Shown: positions 1-64,000, counted from the first letter of the stretch. The stretch is DNA of 64,000 nt from Tubiluchus corallicola (GCA_030141605.1 JAQGDQ010000887.1:1-64000), one strand, 5' to 3'. Translations and numbers: made by a program. The notes: a model not told the origin generated them from the letters alone.

Positions 1-422
1 AGAGAGGGAGAGAAAGAGAGAGAGCAAGCAGGAGGGAAAAGGACAGAGAGTGGGGAGAGGAGGAAGGTTGGAGAAAGAGAGAGAAAGTGCAGCACTTACT
101 AGCTTAGAGAAAGAAAGAGAGAGAGTGGGTGAGTGAGAGAGAGAGAGAGCAAGCAAGAGGAAAAAAGACAGAGAGGCAGGGAGAGGGGAAGGAAGGAGAA
201 AGAGAGAGAAAGTGCAGCACTTACTAGCTTAGAGAAAGAAAGAGAGAGAGAGTGAGTGTGTGAAAGAGAGAGAGAAAGAGAAAGAGAGAGAGAGCGAGCA
301 AGAGTGGAAAGGACAGAGAGACAGGGAGAGGGGAAGGAAGGAGAAAGAGAGGGAAAGTGCAGCACTTACTAGCTTAGAGAAAGAAAGAGAGTGAGTGAGT
401 GAGTGTGTGAAAGAGAGAGAGA

Positions 423-474
<52 letters not shown>

Positions 475-556
475 AAGCAAGAGGGGAAAAGACAGAGAGA
501 CAGGGAGAGGGGAAGGAAGGAGAAAGAGAGAGAAAGTGCAGCACTTACTAGCTTAG
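1..556. repeat. GA-rich compound minisatellite, at least 4 units
   Basis: Anchor GTGCAGCACTTACTAGCTTAG recurs at 87, 212, 357 and 536, separated by (GA)n-rich spacers. Confidence 0.9.
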
Positions 557-1026
557 CCCTTTATTGTTAAAATCTCGCACTGTCAAAGATCTATGGCTCA
601 TTTGTAACACGATACACTTTCCGTCAGACCACCTATGGCCACTTCGTGTGATCTTTGACAAGAAAATTGCTCATGACGCCTGCCGTCTAATCCTCTGTAA
701 CAATGTCGGTTTACTTTTACTTTCAGCTATGTATGAAATTAGATTTATGTCTATTGCTCATGTCTGTGAGTCCTTACCATGTGGTGTGGTCTCCTAGGTC
801 ATGTATAGCTCTAAAGCAACATTGAGTCGACGAGTTCGAACACGAATCGTTGTCATCACACTTCGACAGCAAATAATTGTTGTCTGTCTTCATGCTTATG
901 CCAGTGATTTTATTTGCTTGTGTAGTGAAATTTTTTGTTTAAATTACAAAGAGTGTCTCTTCAAACATTATTTTTAAACAGAATAAAGTTTTTTACGAAA
1001 TTAATCATTCCTTCCTCGCTCGCTCC

Positions 1027-1029
<3 letters not shown>

Positions 1030-1125
<96 letters not shown>

Positions 1126-1267
1126 AAAACCTAATATATGTAAACTGATTATTTTCATCGGTAGTGTTTGATTTAATAATAATTGAATTATAATCATTAT
1201 ATATATATATATAACTATCGAATTATATACATACACACACACACATATATATATAAATACATACATG

Positions 1268-1322
<55 letters not shown>

Positions 1323-1330
1323 TATAATTC
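1030..1330. repeat. (CT)n and (AT)n/(AC)n microsatellites
   Basis: Read directly; explains the LS- and RE-repeat ORFs in the track. Confidence 0.95.
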
Positions 1331-1717
1331 GATAGTTAGATAGATAGACAATTACCAATGCACTGATTTTTTAGACACTACGGTTTCTTAAAATAATCTA
1401 AAAAATCTGTTATGTATATAGGAATGGCTGCTCGATGTCCCCTGGTCCTTCACCATCCTGTTTCCATTTTCTTAATTTAATTATGTAATTTTATGTAATC
1501 TTATTAAGGGAGACAAATAAACCTACCTTGAATTGAATTGAATTGAATCAATCCGGTTTTTCCGGTTTTTTTTTCATTCTTATCAAACATAATTTTATTG
1601 TGAAAACCTGACAATCAGAGAACTCAACGATATTTCTGTAAACTTTTAATTATGTAAATATTATAAGTCTTTATTACGATTTAAACAACGCAGTTCAGCA
1701 AGCCAGAAAGGCTAAAA

Positions 1718-2130
1718 CAGGGGTGTGCAAACTGCGGCCCGCCGAGAGATCTCGTGCGGCCCGCGAAGAGGTTTGTCAACGTAATGAAAGTGCGGCCCAC
1801 GCGATCTAGCTGAAGTCTGCGCCAATATCGCAAAGATAGTGCGGGTAGTTTTTTCCTCTAAATCGGATGGCATTAACCCTTACAAGACCGTTGTCACTTA
1901 ATGTCACTGTTGGACATGACGAAATATTTGGTTTTTAATATAAATTTTAATAATTTCTAAAATAGTTTTTTGAGTGTAGTATGCAGTAGTAATGATATGA
2001 CAGATCAGATGCAGAAAAATCGTTATTAGGTCCTACTGTACTTGGCTCCTTGACCAAACTGCATGTGGCCCACAGGAATTGCGGGAATGTTTAATGTGGC
2101 CCGACTAGTCAGATAATTTGCACACCCCTG
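1718..2130. mobile_element. Non-autonomous hAT (Charlie/Buster-type) MITE, 413 bp
   Basis: TIRs CAGGGGTGTGCAAA ... TTTGCACACCCCTG; perfect 8-bp TSD GGCTAAAA (1710-1717, 2131-2138) with central TA; subterminal GCGGCCC motifs. Confidence 0.92.
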
Positions 2131-3092
2131 GGCTAAAACCTACCGGTCCTTGGTTTAGTATAATTTAGCTTGAGGGAATTTGGGCGAGTGTGGCCCCGTT
2201 TTCTCTCTTTCTCTTCTTCACGGCACGAAGGAGCTCCGCCTCTTTGAAATCCTTTATCATTATTGACTATACACCAAGTGATTTAATCTCCGCGCTTGTA
2301 TACATTATACAGTTCCCAGAAACTTGTAAACAAACACATGAGGAAGAGTAATAAACGCTTAGGGTAAGAGAGTGAGAGTAACTCATTGTTATAGAAGTTG
2401 GGAATGGAATGACTTCGGGGGGTATATAAGCTAGGAAGCTGATGACTAATCTGATTTCACTGAAACAGGTGGGTAAAGATAACTCCTAGTAAAGGGGTAC
2501 CTTGAACACATCGCAATAGAATTTCTCTGTTCAGATTCTGTTAGAATGCAGTCTCCAGTTCCCACAACAAAAAATCGGCCGAAATCGGCTTTGATTCTTT
2601 TGAGATATACGCACTAATCCAAGATGGCGCCTACTGGTGCCAAAAGGGTACATCTCCTAAATCATCGTGCCTAGATGGAAAATATTTATTATTGGCGGAT
2701 AGGAAAGTGCACCAGAGGGTTCCAAAAATGCTGTCGTTTTTCTTCAATGACGTCACGATGATGTCACAATACTATTATTGCGTAATTAGGAACATCCCTG
2801 CTTCATTGTTGAAAATGGGTTGCAATTTGTTCCAAGTTATCTGCTATTTTTACCCCCCAAAAGTGAATCTAAACTATTTAAGAACGTTAAACTCCTACTC
2901 AATGTTTGTGTTATCATTTGTTCTATAACTCCTATCATTAGTTTCTCTTGAGGTGGCATTAAAACAAACTAGAAGCCCTTCCCTAAACAAAAGAAACTTT
3001 TAACGTAGCCATTTCGTCACATTTAACGTCTCCCCGAACGTCGACTGTCACGCACGTCAAGTTAAAATAAAATTAAAGCCCATTGAAATAAT

Positions 3093-3500
3093 TTCTCTTT
3101 CACTTTCTTTTCCTCATTTCTTTTTCCTCCTTCTTCTCTGTCTCCTATATGTCTTCTCCTCGTCTCTTTTCTCCTCTTTTCTCTTCTCTTTACTCTCTTA
3201 TCCAGTCGGCTTCACTGTATTTGTTCCGTTCGATTCTCTTCTGTTTTCTTCTATTTTATTTTATATTATTTTGTTTTGTTTTGTATTGTTTTATTTTACA
3301 GTTTGTTCTTTTTTATTTCATTTTAGTTATTCTATTTTATTCTATTCTGTTTTGTTCTATTTTGTGCTGTCCTTTCCTGTCTTGTCCTGTTCTGTCCTGT
3401 CCTGTCCTGCCCATCCCATCCCGCCCTACTCTGTCCTATTCTGCCCTGCCCCGCCCAATCTTGTCCTGTCCTTTGTTTTGTTTCATCTGATTTCTTTGAT
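3093..3500. repeat. Pyrimidine-rich pentanucleotide low-complexity tract (CTCTT/TTCTA/CTGTC)
   Basis: Read directly; intronic, just upstream of the GATA N-finger exon. Confidence 0.85.
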
Positions 3501-3663
3501 TTTATTAAATTTTGTCATTTCACAAAAATTTTGTCCTGGAGCAAGACATTGTTAAAGCACGAAGTTTATTTTTGACAGTGTATCCACACAATATTTTCCA
3601 CATAATAACTTGTGCATTACATGTAGCTACATGAGAATATAACACCCACTTCTCCATTTACAG

Positions 3664-3830
3664 AGTTTGTTGATTACTTCGCTGAGGGTCGCGAATGTGT
3701 CAACTGCGGTGCCATATCAACACCGTTATGGAGGAGAGATGGTACTGGTCACTACCTGTGCAATGCTTGCGGCTTGTATCACAAAATGAACGGAATGAAT
3801 CGGCCATTAATTAAACCACAACGGCGTCTA
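3664..3830 (+). CDS. GATA4/5/6: GATA4/5/6 transcription factor, N-terminal zinc finger exon
   Basis: Acceptor tttacag at 3663; translates [56 protein letters not shown]; donor GTATGT at 3831, with an alternative in-frame GTGAGT at 3846. KPQRRL is the GATA4/5/6-type residue pattern. No upstream exons were found in the window. Confidence 0.97.
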
Positions 3831-4761
3831 GTATGTAACACACAGGTGAGTAAAGTTACTGCTAAGTGCATATTAATCTAGTTGTGCACTAAAGTAAAAA
3901 ATTATGTTACTTTACAGCAATTTTATGAGTATATCGTACTCGCGTTGAAAGGTTTTTTGTTTGTTTTCATTTTAAGTTTCCCGCGAAACTATTCCGACAG
4001 CGTCATTACATGACGTCATATACGCACAACGTAAATCAGGGGAAGAAAAGTAAATGTTGAATTATGTCCCAAAAAAGTTCCATGCAAAATTTTATTACTT
4101 AGCATTTCGTTTACCTGCTTGAAAGACTTATGTAACTAGAAATAATAATTTGAAATGTTCGTGTCAATTGGTAAAATGTCATTGACTCACCTACTAGGGT
4201 GCGCCCCTCACTAACCAAAAAACGTATTTTTAATCTTATTGACAAGATGCAGTATTTTAAAATTTTACTTACTTAGTAACATGTGTGCTGCGAATGCTCT
4301 GATTATTTTTTCAAACTTTACACAATGTTTTTTAACTTGTTTCAAATGTCTTATCGTCAAAATGGCTGCGTCTAACGGTCATCGCGGGAATTTAAATTTA
4401 CATGTTTTATACAGCGTTATTGCCGACGCAAGCCTAATTTACAAAACGGCAGTATGTAAGTGATATAAAATTACAAGACGAATTTTTAAGCTTTGTGTAA
4501 GTGGAGGGTTTTTTTGTACTTTAAATCCTAATCAGTGTATTATCACGTGCGTCATTAGTTGCTATCGTTGTGCCACTACCAATTAATGATGAGTGTTTCT
4601 GTCTTGTCAATTGTCATCATCGTAGCCACTACATGTATCATCATCTGGTTGTAAAATCTTTTAGAGCTTATGAAATGATAGATTCTAGCATTCGTTTTTC
4701 AATGCTTCTTACAAAACTGCAGTTTACAATCATATTAAGTTCATGTTGCTGTAATTATGAT

Positions 4762-4778
4762 ATAATTATAATAATGTC

Positions 4779-4832
<54 letters not shown>

Positions 4833-4930
4833 AATAATAATAATAATAACAGTAACAGTAACAATAACGACGACGACGACGACGACGACAACAACAACAA
4901 TAACAATAATAATAATAATAATAATAATAG
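4762..4930. repeat. Compound trinucleotide microsatellite (AAC/AAT/GAC)n
   Basis: Read directly. Confidence 0.95.
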
Positions 4931-5804
4931 TGCCGACAGTTCTTTAAAATTATTCTACTTAGCTGCTGCTGCCTAACTTTATTAACAACACAGGGAAAAA
5001 TGTCAAAGTTATCGAAAGTTCAAATTATTCAAAATGAGCATGCTAATCCGGAGCCCACCTACAGTAATTGTTATGTTTAAGAGGTTAATGATTTAGGAAG
5101 GCTTGCAACGAACTACCTTTTTATGGTACCTTCTTTGTAATGCCCCGTTTCCTTGGTGAATTCACAGTGCATTGTCTTTGCTCCTATGCCAAGTAAAATG
5201 TAATTCATTACTTCCAAAAATTTGTAAAATCACATTCACAGAGTTTTGCTGTGTCATTTAGTAAATACAAGGAGTTTATTTTGACAGAACTTTGCAGGGC
5301 ATTTTTAAACATTTCTGAATCAGCAGTGACGAGAAATAATCATGGTTGAAAACAACACCTATACACACGTTCTTTTGTTTTTAAAATGCCTTGTATTACG
5401 GCATTGTTTGTATTTCGCAATCCAAACGTTACGATGAATGGCTAAGGATAACAAAACGTAGCAATCAACCAAGCGACATTATAATTATTATTATTATCAT
5501 GGCAGCTTTTAACTTTATCAATTCTAGATCTGATCAACCAAAAAATATTCTGTTAACAAAATAATCGTTTGGCACATCAGTGATCTTTGCAAGCTTGCTG
5601 TGTTAATTTAATCCTCGTGTTATCCCACAATACTTTATAGCCACTTTAAATGCCCCATAATTCAGCTACCAGCAACATCACAAATAATTTATGAGTTTGC
5701 CCCAAAAAATCTTCAAGTGTTTCTCATTAACGATACAACTTAAACACCTACTTTAAAAATTTCATAGGGTTTTTATACATGGAAGCATGTATGGGCATAC
5801 TAGA

Positions 5805-6250
5805 AGGTTCCATTTGGTAATATTAGGTTCCATGGTTAGTTGGTTGATTCCACGGTAGTGCTATGTGTGTTCCATGGTAATGTTAGGTTGGTTCCTTGAT
5901 AATGTAAGGTTCCAAGGTCATATTAGGCTCTGTGGTAATGCAAGGTTCCATGGTAATGCAACATTCCATGGTAATGCAAGGTTTCATAATAATGTTAGGT
6001 TCCATGGTAATGTTAGGCTCCATGGTGGTGTTAGGCTCCATGGTAATGTTAAGTTCCATAGTAATGCTAAGTTCCATGGCAATGTTAGGTTCCATGGTAA
6101 TGTTAAGTACCATGGTAAAGTTAAGTTTCATGGTAATGTTAGATTCCATGGTAATGTTAGGTTTCGTGGTGATGTTAAGTTCCATGGTAATACTAAGTTC
6201 CATGGTAATGTTAGGTTCCATGGTAATGTTAGATTCCATGGTTATGGTTA
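5805..6250. repeat. 18-bp minisatellite, about 24 units, consensus GGTTCCATGGTAATGTTA
   Basis: Tandem units visible; lies in the GATA intron between the two finger exons. Confidence 0.93.
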
Positions 6251-6572
6251 AGCTTTAAAACATAAGAAAACATGTTGTATTTGGTTGACAAACATTTTAA
6301 GCTATTAAGAATTTTCTTTGCCAGTTTACATGAGTCTTTCAAACAGGTAAACGTAATGCAAGGTAATATAACTTTGTCAGAAAAGCTCTTTGGGAAATAC
6401 TTTAACAATTTTCTTTTATTTTATTCCTATTTCAAGTAATGAGTTCTGTAAAACTTTTACAATTTAGAAGCATCCACTGTTCAGAATGGTGGAAGCGGCT
6501 ATATGTTACATAACCCTCATGGCACGCCTTAAAGTCATTTAATAAGTTTTTATTCATTGTTCCACAATGAAG

Positions 6573-6701
6573 CAACCAGCATCAAGAAGACAAGGGTTGT
6601 CCTGTGCTAACTGCCATACTTCCACCACCACACTCTGGAGGAGAAACAATGAAGGGGAACCAGTGTGCAATGCCTGTGGACTGTATTTCAAATTACATAA
6701 T
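6573..6701 (+). CDS. GATA4/5/6: GATA4/5/6 C-terminal zinc finger exon
   Basis: Translates [43 protein letters not shown]; phase-0 acceptor AAG ending at 6572; donor GTGAGT at 6702. Confidence 0.96.
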
Positions 6702-7364
6702 GTGAGTATCAGCAAAGTACATCTATAGGACATCAGCGGGCACTTAATTATTCATTAAATTATCCATCGAGTTAATGAATTGATCTATTCAGAAAGAAAA
6801 CAATATGTTCTGTCAGTGCAACAGAAAAAAGTGGGTTGTGCCCTTGAGTTTTGAAAACATCCTTATCTATTAATTATACATAGTTCTTTTGGTTTCAACA
6901 TATAAAAAACTAAATTGTCTTTATACAAATAGTGTTCAATGTAGCATTCACTTAAACTTTTACCTGACTGGAGATTCTGTGTTAAGACATTAACATGAAA
7001 AACCAAAATAACTGGAACATCAAAATAGGTAAATATATTGTTGATAAAATAAAAATTTGCCTTGAAAAAAATAAAAAAAAATCGTCGTTATAGTGAAACA
7101 GGCGTCGTTAAGTGAAAAAAGGTGTCAAATGACCAGCATCGTTAAAACAGCATGTTACTAAAGGGGAAGTAGTTCAGTGAGGACTCACTGTAGCTGTTCA
7201 CTACACATATATTGTACTACGGATGTTATTTGAAACGTGAAATCAAAATTCTCTACGTATTGGTTAAAAAATTGTCGCAACAAGTTTAACTCATTACATT
7301 AATTCATCACATTTAACTAAATGTTACATTTTTTTACTTATTTACTGGCAGAAAGCTATTTAAG

Positions 7365-7660
7365 TGACGGTTGTATTGTGTTTCTTACACAATATATTTT
7401 TAAGCACTGTGATATTGCATGTTTAAGAAAAGTGTACGTTGTTGCAGAGCCTATCCTGAAAGCACTCGGAGAGCTACACATGCAAAATGATTGTATGTTT
7501 CTTACAGAACATGTTTTTAAATCACTCTGAATTATTGCATGTTTGAGAAACGTGTACTTTGTTGCAGAGCCTATCCTGAAAAGCACTACACATGTAAAAT
7601 GATTGTATGTTTCTTACAGAACATTCTAAAAGTGCTCTGGAATATTACATGTTTAAAACA
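7365..7660. repeat. ~115-120 bp tandem repeat, about 2.5 copies
   Basis: GTTGCAGAGCCTATCCTGAAA at 7441 and 7561; TGTTTCTTACA recurs at ~7379, 7496 and 7608. Confidence 0.85.
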
Positions 7661-7751
7661 ATTATACGTATGTTTCTTATGTCCAATATGTGTAGCAGCT
7701 GTCCAAATCTGTTCCCTTGTGCCAAGTTGAAATTGCACTGCTGAATTGCAG

Positions 7752-7893
7752 GTAAACCGACCCTTAGCTATGAAGAAAGAGGGCATCCAGACCCGGAAAC
7801 GGAAGCCAAAAAATGCTAACAAAACCAAGACCAGCAATGGTTCCACCAGCAGCACAGATTCCAAATCTTTGCCTAATACACCAACTACTCCAG
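7752..7893 (+). CDS. GATA4/5/6: GATA4/5/6 basic-domain exon
   Basis: Acceptor ttgcag; [20 protein letters not shown] (GATA4/5/6 signature, versus TRNRK in GATA1/2/3) ... NTPTTP; phase-1 donor GTAGGA at 7894. Confidence 0.96.
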
Positions 7894-8575
7894 GTAGGAA
7901 TGTTTCACAGAGTTTATTATCAACTCACTATTAACTTTTATTAGACAAAAATATAGAAATACAGCCTCCATTACTTTGTTCTATCTAGACACTTTTCACC
8001 GTGCATCTGATACCTCCTGGCCAACCTTGACTTGGCGCATACAAATGTACACTAAATTGGAAAATGGCCTCAAGTTATACTGGCCAGTAACTTTTAGCCA
8101 TCATCTTTGGACGAATTTGCTCATTATCGTTCTATTACACGAGCTTTTGAAATTATAGCTTTAATGTTTAGCATGCAGAGTATGGGGCCCAGTTTTTCAC
8201 AATGTATCACTTCAGACTCATTGCACCATTCCTCGTAACAATTTGCACATAACTATAAGTACATGTAAAAAATTTCTGATCGGGAACCAAATGCAGAAAT
8301 GTAAAATTCTAATAAATCATTAAATTACTCCTTGAGATATATCAAGTTATTGACTGTTCAAAAGATCATGATGAGACAAGTTTACCTGTCTGTAATGATT
8401 GACCTTCTCAAGAGCAACAGACATTTGAAAAACACGACAGACAAAACAATTACAATACTCAAGACACAAAATTAGTAACAGTGAATTTGTAACATGAATA
8501 TGGAATTTCGTATTATTGTTTACTGCTAAAATATAAACCATACACAACAACTATACGGAAAACTTCTGTTTAGCA

Positions 8576-8693
8576 TTATGCTACACTTCATTGTTTTCTA
8601 TGGAAAAAACTGTTTGTGATGTGCTAATGCTTACTTATGCTACACTTCATTGCTTTCTATGGAAAAAACTGTTTGTGATGTGCTAATGCTTAC
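8576..8693. repeat. 59-bp direct tandem duplication
   Basis: TTATGCTACACTTCATTG...GTGCTAATGCTTAC occurs twice with one mismatch. Confidence 0.9.
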
Positions 8694-8854
8694 ATATATA
8701 CATATAACTTCTAACTGCATAAATTATATATAGTATGTGGAATAGTTTAAGAGTTGGGAAGCTGAAGACTTTGTTCATCCTGTTTCATTTTGCAAGCTGA
8801 TACTTATTAAGTCTGCACTCCAAAGTAATTTTGCAAAATTTTGGAATTTTTCAG

Positions 8855-8920
8855 ATGTGAAGCCACAACTGTCCTATAATTCACCTTATGCTGCTGCTAT
8901 GCTTTCAAATCAGTCACATG
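8855..8920 (+). CDS. GATA4/5/6: GATA C-terminal small exon A (66 nt, phase 1-1)
   Basis: Acceptor tttttcag; (D)VKPQLSYNSPYAAAMLSNQSH; donor GTAAGC; frame preserved from the previous exon. Confidence 0.85.
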
Positions 8921-9511
8921 GTAAGCTTACTAAACTACTTTTCAGAATTAATTAATAACTTTCAAACCACGCTTTAACAAATGAAATGCTTACCTTTGCC
9001 AGTGTGTAACTGCTGCAGTAATTGAAAATACCCCGAGAGCTGACCATTGGTCATAGGCTTAACCAGTGTACACTGAGCAGGACACAGAAATGCATGCAAC
9101 GGTTGTTTGTCAATGGGTGTTGATTCGCCTGGTTAACATGGTTGTGAGGAAATTGGTCAAAAGAAACTGCAGAAACAACAAAATTTAATTATAAGCTGCC
9201 AGGTTGCTCTTCTTGGTCCTCTATGCTAGTGGAACAGGTGCTATGATGGTACAAAGCACCTACTAGACCATGGGATCTTTCCACACAATGCATTTATGCC
9301 TGCTATGCATTGTTGAAATGCAGTGTTTTCGTACAAACGAGTACCAGCACAATGTAGATGGTGGTTGAAAATTATTGCCGTTATTATAAAAATCGTTAAA
9401 ATTGCTCAGTAATTATCTTACTGAGGTTGTCCTTACAACACTCTGCTTTCTCCAGCTGAGTAGGTTGTTTCTTAATATATTCAGTGTTGCTTGTAAGCAA
9501 AAAAGAATTAA

Positions 9512-10129
9512 AGGAAGCCTGGATGATTTTTTTACATTGTATCCCATTTTCAAGTCCGATAAAAAATAGACGTTTTAAAGCAATTAGTACTGCAAAAACG
9601 TTTCTGACAATTAAATAATAGAGTAAAAATTTAATTAAGGGTGTGCAAGCCCAACTGTTGATGACATCACAAACTAACATACTTTTCAATAGCAAAAATA
9701 TTCCACGAGTGTGTTGCATGTGTTTGCGAAAGTCAAAATTGAAGTACAGTGATACTGTAAGATATTCAGTGTGTTGTACTAAAACTAGGCAAGTTTTAAG
9801 ATAAAAATTCAAATTTTAAATTTACTGCTGTGCTCATGCATGAGCTGTCGAACGTGTGTAATTCGTCACACGCTTACACATCTGAATTGAGAGGTACAGC
9901 ACCTGTTTTTTGTCGAAAGCGTTTCTGAAATGTAGGCGCTAGTGCCTGTCTAGCCAACAAATGGCAAAATGCATGTATCAGGGAAGAACAAGTGACACGA
10001 ATGTGAAATTATGTTTGTGTGATAATAATTCTTTCACGTAAATCATTCTCAAAAAGTAGCACGTTTCTTTTCAATATTTTAAGGCATAGGTTGTTTTCAC
10101 CAACATTTAGGATTTGGTCCGGCTTTGCT
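9512..10129. mobile_element. Non-autonomous DNA transposon, Kolobok-like; second copy at ~19765-20259
   Basis: Flanked by TTAA; imperfect TIRs (AGGAAGCCTGGA / TCCGGCTTTGCT); long homology with 19850-20230, e.g. GATATTCAGTGTGTTGTACTAAAACTAGGCAAGTTTTAAG. Family assignment is inferred. Confidence 0.65.
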
Positions 10130-10158
10130 TTAACTTTAATCTATCGAATCTATTGCAG

Positions 10159-10230
10159 AGGTAAAGTCACTGAGTCAGCTCACTCAAGGACACACTTTCT
10201 ACTCGGCGCCTCTTATAACATCACCTGTAG
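10159..10230 (+). CDS. GATA4/5/6: GATA C-terminal small exon B (72 nt, phase 1-1)
   Basis: Acceptor tattgcag; (E)VKSLSQLTQGHTFYSAPLITSPV; donor GTAAGT; open and frame-symmetric. Confidence 0.75.
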
Positions 10231-10732
10231 GTAAGTACAGTGCCAGATTAGGGCTCTGCTGCTCCTAAGGCACATTTTGAAAAGTGGCCTGAAAATACAA
10301 ATTATTTGGGCTCTCACTGAGCAAAAGAAAAAAGTTAAACGTAGTAAAAGGAAGTTTATTACTCAAAAACCTTAGAACAACCAATATTTTTAAAACTAAT
10401 TACTATTAGTAGATATGCCCCTAGCTCGGCTTGGATTTCATGGACTTTTTAGATGGGCAGTATTTTGAGATGTGCCCCATCTACTGGCAAGACCAATACT
10501 TGAATTTCTCAAAACTATTGCTCAACTTAGATTTCATGACCAACAAAAAAGGAGATTTAGCAGCCTAAGCAGCAGAAGACTCACTCACTCATGCAGTACC
10601 CTGTCATTGGACAAATTGAGTTTCTTTTCAATCAATAATTTTCCTCTGATGTCATTGAGCTTTAACTCTACTGTCATTTGGTCAAACACTATTTGGTTGT
10701 CATGATTTCATAGGGGGTGTCAATAAAATAGT

Positions 10733-11226
10733 TGTTGGCTGGCATCCTTCTGTCTCGGAAGACAATGGAATGTGCGCCAAGAGAGTCCGATCCTTGAACG
10801 TCTCCAGGGTGCACGCCTGGGCTAGGTGTAAGGAGATCCTGAGTTGCCCAGACCACAGGAACCCCCTCTCTTCCTCCCTGGTGTAGTTCAAAGGAAAGTG
10901 GAACGATACGTTTGGTACCAAGTTGGCTGCAGGAGTCAGTGAGCATGCTGCACTGGTCCGCCTTCGGGGCTTCACTCCTGATTTGGAAGTTTTACTCCTC
11001 TACACATGGCCGTTGGGTCACTTGACCTCCTCCACCCTCTAGCCGTTGGCTGTTTGTACAGCTCCTCCGCCTAGTGTCGAGATACAGTGTGAGCCTACAG
11101 CACCTGGTATTCCTAGGCGGTCGCCCATCCAAGCACTAACCAGGCTCTACGTTGCTTAACTTCAGTGATCAGACGAGAACCGGTCTTTTCAACGTGACTT
11201 GGCCATTGTATGAATATATGAATATA
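10733..11226 (-). mobile_element. 5S rRNA-derived SINE (SINE3) with RTE-like 3' tail
   Basis: 11092-11210 is a full-length, diverged 5S rRNA sequence on - (...GAAGTTAAGCAACG...TTGGATGGGCGACCGCCTAGGAATACCAGGTGCTGTAGGCT); body and tail shared with 28335-28602; 12-bp TSD CAATAAAATAGT (10721-10732, 11227-11238). Confidence 0.9.
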
Positions 11227-11456
11227 CAATAAAATAGTAACCAATCTTTAATACTAATTTAAGTAACAAGTAATATTTCAGTATCTATCTATGTCAGTCT
11301 TCTGCAAGTGAAATATGCATTTATTACATCAGGGAGCATTTATTTCACATTCCTGAATAGTATCTGTAGTTTCTGTAACATGTACTTAAACGCATATAGA
11401 CTAATAGACTGGTGCAATTTGTCTTTTTTTAAATTTGATTTTTCATTTCTTCATAG

Positions 11457-11498
11457 ATATCAAACCAATCGTAAGCCCTGGAATGGTGTATAATATAG
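11457..11498 (+). CDS. GATA4/5/6: GATA C-terminal microexon C (42 nt, phase 1-1)
   Basis: Long polypyrimidine tract plus catag acceptor; (D)IKPIVSPGMVYNI; donor GTAAGA. Confidence 0.78.
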
Positions 11499-11924
11499 GT
11501 AAGATAATTATTAGTCAGCAGTCTGCATTTAGAATTCTATCAATATAAAAACTTCTGCTTTGCAAATTTGCTAGACACTGTAGAAACGAATCAGCAAGGT
11601 GTAACATGGTTTATGGATCTGACAACTAATCAGTTTGTCCAGGTATCATAATCCCATTGACAATGTCCTACTGTTTCGTTAAAATGTCTCTGTACCTTGC
11701 AATCCTAACTCTGCCAATGGCAACTTATAACATGCAAACAGGTTCAGAAGCAATGATTCATTCTAATGTATGACCACCATTTTGAACTAGAACTGTCTCG
11801 ATGTTTCTAATGAATAAAGTACATTTCCTCCCTCATATAAGGGTGACATTTGTGTGGCTTTATCTCTGAAGTTTTATAGCAAGAAAACTAATAGTATCTA
11901 ATTATTTAGATTGTTTTCTTTTAG

Positions 11925-12205
11925 ATACAAAACCCGTGTTTGATGATGCCAAACCTCTAGAAGCACACACTTCCCCATATCCAACTCACTTAATGTCCGG
12001 GCAGCCATTGCCTGACATCACCAGTGGACATGTGGTCAATATGCCAAATTCGTCATCCGGTAATAATCTAGAAGTAGCAAGTCAAGGGTCAAACTCCACT
12101 TTGCATGGACAGCAAGTTTCCGGTGTCTTTCCTAATCCGTCGCCTCCACAGGCTGTTCCGATTAATCTGGACACATCAACCGGTACCACCGCCAGCTCAA
12201 ACTGA
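11925..12205 (+). CDS. GATA4/5/6: GATA terminal coding exon
   Basis: Acceptor ttcttttag; (D)TKPVFDDAKPLEAHTSPYPTH...PSPPQAVP...ASSN then TGA; S/P/T-rich; followed by an AT-rich stretch without obvious repeats, compatible with a long 3'UTR (AATAAA near 13942). Confidence 0.85.
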
Positions 12206-14377
12206 TACATGGCAAATGGAAACTATAATTATGCTCATAATTCACTCTGCTCAATCTACTGTCAAGTGCACAATAATGCTCATTATCGTATGATTTTGAA
12301 AATAAAGGAGATCACTATATCTACAAAAAATGTCTTGCATTTTTACCATAGTAGTCACGGGAAGAGTGCTTTGTGTACATTCAATATCCAGCTAGATATG
12401 CTTTAGAAGTGCATCCTGGTTTTCCTGATGTGCAAGCTAAGGTAACATGCAGCTTTTTATGACACATTTGTCCTTGTTACCAAACTGCTAATGTCAAGGG
12501 GTCTAAACTGTTGATGAAAATGTCATGAATGTTAGCAAGAATGAGAAAATTGTTTATAGCAAATCAAGAAACTTGCTGTTGTGTTAAAAATAAATATTTT
12601 TGGTTTATAGTTCAGTTGCAACTAGTCCATTTCTGTGATTTTTATAACTAGTGTATTAGCATTAGGCCGGGGTCTTCCATACATAAATTATGTTTAGCTC
12701 ACTACATATACTAAGCAAAGTCCACCAAGTACCAATACGGTTTCTTGCTTTACTGTCTTAAGTATAAAACAGTGTCACCAGTTATTGGCGTTATGAATCT
12801 GTCAATATGTTTACTTACACAATACATTATAGCAGCCAATATTGCACCATCGTGTCAATAACTAATACTCTGCCATTAATTCAGTCCAAAGTCTACAACA
12901 TTGGAGTATTGTCAACAAATCAGCCATTTCGTACCTACAGCAAGGGCATTAAGGGGTTGTAGGACTGTAAAAGGGAATGCAACCAAATGGAAAGGAACCA
13001 AATGAGTCTACACAGATAATGTGTTAAGAAATAATGCTTTTTATGGAATCCATCTCTCTATAAGTTTAACCTGTCTTTTTGACCTAGTACACCTTTGCAT
13101 GAGCATACTTAGGAAAAGGATTTTTTGTGAATATATGTTGTAATATTCACCAAGCTGTGGACCAATAAGGATGAAGAGATTAGGAACATACAAGTGTGAT
13201 AATTATCACCCAACTTTTAATCTTCAAAAATTGCACAGTCACGCTAAGTTTATAACTGCAGGTAATTTGTAAAAATGGAGAACCAATGGAATAATGAGCT
13301 TTTATGGCAATAAATGCAGCTTACTTCCACTTCCACTTTCATTCCATTGACTTGATTTAGACGTCAATAATTGGACGAATCCATGTGAATAGCAAATAAC
13401 ACAAAGTACTACAGTTACAATCGTGAACGTATCTAAAAATCCTCATCACTAGGAAAATGCTAGAATGAGCAATGTCTAAGCACAGCTGCCATAACTTGTA
13501 ATTTCTACTGCATTTACCCAATTTCAGCTTTCGTCTAGTTTACTGTAAAATGCACATCTTAATCACAGAAAACAAAATGTACAGCCTCTGTGTAACCTTT
13601 ATACAGTTAGTCAAATTTGCACACTATTGTATTAATGAGTAATATAATTATCTACTGATATTACAATTAATTTTAGCATACGTGCGGCACTTTGCAAAAT
13701 GTATTTGAACGTGTACTTGGTATTATTTTCATACTGCACAGTGAGATTGTTAAAAACTAAAATCATAATAAATTGTTACTTACTGCCATTATAATGTTAC
13801 ATTTTTAATTGTTATTTGCTGTATAAAATCAGGTAAGTCTATTGTGACATATTGTCTGTAGCTATAATTATACTGGGTTACTGGCAGCTATATATTAATT
13901 TATATATAACTGTGTTATTACTGCGTATGCACTACAACTACAATAAAATTTTAATTATCTGGTTTTATGTTACACCTGTGGTATGTAAAAATTATTTTTT
14001 ATACTGAAATCATTCACTGTCAGATGCTTTTTATTTGGTCTAGAGCTTTAAATAATGCCTTGAAACTCTTGCCTTGACTTAATTACGTAGCCATGCTGTC
14101 TTTAAACAGATATTCGTTTACATTTTATACCCAAAGTTAGATAAATAAATAAATATGGTGTAAAACACAGTTTTCTAATCTTTCAGTTGCATTTGTCTTC
14201 ATTGTCGCACTACTTTTCGTCTCTTATTTAAGTCTTTAATTGAGTACGAATTCTTTAATTCGATATACACACATCCTTCTCCATGTCCAGGCAAAAAGTG
14301 CAAATAAAATTCAATTCAATTTAGTTCATTTTATGCACGCTGTTGCACAGTGCACAGAGACTTTGTGCTGTGTGCAG

Positions 14378-14777
14378 TAGGGGTGAGCATTCTCTACCAG
14401 AAAGCGAATTCGAATCGAACCAGTTTGTGACTTTCGAATTCGAATCGAACCGAACTTCAGTGTTTCGAATTCGAACCGAATTCGAATTGAGATTGAACGA
14501 TTTTCGAACAACATTAGTCTTACAAAGATCATGTGTATCACTACATTTTGTTCCGCAATAAAACGACTAGTAATTTGTTTAAAATTGTGCACAGAAATCA
14601 CTGCTAAATTACGCTAATTGCATGTTGTTTCAATCGTTTTAGTGATCAGGAACATATGTGATTGAAGTGCTGAATTATTCGAATCTATAGTTTTGGATTC
14701 GTATCGAGTTCGAACTAAAAAAACTCGTTCGAATCGAATTCGAACGTTCGAACTCGAACGTTCGATGCTCACCCCTT
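14378..14777. mobile_element. hAT-type MITE, 400 bp, with TTCGAA-rich subterminal repeats
   Basis: TIRs TAGGGGTGAGCAT ... ATGCTCACCCCT(T); 8-bp TSD GTGTGCAG (14370-14377, 14778-14785). Confidence 0.9.
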
Positions 14778-16733
14778 GTGTGCAGCATATATAGAAACGT
14801 AATTTGTTTAGTTTGTTTGACACCCATAAAGTAATACATATAGTACATACATACCCATAAAAATAATAATTTTATGACAATAAAAAAGACGATATGGTGC
14901 AGAAGGGACGCACAGACATACACTGCTTACGTGCACCTTGTAATGTAATACACAACATTACAGAGTATTCTACCTATTCCGTAGAATCCTCCTCAAAAAG
15001 CGTGAAGTCAGATAACAATATAATATCGTTATCACGTCTCCTGTCACCTACCTGCCTTAAAAGAAAACCGGATGATTGTGTAAACATTAGTTCAGAATAA
15101 AGAATGCTCTAAAATATTGAAAACTACAATAGTTTTTTAATCAAAGCTTAGATTAAATAATAATTACCTGGGATAATCAAATTTCGTTAAACTTTCAAAG
15201 CTCTGCGCGGCTTAGTGAATCTACTAAGATCTGCAGCGGTGCCTTTTTGTCACATTCGCGTGGCCGACAAATAGGCGGTACCGTTATTTGCATGATCATA
15301 AACTGCAGTGTTAGTTTCTGACGGCATGTGATGTGGGAGCTCATTTTCGTGATATCACGCGTTTAAGCAGTACCGTAAAACTTACGCAAACGTGCTTGAT
15401 GCGCAAGGGAAGATGCCTGCCTTTGCACAAACTGTGGTTAGTTTGTGACGTAAGCAATAGCTGTGTTCGGTTGCGGTTAATTTACTTTCGAAGCTAATCA
15501 TTCAATTATAAGAAACAATTGCTAACTTTTATTTGCAAGAAAATGTATATTTTGGACAGTGAATTAAAATGAGATTGAGTGTAAACAATCGTTCGGTTTT
15601 AAACTTGCATGACCCTTTAACATACATTTTGCCATAATGCTTTCTTGTGACCAACTGAAGCTACAGACTGTACTGAAATTCAGTAGTACAAGGGATTGCA
15701 TCACACGACAGCAGTCACATATTGGACAGGTACATCATATTACATGAATGGTGACCATAAAATGTAGGGTGAAATATATACACTACCGAATACTAATCAA
15801 ACTAAAGCAAAGTCTACTTGGCTTCGTTGATATCAGAATAAAGGTTATTTTGCATACAGAAAGCTGTGCTATGGTTTTCATCTGTTTTAATTTAGATTAA
15901 ATTATTAATTGATAAACATTGGAAATAACGTCTAATTACGCGGAACAATGAACAATGAATGATGAAAACATGTAGAAAGAATAAACTATCTCTGGCAATT
16001 ATTGTTTAATAAAAGTAACAAAAAATAGCTATAGGTGGCAGCAAAGACTAAATCAATACCTTACTATAGTAGATTGATTAGAATCAAAAAGCAATCGTGT
16101 GCGAAGGGACAATAAAGAAGAACAATTACTGCCGAGTAGCGACCCGTTCTATCACGGTCGTCTGAGCGGGATTGAGCATGCGTACACGTGATTTACGAAG
16201 GTGATAGTATTTGCAGAACTAAGCTGTTAGGTGTTGACTAGGCAGGCTAAGTAAAGGATTACCTGTGTTGGTATAGCTCTTTACTGCGCCTTTAAAGATG
16301 CGAGAAACCATAAACGGTCGTTAAGAACAACGAAGAAAGATGCCCAACAACAGGGGGCGGAAGTAGTACGCGAGCGCTGGACGTGTAATGTGGAACTTGA
16401 ATCTGCCCTAAAAATGAACAAAGTTTGCGTGTTTCATAAAACATTTTTTTCTGTGCAAATAGTTCATTTATAGCATTAATATTATTACAAAAAACCAGAA
16501 CCATCAACATATATATCTCAAATTGGCATCAAAGATTCATGTGTACCGTTCCTTTAAACAACTTTTGAATAAAAGTATCTGAGTATAGATCTACACGTAT
16601 GCAAAATATGTAATATTATGTCAAGTTACTAAACGTATTGTTTAAATTAAAACCGGACCCAGTCTTGATCTTCAGTCTACGATTTCAGCACCAGAAGATG
16701 GTAAGATATGAATGTAATGAGAAAGACTATATC

Positions 16734-16734
<1 letters not shown>

Positions 16735-16771
<37 letters not shown>

Positions 16772-16920
16772 TACGTACTCCGCAACTCCAGCACCTGGTA
16801 TTCCTAGTCGGTCACCCATCCAAGTACTAACCCACCTCAACGTTGCTTAACTACGGTTATCAGACGACAACCAGTGCCATCAACATGATTTGAACAACCG
16901 GTATCTTCAACGCCGTAGTC
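16735..16920 (-). pseudogene. 5S rRNA retrocopy or short SINE3 with (AAGT)n(AAGC)n tail
   Basis: 16789-16920 is 5S-like on - with an internal partial duplication; the tetranucleotide repeat lies at its 3' side. Confidence 0.8.
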
Positions 16921-17574
16921 GTGTATAAGCACCTGCTCGTGATATACAAGAATTGCAAACTTGCTACATTGCAACATATACTAATGCGTATAAATTGTCC
17001 TCAAATACCAGTCAAATCCACACTAAGTTTCGCTTATTAATAATCAGTATACAAATCAGTAACAACAGTATACAAACATGTTTAATATTAGCTTATATCC
17101 ATTCGATTTTTTTTTACTTTTTCAAGAACGGAGGTGAACGACTTAAAAAACCGCAAAAATTCCGATTTCCGTGATAAGTAATCTAGCTTGTCGCCTAGGA
17201 TTCACAAATATACGGAAATTTTGCTGTATCACACGAGAAGTCATTCCATCTGTTCCCATTTGCCCGCAGGATGGCGCAACTTTCGCCATCGCCGTAATTA
17301 TCCGGTTCGCCATCTGCTACGTCCCAAGAAGTAAAAAGAGCAGGTCCACCTGTTGCAAACCACCTCCAGCCACCCTCCTCGTGTATGTCGGTTAAACCAG
17401 TCCAAAAATTATCACCAGCTTTAATAAAAACAAAATATATTTAATATTAAATTTCCTTATTTACGAATTATATTTTCATATAATATGACAGTTATTTAAT
17501 TTTTGTACATTCCACAGCAATTATAACGTACTTTACGACTCCCATGAAACACTAAAATAACAAATATTATCAGT

Positions 17575-17967
17575 GATTTTTTTTCGAAATTTTGACCAAA
17601 CAGCATTCGGAAAAAACGCTCTAGCGGCGCCTGAGGGGACTCTCGAAACGAGATATATAGCTCTTTGGAAAGAGAAAGAACAGGGCTATACGATGATGTC
17701 TGCTATATTTTAGGACATGTCCACCAAGAGGAGTACCGACGAGTTAATTAGACTGTTCTATTTTTGGCGATTTTCGCTTGGAAAACTGCTCACGCAAAGC
17801 CATTGTTCTGACGTCATCCATTATACTCTATCTATAGCTTTGAACTTTAATTCAGCAAAAGCTTCTGGCTTTGTGTTAGGTAAGTAAACAAACACTAGGT
17901 AGGATGTTCGCGTATTTTTGATTATGAGTGGTTTTATACGCAAAATTTTTTGCGGGGCCTTTGCTAG
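17575..17967 (+). mobile_element. Non-autonomous Helitron copy 1 (3' part; 5' end unresolved, possibly ~17100)
   Basis: Homologous to 18338-18777; ends in hairpin CGCAAAATTTTTTGCG, then GGGCCTTTG, then CTAG. Confidence 0.75.
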
Positions 17968-18777
17968 TCTATATATTAATATTCTTGGTATGGCCTTTAT
18001 ATATATATAAGATTCGAGGCTACAGCCCGGACGACGGCACCATTTGCGGCGATCTATATATCAAACGAAATGTCTCGATCTAGTGTCGTCTCATTGATGG
18101 TTTATTTTTCGAATTGGGCCCACCGGGAGGAAGGGGGCGAAAAACCTAGAAAAATGGCCATTTTTCGGCCGTTTTTTGCAAAAGTTATACGGCTGAGATG
18201 TAGAGAACGGGAATGGGCCGAAGGTGGTGCTGGGTATGGATAGATAGCCCATTCAGCGATGGGTGTAATAGGCCTATTTAGAATTCGCGAGAGAGCCACG
18301 GGGTCCCGTAACGGGCGTTTTCCCGGATCCACCTCGCGATTTTTTCGAAATTTTGACCAAACAGCATGCGGGGTAAAACGTTCTAGCGGCGCCTGGTGGG
18401 ACTCTCGGAAGGAGATATACGGCTCATCACAAAGAGGAAGAACAGGGCTACACGATGATGTGGGCTATATGTTAGGACAGGTCCACCGAGAGGAGTACTG
18501 GCGAGTTAATTACATGTTCCATTTTCGGCAATTTTCGCTTAGAAAACTGCTGACCCAAAGCCATTGTTCTGACGTCATCCATTGTACTCTGTCTATAATC
18601 TTATAACTTTAATTCAGTAAGAGCTGCCTGCTACGGGCTTTGCGTTAGATAAACAGACAAACAGTAGGCAGGATGTTACGGGCTTTGCGTGATAAAAACG
18701 AGGACTAGGTAGAATGTTCGCGTATTATTGATTACACGTAGATTTATACGCAAAATTTTTTGCGGGGCCTTTGCTAG
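17968..18777 (+). mobile_element. Non-autonomous Helitron copy 2, 810 bp
   Basis: 5' TCTATATATTAAT; 3' hairpin plus CTAG followed by T; no TSD. Confidence 0.8.
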
Positions 18778-19764
18778 TTTATAATTAATTTTTAAGCTGT
18801 TTTCGGTATCAATTGTTGCTTTTCTTGAAGTGAGTTGAGAGGTTGCAGAGTAACAAAGGAAGAACTAATGAACGGCTTTCCTGCGTCTAGGAATATCCAT
18901 GAAAACTTCAAGAAGTAGCAGCAAAATGGACACTCCTGTTTACTGTCGGACTTTTAGAATCTGCAACATGAACAATAACGAATGTTAACTGCAATACAAC
19001 TGGAATGTTCAGTAATATGAGTGCACGTGTATTACAATCTGCACAGTGTTTATACCGTGACTGAAAAATGTTTGCTGACCTCGACTTTTTTACCGAAGGT
19101 CAACAAACCTTGCACCATTGTATGAGATTTACCGTAGGTATCTATCTTGTAAGTTACATGACAGTAGGTGCTAAGCATCTTTGAGTTATTTAAAGTAACA
19201 GTAAAAACTGACCAATGTTCAATTACTTTGATACTCTGACGCAAAGTCAACAAAATTTGTAACATTTTGTAACTGAAATCTGTAAATTATACGACCGTAA
19301 CTACTGAACTGGGATGCTACTAGGGACGGTAGCAGAGAGTTGTAATGAACTGACAGCAAAAACGAACAAATGTAAGTTCACCTTTACAACTTCCACGCTC
19401 ACCAAGCACTGCACCGTTGCTTGAGATTATATTGCAAGACAATTTTCGTGGCTCTCTGTAATTTTTTCGTTATTGACATAAATTTATTATTTAGATTACA
19501 TTTTCACTCATCTCAAGAGAACTAGTTACGACCACTTCTTGAAAAATTCTTAATGCACATCTACCCCACCCTGCCTGGCTCCATATTTGTAAAAAAGTTT
19601 TGCCCTAGCTCAAAGCTCTGGGAATTACAATTAATTTTGGTAGAGTTAGGGTTAAGGTAAATGATTAGGATTAGGGAAAGTTATTTCTTTTTTTCCTGTG
19701 CCTTTTTTCTGTGACTTACTTGTATGTGGCTTTTTTTACCTGGATTTACGCAAAGTGCCTACCC

Positions 19765-20259
19765 TGTAAGTCCAATAAAAGGTATGCAATTTTAACACAA
19801 TTAATACTGCAAAATTAATTAAATAATAAGATTAAAAACTTAATTAACGGCGGGCGAGCCCAACTATTGATGACATCACGAAATTATATAATTTCCAACA
19901 GCAAAAATATTCCACGAGCGTGTTTGTGAAGGGCTATATTGAAGTACAGTGCTACTGCAAGATATTCAGTGTGTTGTACTAAAACTAGGCAAGTTTTAAG
20001 GTAAAAACACGAATTTCAAATTGACTGCTGTGCTCACGCTTGAGCTGTCGAACGTGTGCAGTTTACCACAAACTAATACAACTGAACTGAAGGATACAGC
20101 GCCTGTTTTTTGTGCAATGCGTTTCGGAAATGCAGGCGCTAACGCCCGTCTAACTAGCGAATGGCGAAATGCATGTAACAGGGAAGAACTAGTGGCGCGA
20201 AAATGAAATTATGTTTGTGAGGTAATAATTCTTTAAGATTGGGTCCGGTTTTGCTTTGA
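19765..20259. mobile_element. Second, 5'-truncated copy of the Kolobok-like element at 9512-10129
   Basis: Collinear homology; ends GGTCCGGTTTTGCTTTGAA. Confidence 0.65.
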
Positions 20260-21697
20260 AAAAGACTTCCGAGCACAAGATTCCCAATTGATTGTTAGTA
20301 TGATTTTTCAATCTATCAGGTGGATTTGTGAAACGCGTGAGTGACTCCACGCAGCTGAAGTTTGATATTTTTCGGTTTGATACACGTAACCCTCTTTTAT
20401 ACCATTTTGATGTGTGGGCGTAAATAGGTAGATTACGTCCTAAACGTAAATGTGTCTTTTGCCTTGGGAGGTTATTTGTAATGAATAATGACTAAATCAT
20501 TCAAAGTGATTAAAAACAAATGATGTGTAAACCAGGTATGCTTATTATAATTAAACTGCTTTTTATTTCTCGCTTTTTCCGTTTTTGCCTTGTGCCAGTT
20601 ATACAAATTTACATGGAGTAAAAAAAAGAATGCATAGTCTTGGGATCTCATCACAGGTTAAGACAACCTCACAAGCTCCTTGTATTTACTATACGATGAG
20701 ATCGATGAGCTAGTGTCAAATATGCCTAGCACCCGATTGTCTATAAATCATCGTCCACACTTTGCTACATATTTTCACAATTCTGAACGTTGTTCTTTAT
20801 GAGTTATTCTTTTAAATAAATGTGATTTACAACAAAGTTTTAGTTCATTTATCCTAGTCGCATCTGTTTCCTGTTAGTCAATTACTTGCAGAACTAAACA
20901 TCTAGATCGTTACTATTTGTAGGTTCTCCGTATTAACAGACGGAGACATTCTGAGAATATTTTTTAATTTTTCGTGCTTTTACAGAGGTTCTATGGTCAA
21001 ATGTTACTTCAGTGTCTTTCTTCTTTTGGACCCACTTCAAAACATGTTGGTTTTGATATATCTCGTTGTTGTTATTATTATTATTATTCACACAGACTTA
21101 AATACAGTTTCCAACAGTCTTACAGGTAGCCATTTTTATAATAAATCTCATAATAATTATAATTGCACATATGGCATTACCTTTGGCAAAATTGAGTCGG
21201 CGACTGCTTGGGCGTGAAAGTTTGCACCCTCGGATCGCATGATAGCCTTGTCACACCATCTGTCGGAGGACTCATCATTGTTAGCGGGATTTGCATTCCC
21301 TGAACGATTTGCCATCTTGGCAAAACTCTTCTTATTAACAGACTAATGTAAGCATATTAAAATTCAAATGAAATACAGGTTTTAGAAGCCTTGGAAACAA
21401 TGTACAATATTCGTACTGCTCGCATTACAAAATCATTGTTCGGCGCTGTGGCGCTATTACGAGTTCATGCTTCCTACTTTTTTCCCAACGGCGCGTTCAG
21501 ACTAGCGAGTTTTCTGTTGCAAGTGTGAAGTGCTTTGCGAGTTACTGTCGGCAAGAATTTGTAAACCATCCGATAGATGCAGCGAGCTGATTTACTGGAC
21601 ACGAACACCTCGGGGAGTTACTCTCGACCTTTCTCGCAGTGAATACAGAAGTGTCAGATCGCGCTTTCTGTCGGAGGGTAACTCGCTCCAAGTTTTG

Positions 21698-21699
<2 letters not shown>

Positions 21700-21777
<78 letters not shown>

Positions 21778-21852
21778 CTCATTGTTCTCTCCCTTCTCCT
21801 TCATACACATCCTCTCTCTCATCTCTCTCGGTCTCTCTCTCTACCCCTCTCT
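21700..21852. repeat. (CT)n microsatellite
   Basis: Read directly. Confidence 0.95.
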
Positions 21853-23920
21853 AATTATAAATGTACATAATAATTCGGCGTCTCAATGAAAGAAACTTCT
21901 TAAGACTGACATTACTAAGCAGTCACCCAACAAATCAATTGCCAGGCTCGGCATTGCTTAACTTCTCTAGCCAAGCACACGCGATTACCACATAGGTATT
22001 CTTCTTGCCCAACATGAACAAGTAAGCCCAGTTTCATCCTGCGAAATCCGTATCCTTAGTTTTACCACACTATCCCTTTTCATTAATGGTACACATTGTC
22101 AAGTTTCATCAAGATTAAAACAGTGGTACAAAGTTAGTCTGTCAAAACAAAAGCAGCAGCGTTGAGTAGCAGCAGCGGTAACATCAGCAACAATAACAAT
22201 AAAAACAACAACAACAGCAACAAGATGATGATAACAAGACTAACCAGAACAATAGGTGTACACAATTATATTTCATCCAAAAGATGCATGTATAAAGACT
22301 ACTTAATTATTTACTGTATCAAGTTCGTGATCGTCTAACCATAACCAATCCTATGTCAAGATATTAACTAATTTTAAAATTCACGACGTACCCTTTGGAT
22401 TGAGAAGACATATTGCTGCGCTTAAAAGTCGATGATAAAAATCTGCGTAATTGTCATATACAATACAAACTATCAGCAAAATTTCAGGCAAATATTTCCT
22501 GGAATACAATTTTTGCTGTGAAATCTATGTCGTACAAATGATTTTTATTAAATGAGAGCACAGAAAATATTATTTCACATTCTGACTTTGCAAAAACTAT
22601 AACAACGACAAACTCACTGCAAAATACTCCTCTTTATAGGTCACCCGCAAGCGAGTAACAAAAATGGAAAAGATGACGTCCAAAAAGTTACTTTGTATGC
22701 CATGAAATTGATGAAAATGTAACAAAATAGTATGCAACGAAAATATGATGGTGGATTAAAAAATTTTGCTGTTAGAAATTTGCTATTTTTCCCTAGAACC
22801 TGAATGTAAAAATGAGGTATGTGTTGCACATAGCTGCAATTTTACGAAGGAGATGTTGTGGATTCCTTTATTTGGAAGTTGGGCTGGTTCTAGTCAATTT
22901 GTAACGATGGCCCAGTCAGAGGTTGCACTAGACGCCTTGTCTATTACTCCATTCAAAGTAACTTTGAATGAAGTGCCTGAACTTTGAATGAAAACATACC
23001 AGTGCGCTTGGACTTAGATTTTTGAGAAATTATTTACATACAGTTTGCAAAGATTTTTACACGCTCTTGGGCTCTGTAAGCCGGAATTCAGCATTCAAAG
23101 TCTATTCTAAGATGTCTGTGGCGGGATCTGTGTGTTTAGGCATGTTTGAATATACATGTATATATGTAAACCCTTTCTCAATGACCGCCAGAATCAGTAT
23201 GGCGAATGAAACCACCTAGACTGAGTATCGAACCCAAGCGATCACGATGCGACACATACTGGCGAAACTACTTGGTTATGAATCCACCTCGAAGATATGA
23301 AACGCATTGACACCAACAATTCTTCATACTGGCACTATTAGCTAAAATGTGCGATAGAACGAAATTCACGTTCTAGCAAAAGATATGTATGTTAAAACCA
23401 ACGAAATAATTTCAGTTTGAATGTTTTGAATGTTTGAGAACTGTTGACAAAAGCAGGTGTGTAGTAAAATTCTTGTACGCTGCCATGATTGCTTTCGCAT
23501 TTTTGAGTAGAATTATCTAAAAATCAAATTTGTCTTCGTTTCCAGTAAGAGCGCGTTCCGAAGTTATAAATATATATATATATATATATGCGCTGATTTA
23601 ACGTGAGAAATTATTTAACAAGGCAACTTTTAATCTTTTGCAATCGTAATTAAAACTTTCACACAATGAGCTAGAATCTTGTAACATCATAAAAGACCTA
23701 CGCTGATCACTGTTACAGTAACATGATAGTAGTACTATAGTCAATTAATGAATGTACAAGACATCTACGAAGATGACAGAAGCGATATATATATATATAT
23801 ATATATATATAGGTCTGTCTAGAAATTACTGAACACCAAAATTTACTAGAAAATTCACCACTAGAAACACTGCTACATCTTCGTGATTGAATTGAAATCT
23901 TATCTTGTTGTAGTAGAGTC

Positions 23921-24865
23921 CTAAATTGAGCTAACTCGCGCAATTTCTTTGAAATATTTTTCTTTTAGTAACTGTATGTATTGTAACTGACTCCTGCTTA
24001 ATCTGTCACATAAAGACGGGGTTATTTCTATCCGCTGGCTCCAAAATGATTCTGGGATAATTATTATTGGTGCTGACGAATAATCATTTCTCGCACTTCG
24101 ACTCTGGCACACCCTCGACACTATATTGTTAACAGTTCGAAAGTGCTTGAGTTCTTCCCCAAAATGCCTTTCTTTTGAGATTTTCAACCAAAAGGTTTTG
24201 TTAAAATGCTTAAATAAGGCATGATCAACTTTGCTCCACTTTTTATGTTTTTTTAGTAACGATTTATTGTGGGATGCTGCATCTGTGAATAAATTCTTAG
24301 AACTTTTGTTTTGTGAACGATACAAAATGCTAGAAAGAGGCCAGCACATCAACCTACGCATTAAAATCAATGACTCATCGAAGTAATTGCTGATCATAAC
24401 CAAATCGAATTCTGAATCGATTTTCCTCACGAAAGAGTCGATAATCGATTCGGTTTCGGATTCAAATTTCCCACCACCAAGATCAAAAGACATGAAGTTT
24501 CTATAGTAACTTGTTATTTTAAATTTCTCCCTCCAGCTTTCCGAGTCGTCCATAAACAAAGCCGTGGCTTCTGAGAAATCGTCGGTGACGTTCAATCGTT
24601 GGAAGTGATCAAGGAGCTTGAAATAATTCAATGCAGACATGAACTGACTAAATGGTTCCCGGATCGCGGTCACGTACTTTGTATCGGCTGCCAAGAGGTC
24701 GTCAAAGATCTCCCGGTTGTACAACGCATGCAGAGCGATCATATCAAATGTTTCTCTACCGCCGAGGAGCGGAAGATAATGTCTTTCCTTCATCTGATTA
24801 GGCCACCCTAGATTCCATTCATCAGTTGGAAGTACACTAGTCAGATTCCATTCGTCAGCAAACCT
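23921..24865 (-). CDS. GAL3ST: Galactose-3-O-sulfotransferase-like protein, last exon
   Basis: Acceptor tttcag then RFADEWNL...; motifs TAIREPFSQFMSALNYF (3'-phosphate binding), NFMSFDLG, FDLVMISNYFDESLILMRRLMCW and WSKVDHALFKHFNKTFW are typical of the Gal-3-O-sulfotransferase family; stop at 23921. Confidence 0.92.
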   Translation of the reverse strand, partial: RFADEWNLTSVLPTDEWNLGWPNQMKERHYLPLLGGRETFDMIALHALYNREIFDDLLAADTKYVTAIREPFSQFMSALNYFKLLDHFQRLNVTDDFSEATALFMDDSESWREKFKITSYYRNFMSFDLGGGKFESETESIIDSFVRKIDSEFDLVMISNYFDESLILMRRLMCWPLSSILYRSQNKSSKNLFTDAASHNKSLLKKHKKWSKVDHALFKHFNKTFWLKISKERHFGEELKHFRTVNNIVSRVCQSRSARNDYSSAPIIIIPESFWSQRIEITPSLCDRLSRSQLQYIQLLKEKYFKEIARVSSI

Positions 24866-26022
24866 CTGAAATGAAAAAAAAACATCAGAAACCAGCAATT
24901 TTAAAGGAGAATACCCTAATATTTCAAACTTTAATTTACACTGGAGGGTCGGCCACAGGAGCCCATTAGGAGGTCTTTAGTATTTCGCGGATGTAAGGCA
25001 ATTGGAACAAATTTGCGAAGCCACAGATTCACGAGATATATAAAATTTTGGAGATAAAAATAAGTTCATTATAGACTTTTAATCTCGAGGATACATTGAG
25101 ATGTGCAGTTAAAATGTACACGAGTAAACTGACCAAATTCAATATTTAATAGAATACGATAAAAGCTACAAGTGAGCAAACGAAGTGTGCACTTTGTCTT
25201 TTAAAAAGTAAGCATTTTAATATGACAAAAGTGCAACAAAGCATAAAAGTGACGTACATTAATGAACTGAAAATAGCAAGGGATAGGTTGCTTGTAAACT
25301 ATGTAAAAGTCTATGTTGAGTTTATGAACACATCAGAATGGGAAACACAGAATATAAATTTAAATAGGTAAAAAAGAAATATAGTGCATCAGCGTGTTTT
25401 ATTTAAAACTAACTACAAAGATCAGCCAACCATGTCAGCGAAGTTATACTAATAGACTGAAAATCATTTAAAAGTGTTGCTTTAAGTTACTTGGCCACCA
25501 AGCTAAAGCAGCCTTAAGCAGGAATGGTTTCTGAATATCAAGTAGCAAAATTGGCACACAAAACCGATACAGCTATTTTTGCAAGATAACTAAAAAAACA
25601 GGCAGCCATTTACAATTCAGTGACGTTTGTGTATCCTTATTTTACGAATTTTGGTTGTTTTGCAGTCCCAATGATGTTAATTGGCTTTTCCCGGAAAATC
25701 TTACCAATATGACATTGCCAACTCGTGTTTCGTGGATATTAATTCACTCACGTTTTCAAGCTTAGTCTTCCTTGCGTCATTTTCAAGACAAACTAGTTTT
25801 TGTAATAAAAATGTTGCTGTCAGCTAGTACAATTACTACAGTTTGTGTCTTGAAATTTTAAGAGGTACACAGACACGTGCTCTGGTATAGTTATAATTAA
25901 AAAATTCGATAGTTTTTTTATTTGATTCGTATGCTGCCTCATTCTACTATAATAATAATTCACGATAATAAAGCCCCATTCTACACGCGTGACACTAATA
26001 AAATTACTTAAACGTGTCTCAC

Positions 26023-26131
26023 CATCAGTATGCAAGAGATCGTATCACTGGCGCATTTGTGTACTTTGACAAAGGCAAAATGATGCGTCTCACTGCAAAT
26101 CCTTGGCTTCTTCGAATCTTCGAATTTCACC
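26023..26131 (-). CDS. GAL3ST: Galactose-3-O-sulfotransferase-like protein, middle exon (PAPS-binding loop)
   Basis: Acceptor ccgcag; VKFEDSKKPRICSETHHFAFVKVHKCASDTISCILM; donor GTGAGA. FVKVHKCASDT matches the FLKTHKTASST 5'-PSB motif; phase 0 joins the last exon. Confidence 0.9.
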
Positions 26132-27994
26132 CTGCGGATAACGTAAACATTTTAACTGGATATACAGCGAACTATTTGAACCCATTTAGCCAGAAATCGT
26201 TTGTTTATACAAGTGTTAACTTTTAAGCTAGCAGAATTAACCAGAGCAAAACCGACATAGCGCTGATTAGGAACATAATTACTTGTTATAATTGGAGGGC
26301 TTCACTTAACATTTTCGTCACGCATGCATCTGACGCGTACACTCCATTTCTAAGCCGAATAATGTTTGTTAAGAAATTGTGTGTAATCAAGGCATGGGCT
26401 GCTCCTACCTGTCAGATTATTGTCAGTGTCAATTGCTAAGGCTTATGTAACGAAGGGGTCATGATGTAACAATTTTAAGTCATTTTGTAATAATCATTCA
26501 AATAATGAATTGGGCAAAGCGAACTAGCGTATTCCTGGTCTTTTTGAGACTTATCGTGGTCTGCATTCTGCTGTAGTTATTGGACTCGGTCAATAATTCT
26601 GTCTTACACGTGGGTCTGGCTTTAGCTCAGTATTGTTTGGCCTGTCTGAGGTATGATTTGCTACAGTTAAGATCTGACCTGTTAAAGGTCTGGCCTAGCT
26701 GAAATTAGTCTGACAGATGTACCTAAGCAAGTAAGTATCTCCACACTGGACCTATCTCTAGATAGAATCCCAACTAGAGTGCAACTTTTATACCTGTGGT
26801 TAGGTTTTCTGCAAAAAAGTAGTGCCCTATGTAAGCCTTCTACATAGTAGTGCATCATATTTATTACATAATGATTACTACGCAGTGACGCAAAAAAATG
26901 TTACATACTTAATGACGTAAAATTTGTTACGTAAAACGATTTTTGTTACTTAATGAGTCATAACAGCATTATTATACAGGAGCTTGGATAACTATATAGT
27001 GACAATACATTTCAACAGACTGGCTATGAGAAGCTGTAAAGTGGTGCTCATCACTTTCATAGCGTACACATGGTCACTTTATCAAGACGTGAACGAACTC
27101 TGACCAACGTTATTGTTTCACCAGAAGACACAACGAAAGTGTATCATGAGAAAATTACTCCAGTTTAATGTTGGCGTGATCTTGTTTTCACCATGGATTG
27201 TTGTGTGTACAGTACACACAGTATTCACGTCGATGTCACACGATCACGATGATTTCATCGTGAAACAGCAATGGTGTGTATCCGTATCCACGCATCCAGA
27301 TTGTGCGGCCATGGTGCATTTCATCCCGTGACGGATTGTTCGGAATGTGCGAAAGCTGCAGTACAAAAACAGTTGTGCACTGCCACATGAGACGTGCATT
27401 CTACAACCACTTCTGACGAACCGTGTGATTTACCGGATTGTCCGCATGATCCGCACAGTTTATTGCGACAGAAATCGCGTGCAAGCGCATACGCCCTTAC
27501 AGTCGGTAACTTACATATTGCAACTCGAATTCCAAGCCATACTGTACGTACAATGTACGTACGTTCTGCAGCTAAATGTTTTAATTTCTTTTACAATAAA
27601 TATTATAGCAAGCGATTTGTTCTTAAAAATTCTTGACAATCTCATTACAGGATTGTGGAAACTGAGTATCAAATGATACTTTTAACGAACAAATAAGCGT
27701 TTATAAAGGCCAAGTAAAATTTTAACTTTGTCTTGTAATTTTTATCGAAGATTTACATTTTACTTTCCAGGCCAGGCGCTTTCAACCAATTTCTGCGCTA
27801 ATTGTTATACCTTTTGGCTGGAAAACAGTTGCGAAAAAAAAGATTTAAAAGAAACTGCTGTGTTAATACAACAACACAATACAGCTTTTACTATATGAAC
27901 GCTTTTACGTTTCCACGTTTTCAAATCAATTATAAGATTTAATCAATAACTTGCTTCTTTAGAACTTTAGATCTACAGGCCAAACTATTCATAC

Positions 27995-28140
27995 CTGATA
28001 ATGTTGTTATTATTGTAAACAGAAGGTTGATACACAATCAGCGTCGCTGGTTCCCGTTGAAATTTAAGCAAAAGTGAACAGAAAATACCACAAACGAAAC
28101 AAGCGATCAAAAACGTTCTGACCTTACAGTCGGGCTTCAT
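27995..28140 (-). CDS. GAL3ST: Galactose-3-O-sulfotransferase-like protein, first coding exon (type II signal anchor)
   Basis: ATG at 28140: MKPDCKVRTFLIACFVCGIFCSLLLKFQREPA...NIIR; phase-2 donor GTATGA matches the next acceptor; the three exons total 1200 nt (399 aa plus stop). Confidence 0.82.
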
Positions 28141-28334
28141 TGCTATATTGCGAAAGTTCACGCTCGAGAAACACTTGAAATGACAAGCAGTACTGGCTCA
28201 CACTTCAAATGATACAATGCTAATTTATATGGCAAACCAGTGTGCTACAAAACCCATTAGACAAGCTGTTACACTTCATTTTCACATTTACGAATTCGCA
28301 TTTGTAAGGCCCACATTCAATACTAGAGCTGTAT

Positions 28335-28628
28335 TGACTGATTGGCATCCTTCTGTCTCGGAAGACAATGGAGTGTGCGCCAAGATCACACTGATCACAT
28401 TGATGGAGCTGCAGCGTCGACTGTGGCTGAGCAGTGCGATCCTTGAACGTCTCCAGGTTGGTTTGCAGGAACTATGGGAGTCAGTGAGCATGCTGCACTG
28501 GTCCGCCTTCGGTCACCCATCCAAGTACTAATCAGGCTCTACGTTGCTTAATTTCGGTGATCAGACCAGAACCGGTATTTTCAGCGTGATTTGGCCGTAG
28601 TCTAGATAGAGCTGATGCAGAGCTGATG
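28335..28628 (-). mobile_element. Second 5S/RTE SINE3 copy, internally deleted
   Basis: 5S head ~28510-28602; tail translates RSRIALLSHSRRC, like the C-terminal Zn motif of RTE-clade ORFs; TSD TAGAGCTGTAT (28324-28334, 28629-28639). Confidence 0.88.
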
Positions 28629-30250
28629 TAGAGCTGTATACATCATTATATACACGTATATTAAACAGAACTACCTTAGAGCAAAGGCTGACTAATGATG
28701 TTCCTGTCATGTTTACACCACTAGCAAGATGTAATACAGGCAAATGTTTTTCCTACTCATTTTTAAGCTCGTACTAGTGCAATACGGAAAGCCAGGTTCC
28801 AGTTAACCAAACACGACTTTTTAAATAATGAATGTGCCCCGGCACGTGGCATACACATTGAACCTCGAAATTCGCGAGTTGTAATACAAACAACTGAACA
28901 CTGCCAATTGCTGCGAATCCTGCAAATTGGGTACGTCCTTTCGGGAGGACGTGTTGATGAATATGTTACTGATATATTGGCTTCTCAAGCTATTTAGATC
29001 TTTGTCTAAATGAAATGCTTACATGCATCGTAAACAAGTATGAATCCCTGTGTATGTGTACGTGAATTCCACGCATAGCATTAAAACTGATATTAAAGCA
29101 GCAAGTTAATTTTTTATACAGTTCGGCACAGTCGCTGTATTAACATCAGGGCCTGTTTAATGTATATTTTTGTGACAGGATGGACGTTTGGTTAAGTGCC
29201 AGAGATTAACTTTAGTCAATAAGCACGCGCTATGACCACCCCGCTATTCCTCTTACCTCCAAGTCATGTGCAGAAACTCAGTTTTAACAATCACTGTAAT
29301 GACTGTTAACACAGTTTCTACATTATAATGTGAATATCGTTTTGTAGGCTTAATTGTAATAAAATGTTAAATATCCATTGGCTTGGCAAAGCTTTTCATT
29401 TGACAGTTTAATTGAACATTTCCCTGTTATTTTTCTGAGATGAGTTAACAACCGTCATCGTCAGTACCTTTGTTTCTCTAATAACAGCAAAATAGAGATT
29501 TTGAGTTCGTTCATACTGAAACTTTATTGAGTACCAAAATTATTTAGTTTTATATCAATGATGACAAATAAGGATATTGTTGGCTACTGACATTTAGCTG
29601 CAAACTAATAGGTGCGTAATTAGTAAGTCAATGAGTCATGTGTCATGCAAAACTTTCGCCCGCGACGTTAAAATTTAAAACCCTGACTCAAAAAAATGAA
29701 ACACTGACGCAGTTCGTTCTGATTCGTCGAACCCTCACAAATTGTCTTCTAACAAAATAATCAGGGCCCGGTTTCACAAAGCTGTCACTAAGTTAACGAC
29801 GTCGTTATTATCGGATAATAACTATAATGAATTTACTCGTATGGGCCTGTATGTTGTCATAAAGCTTATAAAATGGTCCTTTCAGTAATCGCAGGCCAGT
29901 TATTAGATAAACCCAATATTTCCAGTGTCTATTTACCTTTTTTTACGAATTAATAATACATGCATATACTTAACCTCTTTAATCTCCGTAGAGCCAGTTG
30001 CGTATCTGCGCACTCGATTTTGGTAAACCAGAAAAATTGCTGCAAATTTCATTTGCACAACGTTTAATTACAATATGTACAACACCGTGTTAATTATGTT
30101 CGGTAATAGCAAAATAAAAAGTTTTTTTGGCTAAGTATAATCAAGTGGTGATCAAGCAAAAACCATTTGTATGTGCAAAAAATCAAGATGGTGCAAAAAA
30201 TCAATCACAATAGTTTCTGAATTGAAAATATGTGGTGAAGGTCAGCACTG

Positions 30251-30463
30251 TCATGGTTGTTGGACAATCGTTATCTTCCTTTTCTTCTCTAGGCAGCAAC
30301 AATAAATCCACACAAGAATCCATGGAAAGAATAATATGGTGATGATACAATGAAGGCAGTGGTTGACTCCAGGCTGTTGAGTGGTGATCACAGTTGTTCT
30401 TGATGGCTGAATGGGCTGAGTTATGATCTCTCCAGCTGGTTGATGTCCTTTATGATGACCCAT
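30251..30463 (-). CDS. 70-aa His/Cys-rich membrane microprotein, paralog 1
   Basis: ATG to stop in one exon (acceptor cattttcag at 30494); core GVNHCLHCIITILFFPWILVWIYCCC nearly identical in protein to 48376-48576 while DNA differs largely at synonymous sites. Confidence 0.85.
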   Translation of the reverse strand: MGHHKGHQPAGEIITQPIQPSRTTVITTQQPGVNHCLHCIITILFFPWILVWIYCCCLEKKRKITIVQQP

Positions 30464-31803
30464 GTTCGGACTTTGTTAATTATTGACTAATACCTGAAAA
30501 TGTTTATTTCAGTGAGTAGACTATCTAGTCACTGTACTTACAATAATTTTTTTCATATTTATGTAATCATCGCTTCAATTTATAGCATTTTACGTCTAGT
30601 TATAATTATTAACAAGAGAAACATTTCAGATGTTGATTATCTAAGTATTTTACACAATTTGACGTTTGTGGGTGATGCTTGTACATAGTCTAAATACACC
30701 AGAAGCAATTTCCTTATCATCAATACAAACCACTAAAAAATATTCATACTACGATGCATCACTAAAATTATGATAGGAAAAGAAAAATCTTAATATTTTA
30801 AAATGTTCGCGCCAACTGATAAAACGTCACTGTATCACCGTGTGCACAACTGGCTCGCCAAAAACACATTATTGATATTATTGACAACAGGCTACAAAGT
30901 ACTTTACATTTTTGCTTAGTTATCGAAAAGTATGCTATGATTATTTTTACAAACTTTAGACAGTGTTATCTCAACTTGTTTCGCAGATAAGCTGCGCATA
31001 ACTTCGTAGTTGTACTTCGTAAAGAATTGTACTTCGTAAAGGCTTATTTTAAATTTTTGGTCCCCTTTTATAATTTGGGGCCTTCATAGAGCACACCAAC
31101 GTGCTATAGCTAAACCAGATATTTCAGTCCTAAGTCTACAGGACTAATGTTCCGAAAGCTCCTCCAATTCTCAACAATTGAATTTCATATTAAGCCTGCT
31201 CTGTATTAGGTACCCTATCTACATGACGCTGATGACATTAAAAATATAAAAAAGATTTGTTATTAGTTACAGTAAATTTCACATATTATGACCACTAGTG
31301 CCAAATTGTCTGTAGATTCTGGAAAAAGATCCACAAGTTTGCATCCATAACATAAAAAATAAATAAACCGATCAAATAAATATATATAACATACTTGTAA
31401 TAATTATTTTTGAACAATTAAGCAAAAATGTCAAGAAATGAAAAGTATAATGCGCATTTGATATGAACAAATGCATTTTGTTGCAAATGTGCTGAAAAAC
31501 GCATTTGTTACTTTCCCATGTGCATATCTTCCAGATTTAATGCTGGTTGAAAGAAATCTTGCACGTGTTGGCATGAACTGCCAACATTTCGTGGAGTGAT
31601 GGATCCAATGGCTTCATCAGTCACTCTCTCTACATAAGCAAGTCACAGAATTTATAAGTCGCTGCTCTTCAAGTTGTGGAGGATGTACCTGTAGAACTCT
31701 CATGTGGGTTTTGCTTCACGGCTGATGTTAGTTTACTCCATTTTTTCTCAGTAGGATTGAGCATAGGCGAGTAAGAGGCAAGGCGAACGAAAATTATAAG
31801 CCC

Positions 31804-34800
31804 TGTTGTGAACTTGAATAAGTCCACAAGTCTCTAGTAATATTAATGTCTTCAAACCAAATAATTGGCACTACTTTTTCCCAAGTTTTGACTGGTGGAA
31901 GAATACTCGTTTGAGTAAAACTTTTTTTCAGACCAGTTTTGAGTCAGGTGTGGCTTTAGCTCTAGGAAAAACGGTTGTGTTACTGATTCTATAAAAACAT
32001 ATGAAATTAAAATTTATAGAAATTTAATTTTGAGTTAAGGTGTTTTGTGATTTAGTTTTAAACTAGTATACTGAAATTCCGTGAAAAGAGAAATTCACGA
32101 CATGGAGGCACCACCCGGATAGATTGTTTACACGGATGAAAAGAAAACCGTAAGTTGGATCTGCCATTTACCTTTTCGGCTCGACCTAGATTTATCTGAT
32201 AAATTTACTTCTACAAGTCTAGTGGCTTCGCACCGTATAAACTGTAATGCTTACCGTCTATTTAACTGCATGAGCAGAAAATGCTATGGTTTTAAAAGGC
32301 AAGTTCAAAAATTCAGATTTGTATTGGAATGAAGTGAAACGTACATGACTGTAGAAAAAGCGAAAATAGTAGCTGTCTAAATTACCGGAAGTGGAGACAT
32401 TACAAATTGTGTTAAAAACTGGAAATGAACTGAATAGAAATTGTTGGAAAACAGGGCTGTTCCCGCTAATAAATATTAATCACGGGCAAGTGAAAACAAA
32501 TTGAAAGATACATCGGCACTTTCGCCTGTGAAGATTTTATATAGAAACATTGCAGAACACTGGAAAATATATGTGAAAAAGCTGAGGAAGTCACAGCAAA
32601 ATACAACCGGTTAGACAGGCTGTTCCTGTACATCAAATCTGACCTAAAATGCGGAATAATTAAAAGACTGATCCTATATGTAAATTAATTCCGCAAAAAT
32701 ATTCTTGAAAAAATCAAATGACATCCTGAAAACCAAATTTTGGGAAAAACGGAGAACGGAAAAATAGTTAAAAAATTCAAAAGATCATGGCGGCAAAACT
32801 ACGTCAAAGAATTGGACCACAAATTTCATTTTTGAAAAAGGCAGTTAACGAAGCCAATGAATTATTGGGTTGTGAATTACGAGGAACTGATGAAGACGGT
32901 CTCCTTCAGTTCAGACATAAAGCTACTGCTTTGCACAAACGTGTCAAACAGAACTTACAAAAAACTGAGGAATACGTTGAAAAATATGAACTGTACTTAG
33001 AAAAATCAGACGCTGTCACAGAAACAGATACTAATTATTATCAAAACACAATAATTGAAGGGGAGGAATATTTTAGTCTCGCCGGTGCAAGTGATGATTG
33101 CTTAATTGAACTTGAAACATTTGTGACAGAAATAGATCAACGTATTGAAAGAATCCAAGCTGGCTTACTGAGTCCTATATTTGTAACTAAACCTGATGTG
33201 AAACCAGTCATTACAACAGTTGTTCCCAGCATACACTCTCCAACACAATTAGACGCANNNNNNNNNNNNNNNNNNNNNNNNNNNNNNNNNNNNNNNNNNN
33301 NNNNNNNNNNNNNNNNNNNNNNNNNNNNNNNNNNNNNNNNNNNNNNNNNNNNNNNNNNNNNNNNNNNNNNNNNNNNNNNNNNNNNNNNNNNNNNNNNNNN
33401 NNNNNNNNNNNNNNNNNNNNNNNNNNNNNNNNNNNNNNNNNNNNNNNNNNNNNNNNNNNNNNNNNNNNNNNNNNNNNNNNNNNNNNNNNNNNNNNNNNNN
33501 NNNNNNNNNNNNNNNNNNNNNNNNNNNNNNNNNNNNNNNNNNNNNNNNNNNNNNNNNNNNNNNNNNNNNNNNNNNNNNNNNNNNNNNNNNNNNNNNNNNN
33601 NNNNNNNNNNNNNNNNNNNNNNNNNNNNNNNNNNNNNNNNNNNNNNNNNNNNNNNNNNNNNNNNNNNNNNNNNNNNNNNNNNNNNNNNNNNNNNNNNNNN
33701 NNNNNNNNNNNNNNNNNNNNNATTAGTAAAGCAAATAGGATAACTCGACAGTTACAAACACAGGGTATTGACATCTCTGGACATCCTCCTGCAGTGCAAC
33801 ATTTGATTTCAAAGTTACCAGCTTCTGTTCTGATAAAATTAGAGGAAAACAAAAGTTTAACAGAGTCATGGACGATGCCAGTGCTAACAGTTTGTTTGGA
33901 AAATTACTGTAAAGTAAGAGAACGTGTACAGTATACCCTTGACAAGGTCTGGATCAAACCAGAAGAGTTACAATTCTGCAAGTGCAAACCCAACAAACCT
34001 ACAATCAAAAAAGGGCAGAACATTTAGTAGCCTTTCTGAACCTATACGATCAATGTCAAGAAAGTCTCAACGGTTTCCTTGTGTTTTTTGTAAAGCAACA
34101 GACCACTTTAATTCAAATTGCACGGCATGTCCAGGTATAGAAGAACGTCGTGACATATTGCGGAAAGAAGGCCGATGCTTCTTGTGCTTACAGGATAAAC
34201 ACATGTATCGCGTATGCCCGAAAAAAGAAACACAAAACTGCTATTTTTGCAAAGAAATGGGTAAGCACAATCAAGCCATCTGTCCTAAAAAATTTGGGAT
34301 TACACCAGTTAATAGAAACAACTCCTCAAACAACACAAGCAATTTTGCAGCAGCTAGCACACCTCCAGAGCCTGATTCGAGTATTACTAGTGGAGGAAAC
34401 TCAGAATCCTTGCCAAAAACTGGTAACGAATACTCCATGGTAGCATCGGGGAAATACGTCATGTTCCTGACTGCAATAGTGAAAGTAAAATCACCAGTTG
34501 GGGCCAAACCAAAAGCTGTGGTATGCAGATTAATTCTCGATACTGCTAGTTCACTAACATACATCTGCAAAAAATTGGCAGACGAATTGAAATTGCCAAA
34601 TCTAGGCCAACAGTGTTTAGATGTTTGTACTTTTGGTGGTTCCTATAAGAAGTTACCCAGTTTTCTGTCAGAGTTAGACATAGTCTTGCTTGATGGTAAA
34701 ACAAAACGAATAGCAGGGCATGTTGTTGACCAAACGACTGGAAATGTCAAAAGAGAACAGCTTTGCAATGAAGATTTAAAATTTTTGAAGAAAATGGAAT

Positions 34801-37800
34801 TTGAGAAATTTGCAGACAAAATCCCAAGCTCGACAGAAAGTTTTGCTCCAGAAATCTTGGTTGGGATGGATTATTATTTTGACTTCGTTCAGCAGGGAGC
34901 AGACAGAAAATTGCCATCTGGACTAAGTTTGATTAATTCAAACTTGGGTCTACTAATTGGTGGTCGTGTTGAAAGTGCAACAAGGAAACCACAAAGCCTT
35001 GCTGCCTGTTCATTTCTCACTAGTGCAACCACTTGTCCAAGTGAAAAACAGTTTAATGAGATAATGAAACGAATCGAACCGCATCAAGAGACATGCCAGA
35101 AACCATGTGACTTCTGGTCTTTAGAGACGATTGGAATCACTGACGATCCTGCTTCTTCAATGAGTGATGAAATTTTAGCTGATTTTGGAGAGACACTTCA
35201 GTTCTATGAGAATAGATACTGGGTGAGATTCCCATGGAAAGACAAACAACCATCATTGCCAAACAATTTTGGATTAGCTATAGGAAGATTTCGTTCTCTC
35301 TGTCGCCGATTTGAATCTGATAGGAATTTGATGTTAAAGTGTACTGAAATTATTGAAGAACAAGAGAAGCGAGGAGTAACAGAAACTGTTACAGAAGACA
35401 CAGAACTTGGTTTAGTAGAGCATTATTTGCCATATCATCCAGTTTTAACTCCTCAGAAAACTACAACAAAGGTTCGCTTGGTATACAATGCCTCAGCAAA
35501 GGCAAACAAACATTCCTCATCATTAAATGACTGTATACACCAAGGTCCTAATTTGCTGCCGGAACTAATAGGAATCTTATTGCGTCTGCGGCTCAGCCCC
35601 ATTGCAATGTTAGCTGATGTCGAAAAAGCCTTTTTGAATATTGGGCTACAGACTATTGACAGAGATGCAACTAGATTTCTCTGGTTGAAGAATCCAGAAC
35701 TACCAAAAGCTGACCATAACTTCATTGTGAACCGGTTCTGCCGAATTCCTTTTGGCATAAATGCCAGTCCCTTTTTATTGGCAGCAGTCCTGAGGATCCA
35801 TTTGTCAAAGTTTGGAACAACAACTGCAGAAGAGATAAAAGCCAATAACTATGTGGATAACGTTCATCTCTCTGCTACTACTGTGGATGAAGCATTCAGC
35901 AAGTATTTGGAAGCAAAGCAAATTTTTGACAGTGCTTCACTTAATCTCCGCGAATGGATAAGCAACAGTGAAGAGTTCCTAAATAGAATACCTGATGTAG
36001 ATAGAGCAAAAGAAACTGAGTTTAAAGTACTAGGCATTACTTGGCTCGTGAAGTCAGACCATTTGCTGATTAATATGCCTACAGGTTTTACCACATCTGA
36101 GCATTTGACAAAGCGGAATGTGCTGAAAATGGTTGCTTCGGTATTCGATCCTCTGGGATGGTGGAGTCCAGCAATTGTGAATGCTAAACTGCTGTTCCAA
36201 GATTTGTGGAAAGAAAACTTGTTGTGGGATGATTCTGTTCCCAAACAGTACGAAAAAAGATGGAAAGAAATAGTCGATTCGGTTAAACCAATCGATAATG
36301 TTTTGATACCACGAAGAATCACCATGGCTGACCAATCTGCATCCTACAATTTGGTAACATTTACTGATGCATCTTCAACTTGCTATGGAGCATGTGTCTA
36401 CTTGGTTGAGTCATCACCTACAACCATGAATAGCTCCTTGATCTTCGCAAAAGTGCGTCTAAGGCCTGTGAATTCGAAGAAAAAGGGCAAAGAACTTACA
36501 ATACCAAGATTAGAACTAATGGGAGTTCTCATAGGTATTCGAGCAATGACCTTTGCGGAAAACCAACTCAAACTTCCTGTGAGTGGTAAAACACTATACT
36601 GTGATTCACAAGTTGTCCTACAGTGGATTGGTTCAAAAAGGCAACTGGAACCTTTTGTACAAAATAAGGGTTCAGGAAATTCAAAAGGCTGAAGCTGTGA
36701 CATTCAAATATGTCCCCACCAAGCAAAATCCAGCAGATATACTGAGCAGAGGAACATCTGCAGAGAATTTGATGTCAAATGATGTCTGGTGGAGTGGACC
36801 GCCCTGGCTATTTGAGCCTGTGGAAAAATGGCCAGATTTTATAGTGCCGACTGAAAACCCAGAGCATGATAGAAAACCCGAATCCACAATGATGTTGACT
36901 AGTGACAATGTAAAACTACTGAACTGTGAAACGTTGCCACTTGAAATGTGTGACACTCGATTTTCATCATTTCAGAAAGTACTTCGCGTGACTGTAGTTT
37001 GTCTCAAGTTTGTTAAAAGGATTCTCAATACTCGAACAAATAGAGGATTGAAATTTACAAATGAAAACACTGGGGACAGTGTAAGAATAATTTCCGATCA
37101 TTCAGAAATAAATGGAGAAGAAACTCGTTATGCAGAACATTTGTGGTTAAAAAGATTGCAGGCACAGTACTACAACAATGAAAAATTTGCAATTCTTGAG
37201 GGAAGAAAAACCACTCTTCAACAACAACTAGGTCTTTTTATGGATTCATCTGGATTAATTCGATGTGGTGGCAGATTTTACCAGTCACACACTGAAGAGA
37301 GCGCTTATCCAGTGTTGCTTCCTAGAAAACATTGGATTACTAGCTTGTTTATAAAGGACGTCCATGAAGCAGTATTACATGGACGTACAAACCATACGCT
37401 CTCTGAACTCAGACGTAGATATTGGATACCCAAAGGACGTGTTGAAATAAACCAAGTATTAAAGGACTGCATGATTTGCAAAAAACATTCTGGCAGACCA
37501 TTCTCTCGTCCAGCGTTTCCCCCTTTTCCAGAAGAAAAGCTGGCAAGAGCTTTGCCATTTAGCATAATTGGACTGGACTATTTTGGACCAGTTTTCTTGA
37601 AGAACGACACAAATAAGAAGGCATGGTGTGTACTAATAACATGCTTGCTCTGTCGAGCAGTTCATCTTGAACTAGTTTTAGATATGACAACTGTGTCTTT
37701 TCTAGATGCTTTTCGGAGATTTGTTTCCCGGCGAATCCTGCCTGAGAAAATATTTTCGGACAATGCAAAACAATTTCATACTGCTGACAATTATCTGAAA

Positions 37801-39231
37801 TTTCTATGGAAAAATCTGGCTGATGATAAAGAAGTAAATCAGTACTTGAGCTTGCATAGAATAGAATGGATATTTGTGCCCGAACTCAGTCCATGGCAAG
37901 CAGGGTTTTATGAAAGAATGGTAGCCACAGTCAAATCTGCCTTAAAGAAATCCCTTGGACGAAAATTACTAATGGCACAACAAATGGAAACCACACTTTG
38001 CGAAATAGAAGCCTTGGTAAATACCAGACCACTAACTTATGTGTCAAATGATCCTGCAGATTGGCAACCACTTAGACCAGTAGATTTCTTGAATCCTGGA
38101 TTTTCAGGAATTTTGCCTGATCCACCATTAAAGCCAAAAGATGATCCAGATTTTATCTTAGAAAGATTATCAACGAGTGAAAATTTGTGCAAAATCAGAG
38201 AAAAGCAAAATCAAATTTTGACGGATTACTGGAACCGATGGTCACATGAATACCCACAGTCGTTGCGAGAACGTTTCAATGTTCATCATAAATCAGGAAA
38301 AGGTGATATTAAACGGCAGCCAACAGTTGGAGAAGTTGTCCTCATCGAAATGGAAAACACCCCACGTGGAAATTGGAAACTCGGAGGAGTAATTCAGCAT
38401 ACATACAGCTGAGATGGCAAAGTGAGATCAGTTAAAATACAGTTACCATCAAAGAAAGAAGTAAACCGACCTGTCAATCTACTAATTCCTCTGGAAAGTT
38501 ACAGCGAGGAAACCAAGAGCTCATCAGTCGAATCAGAAACCATGGAACAAACGGAAAGTCAGCAAAGTATCCTAACTAGTTTGCCAAGAGCATCGAGGAA
38601 GGAAGCCGGAAGACGAATCCAGAAACTAGTTAAGGAAAATCTGCTGCTTAACATTGTATCTTACAAATAACATTTTTGTTTTGATCTGATATAATTTCAG
38701 TTTGATTTAATGTCAAGCTTTGCCACACCAGTAACAGATTTGCATCATTAAAGTAATGTGTAATGTAAAAGTAATTTTTCAAGCTGGAATGTTTCATGTT
38801 TTAAAATTTAAAGGAAAAGACCATACATTTTTGTTGTTTTGTCAATACCATTGCTATTTAACAGTAACTTATAACATATTTTAAGTGAATGGAATGGAGA
38901 ACCTTGTTTTTTTACATCTTCCTCCTCCCCGAGTGTTGTGAACTTGAATAAGTCCACAAGTCTCTAGTAATATTAATGTCTTCAAACCAAATAATTGGCA
39001 CTACTTTTTCCCAAGTTTTGACTGGTGGAAGAATACTTGTTTGAGTAAAACTTTTTTCAGACCAGTTTTGAGTCAGGTGTGGCTTTAACTCTAGGAAAAA
39101 CGGTTGTGTTACTGATTCTATAAAAACATATGAAATTAAAATTTATAGAAATTTAACTTTGAGTTAAGGTGTTTTGTGATTTAGTTTTAAACTAGTATAC
39201 TGAAATTCCGTGAAAAGAGAAATTCACGACA
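31804..39231 (+). mobile_element. Full-length BEL/Pao LTR retrotransposon
   Basis: LTRs 31804-32102 and 38934-39231 (TG...CA); 5-bp TSD AGCCC; PBS TGGAGGCACCACCCGGAT; gag-pol ORFs inside. Confidence 0.97.
32787..38670 (+). CDS. BEL/Pao Gag-Pol polyprotein (Gag Zn knuckles, protease, RT, RNase H, integrase), frameshifted and gapped
   Basis: CVFCKATDHFNSNC/CFLCLQDKH knuckles; LDTAS protease; ADVEKAF, PFGINASPFLL and YVDN in RT; FTDAS and TIPRLEL in RNase H; H..H..C..C, GLDYFGP, SDNAKQF and GFYERMV in integrase; frame breaks near 33920, 36660 and 38390; N gap 33258-33721. Confidence 0.93.
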
Positions 39232-40492
39232 AGCCCAGCGCTGCATTTTTCCAATTTTGAATGGTGTATTATAACACACAATGATCGCTGAATGAACTTT
39301 CCACAATGTCCAAAGGCAAATTGTCCGGAAATTCTAATATACCGATCCTGGCTACTTCTGCAATAAAGGTTCCACCTCGTGTGGTAATACATACAACTTT
39401 CATAAGCTGACACAACGGCAATAATGTGTTCTCAAAATTAGGTTTTCTACAGGTTGCTGTTTAATAACCGTCGCTTTCCATTTTGTTCTCCACCTGCTGA
39501 ATGCCTACAAAACAAGTTCAGGCTGATTTCATCAATCCAAATTCTGGTGGAGGAATTTATTCTAGTGTATTCTTGTAAAGTTTCATCTCGCCTTAGGTTT
39601 TTTCGAAAATGATGTTTTCGTTGCCAACTTGAATTAAAAGTGGTGGATCGAAAATCCGACTCCTTCAATTGATGTGGAATTCATTCTAGTCTAATCACGT
39701 GCAGTTTCGTGACGATCGTATGACTTTTCTTTAAAACGACCAGTCTTTTTTCTAAATAATATTTGCATCGTTCATTTCGATATATTTACTCGAAAACTGG
39801 TTTGTGATTTTTCAGTCAGCAGCCTTATTATTAGTGTGGAATTTGTTTCTATTTCCGAAAAATTTATTTAGTCTTGTGTGCTGCTTCCCTTTTTTATGTA
39901 GATGCTCCGCATTTCTGATCCAAATGTATGCTGTCTTTTTATTAACATTATTTTTACTGTCTTGCTAGGTATCTCCAGTTTTCTTCATTTGCACACTTAC
40001 AATTACAATTCTTTTTCAGCCATTCCTAGATATTCGTGAGCAACTACGACGATTAGACATGATGATTAATAACAAATAAATGGGTGTAAAAGCACTTGTA
40101 GAATGCCAAAAAATAATTACCTCAGTCATTGTGTACTATGAAGGAAGTTCTAAAACTGACTTGGGAAAATTTGAAACTGACTTGAGCAAATCTGAAATCG
40201 ACTGAATCAATCTGAAATTGACATGGACATTTCTGAAATAGATGTGGTAAAGGTATAAGAAGGTGTAGAACGAATTCTGCATTAATTGACGGAATCACAT
40301 TTTCAACATTGACGCTATTTGTAATCCACAACCTTGATGCGACAACAGTTCAAGTCAAACTTGTTTATACAGTAATATCTTGCACGCCCAAACAGAATTT
40401 GTATTGTTAGGCGCACCGATTTAGTGTCCATAGTAATTGAGAATCAGCACGACGGGCAATTGAAAAGATGCGTAATATCACGGTTTACTCAC

Positions 40493-40535
40493 CTTTTTAC
40501 TTAAAACTATGCACTACCATGCCGCATATAAGACG
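40493..40535 (-). promoter_or_regulatory. Putative non-coding first exon, donor and TATA-like box of microprotein paralog 1
   Basis: Donor AAAAG|GTGAGTAA; 40440-40500 is homologous to 49136-49200 upstream of paralog 2; TATA-like at ~40530; palindromic CRE TGACGTCA at 40623-40630. Confidence 0.6.
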
Positions 40536-41259
40536 TGCTAGTATTGCTTGTCTCATATGAAAACTTAGTCAATAATGAAATTTAAAATCTTAATAAAGGG
40601 ATGACTTAAGAAGCTGAGCTGATGACGTCACGTTCATAACAACAATAATATTATATCAGGAAATCAGTCTGAAAGTCTGAACAAATGTGATAAAGAGAGC
40701 TTGAACGTGTTTAGCACAATTTAAAGCTTTTACAGTTTGCATTTTTAGATATCATTAACAAAAATTAAGCTACAATCGTTACTTTATTATAATATTGTAA
40801 GGCTTAGTGGGAGTTTTCACATCTGCGAAAATAGATGTGGAATTAACTGGAAAAAACTTTGCCAGGGAGCAAAAAAGATGGCAATTTTTTTCATTGTTAA
40901 TCCTTGTTAGCCTTGTGGGCTTCGTATGACTTTCATCGTAACAAACTCTCTTAGTTTTAACTGAGTATCTTATATCTTAACTTTAATTATAGTTATTAGT
41001 TATTGTATAATATTAGTTATTGAATTAGGTTTCTGTTATTTAATTTAAATAAGCTTGAATAATTACTAGCCAACCGGTTTAATTCAAGTTTTTTTTTAAT
41101 TTGCACTTTTGATTCCAGGTTACTTCGTGTTGAATTTTGTCAAGTTCTATTATTACCTGTGTTTTGTAACTTGCTTCTGAGTAGGTATTGTACCTAGATT
41201 TTATACTACGTGTGTTACACATACAAATGTCATAACAACTACAACGTTATAGCAACGCA

Positions 41260-44200
41260 AACCTAAAGTCAGATGTCATAAAGCTGCAACGGCAAACGCT
41301 GTAACGTGAAGACGAAAAGCGCAACAATTTTTTTCTACTACACATTGTAAGCAATTTCATCTGCCGTACTGAAACACGGATTCACCGCGGTATGGATGAA
41401 AGGGAGTTAGTTATTTATCGATGCGTTTCAACAACATCAGCGTCTCGATCGCTGGGGTCAGGTGAGTGGAGAATTTTCTGTTTGTGTCACTAAGCAGCTT
41501 CTGTAAAGGCAATTAGTAGAACGGAGCTGATTTGTGCAAGGAGGAGACCTCGTGCAAAATGGCGTAATTTTATAACAAAGCAATTTCGTGACAAGATCCA
41601 ATTTATGTCTTGGTTGCTTGCAAACAGTTGTCTTTTGTCTTTTTTTTAATAAAGAACCATAACAAACAGCGGTGGGATATCAGGGATCCAAGCTCAGGAA
41701 TCAAGGATAAAATGTTATTATAGTGTTTTAACAGCAATTTGAAAGCAGTAGTGAAACAGCGACGATAGCAAGCATGGTTATAACTGGACCAGGTTGGTGG
41801 TAATGTAGCTGGAGTCCCAGCAGCTCCTGTAGCGTCATTACCGGTAGTACAGGCACCGAGCTTCGATGGCAGTTCAGACTTTGATAAATTTATTAAGAGA
41901 TTTGAACGAGTAGCAATCGCGAATAACTGGGATAATACTAAGAAATTCCAAGTTTTGCCAGCCTTGCTGCATGGTAAAGCAGAGAATGCATTAGATACCC
42001 TACCTGATGCAGCTAATGATTATGAACAGTTGAAAGCGCACTTAAAGTGTATTTTTCGCCCTGAGCAAGCACAATGATTGTATCTTACCCAGTTTAATCA
42101 GCAAACTCTGAAGCGAGATGAGTCACCATTCGCATATTGCAAGCGATCTTAAGAAACTATTTCAGGCGGCTAATCCTGAAATAACTGATGCTAATGTGAT
42201 TGACCGTTTTTGTGTACGACGTTTCATAGAGGGTCTTAAACCAGAACAGCGCACAAAGTTTTATGAAGCTGACATTCATACACTCGAAGCAGCTATTAAG
42301 AAATTAAATAGTGTTCTAATTACGAGAGATGTAGTTAGTAAGCAAGAAAATAGTGTTGAACGGAGACAGCAGCCTACAGCAAGACGTCAGTTTAATAAGA
42401 GTGCTCATCACGAAAAGCCACTTCAGTCTAGTATAGTTTGCAAGTACTGCAAAAAGCCAGGGCATACACCAGAAGCTTGCGTGAAATGTTTCAAGTCTGG
42501 ATTGAGGGGTCATCTAGCACGAAAATGTTATACCTCATGTAATGCATGTAAACAAAAGGGGCACATAGCTCGCAACTGTACTTTAGCTAAATCTCCAACA
42601 GCCGTGAAATGTGATACAACTTTAAGCAGACGAATTACTGGTGAAGATGATAGCTTGGGTGTGAAACTGGCTCTGGGTCAGAGAGAAATATTAGCTATAT
42701 TAGATGGAGGTTCAACGCGTTCTTTGATCAGTTAAAAGCTGTACAACAAGCTGGAATTAGTTTTGTGCCTACTTCCGTAAATGTGGTAGCGGCTGATCAA
42801 AGCATTAGTTTGAAAGTGCATGGCACTACTGTTATTACAATTCCTGTGTCTGATACAAGGAATGTCAAGCTTCAGTTCATTGTAGCAGATTGCGATGATG
42901 CTATGATTTTAGGTATTGATTTCTTACGAGCAGCTAATGTTGTCATTGACCATGGGCGTGGTGCTGTAACTGTAGAAGGAGCACCTGTGACAGCATATCG
43001 AAACGGAGTACCAGTGCCCATTGTCACTTGCCGAGAAAATGTTGTTTTGCCACCAGCGTCTGAGACCATGATCCTGGCAAAAAGTAGTCGACCGTTTGTA
43101 ACTCGTCGTACAATGTTTCTAGAACCAGCAGTTGTGGGAATTCCAGGTTTGGCTTTAGCTCGAGCCTGTGTTAATCCTGATTCAGAGAATATTCCAGTAC
43201 GATTGATGAATTTCACAAAACACCCTGTTGTGTTGCAGTCGGCTTCCGTGCTGGGAAGATTGCAGTCTGGTGATTGGGAGCCTCTTGCTAATGCTGTTAC
43301 TGTTGAGTCTATGAAGGAAAATAAAGCTTCAGTAGAGGAAGCAGGTGATTTGAAGCAAATCAAGGAGATTGATTTATCCAATCTAAATAAAAGGCAGAAG
43401 CAGAAATTGCAAGATCTGTTGATCGAGTACAAAGATATCTTCTCCTTGCATGGTGAGCTAGGACGAGTGCATAGTGTTGAGCATGCAATTAAGGTAACAG
43501 GACCACCTATAAAGCAAAAGCCATATCGCGTGCCAGTTCATTTAAAACAGGAAGTCGATGAACAGCTTAAGGAGATGCTAGAGCAGCAGGTGATAAAAGA
43601 AACCGAGTCACCATGGGCAAGTCCGATAGTCCTTGTCCGTAAGCATCATGATGGAAAATATAGATTCTGCGTAGATTACAGACGTTTGAATGCTGTTACA
43701 CATAAAAGTTCGTTTCCACTTCCAGGGATGGATCAGCTACTCAATAGTGTAGGAAACGCAGCTTGGTTTACAACACTGGACCAGAAAGCAGGTTACTGGC
43801 AGATTCCTTTAGAACTGGATGCCAAAGAGAAAACAGCTTTTGTAACAGAATAGCCGTATGAGGTTGAGCAAAGTCTAGAGGCTTAATAGTAGTTGGTGAT
43901 AAAGTTATGCTGAAAGTATTTGCTGTAAAGCGTGATAGAAAAAAGAAATTAGCTAAACGGTATGAAGGGCCGTATAAAGTTGTTAAAAATTTAGCACCTG
44001 ATTATGTAATTCAGTCAGCAAATGGTAAGCCATAATAGTTCATGGAAATCATTTAAAACTGTGTAATGTAAATGTTGATAAAGCTAATGATGTAATTCAG
44101 CTTGAATCAAGTTCGGGAGGTGCAGAACCAGCTGATGCATGTGCCGATAAAAATGTATGTGTAGATGTAGATCACATGTGGCAACTTCCTGATGTTAGAA

Positions 44201-45955
44201 ATGACAATCATAATGTTGTTAATGATGTAATCCATGATGTGATTGTTGATGATGATGATGTTGCAAATGATTCAGACGTAGATGATTTAGTTGAGTCCGA
44301 TGAAGAAAGTAGTGACAGCAGTGATTCTGAATTTAATTTGATGTTGAGTTAGGACTCTCGTCTTATGTGCCAGCTTATTATACTCGTTCAGGGAGAAAGT
44401 CAGTTCCTCCTAAGATTTTTGATGTTTAGATTGTTTAGATTACATTTGGCATTATAGTTAAAAGTTTCATGCCTTAATTTTTGAAAAATTTGTATGTTTA
44501 GATGGCTTATATACTTTCATCAGAGTTGTACTGCAAGAGGGTTTTGCAATGCAAATGTGAAACACTAGATCTTAGAGTTTAGTACATAATATAGTGTTAG
44601 CTATGCTTATGTATTTAGTATTGGTTGACAAGGTTAATTAAGAGCATATTGGCAGCAGTATGTAATAGTGTGGATGGAGCTTTGTTAATAACCTTGTTAT
44701 AGTTTCAAAATTTGTGCAATTGCAAGTTGCTTCTTAGTTTGTTTGAGGCAGTTAGAATGGTAACTGTAGCATTGAGTAATTGTGCTTAACTTGTACAAAT
44801 TGCCTTTTTAAGGTTTTTATAAGTTCGGGAGAATATAAAGGCAATTAGTAGAACGGAGCTGATTTGTGCAATGAGGAGACCTCGTGCAAAATGGCGTAAT
44901 TTTATAACAAAGCAATTTCGTGACAAGATCCAATTTATGTCTTGGTTGCTTGCAAACAGTTGTCTTTTGTCTTTTTTTAATAAAGAACCATAACACTTCT
45001 TGCCTTTCGTCTTACTAGTTACTGACTATATGAACTTCTTAATCAAGAGATTATGAGCCTCGAAGTTATTACAGGTAAACATACATTTTATATCCGTGTA
45101 GTTTACAGATCGCCAACATACCAAATATTGATTTTATAGAACCATTCATCGATGACGTTCAATTGTCGCATGATAGTATATTACAAAAATTGCCTGCATA
45201 TTTTGACAACTACTCGTTTATGTTCGTAGGCGATTTTAATGCAACATGTAGTAAATGGTTTTCTAACGGCGGTGATGATGTCGCTGGAAATACATAAAAC
45301 ATATATACTATTTGAATTTAACGGACCGTTCTTGTGCCTTACTAGCTCTTGTTATAACAGATTTTACAGGTTTTTACAATGCTTGACGTTGGCCCAATAG
45401 GTAACTGCGATCACTGTCCTGCTCTATGCCGTACGTCATTAAGGGCAGTTTTACCTACTGCTTTCCATAGAAATTTTTTATTATGCTGACGCCAAGTAGG
45501 CGTCTTAAAAATGTCATAAATAACGCTGATTGGGATCTTCTAAGCTTACTGCCAAACGTTAATGAAAGTTCCGAATATCTTCAAAACAAGTTACTGACGT
45601 TGATATATAGATGCTTATACTAATAAGAATTATGTAGGCATACTGACACTATTTTGATAAACATAAATATCTCTGCCAACTTCTAGGTTTAAATATTTCT
45701 AAAGCATCTGGAAACCATTGCACAACGAATTAATTCTGAAAGAGATACCAAGCTTCCTTATCTGATTCTCTATGTAGTCTGTATAATAGAGCTATTTAAA
45801 TATCAACCTTTCAACTTGGAAGAGAGCTAATGTATGTCAGATAGTGAAAAAAGATGATGACCGTCAGCTAAAAATAACTATAGACCAGTCTCACCTCTTC
45901 CATGTTTGTCCAAAGTTCTAGAGATAAGTGTACAAACATTTAAACTGTTACCTGT
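41260..45955 (+). mobile_element. Degenerate CR1/L2-type LINE ORF2 (endonuclease plus start of RT), interrupted by Gypsy
   Basis: Fragments ICRTETRI and RLDR before the insertion; VYRSP, FVGDFNA, GNCDHC, WKRANV and NYRPVSPLPCLSKVLE after it. Confidence 0.8.
41502..44995 (+). mobile_element. Gypsy (Ty3) LTR retrotransposon, internally deleted and non-autonomous
   Basis: LTRs 41502-41664 and 44834-44995; 4-bp TSD CTTC; Gag PSFDGSSDF..FERVAIANNW with three CCHC-like knuckles; LDGGS protease; RT SPWASPIVLV..RFCVDYRRLN..KTAFVT truncated at ~43850 and joined to an integrase GPY tail; premature stops. Confidence 0.95.
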
Positions 45956-48375
45956 TTATTGTTAGCGGTTTACTCACTTTTAGAAATTATGCATTTAAAT
46001 CCAACGATTGCACAGGCTTTCAGCTTCTTTTTTCGTACATAAGATCTACCAACCATTGGGTACCGGTTATAACGTTCTGGCTGTCTTCCTAGACATTTCA
46101 AAAACTTCGTTTCTAAAACCGAGGTTTCTAAAACAGTTTGTGACTGTAACCAAAAAAGCTTAAAAAATAAAAACATGTTTATAAAAAAACTATCACCCAA
46201 GTTACAAAGCCGTTTCAAAATGATTTGAAGAAGACATGTTGAAAATGTTTTGGGATGCCGTGTGAACACTCAGCATTTGCCGTCTGAAAAGGATATAAGT
46301 CAGTTAGTTGGTTGTTTAGTTATTTATTTATTTAGTTAGCTTGTTAGTTAGTTTGTTGTTTGTTACTTAGTTATAGGAAAATACGGGACTTTTTGGAAGT
46401 GACGCAGACTCTCCACTAGTAACCATCACTATTATTTGTTTCTCTAACCCTGGTTAAATCAATAGTATGCGTAATATGGTATAAAATTAAAAATGTCAAT
46501 TAAGATGAGATTGTATGCGACTGATGGGGAAGGGATGGGATGGTAGCGAGCCAGGCGGGAAAACAGAAGACGAAATACCCCATAACTTTGCCTCTAAATA
46601 GAGAAATTTTAATAATTCATCTGCTGACCAGTTGCTAGGCAATATAATATTAATTCAGCAAGTATTAACATATTTAACCTCAACTGTTAATTGCGACTGT
46701 AATAGTCGAAAAAATTATTTTATGTTGTTAAAAAAATGTTAAAATCCAATTGCAATAATTTTAAAAGCTAACAATAATGCTTTTTTGTGGGGTTTGGGTT
46801 TGGCTAACATCTTTGCTAAAACAATTTTGTTTGCGGCAATTTTGCTTACTTGTTTAAACGAATTTTGCATTTTATAGTGCATAATTAACAAATAAAACAA
46901 AGAAATATGTACATGCCAATCATGCTATGATATTAATAATTTTATGTAGAAAAATCTGTTTGCATTATTGGGCTGCATAAAATTTATTTTAAATTAAGCA
47001 ATTTGTGAGAATGAAGCAGCACCTGGAGTCATATTCGCATTATACATACAGCACACAGAAAATGTTAATAATTCAAAAAACAGCAAATTAAAATAATGAA
47101 GAAAAATACACAAATGAACAAACTGGTAACAGAGCCTGAGAGATAAACTCTATACAAGGTCTTTGAAAGTCATTTTTGTCATTGACTTGATAAACTTAAT
47201 GTTACAAATTCGACAAGGAAAAATTATAACACTTGTGCTTAAGTTTATAAAAGCAACAAAATCCAATAAAATCTACGTTTGCTTTTAATTTTGGGGGTAT
47301 AAAGTCTGGCGCAGTATCTTGACTACACTGGTACAGCAGGAAAGATTCAGAAGAGTAGGCCTGTATTTTTCCTAATATTGGACAATACCAATTATAAGTA
47401 TCTGTGAATTGTATACAAGTTTTATAGCAGGTTCTATGGAAAACAGCGCTATGGAAAAGTTTGTTGAAATTCTGTTTACTTAAGCATTTTTTTATGTTCT
47501 TGTATCTTAGTAATGCAAGTTTTTATTTTAGCTGGTATCAAGTGTTCCGTAAGTTGTCTGCTCCTTGGTCGACGGAGAAATAGAATGCAGAACCTAGTGA
47601 TAACTGCTGCTTGGAGTGGAAAAATAAAGAAACTGCAATACAGCTGTAATTTTCAAACATATTTGTAAATACAATTTATCTATTTTGCTTAGTAAAGTTA
47701 TATGGAACAGCTACAGTATACACGTGAAATCACACATTCATTTTGTCAATTACAATGCTAGTTATGACTAAATGACCTATAACTGTATAATCGCTACATA
47801 ATTATAAAAAGATGACCAAGTTTAAATAAATGAAGTACAACATACATCAAGAAAAGCCAAAGGAATACTAAAAAACTAATTCAAAATGTTAGTTTTGGAA
47901 TATTCATTAAGTCTGATTGATAAAGTAAACAGTAATTTTTAGCTAACATTAAATAAGTTTACAAGTTGTGCACTTTATTGAATTTACATAATAAGAAAAG
48001 GCAAAATTATACATGCAAAATTCCAAAAAGCCTATACTACATGATTTTGTTGTTTTGTTGCAATGATCATGCAACTGTCAATTCTACATATTTTATCACT
48101 ACAAATTCTAGTTCCTGAATAAACCTCAAGAGACTTAAGGTCTCTTATACATGTATAAATACTGTTATGAAACATAACGGTGCACACAAATGATGCTTGC
48201 TTCTCTAACCTCTGACAGCTTCCAATTTCAATAAAATGATTTTTGCAAAGCATAATTTTTCAAAATGGGCAAACACGAGATGCACATTGTACAGAAGAGA
48301 AGAACAAGTGGTATACGATTCTATTACACTACAGTTTTTGAACTGAAAACCTGTAACGAAGATCATCATCTATCA

Positions 48376-48576
48376 TCATTGATGGACTACAGTTGTCGTC
48401 TTTTTCTTCTCTGCGCAGCAACAGTAAATCCACACAATTATCCATGGAAAGAAGAATATAGAGATGATGCAGTGCAGGCAGTGGTTGACTCCAGACTTCT
48501 GAGTAGTAATCACAGTCGTTTTTGGTTGTTGTACTGGTTGAGCCACAACAACTGTAGTCGGCTGAGGTTGCGCCAT
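48376..48576 (-). CDS. 66-aa His/Cys-rich membrane microprotein, paralog 2
   Basis: MAQPQPTTVVVAQPVQQPKTTVITTQKSGVNHCLHCIISIFFFPWIIVWIYCCCAEKKKTTTVVHQ; acceptor cattttcag at 48602; 5'UTR context AAAGTCTGAC-ATG resembles paralog 1; minus-strand AATAAA at 47974-47979. Confidence 0.87.
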   Translation of the reverse strand: MAQPQPTTVVVAQPVQQPKTTVITTQKSGVNHCLHCIISIFFFPWIIVWIYCCCAEKKKTTTVVHQ

Positions 48577-49192
48577 GTCAGACTTTTATTAGACTTGTTA
48601 ACTGAAAATGCAAAAGAAATTTTTCAGCGGAACAAACTCAAAACAACATTAAGCAAAAACAACGGAACATTTAAAAACATTAATTCGAAAGCTTGATTTG
48701 ACAAGGCTATATAGGATGCAAGTCCAATGTCATGTGTAGCCACAAGAAACACAAGCCTACTCAATTCTTTATGATTACAGCCGGCCTACAAGTCGTATTT
48801 TTTGCCCATAATCTTCGCTTATATAATATTTTATTTCTCATTCCCTCGTTGTCTTCACTTACATAGCAATGTATACGCACCCATAGCCAACAATTAGCCT
48901 TGTCCAAAACAGAAATTTCTAGGTCATTAAAATCCGTTTTCCAGGGGCTGAATCACTGATTAATGGGGTATGTTTATTAGTGTTAGCACGTACTTCTGTC
49001 AGTTTCTATACACTAACATCTAGCGCGCCCGAGCAGAATTTACACTTGTTATAAACATACAACATCCATACTCCATAGTGCTGTTTCCACAACTTTACGA
49101 AATGACATATTAATCTAGCTCTCTCCAGTGACTGAGAATCAAATAAGCACATCAGGCAGTTGAAAAGAACACATAATACAGGCTGCGCTTAC

Positions 49193-49250
49193 TCGCCTTT
49201 TTGTGCACTTTTTAAATCCCCGTCGATGCATCTAGCACACCCTTATATAC
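49193..49250 (-). promoter_or_regulatory. TATA box and short non-coding first exon of paralog 2
   Basis: TATATAA at 49249-49243; donor region AAAAG|GCGAGTAAG. Confidence 0.55.
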
Positions 49251-50075
49251 ACAGTTTACAGCTTTATTGGTAACAATTAGATTACAGTGTAACTGACCTG
49301 GATAAATTGTGTAGCTTATTCCAAGATTCCGAGTTTGCGAATGCAGTGTGGAAAAACGACTGGGTCCACAAGCAGTTATCTTCATTCATGTAATACAATG
49401 CAAGTCTAATTAAATGCGTTTCTTAAATCCACAATTACACTCAGGCCACTCATGAAATCTAACTAATGAGTAACTATAAATTAGAGCATGCAAAACGCCA
49501 CATATACACACACTTGTTCATAGATGTTCCACATCGTTGATTAATTAGTCACGCACTCAAACTGCAGGAAGTTTTTGGAAATACGCGAGAAGCAGCTAAG
49601 TTGTATTATGCTATTGAAGAACATAACAATCCTCACATAACGAACATTTCACTCTTTAAAAATTGCGATCGATATAAATTATGTAAGCAATCAAGATCGC
49701 AGACACATTTTTCCTTACAAAACCGGTATTTCGCCAATTAGGTATACTGAGCAGCACTATATAGTATCATTGAGCAAATGCTGGTCGTACCACAGATAAT
49801 CCTACTGTAGCACACTAGGCGTAGCCGTTTCGTCATATTAAAGTCAAAGCACAGCATTTATTGCATGCACCCACGTGCCATAAGTGCTTTTTGGAATTTC
49901 ACTGCAATATAAGAAAATTTTGACAACTTACCTATTCATCAAAAGCCTCCCTGCATTAAGAATTTCTGTACAAAAGCAAAGAGAACTCTCTCACATACAG
50001 AACGTTAACCAGGAACACTAGCTCTAGCCGCCTTACACTCTCACGTTCACAGCAGAAATCGAGTTTACCTGATTC

Positions 50076-50085
50076 GTCACGTGAC
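50076..50085. promoter_or_regulatory. Perfect CLEAR-type E-box GTCACGTGAC
   Basis: Exact 10-bp palindrome about 150 bp upstream (on -) of a strong donor AG|GTAAGT at 49931. Confidence 0.4.
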
Positions 50086-52539
50086 TGTTAAAGAAATAGA
50101 GGCATTTCTCGTTTGTTTGAACAGTCAGTTAAATGTACAGTGACCGAAAGCGCGGTTCTATATTGTACATTATTTAGTTGACCATAATATTGCTGTCTAT
50201 TTAGTGCAGTGTTGAAATAGTTTAACGACACAAACATGTACAACAGGCCTACCTTAGACGTCTTGCAATCATAGAAACCTTCCTTGCAGCCTGCAAGGCC
50301 TATAATTTGTATATCAGTACGTAAATCGATTGGTGGCTTTTATTCCAAGTTATTATTCTACAGAAAACAAACTTTAACTATTCATTACCTGACACTTTGT
50401 TCAGTTGCAGGAGCTTACTCTCTTACTCTCCTCGGGGCTGATTTGTATAATTTTCAAACCGTACCTGTTTTTATTATCGTCATGTATATAGTTGTAATGT
50501 TTTGTGATGCAAATTAGCCAAATAAAAAAATTATTGAATTGAATGGAATACCTACGACTGTGCGACTAATCAGCTATTAAATCAGAATTTTGAACAACTG
50601 GCTTTAAAGCTAGCATTCAGCTGCTTGACTTTTTTATATACTTCAGCACACTACAAGCCGGAATGAGCTTGAGGCAAGATCATTTCCTGGCTTATTATCA
50701 AGGAAACCCTCGTCTAACAAGCTGTAAATTTGTATTATATAATTATATGTACTATTTATTTGCTATTTGATATCATTTGCAATAGGTGTATTAGCTTTAT
50801 ATTGAAATGTCGCTTGTATTGGTATTTATTTTCAAAACCAATTTTCAAAACTATTTGTGAATTTTATCTGGTTATACATAATTATTATACTTGTATAATA
50901 ACGGCAATAAGCAATTTTACATATGATATGATATGTAATTACATAAAATGCAATTGCACTGTAAGGGGTTCAAACAAGCATTTCTAACTTTATTTTTTAC
51001 AGTATTCAACAGGAAGGATAAAAGTTTGCACAGTACTAAAAGTCCTTTGTGAATGCCATTACTTTTACTTTCTTTAGAACGTATTGTCTTTTCACTGTTC
51101 TACCTGCTAATCTGATAATCCTTTATAATTTTTTATTCTTCTTACAAAAAGCGACTGCTTTAGAAACTGCAGTAATGTGGTTTTCTGTAAATTCTAACGT
51201 GATTTTATTTCACTTAAAAATAAACTTAAAACGTTTTCTTTAAGAAAATATGGCGATCATTTTTACCTGGGTTACTTGGGTCAGAGTTCAGACTCGCACC
51301 CATATGACCCCCCGGAAAATGGTGACCAAAGTGATCCACGACCCATGACAACGGACGCACTTACAACTCTGTCAATTGCTCTATAGTTCAGTCGACTAAT
51401 GACAATTATTATACTATTACAGCAGCATAAATTTTGCAACTAAAATTGTATAATTAACATTATAAGTTTATATTGGAATTAATATCGCGTTGCTTTTCTT
51501 TTGAAGTGCTCTTTACATTGCATTGTTCGTTAGCATACTGGAAATCCTGTACATGTAGCACCTGTCTGCATCAGAACCTGTTTGGCGTTTGGTGCCTACT
51601 CTACGCAGGGCATAGTGCACCGAAAACGCGCACGCCAAAACGTAGGCAGTTCCTATAATAATTAATAATAATTTAATAATTAACTTTAATTATTAATTGA
51701 GTGTACTTGATAGAATATGAAATTTATGGATGCTGCATAGTAATCTTATAAGTTATAAGTCTTATTAAACAACTGCATGATATTCTATAACAGCAATTTT
51801 TGTAGACATTTATTCAAATCGCCATTTCTCGGTTACGCTGCAAAGCGATACATTTAAAACAAAATAAAGTAATAACAAAATCTGATAAATTAACAATGCA
51901 AATAAAAAAACCGGCTTTAGGCTATAAAATTTTACAAAACATGAAGAAATAAGTTTCTGGATCAGTTTAAGCCAGTTTACTTCTATCGTCTTATTCTATT
52001 GTTTTTAATTAATACATTCTTGGCACAAAGCTGTAGAACAATGCCCATCTTTTGTTAGTAGATGAATGAGTGACTTCTTCTGGGCTACTAATTTCACTAC
52101 AGCGACTCTGCCTTTGGCTATTTCTCTCTATGTGCGACACATCCAAGCGTGCCTTAGTCTCGGACGGACCGACGGTTAAGTTATTCATCTTAGAAGAATA
52201 ACTTTAATAATGAGAAAGATTCATGTTCTACCGCAACCATTCAACTTTAGTGTAGTCTGCACTGGTGAGTGCTGGATTCCAGCTTACAGTGTATCGAACT
52301 ACATAGAAAACAATCGTGAGTCTATCTGACTATGGGCGTTTCATTACTTAGTATTTTACTAGTTGCATTATCTTATCGTGTAAGACAAATTGAACTTGAG
52401 CTGAAAAGAACTGTAGCATGGAACTTCGATACTAAAACATGCAAGCTTGTAGCCTTGAAAAACACACAGGACTACATTACAGCTATCCGATTTATAGGCC
52501 ATATTAAATGACATCCTGATAAATTGACAGTCATCTTAT

Positions 52540-53227
52540 TCATTCATCAATATTTTTTAGCCATGGCTTTACTTTGCTGTGCGTGGGTTTGTGCCTCTTC
52601 AAGTTACCTGAGTGAACAAATGTCTTATCGCACATGTCACATTTGTACGGTTTAATGCCAGTGTGAATGCGACTATGCGTTGTCAAACCGTCAATGCGAC
52701 TAAACATCTTACTACAATAACTGCATTTGTAAGGCTTTTCTTTTGTGTGTGTTCTGGTATGCATATTCAGCGTTCCTGTGAATCGGAAAGTTTTTTCACA
52801 CAAGTCACATTTGTAAGGTTTCTCGCCCGTATGTATTCTCATGTGCCTCGTCAAGTTACTGCGCTTCGTGAACGTCACTTGACATACGTCACACATATGC
52901 TGATCATATTTGCGCCGGCATTGGCGAACACGCTCTAGTTTTGTGACGTCACTGTCACACTGGGTCGTCACGCGGTGAAGCACTTCGCTGTTGCACTGGA
53001 CGGTTGTAGTCACGTGGTGGTAATTGGTGACATCACTGGCGGTGCTAATTTTCTCGGATGAACCCGTTTCTGCACAAGAGAGAAGAATCTCTTCCAAATA
53101 GGTTTCGGTCAGTGGACCTAGTTCAATCAGCGTTTGCTCCGCCTGAGTTTCGTCTCCAATAATGACGTTATTCCAAACAAAATAATCCGTCATTGCAAAT
53201 TTACTGGTAACATACTCAATCAAGCAT
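52540..53227 (-). CDS. C2H2 (Kruppel-type) zinc-finger protein, 4 fingers, terminal exon
   Basis: CDVC..H..H, CDLC, CSYC and CDMC fingers with TGEKPY-type linkers; acceptor ctttcag at 53228; possible start at MTDYF. Confidence 0.88.
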
Positions 53228-56200
53228 CTGAAAGAAGATAAAAATAAATAAATGAAAGTTGACTATCCACAAATTACTTTTTATCGCAAACGCCATTAGG
53301 CGAGTCGTTATCACATGCAGGCATTACTTCAGAAATAAGAGATTAACAACAACGTAATGCATCCCATTCGTTGTGATTAATTAACAATCTAATTTGTTGC
53401 AATTAATTTAATAATAAAAAAAATGCAACAACACATCAAATTTACCTATTGGTACTGCGTCGCACTATTCGAAAAGTAATAAACGTTCCTGTATTGTATT
53501 TAATTTCGCCAGCATTATTAGGTTTTACCGCGGAAACATGGTCTAATGCACATTTAAAGGAAACACAACGCATTTAATGATAAGATAAATTGTATTCCAG
53601 CAAGCCCAAGCTTTTGTCAACAGCATTATCTGAATAGTGCTGTCCATTACGCATGCGCATTAGACCATCAGCGGCGTGACAGCGCCTGGCAGGTGACAAA
53701 ACCCTCTGACTCGATTTTCTTTCCAGGCAAATTTGTTTTCCTTGCTTTGTCAGCTGCCAAACTTGTTATGGGCATAGCAGACAGGAATCAGAAAAACAAG
53801 CCGATATGGGCCTTGTGCATGATTTGAGGTTAAAACCCATTAAATCGTTTCAGTTTAGCAATAATTATTAACATTTGCACGCAAGACTCTAGGGCAATTC
53901 TGACTGTATAGTAATTAAGGATGACAAATTAGATTGCTTGCTTTATGACAGCCTTTTGCACGCAAAGAAAGTGCATTAATAACTGCCAACTAAGCGAACG
54001 CACAAAAATTAATAATGATTTTCCACCATATTTTTCGCCGCATTTTTGCCAAATTTGCTGAATTGTTCCTTGGAAATGCTGTTTTTATGTCGAAAGGCAA
54101 TGAAGCGTTTTCGTTGACCATATGGCAAGTTGCCCATTTGATAGCGCCGCACGCACATTCGAATGCATAACCCATTAGCAAACGCTGTTACACTTTGCGA
54201 TAATTATTCTCGTTTCTGCAAGAGATGCCATATAATTGGTTTTGTCATTTATTGCCGAGAATATTTCTGATGATGGCATCAATATTGATCACTGACCTGA
54301 GCACACTCGTGTTCATCGTTTTATTAATATTAATTAGATAAGCCACATTCTTGATTGGCTGACTATTGTAGACGGCACTATTTATCAACTGATTACTTAA
54401 ATAATTATTATTATGGTTCTATAGCTGCAGAAATCCAAGCACACATATAATATGGAAAATCAGTGTAAGGAATGTAGATTCTCTACACAATACTCGTATG
54501 TATCAGCAGTTTTAGCAGTTCAATAACACAGAAGCACTTCTATCTTTTTAAATACAAAAACTGACTCAGTTTACAGAGTGTCGGTTAGATTAGATGAAGC
54601 AAATACACATTAGCAACTGAAGTAGAAAAATGTAATTTATAGGCATAAGTTCACAATATTGTCATACAGTCATTTATATATTGTACATTTTTACGACTTA
54701 AATTAAAAATACTTTACTGCAAACTCTAAAAGGCTGCAATGAAATAAACTAATCATAGTTGACAAACTTTCGTTAAAATTAGGAGAAAAACGCATGTAAC
54801 TAGCATAAAAGTTTTGAACTCGTTTTTGGCAAGTTGAAAACTCGTGCCAGGTATCAATTAAGCTTGTTAAAATTTTTATCATTTGTTAAAATTGTTATCA
54901 TGTTAAAAATTTTCAAGGCAATATGGCTGTTTTAGATCTAGTGACTATGGTTTGTTTCCTAACATTTACAAGGATAAGCAATAAGTTCTGCCCTATTTAC
55001 TCTAGTTTCCTGCGAACATTCGTGTGGGTAATGCCGACCTGGCTCACCTGATCATCAATGATCAATGGCAACTGACTTGCACTTCTACCCAGACTTTTGT
55101 CACATCCAGGTGTTTTTTCAGCCCCGAGGTAAAATCGGTAGGGCGAGTAGAAACGGCAAACGTCTGTGTGGCACGTGCCTACACTACAACCAAGAAACGA
55201 CAACCAGACCTATCAACTTCTCCACAAAAGAGAAGCCTCGGTTGTCATGGCGCGACCAATGCGCTGTGAGAATAGCATTTGACAAATATTATTGCTGATT
55301 AATCATGCTGAATTCACGGCGGTGTGGCATTATTTTCCTTTTATTGATTTGCTTTTCCCTTAGCAAATACACATATGCAATGTGACTATGGTCACAAGCA
55401 AACATAGTGACTCATTAGACATCTGGATGCCGGATACATTCCATGTTTGCTTGCTGGAAAAGCTTGCTTTAAAATGAAGAAAATCAATTAGACAATTTAC
55501 AAAAACTATGGTGATATGGTTACAAAGTTGCAGTTAGTTACAACACAAAAAATATTGGAGAAAAATGAAAATCGCGTTCTGTGTCCAAAAAAACCTCGCG
55601 TCAAATTTAGGATTATTAGCGACCGCTTCAGACAAATGCTAGAGGGAAAATTACGATCAAAGTCTTTCAAAATTTCAAGACTAAAACTCCAGGCCACTTT
55701 ATAACGCCTAAACGATTGGAACTTCTTTAGTGTAAAAATAAAATTAAACTTTTATGTTTGACCATTTCCTTTACAAATTAACATTATTCAAGATTTCAAA
55801 TAAAATTTGAGCTACTAAAAATAATCACGTATGCATACATTGATGGCTGCGTTACACACCACAAACTTCGCATCGCAAACATACAGTCCAAGAACAGCAT
55901 TATTTAACTAAATCGGTATCACAAAAAACTGTTTCCATTATCCGAGTCTTTCAGCCAAGTAGCTCAAACAATCGGAAGTTAGTAATTATGGGATTTGACA
56001 CGTACAAATTTATAATAACTGCAATATACACGCCCGAATGCTTAGTTTCGCCGTAAAGCGGTTTTTTTTGGTGCTTTGTTTCATGATTACTGCCAGGCAT
56101 GTTGACTGCAGAATGTTATCATTGTTCTTTACGGGAAGTGTGTTTAAGTGTCAGGTGCATTTACCCTTTGTAATCAGTCCTTTGTTAGTGTAATCTCGCC

Positions 56201-58675
56201 ACGGACGTGTGGTTGTCATGCTCCTCTATGTTACACCTGATTTATAGACCCACTCCTGACCCAAAGCCACTTATTAAACTGGTACTTGTTGCAGTAACTG
56301 TATTTTGGCCAATAGATGGCGTCATCCAAATCTACGTGAACAAGTTTATTATGCACTTGTACAATTTATTTTAATATAACTTAACAATTTTGTAATTAAA
56401 GTGTTAAATTCGTTAACGTCCACATTGTCAAATGTTAAACACGTTTTTGGTACACTGTAATAAGCCTATATTATAAATATATGCTGTTGCCAAAATCCCA
56501 TTCAGTGTTTACATTAGAAATCTTATTAGATCTGTTATCTCATGTTTACTTGGCCAGTGGCCAAACTATACTATACATATGTGCTTGTATAGTCACTGAT
56601 GCCTTTGATTTAATTGCTTACTCTGAAAAGCTTCTTAGGAAAATTTAATCATAGTAGTTGAGCATTCAAGACTGATTAAACAAAGTATTTGAGATTTTTG
56701 TTCTACATAACGAGAAAATCTTGGAATCGCTGACGGTATATTCTCTAAATATAAATGAGATTTTACTTGTATTGCCACCTGTATTCAAATCTTTTTGACG
56801 ATTTTTTCTATATTTTCTTGCATTACTGTTTCCCTTATTTAGTCAGTTTTTTTAAGACGACGCCACATTAATTAATAAAAGACTATGTACTGAGGTGAGC
56901 AAAACTAAATCTAATGCAATGAAACTTGTCAAAAGTACAGTGTAATTTGTACTAATTTCCCAAAACTATGACTAATTCGTCGATGTACATGAAAAAATAT
57001 CCATTACGGCCAGAATGATAAGGTATAGTTCTTTTGACCGTGTTCCAAGTTCCCAATTCACGCGATCTATTTACTGTAACAGAGTAAGCCGTTATTTTTT
57101 GGTAACTCAAGAACACATTTAAAAATCAAGCTGTGTTACTTTATTTATTGCATCACACATGCCGCGGCATGCGCGCTGAGTTCTAACTCCATGTATATCT
57201 ATATCTATCTATCTATCTATCTATATAACATTATATATATGTACTTTACCTTCAGAAATTCTTGAATCTAACCTACAGAAGTAATGAAACAATTACAGTA
57301 TTACTGCATATCTTTATACATTTTCTCACACTACATGCCAGAATTCAGTACTCAATGGCAAGGCCTACATATTACGTTGATGGTTATGACAAGATGAGAA
57401 TTTTATTGCCAATGATAATTCAGATGATATACTTTAGCCAGATGCAGACCTATTGGTTCTTTCTCTCAGAGCATTAGTATTGTAGATGAAACCACAGAAA
57501 GTGATTTCCTTGATGGTCGATAGATCCATTTTCTAATCAGTCCTGGATTTTTTAAGTTTGATCGCCTAACATATACCCTGGCCACTCATCTATTCCCTCG
57601 ACTTAAATACTGTCAATTTTTCCTAATATCCTCGCTCTTTTTTTATTTTTTTTGCTTCGAGTTTGCGTTACAGCTGCACCACTGTCCAAGGGTAACTTCA
57701 GCAACTACAACAACAGCGACAGCAACAACTGCAAAAGCGGAATGATTTCCACACAAACTACAACCACTGCCGACACAACAGCGATAATGTTCAAATGAAC
57801 ATCCGAGCTCAAGTAGCGCTAGGGAGCTTTTCAGTATCAAAATCTAATTGTTATAATACGTTCAAGCAACAGTAGCATGATATGTTCTCTATGCCAAAGT
57901 CACGTTATTGTTCAGTAACGCATTACAAGTATATACATGTATATTGTTTCCTGAGAAAATGTTAAAGATCTGTGTGTCTCATTGCTGAAAAAATATAACT
58001 ATGTAAGACACAGGCCTCAATTATGAAAAAAATATCCATGTCTTGTGTCTCTTGAAAAATAATGTCTGACTTCCTGTTGAAAAAAATAAAAAACCTCCTG
58101 CTAATGTAATTAAATTCAAGTTAACTATAGAGTTAATTAGCTGTTAGTGTAACTTATTGCTTTATTCAATGTTCTTACATTTAAAACAACTAATTTATAG
58201 CTAGTTCAGATGTACTCTTCCATATTTTAAACTACAATAAGCAAAATAGAGTAAAAGCCTACCTGTCGCTGCAGCTGTTACAGTAACCATAATTCCAGTG
58301 AAAGGTGTCACAAGCAATAATAAGCCTTAGTAACGCTTGCTATGGGCAAATACGCTGCTTGGCGCAGGTGATGTGCGCAGGTGGTGTTGATGGCACATGC
58401 TCAAAAAACAATTATTTCCATTTGTTTTGGCCAGCAAGATATCTTAACTCAAAGCATTACACCTGTGCGGCACATGTGAAACCGCCCACTTTAATTCATT
58501 TGTTATGTTTTAGATTTAGATAATCGTAGATCTACTTTTGTCCGTCTTCACTTTTCTCGTTTTCATTGCCAAAACTACAAGGCAGGTTTGAAATTNNNNN
58601 NNNNNNNNNNNNNNNNNNNNNNNNNNNNNNNNNNNNNNNNNNNNNNNNNNNNNNNNNNNNNNNNNNNNNNNNNNN

Positions 58676-58820
58676 TCTCTCTCTCTCTCTTTTTTTCTCT
58701 CCCCCTCTCTCTCTCTTTCTTTCTCTCCCCCTCTCTCTCTCTCCCTCTCTCACTCACCTTCTTTTTTAATTTAATTCTTTCTCTCTTCCCTCAGTTTTTG
58801 TTTTCCTTTCTCTGTCTAAT
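58676..58820. repeat. CT-rich microsatellite adjoining assembly gap 58596-58675
   Basis: Read directly. Confidence 0.9.
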
Positions 58821-60457
58821 TTCTGATATAGATCTTTTTTTAAAATCTTGCATTATTACCATCGCCGTTATCGTGTTGCAGAATTTTTTATTTGTCTTGG
58901 TTCTAGCAAAACTAAAGAAACGGGTTTTTAAAATTTTAGGTAAAACAATAAAATCATCCCTAGTGACGAGTCACAAGTTGACGTATTTGTTGCAACGACA
59001 AATGGATGTATCCGGTTCTATGTAGTTGGACAAATACGTTTAAAGTCTCGTGATAACTTTAATTATTATAAGGCTTTTTAATGTTGCTGAGTAATTTGTG
59101 ATTACGCACAGTAATTGTCATTACTGTGACAGGGTGAGTGGCTTTTCAATGTTTGACCTTACCGTAAGTGTTACTGACAATTGTTTATAGTTCAAATTTT
59201 CCGAGAAAAGTCTTTCACAAATTCACTGTATAACATTCACGGAACCTCAACTCTACCAAACACATCGGAGCTACCCTGTAGTACAGTATAGTAACATCTT
59301 TATTTGCCATAGTAGTTAAAAAACATACACTGTTGGTGGCAAATGCGTCAGTGCAAAAACTAAACTACAGGTGCAAAAAATATAACTTTAAACTTGAACT
59401 TTGCATATTTTACATATTTACAAACTGCCTATCAGCGAAATTAAGTCGGTTAATATGGCCTGGGGTAAATGAATTCTGCATTAGTGTGTAAGTTGTCATA
59501 TTGGTAAGATGCATATTCAAATATTGACATCATTAATGCTTTTGTTTTGGTTTTGAATGCGGTTAATCATTTAATACGTTTGATTTCGACTAGTAGTGAA
59601 TTCCAGAGCGTTTTTTGCTATTGAATTGTGTCCAAAGGTTCTAGTTTGTTTCAATTCAGTATTCTGGCATTTTTTGAGTAGTGCTAATTTCTTACTTTTG
59701 AATGGAATACTTAAATTATTTATATATTTTTGAGTTGAAAATGAATAATAATGTATATAATAATGATAATCTTTATGGGCTTCTATGATTGCATTTTTAG
59801 TTGGCTTCTTAAGTATTGCGGTTTTATTATTTACAAGTCTTTGTAAGTAATAAAAATTTATTGCTACAAAGCCCTATTTTTTATTTTTCGTTTTCGTGAA
59901 TTGTTTTAATTGTTCTTAGTTTTTAGACTAATAAGTGCATTAATATTTGCCATTAATTATGAATAAGACTAGAAGAATAATAGAATAATAGAAGAATGAT
60001 CGAAGACCCAAACAGACTGGCGTCGAACTCATACAATCTCCTTCAAAAACTTTCTTCCAACAACTTGGTCTCACAAGCTTAAATATCATGCGATCAGCTA
60101 GCGGTGCGTTCTTGTATCATTTAGCTTCCACTTTGTTTCTCAGGGCTGTGGACTCTTCCAAAAAAACAAAAGAGAAAACAAATATAAAACAAATATGTGG
60201 CTTTATGTTCCTGTAAATAAGTGAGGGAAGAATGCATTTAACTATAATATTATTTGAATAAATTATAAATTATTATAGTAAATAATTATTATTAATTATT
60301 TATAAGTTATTTATTATATTTATTATATTATTTATTATAGTTAATAATTATTATTAGTAAATAAATTATTGAGCAAGCCAGACAAAAGTTAGAGAGACAG
60401 AGAGAGAGGGAGGGAGAGAGACAGGAGAGAGAGAGAGGGAGAGAGAGAGAGGGGGGG

Positions 60458-60753
60458 AATTATGACACTGCCTGGTAATAAATTAACTTTTATCTTTGTA
60501 TGCTAAGCAAAGACTTTACAAGGTCCATTTAATATTTTTATGCAGGCAATTTTTCCCCCAGAAAATATAGCTTCAAAAAACACATTAGGCCTAGTTTTCA
60601 AATTAGGCCACGAAAACTAGGCCTAATGTGTTTTTTGAAGCTATATTTTCTGGGGGAAAAATTGCCTGCATAAAATTATTAAATGGGTCTTGTAAAGTCT
60701 TTGCCTAGCGTACAAAAATAATAGTTAATTTATTACCAGGCAGTGTCATAATT
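60458..60753. mobile_element. Foldback/MITE-like long palindrome, 296 bp
   Basis: Arms of ~142 bp (AATTATGACACTGCCTGG... / ...CCAGGCAGTGTCATAATT) around a 12-bp spacer at 60600-60611. Confidence 0.88.
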
Positions 60754-61299
60754 AAATATTTAAACTTAATTACCTGGCTGCATTCTCGGGTAACTTAAAG
60801 AAACAGCTTACAGTTTCAACTGTCTGCTAACACACCTGTGTGTGACCAGCCCATAATTCTCTGTCGCTAGGGCGGCACAAACTGCGCGAACGGCTGCGCA
60901 GTCGAAATTTTCTACTGTGGCTCTCTAGTTTTGACGACTGAGTGACCTAAGCTTGTCAAGACTGGAGCTGTGATAATGCGGTTTTAGCAATTTAGCCGCA
61001 TGCGCAATGCCGACAAACAGTATGGCAGATTGTGATTCGTGAAGAAATTATTATTAAGAGAAATTATTTATGTACCCATAATTTAAATACCTCACATTTA
61101 AATTTTTTGTAAAATGTCAACTAAAAATTACTTTACGAAGCTAGGGCGCAATCTCACAAGAGCGGATGCAGACAATTGCTTCTCATTCTTTGATATTGAT
61201 AGGTAAGGACCGGTATTGTAAATTTTTGGCGTTTTGGACTGGCGCTTCTAACAACACGAAAATGTCTTCAAATCCTTTCAAAAGTTGCAAGAGTACTAG

Positions 61300-61640
61300 C
61301 ATATAAAAATGCTTTTAACGCACTCCCCTCAGTTCTTCTTTAAAGGACTTAACATTTGGGGCATTAACAATATCACTGCCTAGATTGTTCCATTTTTGCA
61401 CAACATGGTTGGAGAAAAAATGCTTCCTTATATTTGTACGTGAATATCTGACGTAGTTTTCGCCCATGACCACGTATCTCTCTATATGGATGTTCAAAGA
61501 AATTATACGGATCCAAGACTGCGTTCCCATTCAATGTCTTAAACATGTTGACCAGAACAATCGTGTCACGTCTGTCCTCCAAGGTAGAAATATTGTTAAG
61601 ATCCGGATCGCTAGCAAGACATAGACAAGACCTTTCCAAC
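61300..61640 (-). mobile_element. CR1-type LINE 3' fragment
   Basis: TLEDRR..., IRGHGRKL and RTNIRKHFFSNHVVQKWNNL match the conserved CR1 ORF2 C-terminus; frameshifted. Confidence 0.8.
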
Positions 61641-63607
61641 TCTTTAAAGTACGTATTCGTCTGTACAAAAAACTTTTAGCAATTAAATGGCCTGACAATA
61701 TCCAATGGTAATCTGTATAATATGGTGAAGAAGCACCCTTGAGGTATTAAAAATTAAATAAGAAAACTGCATTGGATTTGTTTTCATATGTCAGACAACA
61801 AGAAACTCTCGACAACCAGCAGAACACTATAGTACCAAAAAAGTCCGAATTAAAATAGTGCCGGATATTGTTACAGGATTTGGCATGTACTAAAACTATA
61901 CCTCGGGAATTTCCTCTTCCTGTGGTACAGAAGTTCATGAAACGTAAGATTGTTGAAACGACAAAAAAGCCAAGAAGGGATCAACTACTGATGTATATAG
62001 AGATATACTGCAAGAAAATTTAGCAAGTGCAACTGTAGTTTTGAGCGATGATGCGAGTGATAGTAGCAGATAGGAGTGCCTGTTATTAACAGGTGGAGCT
62101 TGCCGTGTTTAAGTATATATAAGCACACAAACAACGAAGCAATGTCTATGTTAAATAATTATGGTCGATAAATTGTAAATTGGAAGTTGACACAGTGCAG
62201 AATGTGATTACAATAAAATTTATTTAACCTCTTAATCAGCACTGAAAGTAAAAAATTCTCCTAAAAACTAATAAATAACTAAATAAAGCTATATACCGTT
62301 TGTCCCAATGTGTATGTGAGGTGTTTCTGAAAAAAAGTCCAGGTACACCAAAAAGTTTACGCTGCCGAATCTTTTCATTCAGGCTTTTTAGTTATTTCTA
62401 GAGGTTGTTGGAAGTTGAATGACAATCTCAAAGAGAGGTTGGATTTATGTTTTGCATTCATGTGATTAAATTTTCATGTTTGATTTTATATTACTATTAA
62501 AACTATCATTAATGATAATTATTTTTACGTTAATTGACCTCATGATAAATTAATATTACTATGATTATTTATTAGTAGTAATAAAACTGTTATTATTATT
62601 AATCCTGAGAAAAACTAAAGTGTAGTGTTGCATCAAAATTCTGAAACAGCAAGGTTCACTCTGAACCAAAACAAATTTTCAGTTTATTTTGTTTCTTTTG
62701 GTAGAAAAAATTTGGTGACGTTTTGTGTCTGCGACTTCTGCTTTGGCTAAAAAAGCGTCATCATTAAGCAGTCCAACTAGGTCTGACTGGGTTGAGCACA
62801 TTCGAATGTTGTTTTATGGCATTTTTTTACTTTTACAGTAAAAAAAATTGCTAGTTTAAACACACATTCACTCTGCAGTTCTAAAAAGCTAAGGTCCAGA
62901 AAAGCTGTGTAACTTCATATTTATTAAGACAGCAATTTTGCCAGCCTGGAAACTAGAAGTTAAAATGCAGGTGATGGGTTAATTAAAATTTAGTGCATCA
63001 TAACCATCCAGAATAAGTTACCATTAACATAAAGATGTACAATTATGATTTACCCCAGGTGTGAGTCTTTTTAAGTCTGTTATTACCATAAATAAAAGAG
63101 TAAATGATTGGAATTATGGCTTTATTCCAGTTTAAAGAGCAGCGCCATTCCAATTACAAGTTAAGGTGCATTGCCTAAGAGAACACCAAACCAAAGTGTT
63201 GTAACAGGCATAGATGTTAATTAGTTACTCAATATTATATATAACAAAGTCTCATGCTTGAAATAGAAATTTCAGCTTCTTAGTGCCTCAATGCTGCAAA
63301 CGAAATAGTTTGATTTAAATCGAAATCTCAAACCTCAACAACTGAATCCGAATTACCTGTTTGTTGAATTTTTAAATAGCTCAGACATAGGACATTCACT
63401 TTTCTGTGTTTGTAAACAGGTGATTAGGAGTGTATTAAATGCAAAAAGGAGTGAAATAGATTAGATAAGTTGAGGATACAGTCTAAACAACTTATAAACT
63501 GAGCTTATGTGAGTGGCCTTCATATTGCTCGAGCAAGTTGTTATCACACGATGTAAAATTTGCCAACTTGCCTCTTTTTGGCATTTCACATGAAAGAGTC
63601 GTGGTAT

Positions 63608-63995
63608 CAGTGGCGGATTATGATTTTATGGGCCTTAGGCTTGAGCTTGGAACGGGCCTTTTAAATGTTGCTACACTGCTGAGCTGACGTGTTTTTGTGG
63701 AGCTCTCGTCGTTTGTAAGTTTGTTTAATTTTGTGAGTTTTTGCCCACCGATTGTGATAAAAATTATATCTTCTTGATCCTTGAGTTGTGGACTAGGACT
63801 ATATAAACACGATTACGGCTTGGTGAGTTTCTGGGTTAGATGTCAACTAAAATAAGCCAATCAGAAACTCGGGTCCCTTGCTCTTTTGTCAATTTATTAT
63901 TTTTTTTTACAAAAAAAAAATTTTTCCGTTTTATTTTGCCGGGCCCCTTTTGATCCCGGGCCTTAGGCTTCAGCCTATAGGGTTATCCGCTACAG
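63608..63995. mobile_element. hAT (Tip100-like) MITE, 388 bp
   Basis: Imperfect TIRs CAGTGGCGGATTA / TTATCCGCTACAG; left flank CGTGGTAT, right flank CGTGG at the window end; GGCCTTAGGCTT repeated subterminally. Confidence 0.8.
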
Positions 63996-64000
63996 CGTGG

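What the first reader, a model, noticed from the sequence alone, without database searches (positions are those of the whole stretch)
7893..11960. GATA C-terminus built from symmetric phase-1 cassette exons, each regenerating a [D/E]-x-K motif at the splice junction
Seen: exons of 66, 72 and 42 nt and the last exon all follow a phase-1 G, so the junctions read DVKP, EVKS, DIKP and DTKP, with an internal DAKP soon after. Any subset of the three cassettes can be skipped in frame (8 combinations) and the acidic residue is always rebuilt. The ORF track misses these exons in their coding frame. Established: [ED]xK[hydrophobic/P] is the inverted SUMO consensus, and vertebrate GATA4 is SUMO-regulated. 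Inference: a module expanded by exon duplication that lets splicing set the number of modifiable lysines.
Basis: partly seen in the sequence, partly recalled or inferred. Interest (0 to 1): 0.78.

Follow-up and report, generated by a model that had tools for sequence, protein, structure and literature searches.

The report
Exon-duplicated SUMO-type sites in GATA tail
A GATA4/5/6 gene-regulator gene, likely from a priapulid worm, has its tail split into small exons that each begin with the same short motif, likely copied from one ancient exon start and predicted to be attachment sites for the SUMO tag; the exons are spliced together in close relatives' assembled sequences, but the exon skipping that would tune their number was not seen.

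Summary
Exons 8855-8920, 10159-10230, 11457-11498 and 11925- are phase-1, join in frame, and the junctions read DVKP, EVKS, DIKP, DTKP. Contigs of a close relative cross three of the four joints, and a relative's protein includes all exons, with EIKP in place of EVKS. The gene is a GATA4/5/6 grouping with Priapulus. Exon 8855 resembles the last exon beyond the motif, which supports duplication for 1 of 3 cassettes. Abalone, mussel and blowfly records imply that a D-x-K-[PT] split at its D by a phase-1 intron is ancestral in protostome GATA456. So 'regeneration' is likely a by-product of copying that exon start. DxKP is an enriched human SUMO motif (PMC13213312), so SUMOylation is plausible but untested; GATA4's K366 is a forward-type site. 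No skipped form was seen, but the data (contigs) cannot exclude one. Best reading: a mostly fully spliced tail with four to five SUMO-type sites. The splice-tuned count remains a hypothesis (about 0.2). The scan noted similar exon-amplified motif arrays in other genes (PICH, MPDZ), none for GATA.

The parts
3664..3845 (+). GATA zinc finger 1 exon (used donor 3845; second in-frame donor candidate at 3830)
   Evidence: joint 3845^6573 in X2; P0001 carries the 5-residue extension
6573..6701 (+). GATA zinc finger 2 exon
   Evidence: Pfam PF00320 on P0001
7752..7893 (+). Basic (lysine-rich) exon, ends in a phase-1 donor
   Evidence: joint 7893^8855
8855..8920 (+). Phase 1-1 exon c1, 66 nt, junction motif DVKP; likely a copy of the last-exon DAKP unit
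   Evidence: 22 of 22 residues identical in P0001; similarity test
10159..10230 (+). Phase 1-1 exon c2, 72 nt, junction motif EVKS (EIKP in the relative)
   Evidence: 18 of 24 residues identical in P0001
11457..11498 (+). Phase 1-1 exon c3, 42 nt, junction motif DIKP
   Evidence: 11 of 14 residues identical in P0001
11925..12205 (+). Coding part of the last exon: junction motif DTKP, internal DAKP at 11945-11956, SPPQAVP-type motif shared with other invertebrate GATA456, stop 12203-12205
12206..14149 (+). Probable 3' UTR (AATAAA at 14144 among several)
   Evidence: X2 pieces at 12131-12283, 12454-12534, 13591-13866, 13948-14149; end not shown

Best explanation
This is the tail of a GATA4/5/6 gene, likely of a priapulid worm, in which one likely ancestral module (a phase-1 splice acceptor followed by D-x-K-P) was likely copied several times, leaving four junction motifs and one internal motif that are predicted to be inverted-type SUMO acceptor sites and that are all present in the transcript forms seen. 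Shown: exon structure, reading frames, splicing and full inclusion in close relatives. Inferred: ancestral junction (from protein isoform records of three other protostomes), duplication (sequence support for one exon), SUMOylation by UBC9, and a damping of transactivation by analogy with the GATA4 synergy-control site. Because every copy inherits the same acceptor and exon start, symmetry and 'regeneration' of the acidic residue follow automatically and need no selection for combinatorial splicing.
For: Joints in X2 and full inclusion in P0001. Tree: P0001 with Priapulus GATA456, SH-aLRT 100, quick tree of 30 proteins. c1 versus DAKP unit after removing the motif: in-register p = 0.0004, local 0 of 1000 shuffles, DNA 23 of 48 matches p = 0.00095; 12 of 15,515 real tail windows score as high; both units also match the second Priapulus DIKP unit (local p = 0.003). 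Junction at the D elsewhere: abalone-cluster read-through ORF P0281 departs from the spliced protein just before DVKP; Mytilus isoforms differ by 5 residues beginning GK just before DVKT; Lucilia box A-binding factor (serpent) isoforms diverge at the D of DIKP. DxKP 28 times in 136 GATA tails versus 1.83 in shuffles, maximum 5 of 200. DxKP and ExKP enriched among human SUMO sites; S. pombe Pmt3 K30 in DVKPST is an acceptor in vitro. Neither priapulid-type tail has a forward motif, whereas 66 of 136 tails do.
Against: Only 1 of the 6 pairs among the window's four units is similar beyond the motif, and 66 pairs were tested in all; the gapless register is lost in P0001 (p = 0.65) because of a 3-residue insertion, though the local score stays (p up to 0.002). 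No exon-exon or intron-intron DNA similarity otherwise. One of 4 informative records has the junction after, not within, the motif (P0132 versus P0285). The other junctions are inferred from proteins, not DNA. Forward and inverted motifs are not mutually exclusive across tails (Fisher p = 0.51), so 'replacement' is not shown. 134 foreground against 1561 background DxKP matches means most DxKP lysines are not high-confidence SUMO sites. c2 has lost the proline in this genome.
Confidence: 0.5

Rival explanations
1. One reading: the three exons are regulated cassettes, and skipping sets the number of SUMO-type lysines (two to five) in different tissues or stages.
For: All subsets stay in frame. 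Lucilia serpent isoform records keep or lose the DIKP-bearing tail at this junction and Mytilus records vary the donor there. Short symmetric exons are the usual substrate of skipping (established). Unchecked notes report many duplicated alternative exons in this genome.
Against: None of the 9 joints listed for X2 skips a cassette; P0001 includes all; 4 of 4 Priapulus caudatus records have the same 149-residue tail; donors are near consensus, like those of the zinc-finger exons.
Confidence: 0.2
2. The exons arose by duplication, but D-x-K-P is not a SUMO site here: it is a docking motif for a cofactor, a site of another lysine modification, or a tolerated repeat in a disordered tail.
For: The enrichment in GATA tails is specific to proline at +1 ([DE]xK[VILMF] 15 versus 9.4 in shuffles); most DxKP lysines are outside the high-confidence SUMO set; SUMO and ubiquitin often share lysines (PMC13213312 abstract).
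Against: The D at -2, I/V at -1 and P at +1 are each the most enriched residues at those positions around human SUMO sites; GATA tails are independently rich in forward SUMO motifs (81 versus 3.9).
Confidence: 0.2
3. The repeats arose inside one large terminal exon and introns were gained later at the G|A of each acidic codon.
For: The DTKP-DAKP pair sits inside one exon, 7 codons apart, so intra-exon repetition happened at least once; fragmentation of a motif-bearing terminal exon is described for NCoR (PMC4554918 abstract); a fly, a snail and Priapulus have tail motifs whose exon positions were not checked here.
Against: Independent insertions hitting 4 of the 6 motifs is unlikely (1.2e-4 among G-first codons; 0.045 if only D/E codons could be hit).
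Confidence: 0.1

Closest known systems
Priapulus caudatus GATA456 (P0267/P0123; midgut marker, PMC4434581 passages)
   Same: Sister in the tree; shared N-terminal motifs; tail with two DIKP units and no forward SUMO motif.
   Different: Two units instead of five; exon boundaries could not be read; its four records do not differ in the tail.
Vertebrate GATA4 K366 SUMO / synergy-control site (PMC3334497, passages)
   Same: SUMO-type lysine in the C-terminal tail of a GATA4/5/6 factor; K366R raised activity on the promoter tested.
   Different: Forward psi-K-x-E type, single; 0 of 109 mostly vertebrate tails carry [DE][VITA]KP while 47 carry a forward motif.
Inverted SUMO motif [ED]xK-psi, DxKP/ExKP subtype (PMC13213312 section 41 part 1 and supplement 5; PMC4490555 passages; S. 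pombe Pmt3 K30, PMC2727700 passages)
   Same: DVKP, DIKP, DTKP, DAKP match exactly.
   Different: EVKS does not; no modification tested; here the acidic codon is split by an intron.
NCoR/SMRT CoRNR-box exons (PMC4554918, abstract and outline)
   Same: Short linear motifs spread over small 3' exons of a transcription regulator.
   Different: There alternative splicing is demonstrated (NCoR2) and the exons came from splitting one large exon; here skipping is not seen.
COE/EBF duplicated helix exon (PMC2394523, abstract and outline)
   Same: Tandem exon duplication in a transcription factor with mandatory inclusion; a precedent for the constitutive reading.
   Different: A folded dimerisation helix, not a linear motif.

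Membership tests
GATA4/5/6 class | Two GATA zinc fingers plus basic region on three exons | tested here: met
   layout described in PMC2383905 and PMC2857956
GATA4/5/6 class | GATA-N type N-terminal motifs | tested here: met
   PF05349 on relative P0001, E 3.7e-08; the exon itself lies outside the window
GATA4/5/6 class | Truncated third exon followed by further 3' exons; grouping with named GATA456 | tested here: met
   (no GATA123 outgroup was deliberately included in the tree)
Inverted SUMO acceptor motif | [ED]xK followed by hydrophobic residue or P | tested here: met
   4 of 5 window motifs; EVKS fails; 5 of 5 in P0001
Inverted SUMO acceptor motif | Located in a disordered, accessible region | tested here: inconclusive
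   Model pLDDT 29 everywhere, zinc fingers included; low-complexity S/T/P-rich composition suggests disorder
Inverted SUMO acceptor motif | Conjugation of SUMO at the lysine | not testable with these tools
   needs an assay
Alternatively spliced cassette exons | Symmetric phase, length divisible by 3 | tested here: met
Alternatively spliced cassette exons | Both inclusion and skipping junctions in transcripts | tested here: inconclusive
   Inclusion only; contigs of one run and one protein
Tandem exon duplication | Homology among exons beyond the shared motif | tested here: inconclusive
   Met for c1 versus last exon, not detected for c2 and c3

The most novel reading that the evidence does not exclude
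Protostome GATA456 genes carry an ancient SUMO acceptor whose acidic residue is completed only by splicing; priapulids amplified this exon start into a row of skippable cassettes, so that splicing dials the SUMO load, and hence the strength, of the gut-specifying factor from two to five sites.
Probability: 0.15. Interest if true: 0.72.

Novelty: new variant of a known kind. Interest (0 to 1): 0.42.

Why it matters
PMC2857956 (section 8) states that no conserved motifs had been identified in the 3' ends of GATA456 genes. The data here point to one, D-x-K-[PT] straddling a phase-1 intron, in a priapulid-like worm, two molluscs and a fly, and show a lineage in which it was multiplied. That gives precise K-to-R targets for testing SUMO control of endoderm GATA factors in tractable animals, and a clean example of how copying an acceptor plus exon start multiplies a modification motif. 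If regulated skipping is found, it would be a splice-set dose control of SUMOylation. As it stands it is a modest, lineage-level elaboration.

Tried and rejected
No whole genome is held, so no genome-wide control for exon starts. No RNA holder listed for the stretch; X1 behaves as DNA and gave no splice joints in the rows shown. DNA similarity among the four exons with or without flanks: none of 12 tests below p 0.05; among intron ends: none of 12. Search with the last exon for longer proteins found 1 of 125 candidates, P0001; search with a tail alignment for 51-301-residue fragments or skipped isoforms found 0 of 4803: weak negatives. Search for further hidden cassettes in 7894-11924 found no additional acceptor + motif. 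AlphaFold model of P0001 was uninformative (mean pLDDT 29.2), so no fold search was run. The careful tree did not finish; the quick tree was used. Mutual exclusion of forward and inverted motifs: not supported. A recalled RXR-alpha DIKP SUMO precedent was searched but not read, and is not used. Breaks between X2 contigs near 10230 were considered as a hint of branching and rejected as uninterpretable. Paper searches listed no report of this exon architecture or of junction-split SUMO motifs in GATA genes; most subscription papers are outside the library, and the supplements of the two GATA evolution papers were not read and may show the tail introns.

Full report
Observation. The window's first 12.2 kb hold the 3' part of a GATA gene: zinc-finger exons 3664-3845 and 6573-6701, a basic exon 7752-7893, three small exons 8855-8920, 10159-10230 and 11457-11498, and a last exon from 11925 with its stop at 12203-12205. 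The junctions read DVKP, EVKS, DIKP and DTKP, with DAKP seven codons into the last exon, and all 8 skip combinations stay in frame. The pattern acceptor + [DE]xK[PS] occurs 4 times in 7894-11940, against a mean of 0.16 in 2000 shuffles. The N-terminal coding exon is outside the window: the relative's protein matches only from residue 271.

Transcript evidence. Two runs were listed, neither on record as RNA. Run X2 (RNA by the tool's guess; mostly 85-95% alike, so a relative) has contigs with GT..AG joints at 3845^6573, 7893^8855 and 8920^10159, and a joint across 11498^11925 with five replaced letters. Of the 9 joints listed, 4 are these splice joints, 5 lie in intronic repeats, and none skips a cassette; 10230^11457 is not listed. 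An unnamed 577-residue protein, P0001, found with the last exon (89% identical), includes all exons: c1 22 of 22, c2 18 of 24, c3 11 of 14 residues identical, with EIKP for EVKS. X2 and P0001 differ from each other at a few residues, so they are two records, though perhaps one species. The exons are therefore real and conserved. Contigs drop rare forms, so skipping is neither shown nor excluded.

Identity. P0001 has two GATA fingers and GATA-N and groups with Priapulus caudatus GATA456 at SH-aLRT 100 in a quick tree of 30 proteins that I picked from the hits. An earlier unchecked note also called this genome likely priapulid. The single P. caudatus GATA456 is a midgut marker (PMC4434581, passages). 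Its tail has two DIKP units and is the same in 4 of 4 records.

Origin. With the four-residue motif removed, c1 still aligns in register with the DAKP unit of the last exon (5 of 18 identities; p = 0.0004; local score 0 of 1000 shuffles; DNA 23 of 48, p = 0.00095), and only 12 of 15,515 real GATA-tail windows score as well. I noticed this pair by eye before testing; it is 1 of 6 pairs among the window's units and 1 of 66 pairs tested, and the register is broken by a 3-residue insertion in P0001. c2, c3 and the introns show no such similarity. Three other protostomes suggest that the junction itself is old. A read-through ORF in the abalone cluster leaves the spliced sequence exactly before DVKP. 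Mussel isoforms differ by five residues beginning GK, the signature of reading through a phase-1 donor as seen here, immediately before DVKT (3 of 18 records short). Blowfly box A-binding factor isoforms diverge at the D of DIKP, D versus A, both G-first codons. One unnamed record has its junction after the motif instead (P0132 versus P0285). That is 3 of 4 informative cases, all inferred from protein records. If one acceptor plus exon start is copied, each copy is automatically phase 1 and restarts with D-x-K-P, and any upstream donor supplies the G. The 'regeneration' is thus likely inherited, not evidence of a combinatorial design.

Motif. In 136 of 149 representative GATA proteins with a readable tail, DxKP occurs 28 times against 1.83 in shuffles, while [DE]xK[VILMF] is barely enriched (15 versus 9.4) and control permutations are not or only weakly enriched (2 versus 3.9; 9 versus 3.6); homologues are not independent draws. 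[DE]xKP copy numbers are 0 in 111, 1 in 21, 2 in 2 and 3 in 2 tails, so four (window) or five (P0001) is the highest seen. In a reanalysis of human SUMO proteomics (PMC13213312: abstract, passages, part 1 of section 41, rows of supplement 5) DxKP and ExKP are 8.7- and 7.1-fold enriched in the top set, with D at -2, I/V at -1 and P at +1 favoured; yet 134 foreground against 1561 background matches shows that the motif alone is not sufficient. S. pombe SUMO K30 in DVKPST is an acceptor in vitro (PMC2727700, passages). GATA4 K366 is sumoylated, lies in a forward synergy-control motif, and K366R raised activity in the intestinal assay (PMC3334497, passages). Among 109 mostly vertebrate tails, 47 have a forward motif and 0 have [DE][VITA]KP, so the GATA4 precedent is an analogy, not orthology of the site. 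Both priapulid-type tails lack a forward motif.

Mechanism. Most likely (0.5): a disordered tail with four to five inverted-type SUMO acceptors, built by serial duplication and normally fully included, which would damp or tune transactivation as the GATA4 site does. Structure and inclusion are shown; ancestry and duplication are inferred; SUMOylation and its effect are untested. Rivals: regulated skipping (0.2), a non-SUMO role or none (0.2), intron gain into earlier repeats (0.1).

Known systems and novelty. It is a GATA456 member by the features tested. It resembles NCoR (motifs on small 3' exons, splicing shown; PMC4554918 abstract) and COE (duplicated exon with mandatory inclusion; PMC2394523 abstract). 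PMC2857956 (section 8) reports variable 3' exons and no conserved 3' motifs in deuterostome GATA456; PMC2383905 (passages) deals with the zinc-finger exons. Searches listed nothing on this architecture. PMC4490555, PMC7390632 and PMC6680281 were read as passages and agree that inverted motifs can work alone. Earlier scan notes describe exon-amplified motif arrays in PICH and MPDZ on other DNA, unchecked by me. Verdict: real, a new variant of a known kind, interest 0.42.

Noticed in passing
window 3830 / 3845: The first zinc-finger exon has two in-frame donors 15 nt apart; the relatives' records use 3845, adding five residues to the inter-finger linker. Abalone, mussel, clam, scorpion, fly, sea star and brittle star isoform records vary at the same linker, so this may be the better candidate for alternative splicing in this gene.
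   Followed up: partly
window 7858-7893: Inside the basic exon a CAG precedes a phase-1 DSKS unit of 12 codons that ends at the donor; possibly a fused former unit or a cryptic acceptor, possibly chance.
   Followed up: no
P0195 / P0297; P0115 / P0305; P0281: Blowfly serpent-type isoforms keep or lose the DIKP-bearing tail at the junction; mussel and abalone records place a junction at the D of DVKT/DVKP. A testable, apparently ancient feature of protostome GATA456.
   Followed up: partly
P0143: A Biomphalaria GATA-4-like protein has three D-x-K-P motifs in its tail, an apparently independent amplification.
   Followed up: no
window 32772-38409 and 41784-43850 (+): Retrotransposon ORFs: Pao-type peptidase/RT (PF05380, PF00078) next to an assembly gap, and a second RT-bearing element.
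   Followed up: partly
window 23924-24976 (-) and 52543-53262 (-): Galactose-3-O-sulfotransferase exon (PF06990) and a C2H2 zinc-finger exon.
   Followed up: partly
window 5859-6255: An 18-nt tandem repeat in the intron between the zinc-finger exons is open in several frames; no X2 cover.
   Followed up: no
P0123, P0265, P0266: Three predicted Priapulus records have a garbled first zinc finger compared with the cDNA-type record P0267, probably an assembly or model error.
   Followed up: no
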